A DNA stretch of 32,000 nucleotides from Thermodesulfobacterium commune DSM 2178 (GCF_000734015.1 NZ_CP008796.1:750001-782000), one strand, 5' to 3'; counted from the first letter of the stretch, positions 1 to 32,000 are shown. The notes: generated by a model not told the origin, from the letters alone. Numbers and translations are program-made.

Positions 1-125
1 GCATCCGAATAGATAGCCACAGACTTGGTAATAAGATAAGCAAAAATCTTTATTAAAAAGATTAAGACAGCCAGACCTAAGCTTATAAGAGAAACTTTTG
101 TGCCCTGAAAACCTTTAAGTTCCAT
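1..125 (-). CDS. Cation-diffusion-facilitator-like transporter, 5' end only (gene runs off the window start)
   Basis: Minus-strand ATG at 125-123, then MELKGFQGTKVSLISLGLAVLIFLIKIFAYLITKSVAIYSDA. This is a TM helix ending in the S-x-A-I-x-SDA pattern typical of CDF TM1. Absent from the ORF track because it is truncated by the window edge. Confidence 0.4.
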   Translation of the reverse strand, partial: MELKGFQGTKVSLISLGLAVLIFLIKIFAYLITKSVAIYSD

Positions 126-208
126 CGTTTTCTAATTTTATCACAGCGACAAAAGTTTGAAAAGAATTAGGGCTTGACAACCGAGGATATCGTTTAAAAA
201 TAAAGGGT

Positions 209-946
209 ATGTTTAAAGTTTTTTTATCTCCAGGCAGCAAGGGTTGTCAAAAGGCAAGAGATCTTAAGGCTATAGCAGTGGTAGTAGATGCTCTAAGAGC
301 AAGTGCTACTATAGTAACTTTGTTAGAAAAAGGGGTAGAAACTATCTTTGTGGTTTCAGAGGTAGAAGATGCCTGGGCATTAAAAAGAGAGTTACCCCAG
401 GCTATGTTAGTAGGAGAAAGAAACAACCTTATAATAGAGGGTTTTGACTACAGTAACAGTCCTTCAGAGATATTTTCTGCTTCTAACTTAAAGGGTAGGT
501 TAGTTATTTTTACCTCAACTTCTGGAGCAAGGAGAATCCTTGCTTGCAAAGGAGCTACCAGGGTATTTGTGGGAACTACCTTGAACGCAGAAGCCTTATC
601 TGCGGTTTTAAGAGAGGAAAGCCAAAAACATCAAAAAGATATTGTTATAATTCCTGCAGGGGTATATGGAAAAGAAGAGTTTTCAGAGGAAGATGTGGTA
701 GCTTCCTGGGAAATAGCTAAAAGGATAGGATTTAAAGTGATAGATGAGACAGGTTTTTTAACAGAAGAGGTCAAAAACCGTACAGTAGAAGAAAATTTTT
801 ATTTATCTAAGCATGCTAAAGAATTAATAGAACTTGGTCTAGAAAAAGATGTTAAATTTTGTGCTCAAGTAGGAGTAGCTAAAACCATCCCAGAGGTTTT
901 TCAGTTTATAGAAAAAGCAGCATTAGTCAAAAATCGTCTATCATAG
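209..946 (+). CDS. comB: 2-phosphosulfolactate phosphatase family protein (ComB-like)
   Basis: 245 aa. Has VVVDALRASATIV and GERNNLIIEGFDYSNSPSE, matching the ComB-family signatures (V-D-x-LRA-T/S and GER...GFD-x-xNSP). Confidence 0.7.
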   Translation: MFKVFLSPGSKGCQKARDLKAIAVVVDALRASATIVTLLEKGVETIFVVSEVEDAWALKRELPQAMLVGERNNLIIEGFDYSNSPSEIFSASNLKGRLVIFTSTSGARRILACKGATRVFVGTTLNAEALSAVLREESQKHQKDIVIIPAGVYGKEEFSEEDVVASWEIAKRIGFKVIDETGFLTEEVKNRTVEENFYLSKHAKELIELGLEKDVKFCAQVGVAKTIPEVFQFIEKAALVKNRLS

Positions 947-1333
947 AAAAGGCTTGATGATATCTCTTAGGGTTATGATACCTACAACTTCATCTCCTCT
1001 GGTTACAGGAAGTCTGATCAATCCTGTCATTTCCATAAGTTTCGCAGCATATTTGATGTCATAAAATTCAGGTACAGTTATACAGGGTTTGGTCATTATT
1101 TCTAAAACTTTGACCTTTTCTAAAGGTAACCCTTTAGCTATTACTTTGTAGACTATATCTTTAACTGTGATGATTCCATAAGCATCTTCTTCGTCTGTTT
1201 TTTCTACCACCAATCCTCTACAACCATTTTTTATCATAAAATCTGCCGCTTCTTTAACTGTGGCATTTCCGTTGATGGTAAACACAGGGGTACTCATAAC
1301 ATCTTTAACCCTGATTTTTTCAATCTCTATCAT
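941..1333 (-). CDS. CBS-domain pair protein
   Basis: 130 aa with two CBS-like halves (VKDVMSTPVFTI...GCRGLVV...GIITVKDIV and VLEIMTKPCITV...IRLPVT...VGIITLRDII). Confidence 0.8.
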   Translation of the reverse strand: MIEIEKIRVKDVMSTPVFTINGNATVKEAADFMIKNGCRGLVVEKTDEEDAYGIITVKDIVYKVIAKGLPLEKVKVLEIMTKPCITVPEFYDIKYAAKLMEMTGLIRLPVTRGDEVVGIITLRDIIKPFL

Positions 1334-1559
1334 AGCCCTTCACCCTTTAATTTTTTGCCTCTATTATAATAAAAAATTAAAGCACAGTCAAGGTAACCTG
1401 CTTTTTTAAGTTTAATAATCTTCAAATTAAACCCATAGAGGCTGAATTAGGTTGTCAGATATTATATAAAAATTATTTTAGGATTTCGTTAGCCATAGCA
1501 TTCCCAAGTTTCTCAGCTGCTTTTAAATAACACTCTTCAATAATAGATTTGTATATCTG

Positions 1560-2890
1560 ACACTTGTCAAGAGAATTGTGTCTCCTTATAAAATCTCTTT
1601 ACAAACATTTGCCTCAATTCGTATAAAGCAGACTTAATTAAAGGAAGTGGTTTTTGCCATCTCGTTTTCTGAATCCGACTTACTGTTATGTATATCGCAA
1701 CCTCTGCTGTCTTGATTGATTGAAAATATCCCCCTGTATTTACCCTTATCAGCTCTATCCTGCTATTTATATTCTCAACCACATTCGTCGTGTATATATA
1801 CCTCCTCACCCCCTCAGGATATTTCTTATAAACAAAATAATGCTCCTTCTTTTTCAAAAGTCCCTTTATATAAGCTGGATACTTCTTCTCATAACTCTTA
1901 CATAATTCCTCAAATCTATTTAAGGCCCTCTCATACTCCTCTATCCTCTTTATAATGCTTAACTCCTCATAAAATTTTTTAGCATCCTGCTTAGACATGT
2001 TCCTGTTGATGTTCCTTTGCATGTGTACAAAACAAAGCTGATGATCTGTCTCAGGAAAGAGGGCTTTTATGGCTTGAGTAAGGCCAGGAAAATCATCACT
2101 CACTATTACCATAACCCTCTTAACTCCCCTCTTTATCAAATCATTAAGTATCTGGAGCCAGTCCTCCTTCGTCTCTGAATCAAAATAAATGTAATAAGAA
2201 AGTAAATTTTTTCTTCCCTCCATATCTATCCCGATGATATTATAAATAACTGCTTTTCTGATTCTGTTGGCTTCGGTATCTTTTATCTGAGTATGATAAG
2301 CGTCTATAAACATAGCAAACAAATTTTCTGGCAATTCTTTGGTTTTTAATTCTTTGGCTTGGTTATACAATTCTTCTTTAATTTCTTCTATTTGTTCTGG
2401 GGAGTAGGGGAGTTTCATAGATTGCAAGAGGGCTTTGATTTTATTGGGGGAGTAGCTTTGGAGAACGAGGTTAAGGATAAAGTCCTGGAAGGATTCATCA
2501 GCTTTTTGCCATTCAGGAGGAAGAATAGCAGGTCTGAATTCAGATTTTCTATCTCTTGGGACAGAGATACCAAGGTTACCTAAGAAACAGGCAAGTTGTC
2601 TTTCATAGTAACCATTAGCTTTATTATCAATACTATCTCTAAGGAATATTTCTCTTTCTTTTTTCATGAGAGCGTTTAAGAGGAGTGCAGCAGCCATTTT
2701 GATACCCTCTTTTGATTCAATTTTTGAGATTTCACTTAAAACTTTTTCTAAATCTAAGTCTAAGTTTTCCATTTTACAGACCTCCTGGTTAGTTTAGTCT
2801 TTTAGGTTTTATGTTATCATTAATTTAAAAAATATTAAAAATTTTTATTATGCCTCTAAAATATTTTATTAAAAGACACAATTTATATTC
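1560..2890 (-). mobile_element. IS256-family insertion sequence (ends approximate)
   Basis: Single 401-aa mutator-type transposase ORF. Imperfect terminal inverted repeats share the core AATTGTGTCT (1574-1583, and its reverse complement at 2874-2883) followed by TTA(A)TAAAAT. I recall an AATTGTGT core in the IS256 IR. No target-site duplication could be seen. Confidence 0.65.
1567..2772 (-). CDS. IS256-family (mutator-type) DDE transposase
   Basis: 401 aa. Family-typical stretches: GYYERQL...ISVPRDRKSEFRPAILP, FIDAYHTQIKD, VMVIVSDDFPGLTQAIKALFPETDHQLCFVHMQRN, TTNVVENINSRI. Confidence 0.9.
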   Translation of the reverse strand: MENLDLDLEKVLSEISKIESKEGIKMAAALLLNALMKKEREIFLRDSIDNKANGYYERQLACFLGNLGISVPRDRKSEFRPAILPPEWQKADESFQDFILNLVLQSYSPNKIKALLQSMKLPYSPEQIEEIKEELYNQAKELKTKELPENLFAMFIDAYHTQIKDTEANRIRKAVIYNIIGIDMEGRKNLLSYYIYFDSETKEDWLQILNDLIKRGVKRVMVIVSDDFPGLTQAIKALFPETDHQLCFVHMQRNINRNMSKQDAKKFYEELSIIKRIEEYERALNRFEELCKSYEKKYPAYIKGLLKKKEHYFVYKKYPEGVRRYIYTTNVVENINSRIELIRVNTGGYFQSIKTAEVAIYITVSRIQKTRWQKPLPLIKSALYELRQMFVKRFYKETQFS

Positions 2891-3368
2891 TACTCCCGTA
2901 TATCTCAGGAGAAATATAATTGACAGATTTCACCGTGCCTTCACCAAGGATTAATTTTTCTTGCACTCCACCCTTTAAAACTCCTTCGATTTTACACTCC
3001 CATATAATTGTGTTTTTAGAAAAAGTAAGAAGTTCTCTCCAAAAAGATTGACCTATGGTCGGTTTTGTGGGTATAAACTCATATGTAATTTCCTTTCCTG
3101 GGGTTTGAGCCGCGTTGTTTACTACTAAATATCCAGGGACCCTTTTTTGAAGTTCTGGTACTATAAACTCACTGATTTCTCCTTTATAGATATATCTGCC
3201 TCGGCTGTGTTCTACAGGATGTTGATAAACAAGTATAACCTTTGTTGCCCGTTCTGAATTGACAATTTTTACCTGCTCCCCAAGGTAATTAAGCTTAAAT
3301 TCCTTAGGGGTACAAACAAATAAGAAAACTGAGAAAAGAAGAAGCTCTATTTTTACAGATTTTTTCAT
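2883..3368 (-). CDS. Secreted or lipoprotein-like hypothetical protein
   Basis: The ORF-track start is 3386, but a GGAGGG Shine-Dalgarno lies 6 nt upstream of the ATG at 3368 (MKKSVKIELLLFSVFLFVC...). Has an N-terminal signal peptide. No recognisable family. Its stop codon overlaps the IS256 inverted-repeat core. Confidence 0.5.
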   Translation of the reverse strand: MKKSVKIELLLFSVFLFVCTPKEFKLNYLGEQVKIVNSERATKVILVYQHPVEHSRGRYIYKGEISEFIVPELQKRVPGYLVVNNAAQTPGKEITYEFIPTKPTIGQSFWRELLTFSKNTIIWECKIEGVLKGGVQEKLILGEGTVKSVNYISPEIYGSRI

Positions 3369-3498
3369 AATATCCCTCCAACCCAATTTTATACATAAAA
3401 TTCAAGCTCTTTATCCATCAATACGTTTATTTTCAATAATTACCACTTCATAGTAATAAACAGGTTAAATGTTCCTCACTTGTTCAATGATATGTTTT

Positions 3499-4261
3499 TT
3501 AGAAAAAGTTAGCTATTAAAACAGAGGTTTTATCTACTACTTCTTTAGCAGCTATCTCTTTTTTAAGGTTGGTTTGGGTAGCTGTTACCGCTAACTTAGT
3601 TCTATAGGTTTGATAGTTGGTAGTGATAGCTTGTTCTGTCTTGATAGTGGTAGATGTTCCTTGTTTAAGGTTAGAGGTTATTACACCTACAACCGGGTTT
3701 TCTGTTTTTTCCATGATCTGTATTTTCACAACTCCAGCAAAGGTTTCTATTTTGAGAGCTGAACCTATTAAAGCACCGCCAACATATCCAACTCCTGCAC
3801 CGATGGCTGCTAATATCAAAGCATCAACGTCTCTTCCACCTGCAATACCACCTGCCAATCCACCTGCTACGGCCCCGGTCAAAGCCACCATCTTTGGCTG
3901 CTGTTTTTCTGTAATAATCAAAATAAACTACGTTTACCTGAAGTATGTAATCAGCAATGCTTGGATCCTGAACTACATTATACCCTTTGGCTTGAAGTTT
4001 CTGCTCTATCGCATTTTTATATAAACTTGTGTCTATTTCTTGAAGTTGAGAGGTATTTCTGACATCTACAAAAATATTTTTATATTTGGCTCTTTTGGTT
4101 ACATCAAGAAAAATGGTATCTGTCATTTTATAGTTAGTGTAGAGTTCACGATATTCAATAGCTTCAGGCAAAGTAGCACAACCAAAAAGTTGAAGAGAAA
4201 GTGCACCAATTGTGGCAAAAGTTGCGACTTTTTTGGTAACTTTGCTTTTTAATATTGACAT
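3499..4261 (-). pseudogene. traT: TraT-family outer-membrane lipoprotein gene split by a frameshift
   Basis: Two overlapping ORFs (3824-4261 and 3499-3921) together align along the whole TraT protein. The N-terminal part has the lipobox LFGC, then ...KMTDTIFLD...VRNTS...AKGYNVV...YILQVNV. The C-terminal part has a Gly/Ala-rich segment, then ...IQIMEKT...LKQGTS...YQTYRTKLAVTA...LIANFF. The frame change maps at or near the A5 run (T5 on the + strand, 3904-3908). Confidence 0.7.
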
Positions 4262-4552
4262 ATATATCCTTCTTTTTTATTTTTTAAAAAAATTTTTAAA
4301 ATATTTTTTATAAATGCAAATATAATTTTTGAATTTAAACTTACTTATAGATGATAAATTTTAATTTCTTGTGAAATTTTTAAATAAAAGTATATTTTTA
4401 AATATTTTATTAATTTTCAGTAACTTAACATAAACGAGTAAGGTTAAAATTGAGAGATTTTTGTGGTCTCATGGCATCCTTTTATGTTTTGAAGTTTTCT
4501 TCTGAGTAACATTATAAATTTCTGCAGACAATTTTGGGTAAGGTTGGGTCAA

Positions 4553-4580
4553 TTGAAAAAATCGTAATCTGTTTTATAAT
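4553..4580 (+). promoter_or_regulatory. Sigma-70-type promoter candidate for ssrA
   Basis: TTGAAA (4553-4558), 16-nt spacer, TATAAT (4575-4580), about 25 nt upstream of the mature tmRNA 5' end. This fits a short precursor leader removed by RNase P. Confidence 0.4.
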
Positions 4581-4604
4581 TTATTTAAAGTTCTTTGAAA
4601 ATAT

Positions 4605-4959
4605 GGGGGCGAAAAGGGCTCGACGGGGATAGGTAGGATTAAACAGCAGGCCGTGGTCGCACCCAACCACGTTAAATAGGGTGCAAAAACACAACTGCCA
4701 ACGAATACGCCTACGCTTTGGCAGCCTAAGCGTGCTGCCACGCACCTTTAGACCTTGCCTGTGGGTCTAAAGGTGTGTGACCTAACAGGCTTTGGGAGGC
4801 TTAATCGGTGGGGTTAAGCCTCCCGAGATTACATCCCACCTGGTAGGGTTGCTTGGTGCCTGTGACAAGCACCCTACGAGATTTTCCCACAGGCTAAGCC
4901 TGTAGCGGTTTAATCTGAACTATCTCCGGACGCGGGTTCGATTCCCGCCGCCTCCACCA
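4605..4959 (+). ncRNA. ssrA: tmRNA (SsrA), one-piece, CCA encoded
   Basis: The 5' GGGGGCG pairs with the 3' CGCCTCC and includes a G3:U pair. The T-arm is GGGTTCGATTCCC and the RNA ends in ACCA. The tag ORF GCC AAC GAA TAC GCC TAC GCT TTG GCA GCC TAA (4697-4729) encodes ANEYAYALAA. Confidence 0.95.
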
Positions 4960-5359
4960 AATTTTCTTTTTGATACCTTTTTTACCTACAACTTTTTCTT
5001 TTTCAAATTCCCCTGTTTTTAAAATCATTACCCCATATCCTCTTTTAACCTACCAGATATGGGCTCTCCCTATAAGCATAACAAGGATAGGTTGAATAAA
5101 TTGCCAACAACTGTAACCTCTATTTGAACCAGGTAAGGGTATAAGCTGGTCCAGTAAGGTTTTTATTCTAAAAATTTTTGTCATTAACGAGGCCTAACAA
5201 GGGTTCAGGTTAGTTTTTAGGATTTTGAAGGTAAGAGAGTTTTACGGCATAATAGCATCCTCTTAGGTTTAGGGAATTTTCACCTAATGGGTGATATTAT
5301 AAGAGTAAGTGGAAAAGGGAGAAAATCATGAATGATTGTAAGTTCCTGTCGGAAAATTT
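4960..5359 (-). mobile_element. Decayed, truncated IS1380-family copy (one terminal repeat plus 5' transposase remnant), inverted relative to the copy at 18703-19591
   Basis: The reverse complement of about 5040-5359 aligns base-for-base with 18703-19020, roughly four-fifths identical by eye. Example: ATATCACCCAT(T/C)AGGTGAAAA and CCTGGTTCAAA(T/C)AGAGG. The terminal repeat ends at 5359 (AAGTTCCTGTCGGAAAATTT). The transposase start ATG (5250-5248) is followed by premature stops (ATG CCG TAA). The inner side is truncated near the tmRNA 3' end. Confidence 0.6.
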
Positions 5360-5406
5360 ATAGGTTTTTATTGGCTATTTGTCTGAGAACCTACAAAAAC
5401 AAAAAC

Positions 5407-8064
5407 TTATTCCTCTTTCCATTCTTCTATTTGTGCACCAATTTGCTTAAGGGTTTCTTTTACTCTGAGATTAAGAGTGTTTTTATCAAAACCTTGCTCT
5501 GAATCTGAGACTGCCTTAATCTCTATTGAAATCTCCAGTGAAGATGCTTCTCCTTTTAGTGGTCCTATTACACCGCTTATAATATTAGAAATCTTATCCC
5601 ATGAAACATTGAATTTCAGTTTGAGATTTTTAATATTTTTTTCTTTTTTGCCAACTGGTTCATCTTTGATTTGATCATCCTTTCCCCCTACCACAATTTC
5701 AGGAGAAGTAACTATTTCTGCAGGTTCAGTTACATTTTGTTTTTTTCTTTGATTTTCTTTAAATTCCTTTGCAATTTCTTCTCTTAATACGACCCAGTCC
5801 ATAGCTGGAGTGACATCTTCACAATAATAAACTTCTGTGTCTTCTTTTACACCAACAATTCCCCTTTTTACTCCATCCTTTATTGCATTAACCAAAACTG
5901 ATTCATTTTCAAGAATTGGCATCCCAGGAGTTTTTAAAGAAAGTTCGTAAATATCTCTTAACAGTTTTTCATTTTCTTCCTTCGCGAATGTTTTCTCTAT
6001 GATGTATTTTGGGGTTATACGGTCTAATATTTTTTCTTGATCTTTAAGATATTGCCTGACTCTCTCAGCAATAGTCTCGCTGCTTCCAACAGTTGGAATA
6101 CCAAGGTCTTTAAATAAAAGACCTTGTTTATCTAACCATGCAAGATGTCTGTATGTGGAGATGATTTTAAAAGGTAAATCCTTTTCCAAATCTTTAATTT
6201 TCTGTTTTAATTCATTCACATTTTCCTGCGTTAATGTATTTAAAAGTGTTTTATCGCTTTGAATGCTTCTTAAAGCAAGCAATCGCCTGATTGTTTTAGT
6301 TAGAGCTGAATATCCATTGTTATCCATACAAATAACAAAAACTGTATTTCTATATACTCTAAATCCTGCACCTGCTTTATCAAACAACTCTGAAACAAAC
6401 TCATTCGTAATTGTAGAACCATAGAAAAACTTGGCTGAAAGTACAACGAGCTTGAGAGCTTTATTGTCTGGAATATCTGAAGAACTTTCTGGCCAGACAT
6501 AGACCTCCATACTACTGCCTGCATACTTCTGGATAAACTTTTTTATTTCCTCCTGAACGTTCTCTTCTGATATAGTCTCTTCTCTGTCCACAATGACACG
6601 ATTAAGATTCGGCCTGTTAAGGAATGCATACTGTTTACCTTCAGAGTGAAAAAACCAGAGTTGTTCTTCAAGCTTACTCACTGCATCTCCAAGTATAGTT
6701 GTTGGAATACCTTCCCTTAAAAGTGCTACACGAAGTCTTGGCAAAGTAGTTCCCTTTCTTTCACCACCACTAAAAGAATATAGAAATACACTTGTAGCAA
6801 TGCCTGTGGCAATTTTATATTTTTCGTATTCACTGCCCATCTCTTTATCTATCTTAGTTGCTTTCTCTAATATATCTGAAGCTATAACACTTTCATACTC
6901 ATTACCAATGTGTTTTACAAATTCTCTTCTTATAGATGGGTTTTGAAGATTTACCAGTGAAGACTGGATTAAAGGTGAGGCAACTTTTCTCTTGTAAAGA
7001 TCAGATACAACTTCAGCCAAAAGCCTCAGAACGCCTCTTGTTCTTTGAAATGTTGGGAAAGACCCCCATCTCTCATATAGAACATCAATGATTTCTGGAT
7101 GAAATGGATAGGCATGTTCAATTTTTTCTCTATATTCCAAAGACTTTACTTCAGGAGGAACATCTGTACCAAGCCTTTGATAAAGGTCAAAGTAGTATTG
7201 AGAAACTTCCTTTATTGATTTATCGTCTCCTATATCGTCAAACAGCCTTTTACGGATTACCTCATAAATTTCTACTCCTTCAACTGGCGTGTAGATTGAT
7301 TCAACTCTGCCATAGACATTCTGCAGTTGAGTGAGTGTTTTTTCTGCATACTCATCATAGGTTTCAAGAATGCTTGCTGGCAGGGTAATTACAAGGCAGG
7401 AGTTTTTAGATGATGCAACAACCTCTGTAATCTCCTGAAGAAATGCAAGAGTCTGTCCATGAGTTATTTTTTCAGTTTTTTCTACCTGACTGGCTTTAAC
7501 AATGTATTCAAGCAGTTCATCAATAAGTATTAGTGTTGGACCTGAGTTGTCTATAATTTCTCTTAGTTTTTCTTTTCCTGGTGAAACTCTTTTTCTGTCA
7601 TGCTCTGCTATTGTCTCGTATTTTCCTAACTGATGAGCAATTTCACCCCAAGGGGTTCTTCCCTGCAGGGCATCTGCCTGAGTTCCAACAAAAACAGCCA
7701 CTCTGGCATTTGAAGGCACTTTTATTCCTTCAAGCTGGGGTAAATGTTTAATTTTTTCAAAATTTTTTACTGTGTGATACAGTGTTACAAGGGCATGGGT
7801 TTTACCACCGCCAAAAGGTGTTTGAAGTTGAATCACAGGGTCTGATTTGCCACCACTTAGGCGAACTACTACATTGTTAACCAAATTTTTTAATCCCTGA
7901 GTTAAATAGGTTTTTTGAAAAAAAGTAACAGCATCGCTGTATTCTAAAGGTGCATTTCCTTTCACTACATCCCCTAAATCAGCAGCAAATAATGCCTCAC
8001 TTAATTTACCCTCTCTTATGTCTTTATGTGGCGTTGCTACCTGCCACCAGCTTGGCAGAGCCAT
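5407..8064 (-). CDS. DUF499-type P-loop ATPase (third gene of the helicase-methylase-ATPase cassette)
   Basis: 885 aa. N-terminal WWQVATPHKDIREGKLSEALFAADLGDVV. Walker A is PFGGGKTHA (7791-7818) and Walker B is TLILIDELL (7510-7536). An AGGAGGG RBS sits in the 18-nt gap after the upstream gene. Confidence 0.85.
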   Translation of the reverse strand: MALPSWWQVATPHKDIREGKLSEALFAADLGDVVKGNAPLEYSDAVTFFQKTYLTQGLKNLVNNVVVRLSGGKSDPVIQLQTPFGGGKTHALVTLYHTVKNFEKIKHLPQLEGIKVPSNARVAVFVGTQADALQGRTPWGEIAHQLGKYETIAEHDRKRVSPGKEKLREIIDNSGPTLILIDELLEYIVKASQVEKTEKITHGQTLAFLQEITEVVASSKNSCLVITLPASILETYDEYAEKTLTQLQNVYGRVESIYTPVEGVEIYEVIRKRLFDDIGDDKSIKEVSQYYFDLYQRLGTDVPPEVKSLEYREKIEHAYPFHPEIIDVLYERWGSFPTFQRTRGVLRLLAEVVSDLYKRKVASPLIQSSLVNLQNPSIRREFVKHIGNEYESVIASDILEKATKIDKEMGSEYEKYKIATGIATSVFLYSFSGGERKGTTLPRLRVALLREGIPTTILGDAVSKLEEQLWFFHSEGKQYAFLNRPNLNRVIVDREETISEENVQEEIKKFIQKYAGSSMEVYVWPESSSDIPDNKALKLVVLSAKFFYGSTITNEFVSELFDKAGAGFRVYRNTVFVICMDNNGYSALTKTIRRLLALRSIQSDKTLLNTLTQENVNELKQKIKDLEKDLPFKIISTYRHLAWLDKQGLLFKDLGIPTVGSSETIAERVRQYLKDQEKILDRITPKYIIEKTFAKEENEKLLRDIYELSLKTPGMPILENESVLVNAIKDGVKRGIVGVKEDTEVYYCEDVTPAMDWVVLREEIAKEFKENQRKKQNVTEPAEIVTSPEIVVGGKDDQIKDEPVGKKEKNIKNLKLKFNVSWDKISNIISGVIGPLKGEASSLEISIEIKAVSDSEQGFDKNTLNLRVKETLKQIGAQIEEWKEE

Positions 8065-8082
8065 GTTGCCCTCCTGTATTGT

Positions 8083-10788
8083 TTAATCAAATAATCCTAA
8101 TGTGGATTCTTTTTGTTTGGTATCATCTTTTTTATAACTTTCTTTTCCATATAAAAATCCCTGAAGCATCTGTTTTTCTTTATCTCCATCAGGCAAAACC
8201 TCGGAAATCGCCTGGGCTACCTGCCAGAAAGCACTGTTATTTGTATTTCCCGTTTTTTCTAATAGCTCTGATATTGCTTTTTTGTTATTTTGCTCCCAGT
8301 ATAAAAGGCAGGCATGAAGTATGTCTATCAGACTTTTAAATTTTCCATCTTCTATGTCTTTTAGAAATTTTTTGCCTCTGTCAACAGCATCAAGCACATA
8401 AATAAACTCTTTTTCCTTTTTGATAAATCCCTTATCCCACTGCTCTGTTATCTCCACTCCAACAGCCTGAGCCAGTTTTCTTGCATCATCAAAATGAACC
8501 TTTGCACCATTATAAGTCCAGCGCCATAGTAGATAGAACCTTGTTTCTTCATCAATTCCACCAAGTTGTGGATTGTTTAAAATCCTTGAGAGAGCATATT
8601 CACTTACAGTTTTACGAATGAATTCAAGCAGTTCTGAAGCAGAAACTTTTTCCCCAGATAATTTTTCAACACTCTCATATTTACCAAAAACTTCCATTGC
8701 AGGACCTATGGCAGAGATGAAGAAGTCACTTCCACCTATTCCCTCATTCCAGAACTGGTCAAGTTTTTCTTTAACTCTTTTTTCTATTTCTGGTTTGATT
8801 TCGTTAAAGTAGGCAGTTTCTTTTTTTATACGTTTACGGCATACCATATAAATAGAGGAGGCAAGAGCGGCTGATTCATTTGCACGCAGACGAGCCTTCA
8901 TTTCTGTATGTAGCGGCCAGCTTGCAGTGAGATACAAGCCAGAATTAAGTAATGCATTTATAATAGTTTCCCATGCCTCGGTGGATTTATGGGCAAAGAC
9001 GATACAAGCAATACCATCAGGTTTTAGTATGCGATATATTTCTTTAAAAGCTCTGGTAATCATATCTTCAAAAAACTTTTTCCCACCTTCAAAACCACCT
9101 TCACCGTGCGAATAAGCAACAATTTCTTCAGATTTTGGTGTAAGTGGAGTGGAAAATAAATCGGGATATAGATCTCCAAGAGTTCTCTTTAGCCAAACAT
9201 AGAAAAAGTCAGAAAGATAAGAATATGGTACATTGTCATAATAAGGCGGGTCTGTGATAACAGCATCAAAATAGTTGTCGGGATAAGGTAGAGAAGTGGC
9301 AGAGGATTGAATAACGGTAGCGGGGATAGAATTGAATAAACTACAATGTCTTACTACATTCAAGTTGTATTCTACTGAATTTAACCAATCACCTGTGGAA
9401 CCACTAAAGGGGTTAGATTCAAAATAGTCCCAGACCATTGGTAATGCTTGGCGACTGAAAGAACCGGCAATAGTTTCTTTAGTATTAGCCCATCTGCTAA
9501 TAGAGTTATTTTTTTCTGCAACGTTATCAATACTTAGCCCCAAATAACTCACCACAGCTTTGGCGTATTCAGGGTCATATTTTTCTTTAATCATTTCTTT
9601 ATATGCATTCCTTACCTTTTCCACAAATGTAATCAATGCAAGCTTTTGCCTTGAGTTAAAAAGATCGCCCCATGAATTCATTCCATAAACCCAAACATTT
9701 ATTACACCAAAGGAAACTGGCACTCTAACTAATTCTTCATCAGGCACAGGATCAATTCCCCATTCTTGCATTAGTTTTGACCTCTTTTCTTCCAGATATT
9801 TTTCTGCTTCTTTAAATACTTCTAAATCTTTTTGTGTTGCCAGTCTATATGTTTTCCCCTGTTTTTTGGGATGATGCAAAACAACTGCAACCATTCTCTG
9901 TCCCGCTTTTCCTTCCTGAAACTGTTTTCTTACCTCTTTATCACTTATCCCGGTTTTACAGCATGGACATAAGACTTTTGCCCGAGAAACAGTTCCTATT
10001 TCCGGGTCAAAATCTATATTCTTACCCTCTCTTATTTCAAAACTAATTTTGTTTCCCTCTGGAATTATTTTAAATGTAACTTTTTTGTTATCTTTTTTTG
10101 CAAGCCATCTCTGTCTTACAAGAGGAATATCTGCCCCACAGGCAGGGTTTGTGCATCTTATTGTTCTTGCCCATATGTATCCAACCGGAATTGATCCGTC
10201 TTCATCTTCTGGATAAAATCTTCCAATTTCCTTCTTCGCCTCCTCTAAAACCCAGTTGCCCCATTTTTTTACATCTTCAAGGAGCGGATTTATTTCCTTT
10301 TCACCAAGCAGGTTTGAAGCCTTTGCCTTAACTGGCTTACCATACTTCTGCGGATACTCCAAGGTGCATTTTAAAATCAAGACAGCTACTGGATTTAAAT
10401 CATTTGCATATGTTTCACATCCAAGCCTTAATACTTCAAGCGGAATAGAGCCACCACCAGAAAATGGGTCTATCACTTTTGGTGGTTTGCCACCATTTGC
10501 CTTTAAAATCTCTTCTCTTGCTTGATTTATGATATCTCTGTTTAATGAATTTTCCCACTTAGATAATTTTGAGATAAAATTGGATCGCTTTATTCTTTCT
10601 TCTTCATCCTCAGGCTCTGGTGTTAAACAGGCATAAATAGATGCTCTTGATGATGCAAGAGGACGCCTCGCCCACCATATATGCAGTGTTGATATATGTC
10701 CATGACGAATATTTTTTTCCCTTGCAGATTCTTTACTTACCTCTTTAACAGGAAAATCAGATTCAATAAAGCTCATCCTTATATCCAT
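8083..10788 (-). CDS. DUF1156-type DNA methyltransferase with internal zinc ribbon (N6-adenine/N4-cytosine class motifs)
   Basis: 901 aa. LHIWWARRP (10660-10686). SAM motif I is [12 protein letters not shown] (10441-10476). Cys clusters are CTNPAC (about 10132-10158) and CPCC (9950-9976). Catalytic motif IV is DPPY (9241-9252). Confidence 0.85.
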
Positions 10789-10804
10789 TAATTTTTTACC
10801 TCCT

Positions 10805-10948
10805 CAACTTCCTCTTTTTTGCTCTCCTCTAACAAATGAGCCAAAGATACCAATAGTTTTGACCTTGTATTTGTTCTATCTCTTTTTTATGAGTTTGAAG
10901 TTGTCTTTTTATCTCTTCAAGTCCTTTTAAAGGTTTTTTCTTATTCAT
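10805..10948 (-). pseudogene. Relic of a minimal nucleotidyltransferase (MNT, HEPN/MNT toxin-antitoxin type) gene: frameshifted and 3'-truncated
   Basis: The minus-strand ATG at 10948 gives MNKKKPLKGLEEIKRQLQTHKKEIEQIQ.... An adjacent frame then reads KVKTIGIFGSFVRGEQKRGS*, with the stop at 10807-10805. G-I/L-FGS-x-x-RGE is the MNT active-site signature. The D-x-D part and the rest of the gene are missing. Confidence 0.5.
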
Positions 10949-10978
10949 CGTGGTTAAGTCCTTTCTTAAAAAAATTTT

Positions 10979-13900
10979 TTATTCATTCAATACCTCACTG
11001 GCACTTTTCTTCCAATCTTTTACTAAATATCTGACAATATCAACCAATGGTTGTGGTTCAATTTTTTCAGCAGGATTCTGAATAAGATAGAGCCTGGGAT
11101 TAGAAGCTGCATCTGTAACAATATAAATCCAGTATTCATCTTTAAGCCTTTGTGCCATAAGCCATTCATTTGGCGTAAGGGCTATTGCACCTTCCTTTGC
11201 CCTTGCTTTTACTTCAATGTAGCGATAATTTCCTTTTTCATCATAAGAACGAATATCATAGCCTAAATTCTGTGAAGATACATCTTCAGGAATTCTTCCA
11301 TTTTTTCGCTCAAATTCCATTACCACATCCATACCAATCTTTTCAATTTCTTCATCACTAACCATGTCTGCCTCTAATTTTTGAGGAACAACTCTTATGA
11401 CACCCAATATTTTTGGCTCTGTAAAATGTAAATGGATATCTGCTTCAATTTCTTTTTCTAATCGCTCTTTTTTACGTTGTAAATCTTCCTTTTTTCTAAT
11501 CTCATTTTGAATTATAACATCAGGGATGTTTTCCCCTTTTAGTTTTCTCGTTTCATACTCAGCGATTTTGGTCTCTGATTCAAAAATCATTGACTCAAGT
11601 GAACGAATTCCATATTTTCTCTTTACTTCAGCTTCTTTCTGGCGTCTTTCTAAAAGCTCTTTTTTGTAATTTTCAAGTCCCTGTCCTATAACAAAATATT
11701 TAACTGCATTTTCATCTGGATTTTCTGTTGATATTTGCATAGAGTTTTCATTGAGAGGTTTTAAATCCCATATAACAGCAGGATTAATGAATGAAAGTTT
11801 ACCATCATTATTCTGATAAACTGCAAAAAGTCTCTTCCCTGCAATTTCATTTCTTCCATCTCTTATTTCTGACTCCAAGAACCAGATATAGCCCTGTTTT
11901 TTTCCTTCTGGATCCATAAAGGTGGCTCCACGTGCAAGATCTTTAGAGTAATGATTAAGAATTGTCTCAATAACCCCTTCTAATAGAGGATGTCCCATTG
12001 CAACAAATTCAGCCTGAGATCTAAATGCCTGTTCTTTGTCAAAAGAGATTTTTGAATACTCTTTATAGATTTCTCCAAATTTTACCTTAAAACTATGAGG
12101 TTGATTCCGAACCTCAAAGGGCACACTGGTAATTCGCCAGAGGCCATCTCTTCCTTTTTCCATCCTTATATTGAGAAGCTTGGCAGCTCTTTTGAAAAAC
12201 TCCTCCACATACTCAGGAACAAGTCTGTTTTCCTTTGCTATTCTTTGTTCACCTAAAATTTTTGTAAGGTCTATGTGTCTGGTTGCAAGAGCCTCTAAGG
12301 TTGTTTGCTTTACTCTTTCAATGGCTTCATTATCTGGAATTAGCTCCAGATCTTTTAGAATATCTTCCATTGTTCTGCGATTGGCAATTGCATCAAGAAT
12401 AAGATCTTTAAGATTTTTCCCAACCAGAATCTCACCGATTACATCAAATACCCTGTCTGAACCAAGATGTTCTTTTATCTGGGAGAGTTTTTCAAAAAGT
12501 CTTGCAAGTATTCTACCTTCTCTTGTATCAACTGCTACAAGATTGTATATGTGAACTTCATGTTGCTGTCCATAGCGATGAATTCTTCCCATTCTCTGTT
12601 CTAAACGGTTAGGATTCCACGGAATATCGTAGTTTACCATTAACCAGCAAAATTGAAGATTTATACCTTCTCCACCTGCCTCAGTTGAAACCATTATCTG
12701 TGTCTCATTTCTAAAATCAGCCTCTGCTTTGATTCTTGCATCAAGATTCATCCCACCATGAATGAATGTAACAGAGTAACCCCATGACCTTAATTTTTCC
12801 ACGAGATATTCCAGAGTGTCTTTGGATTCTGTAAATATGAGAAGTTTTATTTTTGAGTCCTGAATTTTTTCTGCATCAATGACTTTTTTAAGTTCATTAA
12901 GTTTGGTTTCAATTTCCTTTTTTTCTACGTTTTTTGCAAGTTGTACTAATTCTTCAAGTTTATCAATCTCCTGCTTTAATTCTTCTAAGGTCTCAGAAGA
13001 GGTGAGTTTTTCAAGAAGTTCCTCTTCTTCTTTCCATCTCTCTCTTTCCTCTAAATCTTCTATAGAGGTCTCATCATAATCTGCTTCGGATATAAGCAGA
13101 CCTTTTTCATATAGTTCTTTTAGTCTTTTATGTCTTCTTTCAAGAGATTTTCTAACAGCTCTTACACTTGATGCAAGACGGCGCTGAAGAATTGTAAGAG
13201 CAAAGGCAACATTGCGTTTTTCTTTTTCAATTGCTTTATTAAAGTATTTTTCAACATATTCTGTTACAGCATTGTAGAGCACCTTTTCATCATCTGAAAG
13301 ATAATATTTAATAGTTTCTACTTTTCTTGGTGGAAAAAGTGGAGCACCGTTGAAATCTTTTAAATCTTCTTTGAGTCTTCTTAAAAATAGAGGATTATCC
13401 TTATTTTCAATAGATTCTGCAAGCATCTCTGTGGTGGCAAAAAATCCTGGTTCTAAAAGGTCAAGAAGTAGTCGAAAGTTTTCTGGATCTCCTCTATGTG
13501 GAGTTGCCGTAAGAAACAGTAAATAGTTTGTAATGGAGGAAATAAGCTCTCCAAAATGGTATCTTTGAGTTTTGCTTATTTTTTCTCCATATTTGTAGGC
13601 AGACATTTTATGGGCTTCATCTACAATACACAGGTCCCATCTTGAATCTTTAAGAGCAAACATTACATCTTCCTGTTTTGCAAAATCCATAGATATTATT
13701 ACCTGGTTTCTTTCAAGAAATATATTTCTGCCCCACTCTGAATTCATGGTGCCTCTGTTTACAACTGTAAAATTTTCGTGAAACCTTTCTTTCATTTCTC
13801 TAAGCCACTGGTCTTTAAGATGTCCTGGAACAACAATGAGAATTCGCTCCACTAAACCACGATATTTAAGTTCTTTGATAAGAAGACCTGCCATTATCGT

Positions 13901-14296
13901 TTTTCCAGCTCCTGGGTCATCTGCAAGCAAAAATCTAATACGAGGATTTTTTAATATATAGTGATATATAGCATCTATTTGATGGGGAAGTGGATCAATC
14001 TTAGAAACATTTATTGCATATAGTGGGTCAAATTGAAAGGCATTTCTTATTCTAATTGATTCAAGGCAAAGAAATACTCTTTCACCATCAGCTGAAAATG
14101 AAAAAGATTCTTCCTTGACAACCTGAATTTTTTCCAAATCTTCGCATGAAAGAATTGGATCATAGTATTGTCTTGTTTTAACTCCAATAGCTTCAAGTTT
14201 AAAGTAATTTTCGTTGAATGGTATGAATGACTTTACCCTTAAATCTTCCTGCCAGAACGGACCTCTGATAATACTGTCAATTTGAATCGATTTCAT
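10979..14296 (-). CDS. SNF2/SF2 helicase with C-terminal PD-(D/E)xK (DUF3883-like) nuclease-fold domain (first gene of the cassette)
   Basis: 1105 aa. Motif I is ADDPGAGKT (13898-13924), motif II is DEAH (13610-13621), motif III is LTATPHRG, motif V is STEAGGEGINLQ and motif VI is QRMGRIHRYGQ. An E/K-rich coiled-coil insert lies between the RecA lobes. The C-terminus reads GYDIRSYDEKGNYRYIEVKARAKEG...EYWIYIV. Confidence 0.85.
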   Translation of the reverse strand: MKSIQIDSIIRGPFWQEDLRVKSFIPFNENYFKLEAIGVKTRQYYDPILSCEDLEKIQVVKEESFSFSADGERVFLCLESIRIRNAFQFDPLYAINVSKIDPLPHQIDAIYHYILKNPRIRFLLADDPGAGKTIMAGLLIKELKYRGLVERILIVVPGHLKDQWLREMKERFHENFTVVNRGTMNSEWGRNIFLERNQVIISMDFAKQEDVMFALKDSRWDLCIVDEAHKMSAYKYGEKISKTQRYHFGELISSITNYLLFLTATPHRGDPENFRLLLDLLEPGFFATTEMLAESIENKDNPLFLRRLKEDLKDFNGAPLFPPRKVETIKYYLSDDEKVLYNAVTEYVEKYFNKAIEKEKRNVAFALTILQRRLASSVRAVRKSLERRHKRLKELYEKGLLISEADYDETSIEDLEERERWKEEEELLEKLTSSETLEELKQEIDKLEELVQLAKNVEKKEIETKLNELKKVIDAEKIQDSKIKLLIFTESKDTLEYLVEKLRSWGYSVTFIHGGMNLDARIKAEADFRNETQIMVSTEAGGEGINLQFCWLMVNYDIPWNPNRLEQRMGRIHRYGQQHEVHIYNLVAVDTREGRILARLFEKLSQIKEHLGSDRVFDVIGEILVGKNLKDLILDAIANRRTMEDILKDLELIPDNEAIERVKQTTLEALATRHIDLTKILGEQRIAKENRLVPEYVEEFFKRAAKLLNIRMEKGRDGLWRITSVPFEVRNQPHSFKVKFGEIYKEYSKISFDKEQAFRSQAEFVAMGHPLLEGVIETILNHYSKDLARGATFMDPEGKKQGYIWFLESEIRDGRNEIAGKRLFAVYQNNDGKLSFINPAVIWDLKPLNENSMQISTENPDENAVKYFVIGQGLENYKKELLERRQKEAEVKRKYGIRSLESMIFESETKIAEYETRKLKGENIPDVIIQNEIRKKEDLQRKKERLEKEIEADIHLHFTEPKILGVIRVVPQKLEADMVSDEEIEKIGMDVVMEFERKNGRIPEDVSSQNLGYDIRSYDEKGNYRYIEVKARAKEGAIALTPNEWLMAQRLKDEYWIYIVTDAASNPRLYLIQNPAEKIEPQPLVDIVRYLVKDWKKSASEVLNE

Positions 14297-14333
14297 TTGG
14301 TTATTTTTAAATTTTTATAGTTTTTTTAATTCA

Positions 14334-14362
14334 ATTTTATCAAAAAATATAAAATATTTCAA
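14334..14362 (-). promoter_or_regulatory. Sigma-70-type promoter candidate for the helicase-methylase-ATPase operon
   Basis: On the minus strand: TTGAAA (14362-14357), 17-nt spacer, TAAAAT (14339-14334), about 38 nt upstream of the helicase ATG. Confidence 0.35.
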
Positions 14363-14494
14363 TCTTTTTTACTCCCCCTAATTTGCTGATAGTGCCATGT
14401 CTTTAGACTTCCAAGAATGGGACCAGTTTTTAGGGGAATGTTTTTAAGCGAAAAAATATCTAAAATACTTGAGAGAGATATAAAAGGCTAAAAT

Positions 14495-15388
14495 TTATTC
14501 TAATACATTTTCATTTGTTCTTTCTTTAATTTTCTGAAGTTGTGCATGATATTTTTCTAATCTCTTTTTAAATTCTTCTTGATTTTCAGGTTCCCATAAT
14601 CCAATTTTATATCCCTCAATTATCATATCATAAACAGCTTTTTCTATCGCCTCCTGAACAGCCATTTCTACCGGCTCATTGGCTGCAATTCCTGCTTCAG
14701 CCTCTAAAAGACGGTTCAACCTTACATATCTAAAAATCCCAGCTGTTATCTCTTTTGATAGAATCACCTTAGTTGCCTGAACAGTTTTTAAAACAGTCCC
14801 AGTTTTAACAGAAACTGCCCTTAAGTAAATAGTAACACGGTCTACTCTATATTCCACAGCACCACCTAAACCAAAATACTTAGCTCCGATTCCTCCGCTG
14901 GTGATGTTTGTGTCATATCCGATTATTCCTCCCTCAAAAAGAACTCCTGCATAAAGAAGGGGCGGGAGAGGTTCGATAGTTTTTTTCTCATTATCGTTTA
15001 AGTAAATATCTCTCATTTGAAGAATAATTCTTCTTTCTTGAAGAAGGTTTGCTAACCCTTCTCTTTCTACAGGTAAAAACCATCCGCTATCTTCCAGAGC
15101 TTTAATTAAAATTGAAGTTGCTCCCTGAGTGACAGCTGTTGAAAAGTTAGTAGATCCGGTAGGTGGTTTATATTGTCCTGTTTGATCACGAAATTTATAA
15201 ACTGCTACAGGGACTTTTTGTTTAGGTTTAGGTAGTGAAATTAAATCTTCATGGATAGAAGTAATGTATTCAGGTCCACTTACAGCTTCTTGAGAAAGAG
15301 TTTTGGGTAAACTCCCTGCACAACTTGTTAAAGCTACAATTAAAATTGCAACAAATATAAATTTTAGACCTTTTTTAAAAAAATTCAT
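14495..15388 (-). CDS. csgG: Curli secretion channel lipoprotein CsgG
   Basis: 297 aa. Lipobox LTSC. Strong colinear similarity to E. coli CsgG as I recall it (VAVYKFRDQTGQYKP...NFSTAV, GWF.PVEREGL.NLL.ER, EGGIIGYDTN..SGG.GAKYFG.G, NEPV). Confidence 0.9.
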   Translation of the reverse strand: MNFFKKGLKFIFVAILIVALTSCAGSLPKTLSQEAVSGPEYITSIHEDLISLPKPKQKVPVAVYKFRDQTGQYKPPTGSTNFSTAVTQGATSILIKALEDSGWFLPVEREGLANLLQERRIILQMRDIYLNDNEKKTIEPLPPLLYAGVLFEGGIIGYDTNITSGGIGAKYFGLGGAVEYRVDRVTIYLRAVSVKTGTVLKTVQATKVILSKEITAGIFRYVRLNRLLEAEAGIAANEPVEMAVQEAIEKAVYDMIIEGYKIGLWEPENQEEFKKRLEKYHAQLQKIKERTNENVLE

Positions 15389-15410
15389 GTTGTATCCCCC
15401 TTTTATTCAT

Positions 15411-15842
15411 TTATGGACCTGTAAACTGCGGAACTACAAGTTGAGTTGTTTGTCCTGTGCTAAGGTCTGTTACTGTAAGTTGAATTCCACCTGTAACATA
15501 ACTTACAGTAATTTCAAACTTACCCATGAGATAAGTTCCAGGCTGTATCTGAGAACCTCCTTCATCTTCCCCAAAAGCCTGTGCGACTATACGAGAAGCT
15601 AAATTGTAAATGATTTGTGATTGAAGAACATTTTCAAACTCTTTTAATAAGCTTGGGCTTTCAAAGTCATAATCCTCTTTAAACTTGTTTTGCATTTTTG
15701 CTTGCTCAAGATAAAAAGACCCATAAAGAGGGTTTCCTCCAAAAGATGGATTGGTAAATTCAAAAACAAGCTCACTAGAAAAACATAAAGATGGATATAA
15801 AAATAAAACTGTTAAAATTAAAAATAAATTCTTACTTTTCAT
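15411..15842 (-). CDS. csgF: Curli assembly component CsgF
   Basis: 143 aa with a signal peptide. FEFTNPSFGGNPLYG matches CsgF (FQFRNPNFGGNPNNG). The C-terminal LTVTDLSTGQTTQL matches LNVTDRKTGQTSTI. Confidence 0.85.
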   Translation of the reverse strand: MKSKNLFLILTVLFLYPSLCFSSELVFEFTNPSFGGNPLYGSFYLEQAKMQNKFKEDYDFESPSLLKEFENVLQSQIIYNLASRIVAQAFGEDEGGSQIQPGTYLMGKFEITVSYVTGGIQLTVTDLSTGQTTQLVVPQFTGP

Positions 15843-15858
15843 TCTTTCCCCCTTATCT

Positions 15859-16245
15859 TTATAAAATTTTCGATTCCATTTCTAATTGTTTCTTGTATTT
15901 TTCTAAATTTAAAAGAAATCTTGTAACTACTTCCAAAGCTTCTTTTACCTTTAACTCTATATCTTCTTCTCTTGGTTGAACCAAATTTTGATAAAGAATG
16001 GTGTCATCAATTTTTATAGTTATTACACTTCCAAATTTAGGATCTACCCACTCTTCTATGGTTATGTTAAAGATATCTAATCCTGAGGGAGGACTCCAGT
16101 TTTTGACAAACTCATCATAAAAAGTTCTACCTATTTTAGATTTAGTATGATCAAAAATTAAACCTGTAATTTCTTCTTTTTGAGCTGAAACATTTGATAA
16201 AAGCAGCGAAAGAAAAACTATGATAAAAAAAATTCTTTTTTTCAT
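15859..16245 (-). CDS. csgE: Curli secretion specificity factor CsgE
   Basis: 128 aa with a signal peptide. ITGLIFDHTKSKIGRTFYDEF matches CsgE ([21 protein letters not shown]). ...FGSVITIKIDDTILYQ matches WGSWITITVNQDVIFQ. Confidence 0.85.
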   Translation of the reverse strand: MKKRIFFIIVFLSLLLSNVSAQKEEITGLIFDHTKSKIGRTFYDEFVKNWSPPSGLDIFNITIEEWVDPKFGSVITIKIDDTILYQNLVQPREEDIELKVKEALEVVTRFLLNLEKYKKQLEMESKIL

Positions 16246-16644
16246 TTAAAAACCATCCTTTTGGAACCCCTTCTCTTTTATTAAATTTCCGTTTTTATAA
16301 AGCGTTGCAACAATGTTATATTTATCTTTTGAGAAAAGATTAAGTTTGCTTTGAGAAAAGCATTTCTCTTCACCTGGGTTAAGAAATATGTTATTAAACT
16401 GTTTTGAACTACTTTTTCCAGATTTTCCGCTCTTTGTTATTTCAACAAAAACTTCATAGAAAACTTTTCCTTTTCCCTCATTTCGTCCGCAGGTTTTAAT
16501 AGAAACAAAATCTTTTTCTTCTTTGATTTCAATCCATATTTTGCAAAGCTCATCTGTTAAATCAATAGTATAAAGTTTTCTTATAGCAAAAGAGAAAAGA
16601 GGGAAAATTAAGAGAAAAAGAGAAATCATAAAAAATTTATACAT
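16246..16644 (-). CDS. Small secreted protein, CsgC/CsgH-like curli chaperone candidate
   Basis: 132 aa with a signal peptide, in the csgC position of the locus. SGKSGKSSSKQFNNIFLNPGEEKCFSQSKLNLFSKDKYNIVATLYKNGNL loosely parallels E. coli CsgC (EGSSGQSQTKQEKTLSLPANQPIALTKLSLNISPDDRVKIVVTVSDGQSL). Confidence 0.45.
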   Translation of the reverse strand: MYKFFMISLFLLIFPLFSFAIRKLYTIDLTDELCKIWIEIKEEKDFVSIKTCGRNEGKGKVFYEVFVEITKSGKSGKSSSKQFNNIFLNPGEEKCFSQSKLNLFSKDKYNIVATLYKNGNLIKEKGFQKDGF

Positions 16645-16674
16645 TTTATCTCCTCAGTTTTTACTCCTCAGTTT

Positions 16675-17193
16675 TTACTTAAATTTGTTATATTGAATGA
16701 TGTTAATGTTTCCTCCATTTCCATAGTGAGTTAATGAATAGCTTAAATTTGAACCGCTTTGTAAAGCAAAAATGTTATTTAAATTTCCAAAAATGTTTAA
16801 ATAAATAGAGTTGTAGCTACCTAACTGAAGCTCTTTTATACTGTTTCCTATACCATTTTCAACCACTGAGGAATAATTATTATTTCCTGTTTGATAATTG
16901 GAGAAATAATTGTTTGAACCTGTTTGAATAAGAATAGAGCGGTTCTTAAAATCACTTTGGTAAGAAGAGGCAAAATTAAAAAAACCAATCTGTTCAATTT
17001 TAGCATCGTTTAACATTCCATTTTGGTTTATTTCTGCAAAGTTTTTAAGTCCCCTCTGTTCAATGTAGGCTGAATTTTCAATTCCTACTTGTTCAATATA
17101 GGCTGAATTAGAATCAGAAAAAGAAATCTTAGGCAAAAGAAATATAAAGAAAATCAACCATAAGAAACTACTTAATAACTTTTTAGCAACCAT
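16675..17193 (-). CDS. Curlin-repeat protein (minor or nucleator subunit, CsgB-like)
   Basis: 172 aa with a signal peptide. Repeated N-x-A-x-I-x-Q-x-G motif (NSAYIEQVG, NSAYIEQRG, NFAEINQNG, NDAKIEQIG). The repeats become degenerate toward the C-terminus. Confidence 0.7.
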   Translation of the reverse strand: MVAKKLLSSFLWLIFFIFLLPKISFSDSNSAYIEQVGIENSAYIEQRGLKNFAEINQNGMLNDAKIEQIGFFNFASSYQSDFKNRSILIQTGSNNYFSNYQTGNNNYSSVVENGIGNSIKELQLGSYNSIYLNIFGNLNNIFALQSGSNLSYSLTHYGNGGNINIIQYNKFK

Positions 17194-17256
17194 TTTTAAC
17201 TCCTTTTGAGAAACTTTTTTAAAATTTTACCTGGCACAGAGGGGAAAATTCAAATT

Positions 17257-17841
17257 TTACTTCTGAGTTATGGTTGCTGTATTATACGAACCATACTGAG
17301 TAATGTTTGCAGTATAGTATCCGTATCCGTTAGTCATACCCTGAGTTATGGTAGCAGTATTTCCTACGGAATAGCCTATACCTTGTACGATGTTTGCGTA
17401 ATTATGATCAGAGTATTGATCTATGGTTGCTTCATTTCCGAATCCATTTTGAGTAATAAAAGCATCATTATGATCTGCAAACCAATGTTGAGTAATATCA
17501 GCAGTGTTATAGCCTCCGTTTTGCTTAATAACAGCTTCGTTATGATTAGACCAACCTAATTGCTGAATATTTGCAACATTTGAAAAACCATTCTGCTTGA
17601 TTTCAGCGTAGTTGTTATTGTTATTATCTTGAGTAACAGAAGCAGTATTCCCACTACCTATTTGCTCAATGATGGCTTCAGTGCATCCTGTATAGCCATT
17701 TCCTCCACAATTAGGTTGAGAATTTCCACCACCACAATTACCACCCCAGCAATTATTCCAACCTGATGCCATTGCTGGTGTTACTAATGCTAAACTAAAA
17801 AGCCCTGCAATTAATACCTTTTTAATACTCATTTGTGACAC
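17257..17841 (-). CDS. Curlin-repeat protein (major subunit, CsgA-like)
   Basis: 194 aa with a signal peptide (…TPAMA/SG) and a Gly/Asn/Cys-rich N-terminal segment. About six curlin repeats follow (AIIEQIGSGNTASVTQ, AEIKQNGFSNVANIQQ, AVIKQNGGYNTADITQ, AFITQNGFGNEATIDQ, ...TANITQYGSYNTATITQ). Confidence 0.75.
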   Translation of the reverse strand: MSQMSIKKVLIAGLFSLALVTPAMASGWNNCWGGNCGGGNSQPNCGGNGYTGCTEAIIEQIGSGNTASVTQDNNNNNYAEIKQNGFSNVANIQQLGWSNHNEAVIKQNGGYNTADITQHWFADHNDAFITQNGFGNEATIDQYSDHNYANIVQGIGYSVGNTATITQGMTNGYGYYTANITQYGSYNTATITQK

Positions 17842-18027
17842 CTCCTTTTTTAATTTTAACCCCTCTATGCCAGACTTTTGCTTTCTGCTGCTTTTTTAAT
17901 TTCTTTATAATTAAAATTATGGATTTGAAAAATTAAAAACAAATTGACAAAAAGTTCAAAGTTAAAAAAAATTTAGACTTTAAAAATTAGTTATAAAAAA
18001 ATTAAAACTTTAGTAGTAAAACTTTAA

Positions 18028-18609
18028 TTAAAAATGGTTAATTTCAAGGAAAATACTGACTAACTGAGTTCTGCTTTGTACATTAAGTTTTCGGAAAATT
18101 CTATTTAGATGAGCTTTTACAGTTTGTTCACTTATGTTTAATTTGTCTGCTATTTGTTTATTAGAAAGTCCTTTACAAACTAAAGAAATTATTTCTTTTT
18201 CCTTAGGAGTAAGAGGAAGTCTTTTCTCTTTTAAGTTTTCGAGATTATTAACTAATTGTTTTAAGTATTTATTATCAATCCATATTTCTCCCTTTTTTAT
18301 AACTTTTAAAGCTTTTTTAAAAAGCTCAAGATCCGTATAAAGGGCTATTATTCCTGATAATTTATGTTGAACCATAGCTCTTAGTAAAAGATTAGGCTTT
18401 ATTCCTGTATCTACAAGAACAACTTTAGCTTTTGGATAATTTGATAAAATTTCTGAATTTAAACTAAAAAAATCAGTTAAAATAATTTCTGGATCTTTAC
18501 AAATTTTTTCCTCAGCTATGCAAGGAATGAAATCTTCTAAATTTTTTAAAAGATTGTAAAAAGCTTGAGTAACAAGGTTGTTTTTGAAATTAAGCAGTAC
18601 TTCTATCAA
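18028..18609 (-). CDS. LuxR/FixJ-family transcriptional regulator, CsgD-like
   Basis: 193 aa. The C-terminal HTH is LTPKEKEIISLVCKGLSNKQIADKLNISEQTVKAHLNRIFRKLNV. Has an N-terminal receiver-like domain. It is the first gene of the curli locus. It starts at a TTG codon (18609-18607) with an AGGA RBS about 9 nt upstream. Confidence 0.7.
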   Translation of the reverse strand: MIEVLLNFKNNLVTQAFYNLLKNLEDFIPCIAEEKICKDPEIILTDFFSLNSEILSNYPKAKVVLVDTGIKPNLLLRAMVQHKLSGIIALYTDLELFKKALKVIKKGEIWIDNKYLKQLVNNLENLKEKRLPLTPKEKEIISLVCKGLSNKQIADKLNISEQTVKAHLNRIFRKLNVQSRTQLVSIFLEINHF

Positions 18610-18702
18610 AACTTAGATCCTTAAATTATGTCTAAACCTCAAAATATATCTATTTTAAAACTTATCATAAATAAATTAAAAAACAACAAACTTAGGGAAC
18701 CC

Positions 18703-19591
18703 TAATTTACCGATAGGAATTTATATTCATTCATATCTCCCCCATTTTCCAATTGCTCTAAACGATTTATAATATCACCCATCAGGTGAAAAATTCCTAA
18801 ACCTAAGAAGATTTTGTAATGCCGCAAAACTCTCTTAACTTCAAAATCCTAAAAACTAACGAACCTATCACCCCTTGTTCAGGTCTTGATCTCGTTGATG
18901 CCTTCCTGAAAAACTATGTAATAAAAACCTTAATAGACCAACATATGCCTCTACCTGGTTCAAACAGAGGGTACAACGCCTAAACAATATATTCAACCTA
19001 TCCTTCTTATCCTTATCGGTGGAGGCCGTTATGTAGAAGATCTACATGGTCTGACCCTACGATTATACAAGCAGAAAAGCAGACAGCCAAGATGACTTAC
19101 AAGGGGTTTCGTGGATATAGACCTATTATTACGGCCTTTAAAGAGATACCATTGATAGTTTATCATGAATTTAAGGATAGGAATAGACATGATGGGCATT
19201 TAAGGGCGATAGAAGCGGCTTTTGAGGTTTTGCCTGAGGTAAAGAGGATAGTACATGTATCGCTTGATTCTGAGTATTACAGTTCTTCGGTGATAAATTA
19301 TTTGATGAAAAAAGAGGGCTAAGGTGATAGAGGTATTTTCAGGAGTGGATTCAGTTTGTAAGGTGGTATATTTGGTATTGTTGGAGATGAACGAGAGATA
19401 CAGGGGTAGGAGTTTACCTGGATTTAAAGAAGCGATATCTAATTTTAGGAGGGAGTCTTCTTACCCAAAATTGGTAGACACAATTAAATAAACACTATAT
19501 TAGAAAATTTTTTAACCCGATGGGTAATATTAAAAGAACAGGTAGAGGATGAGGGAATTATAAATGATTATAAGTTCCTGTCGGGAAATTT
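18703..19591 (+). mobile_element. IS1380-family element, internally deleted non-autonomous relic (~0.9 kb)
   Basis: The terminal inverted repeats 18703-18733 and 19561-19591 match at 25 of 31 positions, counted by hand. Subterminal similarity extends about 90 bp further. The interior holds only broken transposase pieces. Confidence 0.65.
18819..19322 (+). pseudogene. IS1380-family transposase remnants (frameshifts and internal deletion)
   Basis: Three pieces in different frames. The first is MPQNSLNFKILKTNEPITPCSGLDL...LPGSNRGYNA* from the ATG at 18819. The second is KQYIQPILLILIGGGRYVEDL.... The third is ORF 19092-19322 (TYKGFRGYRPIITAF...YHEFKDRN...VSLDSEYYSSSVINYL). Each matches conserved IS1380 blocks, but about 100 or more residues between the blocks are missing. 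Confidence 0.65.
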
Positions 19592-19637
19592 AAACCTCAA
19601 AGAAAGGGGCATAAAAATCAGAAGTTTTGAGAAAAAC

Positions 19638-21317
19638 TTAAAACACTGGATAAATTCTGTCTGCAACCATAGAAGTTTTGGTAACCTTAGGACCAAAAGG
19701 AGCTTGTTTCCGTTTAAACTCTGCCTTTTTAACCATGGATAAAACCTTTTCTACCACTGATTTTTCAAAACCTTTTTCTATGATAGAGTTAACGGAAGCT
19801 TTTTTTTCAAGATAGAGCTCTAAAATTTGATCAAGGATTTCATAAGTTGGTAAAACTTCATAGTCAGTTTGGCCTGGACGTAGTTCCGCAGAAGGGACTT
19901 TTAACAAAACCCTTTCTGGAATGTCAGGTTTCAAACTGTTTCTGTATTTAGCAAGCCTGTAAACCATAGTCTTATAAACGTCTACTATCGGAGCAAACCC
20001 TCCGGCTATATCTCCATAAAGGGTCCCATATCCAACCGCTGCCTCGCTTTTGTTTGAGGTACAAAGAACTAAATATCCTCTTTTGTTAGAAAGATAAAAT
20101 AAAATATTAGCTCGCAAACGAGCTTGAAGATTTTCGTCTGCCACGTCAAACTCAGGATAACCAAAAGTTTTTCTAAAAATTTCAAAAACCTCATCTATAG
20201 GATACTCTAAAAACTCTATGCCTAAATTCTGAGCCAATTGCATAGCGTCTTCTTTACTTTCTTTAGAGGTAAAGGGGGAAGGCATAAAAACTCCAACCAC
20301 TCTATCTTGACCTAAGGCATCAACGGCTATACAAGCTACTAGAGAAGAATCAATCCCTCCAGAAAGTCCTAAAACAACCTTTTTGAAACCACTTTTTTCT
20401 ACATAATCTCTCAAAGCTAAAACTAAAGCTTTATAAACTTCCTCTTCTTCAGAAAACTTAGCCTCTATTTTTCCTTTAAAACTCAAGAGCCTTCTTCTGT
20501 CTTCCAGAAAAACCTCATCAAAAAAGCAATACTCACAAGGTTCTTCTTTTTTTAGTTGAACATTAGACAGTTTTTTTCTCAAGATTGTGTCATAATCTAT
20601 TGATAAAATGCAAAAATCTTCTTCAAATCCAGAAAGAAGGGTTACTGTTTCTTCGTAAGGGTCTACTACAAAACTTCTTCCGTCAAAAACCCAACGTTCT
20701 TGTCCACCTATTAGATTTACACAAGCTACATAGGCGTTAAATCTCTGAGCTAAAACTTGACATACCTTTTCTCTTTCTTTAAAAGAGCCTTGATAATAAG
20801 GAAAAGCCCCTAAGTTTATCAAGAGGTCCACATCCATTTGGTTGTAAAAATGAAACCATCCGTTTTCTTTCCAGCAATCCCAACCTATGCTAACTCCTAT
20901 CTTAAATGTATTAAAGTTTATGACCAGGGGTTTAACCCCTGGCTGAAAATACCTTCCTTCATTAAAGGCCTCATCTAAACAGCGTTTATGATATCCTGCT
21001 AATATGGTCCCTTTTTTTACTATTAAAGCACTGTTAAACAGTCCTCGGTCAAAGTAAGGAGTACCTATAATAATGGTGGAATTGAAGTTTTCTGAAGCTT
21101 TTACCAACCTTTGTATGGTTTGTTTTAAGTTTACTAAAAAATCTGTTTCGAAAAAAAGGTCTGCTGGGAAAAAACCAGAAAGGGCAAATTCTGGAAAAAT
21201 TACTATGTGAGAATGCCCGTCAACTTGCCTCCAAACTTCTAAAACTTTGTTTAGGTTGTAATCAAAATTTCCTAAAGTTGGGTTTATTTGAATCAACGCT
21301 ATGTTTAGTTTATCCAT
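19638..21317 (-). CDS. nadE: Glutamine-dependent NAD+ synthetase
   Basis: 559 aa. N-terminal CN-hydrolase (glutaminase) domain and a C-terminal NAD synthetase domain with the PP-loop GLSGGIDSS. Confidence 0.9.
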   Translation of the reverse strand: MDKLNIALIQINPTLGNFDYNLNKVLEVWRQVDGHSHIVIFPEFALSGFFPADLFFETDFLVNLKQTIQRLVKASENFNSTIIIGTPYFDRGLFNSALIVKKGTILAGYHKRCLDEAFNEGRYFQPGVKPLVINFNTFKIGVSIGWDCWKENGWFHFYNQMDVDLLINLGAFPYYQGSFKEREKVCQVLAQRFNAYVACVNLIGGQERWVFDGRSFVVDPYEETVTLLSGFEEDFCILSIDYDTILRKKLSNVQLKKEEPCEYCFFDEVFLEDRRRLLSFKGKIEAKFSEEEEVYKALVLALRDYVEKSGFKKVVLGLSGGIDSSLVACIAVDALGQDRVVGVFMPSPFTSKESKEDAMQLAQNLGIEFLEYPIDEVFEIFRKTFGYPEFDVADENLQARLRANILFYLSNKRGYLVLCTSNKSEAAVGYGTLYGDIAGGFAPIVDVYKTMVYRLAKYRNSLKPDIPERVLLKVPSAELRPGQTDYEVLPTYEILDQILELYLEKKASVNSIIEKGFEKSVVEKVLSMVKKAEFKRKQAPFGPKVTKTSMVADRIYPVF

Positions 21318-21333
21318 TAGAGTTCTTCCCTCT

Positions 21334-22668
21334 CTAAAGGATAGGTAAATACTTCTCTAACTCATAAGGAAACACCTGTATTCTATATTCATCCCATTCC
21401 TTCTTTTTGCTTTCTATAAGATTATAAAAAGTATGTTCTCCCAAGGTCTCCCTAAGAAGCTCACTTTTTTCAGCATATTCTATAGCTTCTATTAAACTTC
21501 CTGGCAGATTATCTATTCCTAAAGCCGCTCTTTCCTCCGGGTCTAAGTGATATACATCAACCTCTACTGGTGGAGGTAATTCATATTTTTCTTTAATTCC
21601 TTTTAGACCTGCATTTAACATACAAGCGAATGCCAGATAAGGATTACAGGCAGGGTCAGGAGACCTAAGCTCAATCCTGGTGGCTTTTTCCTTCCCTGGT
21701 TTGTAAAGTGGTATCCTTATAAGTGCGGACCGATTTCTTCTTGCCCAACAGATGTAAACAGGTGCCTCATAACCAGGCACAAGCCTTTTATAAGAATTTA
21801 CCCACTGGTTAAGCACTAAGGTTATCTCTTTTATATGTTTTAAAAGACCTGCGGTATAATGTTTGGCCACATCAGACAAATAAAAAGGATCTTTAGGATC
21901 AAAAAAGGCATTTTTATCACCTACAAAAAGAGATTGATGAGTATGCATTCCACTTCCACATTTTCCGAAAAGAGGTTTGGGCATAAAGGTTGCATAGACA
22001 CCATATCTTTTAGCTATTTCCTTAACCACTACCCTATAGGTCATAACTATGTCTGCCATCGTCAAGGCTTCTGCATATCTTAAATCGATTTCATGTTGAG
22101 AAGGAGCTACTTCATGATGGGAATATTCAACCTTTATACCCATCTTTTCTAAAGTAAGAATAGTATCTCTTCTAATGTTTTCAGCAGCATCTAAAGAATA
22201 GTCAAAATAACCTGCCTCATCTAAAGGCTCAGGATATTTATCTGACTTGAAATAAAAAAACTCAAGCTCAGGACCAATGTAAAAGGTGTAACCAAGTTTG
22301 GCGGCTTTTTCAAGGTTCAATTTTAATATATATCTTGGGTCACCTTTATATGGAGTACCACCTGGCTCATAAATATCACAAAACATTCTGGCAGTGGTTT
22401 TCTCAGGAGAAGTCCAAGGTAAAAGGGCAAAAGTTGAAGGGTCAGGTATAGCTATCATGTCTGATTCATCAATCCTTGCAAAACCATGAATGGAAGAACC
22501 ATCAAACCCCATACCCTCTTCAAAGGCTGCTTCTAACTCTTCTACTGCAACCGTAAAACTTTTTAGCTGACCTAAAATGTCTGTAAACCATAGACTAACA
22601 AACTTAACGTTGTGTTGTTTAATAAGCTCTTGAACATCCTTTTTATCCCTGGGTTTATCGAATAACAT
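21334..22668 (-). CDS. glnA: Glutamine synthetase, type I
   Basis: About 444 aa with canonical GS-I blocks (FDGSSI, GPELEFF, KPLFGKCGSGMHTHQS, NSYKRLVPGYEAP, RIELRSPD). The ORF track starts at a TTG (22674). The ATG at 22668 is better spaced from the AAGGAGG RBS. Confidence 0.93.
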   Translation of the reverse strand: MLFDKPRDKKDVQELIKQHNVKFVSLWFTDILGQLKSFTVAVEELEAAFEEGMGFDGSSIHGFARIDESDMIAIPDPSTFALLPWTSPEKTTARMFCDIYEPGGTPYKGDPRYILKLNLEKAAKLGYTFYIGPELEFFYFKSDKYPEPLDEAGYFDYSLDAAENIRRDTILTLEKMGIKVEYSHHEVAPSQHEIDLRYAEALTMADIVMTYRVVVKEIAKRYGVYATFMPKPLFGKCGSGMHTHQSLFVGDKNAFFDPKDPFYLSDVAKHYTAGLLKHIKEITLVLNQWVNSYKRLVPGYEAPVYICWARRNRSALIRIPLYKPGKEKATRIELRSPDPACNPYLAFACMLNAGLKGIKEKYELPPPVEVDVYHLDPEERAALGIDNLPGSLIEAIEYAEKSELLRETLGEHTFYNLIESKKKEWDEYRIQVFPYELEKYLPIL

Positions 22669-22740
22669 CTTCAAGAGCCTCCTTAAAGATTAATAATTTT
22701 TAATAATTAAACCGCAAAATAAAAAAAAGTAAACCTTTAA

Positions 22741-22780
22741 CAAAAAAGGGAGGTAGACAAAAAAATTTGTCTACCTCCCT
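22741..22780 (-). terminator. Rho-independent terminator after the gltB-like gene
   Basis: Perfect 13-bp stem GGGAGGTAGACAA (22748-22760) / TTGTCTACCTCCC (22767-22779) with a 6-nt loop. It is flanked by an A-run and a T-run, so it is followed by U-rich sequence on either strand. Confidence 0.65.
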
Positions 22781-22822
22781 TTTAAAAATTTAATACTCCA
22801 AAAAGATCGATGATCTTTCAAC

Positions 22823-24403
22823 CTATCCTAAAAGAATTTCATAAGCTTTTTCCATATCTGCTTCCATCACATAGGGAATACCAGTAACCTCGGCAGCTTC
22901 TTTGGTAAGGGCTACCAAATCGTTTCTGTCAAGATATTCGATAGAGAATTTTCTCGCTCCAGCCATAAGCTGTTTCAATCCGATGGTAAGCCTTTCTACG
23001 AAAGTATACATGGCTACAGCGCCCCAAGGTATTTTTTCAAAATCTTTTCCATATTTGTTTTTAAGCACCTCTGTGTTGATAAAAATCTGTTCTAAGGACT
23101 CACCATACTTTTTAATTTCAGGAGGAAGTTTTCCTTCTTTATACCAGTTGGCGATGTTTTTACCCACAAAGGCTGGGATCATTAAAGCCCTTCCCATACA
23201 AACTGCTTTAAAGAAAGGAGCTCCAAGAGCCAAGGCTTTAAAAATATGATCTTCTAAAGAGAAACCACCTGCTATCGCTAAATCAGGCACATATTTTCCT
23301 CTGGCTGCAAGTTCTTTAGCAAAGTTGTAAGCTATAGACTGTAAGTAAATAGTAGGAATACCCCATTCGTTCATCATCCTCCATGGGCTCATACCGGTAC
23401 CACCACCAGCTCCGTCTATGGTCACAAGGTCAATCCCAGCATCAGAAGCAAATCTTAAAGCCCTGGCAAGGTCAGTAACCCTATAGGCACCTGTTTTTAA
23501 AGAAATAAACTTAGCACCAACCTTTCTGTAATATTCTACAGTTTTCATAAAATCATCATAATCTACCATACCGAGCCTTGAATGTCTTTCAAATTCTTTT
23601 ATTTCACCTTTTTTAAACGCTTCCTGAATAACAGGATCTTCTGGGTCAGGAACAACGATATAACCTCTTTTCTTAAGCTCTAAAGCTCTTTCCAAGGTTT
23701 TTAGCTTAACCTCTCCTCCGATGTCTTTAGCTCCCTGTCCCCACTTTATTTCAATGCAGTTAACCCCTAACTTTTCTATGGCATACTCAGCAGAACCAAG
23801 TCTCGAATCCTCTATGTTCTGTTGTAAAATAACCTCTCCATAACCTTCATACCAATCTTTGAAAGCCTTAACCCTTCTTTCAAGCTCTGGGGATTTGATA
23901 ACCTTGCCGTTTTTAAACTCGGCATCTGGGTCCATACCTACCACGTTTTCTCCAATGACTACCATAATACCAGAAATAGCAGCACCGATGGCTAATTCAT
24001 TCCAGTTGTTTTTAGCTATATCAGTAGAACCTAAAGCTCCGGTAAAAATAGGAATACGAAGTTTGATTTTGTAATTTCTACCTATTTCTCTTTCTGTATT
24101 AACCGCAGGAAACGTAGCTTTATCCGGGTCTGGCTCAATACCAACAGCCCCCACACAAGTACCTTGAATGTTAAGATGAGAGTAATCTACAGGATATTTT
24201 TTGGTAGCACCTGCAGTAACTTTTCCAAAAGGTTGAGGATAGAGAATCTCTCTTCCTCTAAAAGAGGACTTGCCTACTTCACAAAAGCCCGGACATCCGT
24301 CTAAACAAACAGAACAAATACCAGAGTATGGTGCCGGGTCAGAAACCCTATTACGGGTACCTGTAGCAGAACTAGCATTAGGTTGACCTGGATAAACGCT
24401 CAT
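22823..24403 (-). CDS. Glutamate synthase-related FMN-binding protein (GltB domain-2 type) with N-terminal Cys cluster
   Basis: About 526 aa. N-terminal CSVCLDGCPGFCEVG, then a TIM-barrel FMN domain (ISLKTGAY..., IDGAGGGTGMSP, IAGGF). The likely start is the ATG at 24403, preceded by GGAGGGAGGGGG. The ORF-track start at 24421 is a GTG inside that RBS. Confidence 0.8.
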   Translation of the reverse strand: MSVYPGQPNASSATGTRNRVSDPAPYSGICSVCLDGCPGFCEVGKSSFRGREILYPQPFGKVTAGATKKYPVDYSHLNIQGTCVGAVGIEPDPDKATFPAVNTEREIGRNYKIKLRIPIFTGALGSTDIAKNNWNELAIGAAISGIMVVIGENVVGMDPDAEFKNGKVIKSPELERRVKAFKDWYEGYGEVILQQNIEDSRLGSAEYAIEKLGVNCIEIKWGQGAKDIGGEVKLKTLERALELKKRGYIVVPDPEDPVIQEAFKKGEIKEFERHSRLGMVDYDDFMKTVEYYRKVGAKFISLKTGAYRVTDLARALRFASDAGIDLVTIDGAGGGTGMSPWRMMNEWGIPTIYLQSIAYNFAKELAARGKYVPDLAIAGGFSLEDHIFKALALGAPFFKAVCMGRALMIPAFVGKNIANWYKEGKLPPEIKKYGESLEQIFINTEVLKNKYGKDFEKIPWGAVAMYTFVERLTIGLKQLMAGARKFSIEYLDRNDLVALTKEAAEVTGIPYVMEADMEKAYEILLG

Positions 24404-24443
24404 AATTCCCCCTCCCTCCACAAAATTTATTTTACTTTTTTAT

Positions 24444-24459
24444 TGCAAGAAGTATGCCA
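24444..24459 (-). promoter_or_regulatory. Sigma-54 (-24/-12) promoter
   Basis: The minus strand reads TGGCATACTTCTTGCA. This matches the TGGCAC-N5-TTGCW consensus with exact GG/GC spacing, about 40 nt upstream of the gltB-like ATG and just downstream of a sigma-54 activator gene. Confidence 0.65.
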
Positions 24460-24512
24460 TTAATCAACATCCAAAAATAGTGAAAAATTTTTAAGGAAAA
24501 TGATGACAAAAT

Positions 24513-24527
24513 TGTTCCAAAAGAACA
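24513..24527. promoter_or_regulatory. Perfect palindrome, candidate enhancer-binding-protein site (UAS)
   Basis: TGTTC-CAAAA-GAACA lies about 60 nt upstream of the sigma-54 promoter. This is the usual distance range for EBP sites. Confidence 0.3.
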
Positions 24528-24561
24528 AAATTGTATATTTAGAACCAAAAGATGAAAATAA

Positions 24562-26109
24562 CTATTTTGTGAGTATGCCGTATTTTTTAATCCTATAACT
24601 TATTTGTCTTTTAGTAAGCCCTAACATCTTAGCAGCTTTTGTCTGATTATATCTACATGCTTTAAGTGCCTCTTCTATAGCCTTCTTTTCTATAAGCTCT
24701 ATATGAGCAGGTAAAAGTTTTTCTTTAAAATCTCTTTCTTTTTTTATTTGCTCTTCTAAAAAAGCTTGTCTTATATAAAAAGGAATGTCTTCTAAAGTAA
24801 TAAAATCTTTTTCTGCCAAAACTACCAACCTCTCCAACGTATTTTCAAGCTCCCTTACGTTTCCAGGCCAATGGTAAGCCATAAACTTTTCCATTATCTC
24901 CGACGAAATTTGCACGTTCTTGTTATACTCTTGATTAAATTTTTTAAGAAAATGGTCTACTAAAAGAGGAATGTCTTCTCTTCTTTCTCTTAAAGGAGGT
25001 AAATAAATAGGTATTACATTTAATCTAAAATAAAGGTCCTCTCTAAAAGTCCCTTCTCTTACCATTTTTTCTAAATCTCTGTTGGTCGCAGCTATAATCC
25101 TTACATCAACCTTTATTGACTTAGTATCTCCTATCCTTTCGAAAGTCTTTTCTTGAATAACCCTTAAAATTTTGGCCTGTAAAGATAAAGGCAAATCTCC
25201 TATTTCATCTAAAAAGATAGTTCCACCATTAGCAAGCTCAAATTTACCTGGTTTTGAGATAAGAGCACCGGTAAAGGCTCCTTTTTTATAACCAAAAAGT
25301 TCCGCTTCAAGAAGGGTTTCAGGGATAGCAGCACAATTAATAGCTACAAATGGTCCATTAGCCCGATCACTTTCAAAATGAATAGCTTTAGCTAATAGTT
25401 CTTTCCCTGTTCCACTTTCTCCTATCAGTAAGATATTAGCCTTACACTTAGCAGCTTTAATAGCAAACTTAAAGACCTGCTGCATCTTGTCAGAAATACC
25501 GATAAGATTCCTAAATTGATATTTTCCCTTAAGCTCTAAAGATAGTTTCTCTTTTTCTTCTTTTTCTTTTCTAAACATTTGATAAAGCTTTAAATATTGT
25601 GAAAAGAGGGTAGCTACTATGTTTAAAAATCTAATATCCTCTTTAAGGTCTATTTCTTCGCTAAATATTCTATCTACTGAAAGAACACCCAACACCTCTC
25701 CCTCTATTTTGAGAGGGACACATAAAAAAGAAATATTTTCTTTGGTTAACCTTGCTCCGGTTTTATTTAAAAACATTGGCTCCTTTCCGATGTTAGGTAC
25801 TACTATAGGTTCTCCTGTATCAAAAACCTTCCCCACTATCCCTTCACCTTTTTTATAAATCCCTTTTTTCATTTGCTCTGGAGTAAGTCCATAAGCTACG
25901 GAAATATGTAAAGTATTAGTTTCACTATCATAAAGGGTAATGGTTGCTCGTTGCATGTCCAAAATGTCTGAAAGAACTTTCAAGCTTTGATAAAGATTGT
26001 GATGCATATTAAAAGAAGAACTTAAAATTTTACTGATCTCAAGTAAAGCTAATAGTTCCTTATTTTTTCTTTCAAGCTGGTCTAATACCTCTTGATGAGG
26101 CATAATCAT
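24562..26109 (-). CDS. Sigma-54-dependent transcriptional activator (GAF sensor, AAA+ and Fis-type HTH domains)
   Basis: 515 aa. Has an N-terminal GAF-like domain, GESGTGKELLAKAIH (Walker A), ELFGYKKGAFTGA (GAFTGA loop) and a C-terminal HTH (NQTKAAKMLGLTKRQISYRIKKYGI). The start may instead be the ATG at 26103. Confidence 0.9.
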   Translation of the reverse strand: MIMPHQEVLDQLERKNKELLALLEISKILSSSFNMHHNLYQSLKVLSDILDMQRATITLYDSETNTLHISVAYGLTPEQMKKGIYKKGEGIVGKVFDTGEPIVVPNIGKEPMFLNKTGARLTKENISFLCVPLKIEGEVLGVLSVDRIFSEEIDLKEDIRFLNIVATLFSQYLKLYQMFRKEKEEKEKLSLELKGKYQFRNLIGISDKMQQVFKFAIKAAKCKANILLIGESGTGKELLAKAIHFESDRANGPFVAINCAAIPETLLEAELFGYKKGAFTGALISKPGKFELANGGTIFLDEIGDLPLSLQAKILRVIQEKTFERIGDTKSIKVDVRIIAATNRDLEKMVREGTFREDLYFRLNVIPIYLPPLRERREDIPLLVDHFLKKFNQEYNKNVQISSEIMEKFMAYHWPGNVRELENTLERLVVLAEKDFITLEDIPFYIRQAFLEEQIKKERDFKEKLLPAHIELIEKKAIEEALKACRYNQTKAAKMLGLTKRQISYRIKKYGILTK

Positions 26110-26533
26110 CTCCCCTGAATATCTCTATAATTTTAGACAAATCTTTTTGCCAAGTTTTCTGGTTTATAAAAAAAATTTCTACGTTTTCTGCAATTGTTAA
26201 CCCTAAAGACCTGTAAATTTTTCTATAATGGTCTTCTCCCCATCCTTTATAACAAACCAACAAAAACAGGTGCTTACACCTTATTTTTCTTAAAAAATAT
26301 GTTACAGGAGGACAGTTAAAGGTCCATTTAGGAAAACAAACTAATATCTTTTCTTCTTGAGGTGGTTCAAACCAGCTTTTAACAGGAAAATATGGAATAA
26401 AAGACAAAAAAAGCCAAAAAAAATACGGCCATCTATAAGTTTCTATTTTTTTAGGTTTTGCCCCTAAAAAAGAAGAAATTTCCCTTGCTACAACTTCTGA
26501 AAATCCGGTGTAAGTAAAATAAAAAACTTCCAC
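26072..26533 (-). CDS. Hypothetical protein (flavodoxin-like N-terminus followed by a hydrophobic segment)
   Basis: 153 aa. The GTG start lies 2 nt after the upstream stop, which suggests translational coupling. VFYFTYTGFSEVVAREIS resembles a flavodoxin-fold beta1-loop. No firm family assignment. Confidence 0.4.
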   Translation of the reverse strand: MEVFYFTYTGFSEVVAREISSFLGAKPKKIETYRWPYFFWLFLSFIPYFPVKSWFEPPQEEKILVCFPKWTFNCPPVTYFLRKIRCKHLFLLVCYKGWGEDHYRKIYRSLGLTIAENVEIFFINQKTWQKDLSKIIEIFRGDDYASSRGIRPA

Positions 26534-26535
26534 TT

Positions 26536-27705
26536 TTAATGCATGCTTTTTTGATTAATGTATTCTTCTATCAAACTGTCAGGGTTTTCTTCTGAGTTTT
26601 CAGCCACCAAAACTCTTATTCCTTGTTTGACTAAGTCGTCGGCAAGCTCCTTAGGTGGGGCATAAAGTAAGATGTGGGTAGCCACCTGTTCTGTCAGAAA
26701 TGAAAAAAGGTCTTGATTTTGAGGCTTCTTTACTAAATCTTTGACCAAGATTTTATTGTTTTCTATGTCATAAACTAAAAACATGTCGAAATTTTCCAGA
26801 GAAGGCTCTATCTTGTTAGGCGGTGTAGTCACCGGCACAGCAATCCTCATAAATCTTTCTTCTAACACATCTTCTTTCATCTCTTCAGTAGCAGCTATAA
26901 TATTTCTAACCAGTTCTTCAAAGGCTTTAGCAGTAACACTTTCTGGATAAGCAGCAATAATAGGTCTCCCTGTATCTCCGGTGTCAACCACCCTTGGGTC
27001 AACAGGTATCCGACCTAAAAACCTTAGTCCAAACTCATCTGCTAATTTTTGTCCCCCTCCTCTTTTAAAAAGGTCGATAGGTTTTCCACAATGTGGGCAA
27101 ATAAACCCACTCATGTTTTCTACTATCCCTAGAATCCTCATCTTTATTTTCTGACAGAACCTTATAGACTTCTTAACATCTATCAACGAAACCTCCTGAG
27201 GAGTAGTCACGATTAAAGCATAAGCATCTGGAATCGTTTTTGCAACAGTTAACGGCTCGTCCCCGGTACCTGGGGGAGCGTCTATCACTAAATAATCAAG
27301 TTCTCCCCAATCTATATCTCCTATAAACTGTTTGATCGCCGAATGTTTGATAGGACCTCTCCAGATAATAGCTGTATCTTCGGAAGGTAAAAGAGGTTCA
27401 ATAGAAAGAAACTTTAAATTAGGAGAATATTTGATAGGCCCCATCCTTCCGTCTGGTTTTCTAGAAATTCTCAGATCTCTCGCACCTAACATTTTAGGGA
27501 TACTTGGGCCATGAAGGTCTACGTCTAAAAGCCCTACCATAAAATCTTGTAAGGATAATCCGACAGCTATATTAACTGAAACGGTGCTTTTACCTACCCC
27601 CCCTTTCCCAGACATTACCATAATTTTATGTTTTATTTTAGCTAATTGTTCTCTTACTTTCTTGTCTTGCTGATCCATCAAAAACCCTTTCTCTTTTCCA
27701 ACCAT
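26536..27705 (-). CDS. Mrp/NBP35 (ApbC) family Fe-S cluster carrier ATPase with a C-terminal extension
   Basis: 389 aa. Deviant Walker A is SGKGGVGKST. The CPHCGKPIDLF motif is present. About 110 extra C-terminal residues (RIAVPV...FLVYDIENNKI...GIRVLV) resemble a NifX/NifB-C-type cofactor-binding domain. Confidence 0.85.
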   Translation of the reverse strand: MVGKEKGFLMDQQDKKVREQLAKIKHKIMVMSGKGGVGKSTVSVNIAVGLSLQDFMVGLLDVDLHGPSIPKMLGARDLRISRKPDGRMGPIKYSPNLKFLSIEPLLPSEDTAIIWRGPIKHSAIKQFIGDIDWGELDYLVIDAPPGTGDEPLTVAKTIPDAYALIVTTPQEVSLIDVKKSIRFCQKIKMRILGIVENMSGFICPHCGKPIDLFKRGGGQKLADEFGLRFLGRIPVDPRVVDTGDTGRPIIAAYPESVTAKAFEELVRNIIAATEEMKEDVLEERFMRIAVPVTTPPNKIEPSLENFDMFLVYDIENNKILVKDLVKKPQNQDLFSFLTEQVATHILLYAPPKELADDLVKQGIRVLVAENSEENPDSLIEEYINQKSMH

Positions 27706-27846
27706 AAAATCCCCCTTTTAGAAAAATCTTATTAAACAATAATAATATTTTTATATTTTATCCCGCCGTTTTATTTTAATCTTAACTCGTGTTTTGTCAA
27801 ATTAGAAAATGAAAGTGTTTACTATGAATTCTAAAATTACCAAGAA

Positions 27847-27920
27847 CGCCCCCGGCAGGACTCGAACCTGCGACACCGAGATTAGGAATCTCGTGCTCTA
27901 TCCTCCTGAGCTACGGGGGC
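27847..27920 (-). tRNA. tRNA-Arg (anticodon CCU)
   Basis: 74-nt cloverleaf read by hand. Acceptor stem GCCCCCG/CGGGGGC, D stem GCTC/GAGC, anticodon stem CGAGA/TCTCG with loop TTCCTAA, T arm GCAGG-TTCGAGT-CCTGC. CCA is not encoded. Confidence 0.9.
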
Positions 27921-28049
27921 AAAACTGAAGCTGTTTATTAATTTAAATAATAATAGCCTTTAAACAAATTTTTGCAAGAGAGCATTTTATAAAATTTCTA
28001 TCCTTTTATCCAGCCTGAAAATTTATAAAAATTTTTTAATTTTAGGTCT

Positions 28050-28075
28050 TAAGTTTTTTTCAATTTATCCGATAA
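28050..28075 (+). promoter_or_regulatory. Sigma-28 (FliA)-type promoter candidate upstream of flaG
   Basis: TAAG (28050-28053), 14-15 nt, then tCCGATAA (28068-28075). The consensus is TAAA-N15-GCCGATAA. It lies about 35 nt upstream of the flaG start. Confidence 0.45.
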
Positions 28076-28108
28076 TATTTTTAAGAAAGAAAGTAAGGGA
28101 GCGTGTCT

Positions 28109-28543
28109 ATGAACATAAAAAAGATAGATAGCCAATCCTTTGATTTTTTCTTATCCTCGCAAGAGGTTACCATAAAACCTCGAGACCAAACCTCTTCCCC
28201 TAAAAAATCCTATGATTCGACCTTTCCTTCTAAAGGTAGTTCTACCCAAGAATCCTTAACTATGAACCAAAAGCAACTCAAAGAAACGTTGAAGAATTTT
28301 AACAAACTCATTGAAGCCTTGAACAAACGCTTAGACCCGTTAAGCAAAGAATTAAAAGTAGAGATAGACCAAGAGTTAAACTTACCTATTTTTAAAATTT
28401 TAGACAAAGAAACCAAGGAAGTTTTACGTCAAATTCCATGGGAAGAAACCTTAAAACTTCTTAAATACTTTCGAGAAATAAATCTTTCTGATAATATAAA
28501 ATTAGAAAAATTAAAAGGTTTATTACTACAAAAAGAGGTGTAA
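28109..28543 (+). CDS. flaG: Flagellar protein FlaG
   Basis: About 144 aa. The C-terminal block LKVEIDQELNLPIFKILDKETKEVLRQIPWEETLKL matches the FlaG signature. The ATG at 28109 is better spaced from the AAGGGAG RBS than the GTG at 28103 used by the ORF track. Confidence 0.7.
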   Translation: MNIKKIDSQSFDFFLSSQEVTIKPRDQTSSPKKSYDSTFPSKGSSTQESLTMNQKQLKETLKNFNKLIEALNKRLDPLSKELKVEIDQELNLPIFKILDKETKEVLRQIPWEETLKLLKYFREINLSDNIKLEKLKGLLLQKEV

Positions 28544-28546
28544 AAC

Positions 28547-29845
28547 ATGGCTGACACTCCTTTATACTTAAACAACGTAACAGGACTGCTTGACGTAGAT
28601 TCGATGGTTCAAGGTATATTGCAACCTAAATTAAAAACCCTTAATAAACTTCAACAGGATAAAGCTACTCTTCAAATTAAAAATACTGCTATAGCCAATT
28701 TACTCGGAGCCATAAAGAGTGCTCAGTCTTCAATAGACAGCTTAAACGTAGAAAATTTGTTTAAAAATAAAAGTGTTGTGGTAGGTGATAGTTCAATCCT
28801 TTCAGCTTCAGCTACCAAGGATACCCCAAACGTTTCTTTAAATCTTACCGTTTCACAACTTTCCCAACCAGAAACAAGAATTTCCACCCAAGGGGTAGAA
28901 AGCTTATCCAGTTCTATAAAAGCAACCACTTTTAATTTAAAATACTATACTTCTAACACAGATTACCAAACATTTACCATTAACTTCGGTGGTGGAAACC
29001 TTCAAAATCTAGTAGACACCATAAATCAATCCCAAGACAAAGTTACAGCTTCAGTGTTTTATGACGGTACTTCTTATAAACTCATGCTTGCTGAAAAAAA
29101 CGCAGAGGCCTCTACCAAAGAAACCCAAGACCAAGATACAGTCATCCAGATAGAGGGAAACTTCCCTGCTGTATTAGGTGGACTTACCACCTTACAAGAA
29201 GCTAAAAATACTAAGATTCAAATAGGCACAAATACCATAGAAAGTCCTGGGGCAACCGTAAATAATCTCCTACCTGGTTTAACCGTAAATGTAAAAAAAA
29301 CAGGTAGTACTTCTATAACTATAAAAGATGATTATTCACAAGTTTCATCTGAATTGTCTAAGGTTTTAGACAACTTAAACTCTGTACTTAGCTTGATTAA
29401 ATCTAACACCGACAAAGGGCAACTTTTTCAAGGTAATGCCATGCTTACCCAAGTAAAAACACAATTTTTAAACAACTTTAAACCACTTATAAAATTAGGA
29501 ATTATCAATGTAAATGATGAAGGCAATTTTTCTATAAACACCTCAACCCTAAACAGCCTATTAGAAAAAAACCCTGATCAAGTAAAGCAAGCGATTTACG
29601 AATTTAAAAATAACTTCTCTAAAACTTTAACCAATCTTAACTCTGCTTTTAATATCTTCCAAAACAGACAAAATCTTCAAATAGAACTTATAGATAAAAA
29701 AATTTCTTCTTTACAGGAAGCTATAGCTAAAGAAGAAAGCAGGTTAAGGCTAGCTTTTAGTAAAATAGAAGCACTATTGTATAGAAATGATCAACTAAAA
29801 GCTAAACTACAAAGTTTTGCCACACCTTTGTCTGAATCAAAATAA
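28547..29845 (+). CDS. fliD: Flagellar filament cap protein FliD (HAP2)
   Basis: 432 aa. N-terminal GLLDVDSMVQGILQPKLKTLNKLQQ. C-terminal coiled coil (IDKKISSLQEAIAKEESRLRLAFSKIEALL). Sits between flaG and fliS. Confidence 0.85.
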   Translation: MADTPLYLNNVTGLLDVDSMVQGILQPKLKTLNKLQQDKATLQIKNTAIANLLGAIKSAQSSIDSLNVENLFKNKSVVVGDSSILSASATKDTPNVSLNLTVSQLSQPETRISTQGVESLSSSIKATTFNLKYYTSNTDYQTFTINFGGGNLQNLVDTINQSQDKVTASVFYDGTSYKLMLAEKNAEASTKETQDQDTVIQIEGNFPAVLGGLTTLQEAKNTKIQIGTNTIESPGATVNNLLPGLTVNVKKTGSTSITIKDDYSQVSSELSKVLDNLNSVLSLIKSNTDKGQLFQGNAMLTQVKTQFLNNFKPLIKLGIINVNDEGNFSINTSTLNSLLEKNPDQVKQAIYEFKNNFSKTLTNLNSAFNIFQNRQNLQIELIDKKISSLQEAIAKEESRLRLAFSKIEALLYRNDQLKAKLQSFATPLSESK

Positions 29846-29867
29846 ACTCTAATAATTAGGAGGATTT

Positions 29868-30269
29868 ATGGTTAAGATGGTTTACAACTACCTAGAAAAT
29901 CAGGTAAAAAATGCCGATCCTTTAGACTTAGTAATCATGCTTTATAGTAAAGCCATCTCTTGTCTAAAGATTTCTAAAAATGTGATAGAGTCTGGACTGA
30001 ATAACCCTGAAGATATAAAAAAGAAGGCAGAAAACTTAGGTAAGGCTACCGATATCATAGCCTATCTACAAGGTTCTCTTAACCTTGAAAAAGGCGGAGA
30101 TATTGCCAAAAATCTAAATGAGATATACCAAACCCTTTTAGACGAGTTGATTGTAGCAAACACTCAGAACGACGCTAAAAAAATCACAGACAGTATAGAG
30201 GTTTTAGAAAAACTTAAGAAAGCCTGGGAAGAAATTAAATGTCAATCTCAAAACTCAAAGAAAGACTGA
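29868..30269 (+). CDS. fliS: Flagellin-specific export chaperone FliS
   Basis: 133 aa. YLENQVKNADPLDLVIMLYSKAISCLK and IAKNLNEIYQTLLDEL match the FliS four-helix-bundle pattern. An AGGAGG RBS is present. Confidence 0.85.
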   Translation: MVKMVYNYLENQVKNADPLDLVIMLYSKAISCLKISKNVIESGLNNPEDIKKKAENLGKATDIIAYLQGSLNLEKGGDIAKNLNEIYQTLLDELIVANTQNDAKKITDSIEVLEKLKKAWEEIKCQSQNSKKD

Positions 30270-30496
30270 TTGAAATAGAACTTGCTATAAAAAATCAAGA
30301 TTTAGATAAAGCTTTAACAATTTATGAAGAAATTGACCAAAACTTTGAAAAATACGTAAAAAACATAAAACAAGAAGAGTTAAAATCTGTTTTAAATTTG
30401 GTAGAATTTTTAGAAAAATTACTTAAAGAAAAACAGGCAGAGCTTATAGAGTCTAAAAAATTCCTTAACCTAAAGAAGGCCTATACAAGGTTTTAA
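30239..30496 (+). CDS. Small helical hypothetical protein (FliT-like position downstream of fliS)
   Basis: 85 aa, overlaps the fliS 3' end by 31 nt, all-helical K/E-rich composition. Only the gene context suggests a flagellar chaperone role. Confidence 0.35.
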   Translation: MSISKLKERLIEIELAIKNQDLDKALTIYEEIDQNFEKYVKNIKQEELKSVLNLVEFLEKLLKEKQAELIESKKFLNLKKAYTRF

Positions 30497-30741
30497 CTTT
30501 TTTCCATAAAGGCTTTTAGCCCTGCTAACCTTTGTTTTTCTGACTCTAAAGCTTTATAGGTTTGCCATAACTTCCTAAGTTTAGGGTTATCTTTAATCTG
30601 TAGCTCCTCTAACTCAGAAACTTTAACATTTAACTCTTTTTCTAAAGCTTCAAGCTTTTTTGTCAAACTCTTGATATTCTCTTCGCAAACTTTTATCTCC
30701 CGAGAAGTAGTAAACCAGACCTCGTCATAAACTATTCCCAT
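30493..30741 (-). CDS. Small coiled-coil hypothetical protein
   Basis: 82 aa, heptad-like E/K/L-rich sequence. It is the last gene of the HDOD-GGDEF transcription unit. Confidence 0.4.
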   Translation of the reverse strand: MGIVYDEVWFTTSREIKVCEENIKSLTKKLEALEKELNVKVSELEELQIKDNPKLRKLWQTYKALESEKQRLAGLKAFMEKS

Positions 30742-30766
30742 TAGATCTCCCCTTTTATAAAATTTT

Positions 30767-31696
30767 TTATTTTCTCCTGTCTATAAAATAGTTACTTCCT
30801 GGCATCTTCTTTACCAAGGCTTTTACTTCAGCCGCTCTCTGTGAAATCTCACCTAAGTGTTTAAACTTATTAGGATAAATCGGTACTAAAGCTATAGAAA
30901 CCGAAGGCAAAGGAATTTGTCCTAAGTGTCCTTGTCTGTCTTTGGTTATAAAATATCCTCTTTTTAAATCTTCTTCTTTTAAAAATATAGGAAGGGTTGC
31001 TTCAAATTTTTTGATGATTTCTTTTGCAACTTCTTCTCCTTTTTCGATAGGAACCACAAAAACAAAATCATCTCCTCCTATGTGCCCCAGAAAATATCCT
31101 TGGCCTACCTTTTCATTTAAGGTTGTGGCTAAAATCCTTGCTAAATTTTTGATAAGCTCATCCCCTCTTGAAAAACCATACACATCGTTATATACCTTGA
31201 AATTGTCTAAATCTACATAACCTATAGCTACCTTTTGTTTTTCTTTAAGAATCTTTTCTAAATATTTAGAAATAGAAGTATTCCCAGGAAGCCCGGTGAG
31301 AGGATTGGTGTCAGAGATCCTCTCTATTCGTTTAAAAGCATATTCTATTCTAAGGATAACTTCTTTTAAGTCCTCGTGAATGATTACAAAATCGTCTACC
31401 ACCTCAGCTTTATTTATCAAAAAATCAAAGTCTAACTCATTAACCACTAGTATAACAGGAATACCGGTGAGGTTAAAATTTTTCTTAAGACTTATTATTT
31501 GTTCAAAGGCTAAAGGGTCCTTTTCGTAGTTAAAAAGAATCATATCTGGTGGTCTAAACAAAAAACTTTCTAACAAACTCTTGGAAGAATAAAAAAACTT
31601 AAGAAGATATTTATCTTTAAGCTCAGAAAAAAGCTGTTCTTTCCATTTTTTAAAAACTTTATCTTTTTTCAAAAACAAATAGATGGTCTTAGGCAT
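30767..31696 (-). CDS. Diguanylate cyclase (GGDEF domain, GGDDF variant) with degenerate receiver domain
   Basis: 309 aa. GLPGNTSISKYLE, VDLDNFKVYNDVYGFSRGDELI and GHIGGDDFVFVV. The N-terminal REC-like fold carries N where the phospho-acceptor Asp is expected (PDMILFNY) and lacks the acidic pair after beta1. Confidence 0.85.
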   Translation of the reverse strand: MPKTIYLFLKKDKVFKKWKEQLFSELKDKYLLKFFYSSKSLLESFLFRPPDMILFNYEKDPLAFEQIISLKKNFNLTGIPVILVVNELDFDFLINKAEVVDDFVIIHEDLKEVILRIEYAFKRIERISDTNPLTGLPGNTSISKYLEKILKEKQKVAIGYVDLDNFKVYNDVYGFSRGDELIKNLARILATTLNEKVGQGYFLGHIGGDDFVFVVPIEKGEEVAKEIIKKFEATLPIFLKEEDLKRGYFITKDRQGHLGQIPLPSVSIALVPIYPNKFKHLGEISQRAAEVKALVKKMPGSNYFIDRRK

Positions 31697-31701
31697 TAAA
31701 C

Positions 31702-32000
31702 TTACGTGACTTCTGTTTCTTTTTTAAGTTCTTCAGTAAAAAATTTAAGCTCATAAAGTTTAGGCTCAAGTTTAAAAAACAACTCTTTAATAAAAGAAAA
31801 ATCAAGCTTTAGAATTTTAAAAGCCTTTTCATCAAGAGGAGGTACTTTCTTGTAAAGGCTTTCACCATAACCTCTTGCATGAATTAAAACGTCAGCAAGA
31901 TGGACTACCGCCGCCTCTTTTTTAAATTCTTTAGCCTTAGAAAGATTATGATGAGCTTCTACTGCCTCTATCAATCTTTCAGGCAAATTCCATTGTCTCA
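31702..32000 (-). CDS. HDOD-domain protein, C-terminal part (gene continues beyond the window end)
   Basis: The reading frame stays open to the window edge (..WNLPERLIEAVEAHHNLSKA...AAVVHLADVL). W-x-LP...HH...A-D is the HDOD C-terminal pattern. Confidence 0.6.
   Translation of the reverse strand, partial: RQWNLPERLIEAVEAHHNLSKAKEFKKEAAVVHLADVLIHARGYGESLYKKVPPLDEKAFKILKLDFSFIKELFFKLEPKLYELKFFTEELKKETEVT

Follow-up and report, generated by a model that had tools for sequence, protein, structure and literature searches.

The locus examined here, in a 32,000-nt window of the Thermodesulfobacterium commune DSM 2178 chromosome (NZ_CP008796.1:750001-782000), is almost certainly a complete and, judging by its sequence, apparently functional hmaA-hmaB-hmaC operon, also known as the Type-1 DUF499-centred BREX-related system (Type-1 BR). 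Three co-directional minus-strand genes encode proteins of 1105, 901 and 885 aa, with spacers of 190 nt (hmaA-hmaB) and 18 nt (hmaB-hmaC); the sizes, common direction and 18-nt gap given by the initial annotation agree with these ORF coordinates (Table 1). That annotation had also proposed a helicase/DUF1156-methylase/DUF499-ATPase defence cassette, 'Hma', with R-M-like and BREX-like traits, to be checked by profile-HMM and PADLOC searches. PADLOC profiles match all three proteins almost end to end, and this is therefore a canonical Hma system. Under PADLOC-type criteria for an Hma locus (single copies, one strand, no more than three embedded genes separating adjacent hma genes, no pseudogenes), each hma gene was found once, on one strand, with its ORF intact. 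The name, previously credited to a Pseudomonas hotspot study, was introduced with PADLOC (Payne et al. 2021, PMC8565338), and a 2026 comparative study filed the trio as 'Type-1 BREX-related' (NAR 2026, PMC12839542).

Table 1. Features of the hma locus and its surroundings (positions in the window).
Feature	Position	Strand	Basis or remark
hmaA	10979..14296	-	Snf2/RapA-like translocase with predicted C-terminal PD-(D/E)xK nuclease, 1105 aa
HmaA N-terminal small beta-barrel, aa 1-60	14117..14296	-	putatively Tudor/SH3-like; AlphaFold model
HmaA Snf2 ATPase core, aa ~100-620	12437..13999	-	motifs I, II (DEAH), III, V, VI
HmaA NOV_C / DUF3883 nuclease domain, aa 984-1072	11081..11347	-	Pfam and model
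MNT-type nucleotidyltransferase antitoxin relic	10804..10948	-	one frameshift, then truncation after GSxxRGE motif
hmaB	8083..10788	-	predicted DUF1156 N6-adenine-type DNA methyltransferase, 901 aa
HmaB DUF1156 N-terminal helical domain, aa 12-66	10591..10755	-	Pfam
HmaB SAM-binding motif I, DPFSGGGS, aa 107-114	10447..10470	-	translation, homologue alignment
HmaB four-Cys Zn ribbon, C212/C217/C274/C277	9958..10155	-	inside motif I-IV insert
HmaB strain-variable patch, aa 304-337 (34 residues)	9778..9879	-	strain comparison
HmaB catalytic motif IV, DPPY, aa 513-516	9241..9252	-	translation, homologue alignment
GGAGG ribosome-binding site	8070..8074	-	5 nt upstream of hmaC ATG, within 18-nt hmaB-hmaC spacer
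hmaC	5407..8064	-	DUF499 ORC/Cdc6-like AAA+ ATPase, 885 aa, without HEPN fusion
HmaC Walker A GGGKT (aa 85-89) to Walker B LILIDE (aa 178-183)	7516..7812	-	translation, alignment
HmaC C-terminal beta-alpha-beta-alpha-beta (ferredoxin/RRM-like) domain, aa 813-885	5410..5628	-	model, moderate confidence only
Promoter-like site TTGAAA-17-(TG)TAAAAT	14334..14362	-	consensus match only, 38 nt upstream of hmaA ATG
tmRNA gene (ssrA)	4605..4959	+	convergent with hmaC, context only
Partial decayed IS1380-family copy	5061..5360		between ssrA and hmaC, inverted versus fuller relic
IS1380-family relic, fuller copy	~18700-19600
Intact IS256	1559-2897

HmaA matches PADLOC profile PDLC00659 at 4e-219 (728 bits, profile positions 46-1168 of 1176), and Pfam recovers SNF2-rel_dom, Helicase_C and NOV_C (DUF3883) in it. 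The complete SF2/SNF2 motif set noted earlier can be read in the translation: DDPGAGKT (126-133), DEAH (226-229), TATP (263-266), STEAGGEGINLQ (537-548) and QRMGRIHRYGQ (567-577), with the Snf2 motif residues invariant in an alignment of 16 homologues. The protein is closest to RapA, DrmD and BrxHII, and its best solved relative, by sequence and by fold, is RapA; the fold match is to full-length RapA and uses a weak model of HmaA (mean pLDDT 58). The N-terminal domains of RapA are Tudor-like, and the predicted N-terminal barrel of HmaA has strands at 9-11, 19-26, 31-38, 48-50 and 58-60 (pLDDT 74-85). NOV_C is matched over its full profile (9.4e-26, positions 1-91 of 91) in a region modelled as alpha-beta-beta-beta-alpha-beta (pLDDT 70-88), and 16 homologues show no variation at the putative nuclease residues D1014, E1028-x-K1030 and E1044. 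Judging by the domain match and these residues, HmaA has the extra C-terminal active PD-(D/E)xK nuclease that marks the Type-1 BR helicase.

The initial annotation knew of no mechanistic description, but two relevant studies exist, the comparative one (PMC12839542) and one of Halomonas HmaA (Liu et al. 2024, PMC11232893). The latter showed that Halomonas HmaA gives E. coli protection against T4 on its own, that its NOV_C domain nicks DNA in vitro in a Mn2+-dependent manner, and that T4 defence requires motif VI and the nuclease residues. Experimental support for defence and nicking by HmaA is confined to this Halomonas homologue, and the nuclease residues needed there for both activities have homologous counterparts in T. 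commune HmaA.

HmaB matches two PADLOC profiles near full length, PDLC00661 (5.7e-154) and PDLC00660 (1.4e-148), and the MTase_II profiles weakly relative to these; Pfam gives DUF1156 at 4e-23 and a weak N6_N4_Mtase match. The SAM motif I, DPPY and Zn ribbon reported for the second gene are all legible in the translation. The SAM and DPPY residues are invariant in the homologue alignment, as are all four Cys of the ribbon (26 sequences); the DUF1156 domain is strongly conserved (25 homologues), and the sequence of the C-terminal 250 residues is conserved among homologues. This is the layout of the Type-1 BR methylase, with an N-terminal DUF1156 and a putative recognition insert between the SAM motif and DPPY.

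HmaC matches PDLC00662 at 1.1e-153 (profile positions 1-940 of 941), and DUF499 is its only Pfam domain (1.7e-51). The Walker motifs and DUF499-type N-terminus described earlier were found in the translation, the N-terminus reading WWQVATPH...FAADL, and all these residues, GGGKT and the Walker B DE among them, are invariant in homologues. DUF499 had been taken for the ATPase family of BrxC/PglY, which needs correcting: DUF6079 is now the best family match for BrxC, to which the DUF499 proteins are sister clades without being BrxC themselves (PMC12839542), and the PADLOC BrxC/PglY profiles gave no match to HmaC. As in Type-1 BR, the ATPase is of DUF499 type, not DUF6079/BrxC, with its AAA+ P-loop intact. 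Among PDB structures, the HmaC model (mean pLDDT 64) is closest to the N-terminal part of BrxC (9zll, E 5e-4). The C-terminus, where Type-1 BR ATPases carry an RRM/ferredoxin-like domain, is modelled with beta 813-821, alpha 822-837, beta 844-852, alpha 861-874 and beta 877-884 (pLDDT ~72-83).

Additional evidence for the identity of the operon came from its conservation. The three genes are co-inherited, as a check on neighbourhood conservation proposed earlier had anticipated: all 28 loci whose sequence reaches 6.3 kb or further upstream of hmaC preserve the A-B-C order and the strand, and hmaB lies directly upstream of hmaC in 61 of 70 loci. Related Hma loci are spread over many bacterial and archaeal phyla, with thousands of homologues each for HmaA and HmaC at 60-77% identity, and plasmid carriage is seen. 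Within T. commune, the operon is 99.8-100% identical, with three intact ORFs, in more than ten independent assemblies. What is shown directly here is the gene content, the intactness of the catalytic motifs, the linkage of the genes in an operon and the conservation of their synteny.

The closest described system is the PADLOC-defined Hma, studied in Halomonas meridiana SCSIO 43005, with the same three families and gene order on a single strand: a Snf2 and NOV_C HmaA with the D...ExK...E residues, a DUF1156 HmaB and a DUF499 HmaC. Embedded genes between hma genes occur in both, but in Halomonas Septu (ptuAB) sits between hmaA and hmaB and more genes precede hmaC, whereas the T. commune locus is compact, with only a dead MNT remnant. 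The T. commune proteins are a little shorter (1105 versus ~1180 aa for HmaA), and the host, unlike Halomonas, is a 70 °C sulfate reducer. Type-1 BR is Hma under a second name, defined by a DUF499 ATPase, an N6-MTase with DUF1156, and a Snf2 helicase that has a Tudor domain and, at its C-terminus, an active PD-(D/E)xK nuclease; an N-terminal HEPN RNase is fused to the ATPase in 1370 of 2446 taxa (PMC12839542), and the T. commune copy belongs to the subset lacking it.

Several related systems share components with Hma. The ATPase, methylase and helicase of Type-3 BREX (BrxC, PglX-type BrxXI and BrxHII) are homologous to the trio; HmaA matches the PADLOC BrxHI|BrxHII profiles at 1e-127 and 1e-111, and HmaB matches the PglX|PglXI profile locally (5e-12). 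Type-3 BREX differs in having PglZ, BrxA, BrxB and a DUF6079/BrxC ATPase, none of which is found at the T. commune locus, while the Hma methylase has a DUF1156 N-terminus and the Hma helicase carries a putative active nuclease. Canonical BREX was rejected on the basis that Pfam searches of the genes over 209-27705 did not find PglZ, BrxA or BrxB, and that HmaC has no BrxC profile match. DISARM DrmD is a Snf2 helicase of the HmaA subfamily (PADLOC DrmD versus HmaA, 3e-162), but HmaA scores 374 bits against DrmD NF038317, where the cut-off is 610, and DrmA, DrmB (DUF1998) and DrmC were not found nearby. The DUF499 and DUF1156 components of Type-2 BR (PLD-helicase/DUF1156/DUF499) are paralogous to those of Hma. 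Its NCBIfam models NF042962-NF042964 ('anti-phage-associated'), which we take to be the restriction-like 'RL' candidate of Gao et al. 2020, score far below their cut-offs here (NF042962, 228 of 1200; NF042963, 230 of 1000; NF042964, 143 of 1100), and HmaA has no PLDc match in Pfam and no N-terminal HKD/PLD nuclease, nor is there a DUF3780 gene. As noted earlier, the locus has no classical restriction endonuclease gene and no specificity subunit: neither the HsdS subunit nor the Res-Mod pair with a Mod-type methylase of classical Type I / Type III R-M is present, and the ResIII Pfam match reflects only a generic SF2 N-lobe.

The hmaA-hmaB spacer holds what is left of an MNT-HEPN toxin-antitoxin cassette once embedded there, in line with the documented habit of Hma loci of hosting embedded defence genes. 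The toxin-antitoxin relic previously suspected inside the cassette was located as an MNT gene, whose repaired peptide matches NTP_transf_2 at 4.7e-4 and whose HEPN partner has been lost. Related Hma loci carry intact embedded MNT homologues, and one (L012) has an intact 107-aa MNT and 117-aa HEPN pair exactly between hmaA and hmaB.

Upstream of hmaA, the promoter-like element proposed by the initial annotation stands as the best match on its strand and falls within the segment common to all strains (segment end 14392), but such matches are no commoner in the region than in shuffled sequences (28 versus 29.5). Shine-Dalgarno sequences are retained in the operon. The location near tmRNA and between IS relics was borne out, with IS1380 relics on both sides. 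Neither a tmRNA 3'-end repeat nor an integrase was present around the locus; the adjacency to tmRNA is one of proximity and does not mark a demonstrated integration site. Neighbouring genes scanned over 209-27705 received non-defence Pfam calls, except two ORFs without a Pfam match; those to the right are flagellar and GGDEF genes (identical contig L091). The traT gene near the operon is split.

As a whole, the best explanation of these data, Hma identity combined with an R-M-like mechanism, is probably correct; R-M-like working of the trio, taken by itself, has about an even chance. An R-M-like model is already in the literature for Type-1 BR (PMC12839542). In the version proposed here, HmaB, as an N6-adenine-type methyltransferase with a recognition insert and Zn ribbon between the SAM motif and DPPY, would mark a specific motif in host DNA. 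HmaC, as an ORC/Cdc6-like AAA+ protein related to BrxC, would bind DNA or a phage cue and license or assemble the complex on unmarked DNA. HmaA would then move on the target as a RapA-like Snf2 translocase using ATP, and nick or cut it via the C-terminal PD-(D/E)xK (NOV_C) domain. We infer the methylation by HmaB, the self/non-self discrimination and the role of HmaC.

Evidence against the R-M-like model came from the Halomonas study, where HmaA protected without its partners, some surveyed hmaA loci lacked hmaB or hmaC, T4 from an HmaB-overexpressing host was affected no differently and the phenotype resembled dormancy/Abi more than simple restriction (PMC11232893). HmaA may instead be a self-sufficient effector that halts phage replication in an abortive-infection- or dormancy-like manner, with HmaB and HmaC as accessory regulators, range-extenders or independent modules and no self-marking R-M pair with HmaA. 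This reading is rather unlikely overall. It is consistent with the ~100-fold reduction of T4 by Halomonas HmaA without HmaB or HmaC, the survival of HmaA cells at MOI 2 and not at MOI 10, T4 sensitivity unchanged by HmaB overexpression, and the lack of hmaB or hmaC from ~15-20% of surveyed hmaA loci (PMC11232893). However, three-gene order and tight linkage hold in all 28 informative loci across phyla, the HmaB SAM and DPPY motifs and Zn ribbon are invariant, and hmaB and hmaC are translationally close, with GGAGG in their 18-nt spacer. The T4 test is little informative on adenine-methyl protection, since the DNA of this phage is glucosyl-hydroxymethylated.

A BREX-like exclusion, in which methylation marks self and unmodified phage DNA is blocked from replication uncleaved, with the HmaA nuclease minor or a backup, is improbable. 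While the homology of the trio to BrxC, BrxXI and BrxHII of Type-3 BREX and the BrxC match of the HmaC model are consistent with it, Pfam finds no PglZ, BrxA or BrxB in the window (genes over 209-27705), and the PD-(D/E)xK residues of HmaA are invariant and were required for Halomonas defence (PMC11232893). It is very doubtful that the locus is a decaying passenger, non-functional in DSM 2178: the surrounding IS elements and relics, the dead embedded toxin-antitoxin gene and the split traT would suit decay, but no catalytic residue is missing from the three long, unbroken ORFs, more than ten independent assemblies carry the operon in near-identical, intact form, and the promoter-like site and Shine-Dalgarno sequences are retained. 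A housekeeping role, with RapA-like RNA polymerase recycling and an RNA or protein methyltransferase, is scarcely credible, given an NCBIfam RapA score of 214 against a cut-off of 576, and a nuclease fusion, patchy cross-domain spread at 60-77% identity, plasmid carriage and embedded defence cassettes that fit defence genes.

Hma is a kind of system already described, and the T. commune locus is a textbook copy of it rather than a new one. A small new point is the recombinant 34-residue patch of HmaB, which differs between otherwise identical strains: in L004, L005 and L088 it carries 18 nt changes and 9 residue replacements, while the rest of the 11.5 kb differs by at most 3 nt between strains.

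Every motif that the initial annotation listed for the three genes is present in the translations. The helicase-nuclease HmaA has the Snf2 motifs DDPGAGKT (residues 126-133), DEAH (226-229), TATP (263-266), STEAGGEGINLQ (537-548) and QRMGRIHRYGQ (567-577). The methylase HmaB has DPFSGGGS (107-114), DPPY (513-516) and a CxxxxC...CxxC ribbon formed by C212, C217, C274 and C277, while the ATPase HmaC has GGGKT (85-89), LILIDE (178-183) and the N-terminus WWQVATPH...FAADL. The families predicted there were all recovered by Pfam, which assigned SNF2-rel_dom, Helicase_C and NOV_C (formerly DUF3883; 9.4e-26, whole profile covered) to HmaA, DUF1156 (4e-23) and, weakly, N6_N4_Mtase and D12 to HmaB, and DUF499 (1.7e-51) to HmaC. 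The proteins (AIH03988, AIH03987 and AIH03986) are encoded on a 1,764,045-bp contig, the chromosome of T. commune DSM 2178.

Evidence for the identity of the system came from PADLOC, whose Hma profiles match HmaA (4e-219), HmaB (5.7e-154) and HmaC (1.1e-153) nearly end to end, upholding the earlier reading of the locus as an Hma-type defence cassette. The next-best PADLOC profiles for HmaA were DrmD (3e-162) and BrxHI/BrxHII (1e-127 and 1e-111); HmaB gave a local match to PglX/PglXI (5e-12), and HmaC matched only the HmaC and generic DUF499 models, with no match to the BrxC/PglY profiles. No NCBIfam model scored above its cut-off for any of the three proteins: DrmD reached 374 on HmaA against a cut-off of 610, and the "anti-phage-associated" trio with a PLD-type helicase reached 143, 230 and 228, where 1100, 1000 and 1200 were required. 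As judged from sequence, the near end-to-end Hma matches and sub-cut-off NCBIfam scores indicate that the locus is Hma proper, and not DISARM, canonical BREX or the PLD-helicase variant. Membership of that variant (Type-2 BR, a PLD-helicase/DUF1156/DUF499 trio), DISARM, canonical BREX and Type I/III restriction-modification (RM) systems was considered and rejected, because each either lacked a component that defines it or scored below threshold.

Features of the window, with minus-strand genes marked
Feature	Position	Strand	Details
comB and CBS-domain gene			left end of window
IS256-family element	1559-2897		intact; 401-aa transposase, NCBIfam 4.9e-82; 8-bp target duplication
TraT-like lipoprotein gene	3499-4261		split; two overlapping ORFs, 145 + 140 aa
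ssrA	4605-4959		tmRNA gene
IS1380 fragment	5061-5360		300 bp; between ssrA and hma operon
hmaC (gene 3)	5407-8064	minus	885 aa
hmaB (gene 2)	8083-10788	minus	901 aa
hmaA (gene 1)	10979-14296	minus	1105 aa
Curli (type VIII secretion) operon	14495-18609		complete; directly upstream of hmaA
Decayed IS1380	about 18700-19640		inverted relative to 5061-5360 fragment
nadE, glnA, further housekeeping genes			right of decayed IS1380

The name Hma (helicase, methylase, ATPase), which the initial annotation had traced to a Pseudomonas hotspot study, was in fact coined in the PADLOC paper, which counted 1,638 instances in 26 phyla (PMC8565338). The system has been in PADLOC since 2021, is present in thousands of genomes and was still among the PADLOC-derived systems in a 2025 review; the Hma system of this locus is thus of an already known kind and nothing categorically new. 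A 2026 NAR paper renamed the trio the "Type-1 DUF499-centred BREX-related system" (Type-1 BR), reported homology of its proteins to Type-3 BREX BrxC, the PglX-type methylase BrxXI and BrxHII, and noted that the best match of BrxC is now DUF6079, not DUF499 (PMC12839542).

Homologues are numerous, with at least 7,800 for HmaC and at least 8,000 for HmaA (E ≤ 1e-10). Outside T. commune, the closest HmaA and HmaC homologues reach 60-77% identity; their hosts include Thermodesulfobacteriota, Actinomycetota (Hakubella), Bacillota, Synergistota, Methanocella, Archaeoglobales and Bathyarchaeia, among others. Residues invariant among homologues are K132/T133, DEAH, R571/R574, D1014, E1028, K1030 and E1044 in HmaA, the GGG of motif I, DPPY and the four ribbon cysteines in HmaB, and G85-T89 and D182/E183 in HmaC. 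Synteny was examined in 80 loci from a scan of species-representative genomes. The neighbourhood conservation expected of the trio was borne out: hmaA-hmaB-hmaC stand in this order on a single strand in every one of the 28 loci whose sequence extends 6.3 kb or more upstream of hmaC, to which the count of gene order was restricted. Of the 70 loci with any room there, 61 have hmaB as the immediate upstream neighbour of hmaC. Plasmids carrying DUF499 relatives numbered 160, with HEPN-fused versions on Thermus plasmids; phage genomes contained none. Plasmid matches such as NC_017767.1 (Thermus thermophilus HB8, 81 kb; among matches H4-H12) encode a "Swt1 family HEPN" domain fused to the DUF499 ATPase, and these HEPN-fused ATPases of Thermus plasmids and megaplasmids are ~33% identical to HmaC. 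T. thermophilus is genetically tractable and a possible host for studying the family.

Within the operon, hmaA and hmaB are separated by 190 nt and hmaB and hmaC by 18 nt. The shorter spacer contains GGAGG, 5 nt from the hmaC ATG, and GAGGAGG precedes hmaB. The top-scoring promoter-like site for that strand, TTGAAA-17-TG-TAAAAT at 14362-14334, lies 38 nt 5' of hmaA; it is only suggestive as a putative hmaA promoter, because such matches are no more frequent in the region than in shuffled sequence. Among related loci the A-B gap ranges from 2 to 2212 nt and the B-C gap from 10 to 3973 nt. These wide ranges are an embedding phenomenon; extra genes, many of them defence systems, lie between the hma genes in 63% of Hma loci (Payne et al., bioRxiv 10.1101/2024.01.29.577857). 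The 190-nt gap encodes MNKKKPLKGLEEIKRQLQTHKKEIEQIQGQ and then, after a +1 shift, KTIGIFGSFVRGEQKRGS followed by a stop. The repaired peptide matches NTP_transf_2 (4.7e-4) and is 45-57% identical to nucleotidyltransferase antitoxin (MNT) genes that lie intact within other Hma loci; one related locus, L012, has a 107-aa MNT gene and a 117-aa gene for its toxin partner HEPN (RxxxxH) exactly at the hmaA-hmaB junction. The toxin-antitoxin relic previously noticed inside the operon is therefore correctly described; it is what remains of an embedded MNT-HEPN cassette.

The surroundings of hma are a variable, IS-ridden neighbourhood. Across T. commune assemblies a constant block begins at comB and ends 96 nt ahead of hmaA, and DNA past a breakpoint at 14392/14393 is strain-dependent. 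DSM 2178-type genomes have csgG joined to hmaA there. In another strain (L006:1-3672) hmaA is preceded by an IS256-like element and genes for a McrB-like AAA protein and a PLD protein. In two others (L092:16735-21680 and L094:16617-20049) csgG breaks off at 14583 or 14700, where unrelated DNA takes over; this DNA encodes, among other things, an AAA_14 ATPase and a Cas3-like_C helicase. The curli operon comprises csgG, csgF, csgE, a CsgC-like gene, two curlin-repeat genes and a LuxR/CsgD-like regulator, a complete cluster in a 70 °C sulfate-reducing thermophile. DSM 2178 has the IS256 element, which all metagenomic T. commune contigs lack; the element shortens, at its 3' end, an adjoining ORF of unknown function that has 167 aa here and 182 aa elsewhere. 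The traT split is found in every T. commune assembly examined and is therefore a fixed or programmed frameshift. Taken singly, fragments of the IS relic had no Pfam match; a concatenated conceptual translation matched NCBIfam IS1380 (8e-14). The two IS1380 copies have segments 79-89% identical and together flank the hma and curli operons; their inverted arrangement suggests past IS-mediated inversion or rearrangement, not simple island insertion. A tmRNA-integrated island was considered and dropped, because the window contains neither a direct repeat of the ssrA 3' end nor an integrase gene. A second defence-like pair is found beyond the left edge of the window, some 4.3 kb from position 1 (L087:1-5652; also contigs L088-L090) and less than 10 kb from the Hma operon in T. 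commune assemblies: a 1072-1083-aa PLD-Snf2-Cas3-like_C helicase adjoining a ~1236-aa MmeI/Eco57I-type methyltransferase.

The best-supported reading of the mechanism is that Hma works here in an RM-like manner, as put forward for Type-1 BR (PMC12839542). HmaB, probably an N6-adenine-type enzyme given its DPPY and the order of SAM motif, insert and catalytic motif, would mark self DNA; HmaC, an ORC/Cdc6-like AAA+ protein with putative DNA-binding modules, would sense or license; and HmaA would move along the target and nick it. The overall confidence of the AlphaFold models was low, with a mean pLDDT of 64 (HmaC) and 58 (HmaA). With that limit, the PDB entry closest to the HmaC model was the BrxC-BrxB-PglZ complex 9zll (E 5e-4), and the C-terminus of HmaC was modelled as beta-alpha-beta-alpha-beta at pLDDT about 72-83. 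[quoted passage not shown] The models are consistent with the published Type-1 BR architecture, with Tudor (HmaA) and RRM (HmaC) as candidate assignments. No solved structure related to HmaB or HmaC emerged when PDB sequences were searched by profile and by sequence.

Experimental support for the RM-like scheme covers only the HmaA part and only another species. Halomonas meridiana HmaA on its own in E. coli reduced T4 about 100-fold (Liu et al. 2024, PMC11232893). Defence depended on the arginine of motif VI and on the PD-(D/E)xK residues D1084/E1104/K1106/E1121, and the isolated NOV_C domain with Mn2+ nicked supercoiled plasmid (PMC11232893). The same data keep alive a rather unlikely alternative, an HmaA-centred, Abi-like defence: HmaA was sufficient alone, the phenotype was dormancy-like, and HmaB was without effect, T4 raised on an HmaB-overexpressing host being unchanged (PMC11232893).

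A concrete hypothesis on the seat of target specificity, within the RM-like scheme, came from strain variation in HmaB. In more than 10 T. commune assemblies, the 9-kb operon and the 11.5-kb shared block around it are otherwise identical or differ by at most 3 scattered substitutions. Three assemblies (L004, L005 and L088) carry 18 nucleotide changes clustered in 132 nt (9779-9910; HmaB aa 293-337), replacing nine residues in aa 304-337: L304S, H306N, K308G, Q319E, K320E, V324I, E327K, K330Q and S337K. Within HmaB, this patch follows closely on the Zn ribbon in the insert that separates motif I from DPPY, and the altered positions coincide with those variable across the family. It looks like a short recombination tract, since uniform mutation cannot produce such a density of changes. 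In assembly L001 a run of Ns falls exactly at the patch; hmaB appears split there (303 + 564 aa), and a pseudogene was ruled out, the split being this scaffold N-run. It is a speculative and on balance improbable proposal that this 34-residue patch, swapped by recombination between otherwise clonal strains, may set the DNA motif that is methylated and restricted.

The remaining value of the locus lies in this candidate specificity patch and in a clean thermophilic copy. T. commune DSM 2178 is a thermophilic sulfate reducer with an optimum of 70 °C, Sanger-sequenced according to its genome paper; this type strain can be cultivated, and its Hma operon is compact, intact and free of embedded genes. 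Such an operon suits work on the motif that HmaB would methylate, the role of the DUF499 ATPase and the structure of the three-protein complex. If the patch does set specificity, co-occurring strains would carry Hma systems of different specificity, a natural specificity switch that, in a cultivable thermostable host, would allow direct mapping of the proposed self-marking step of Hma/Type-1 BR.
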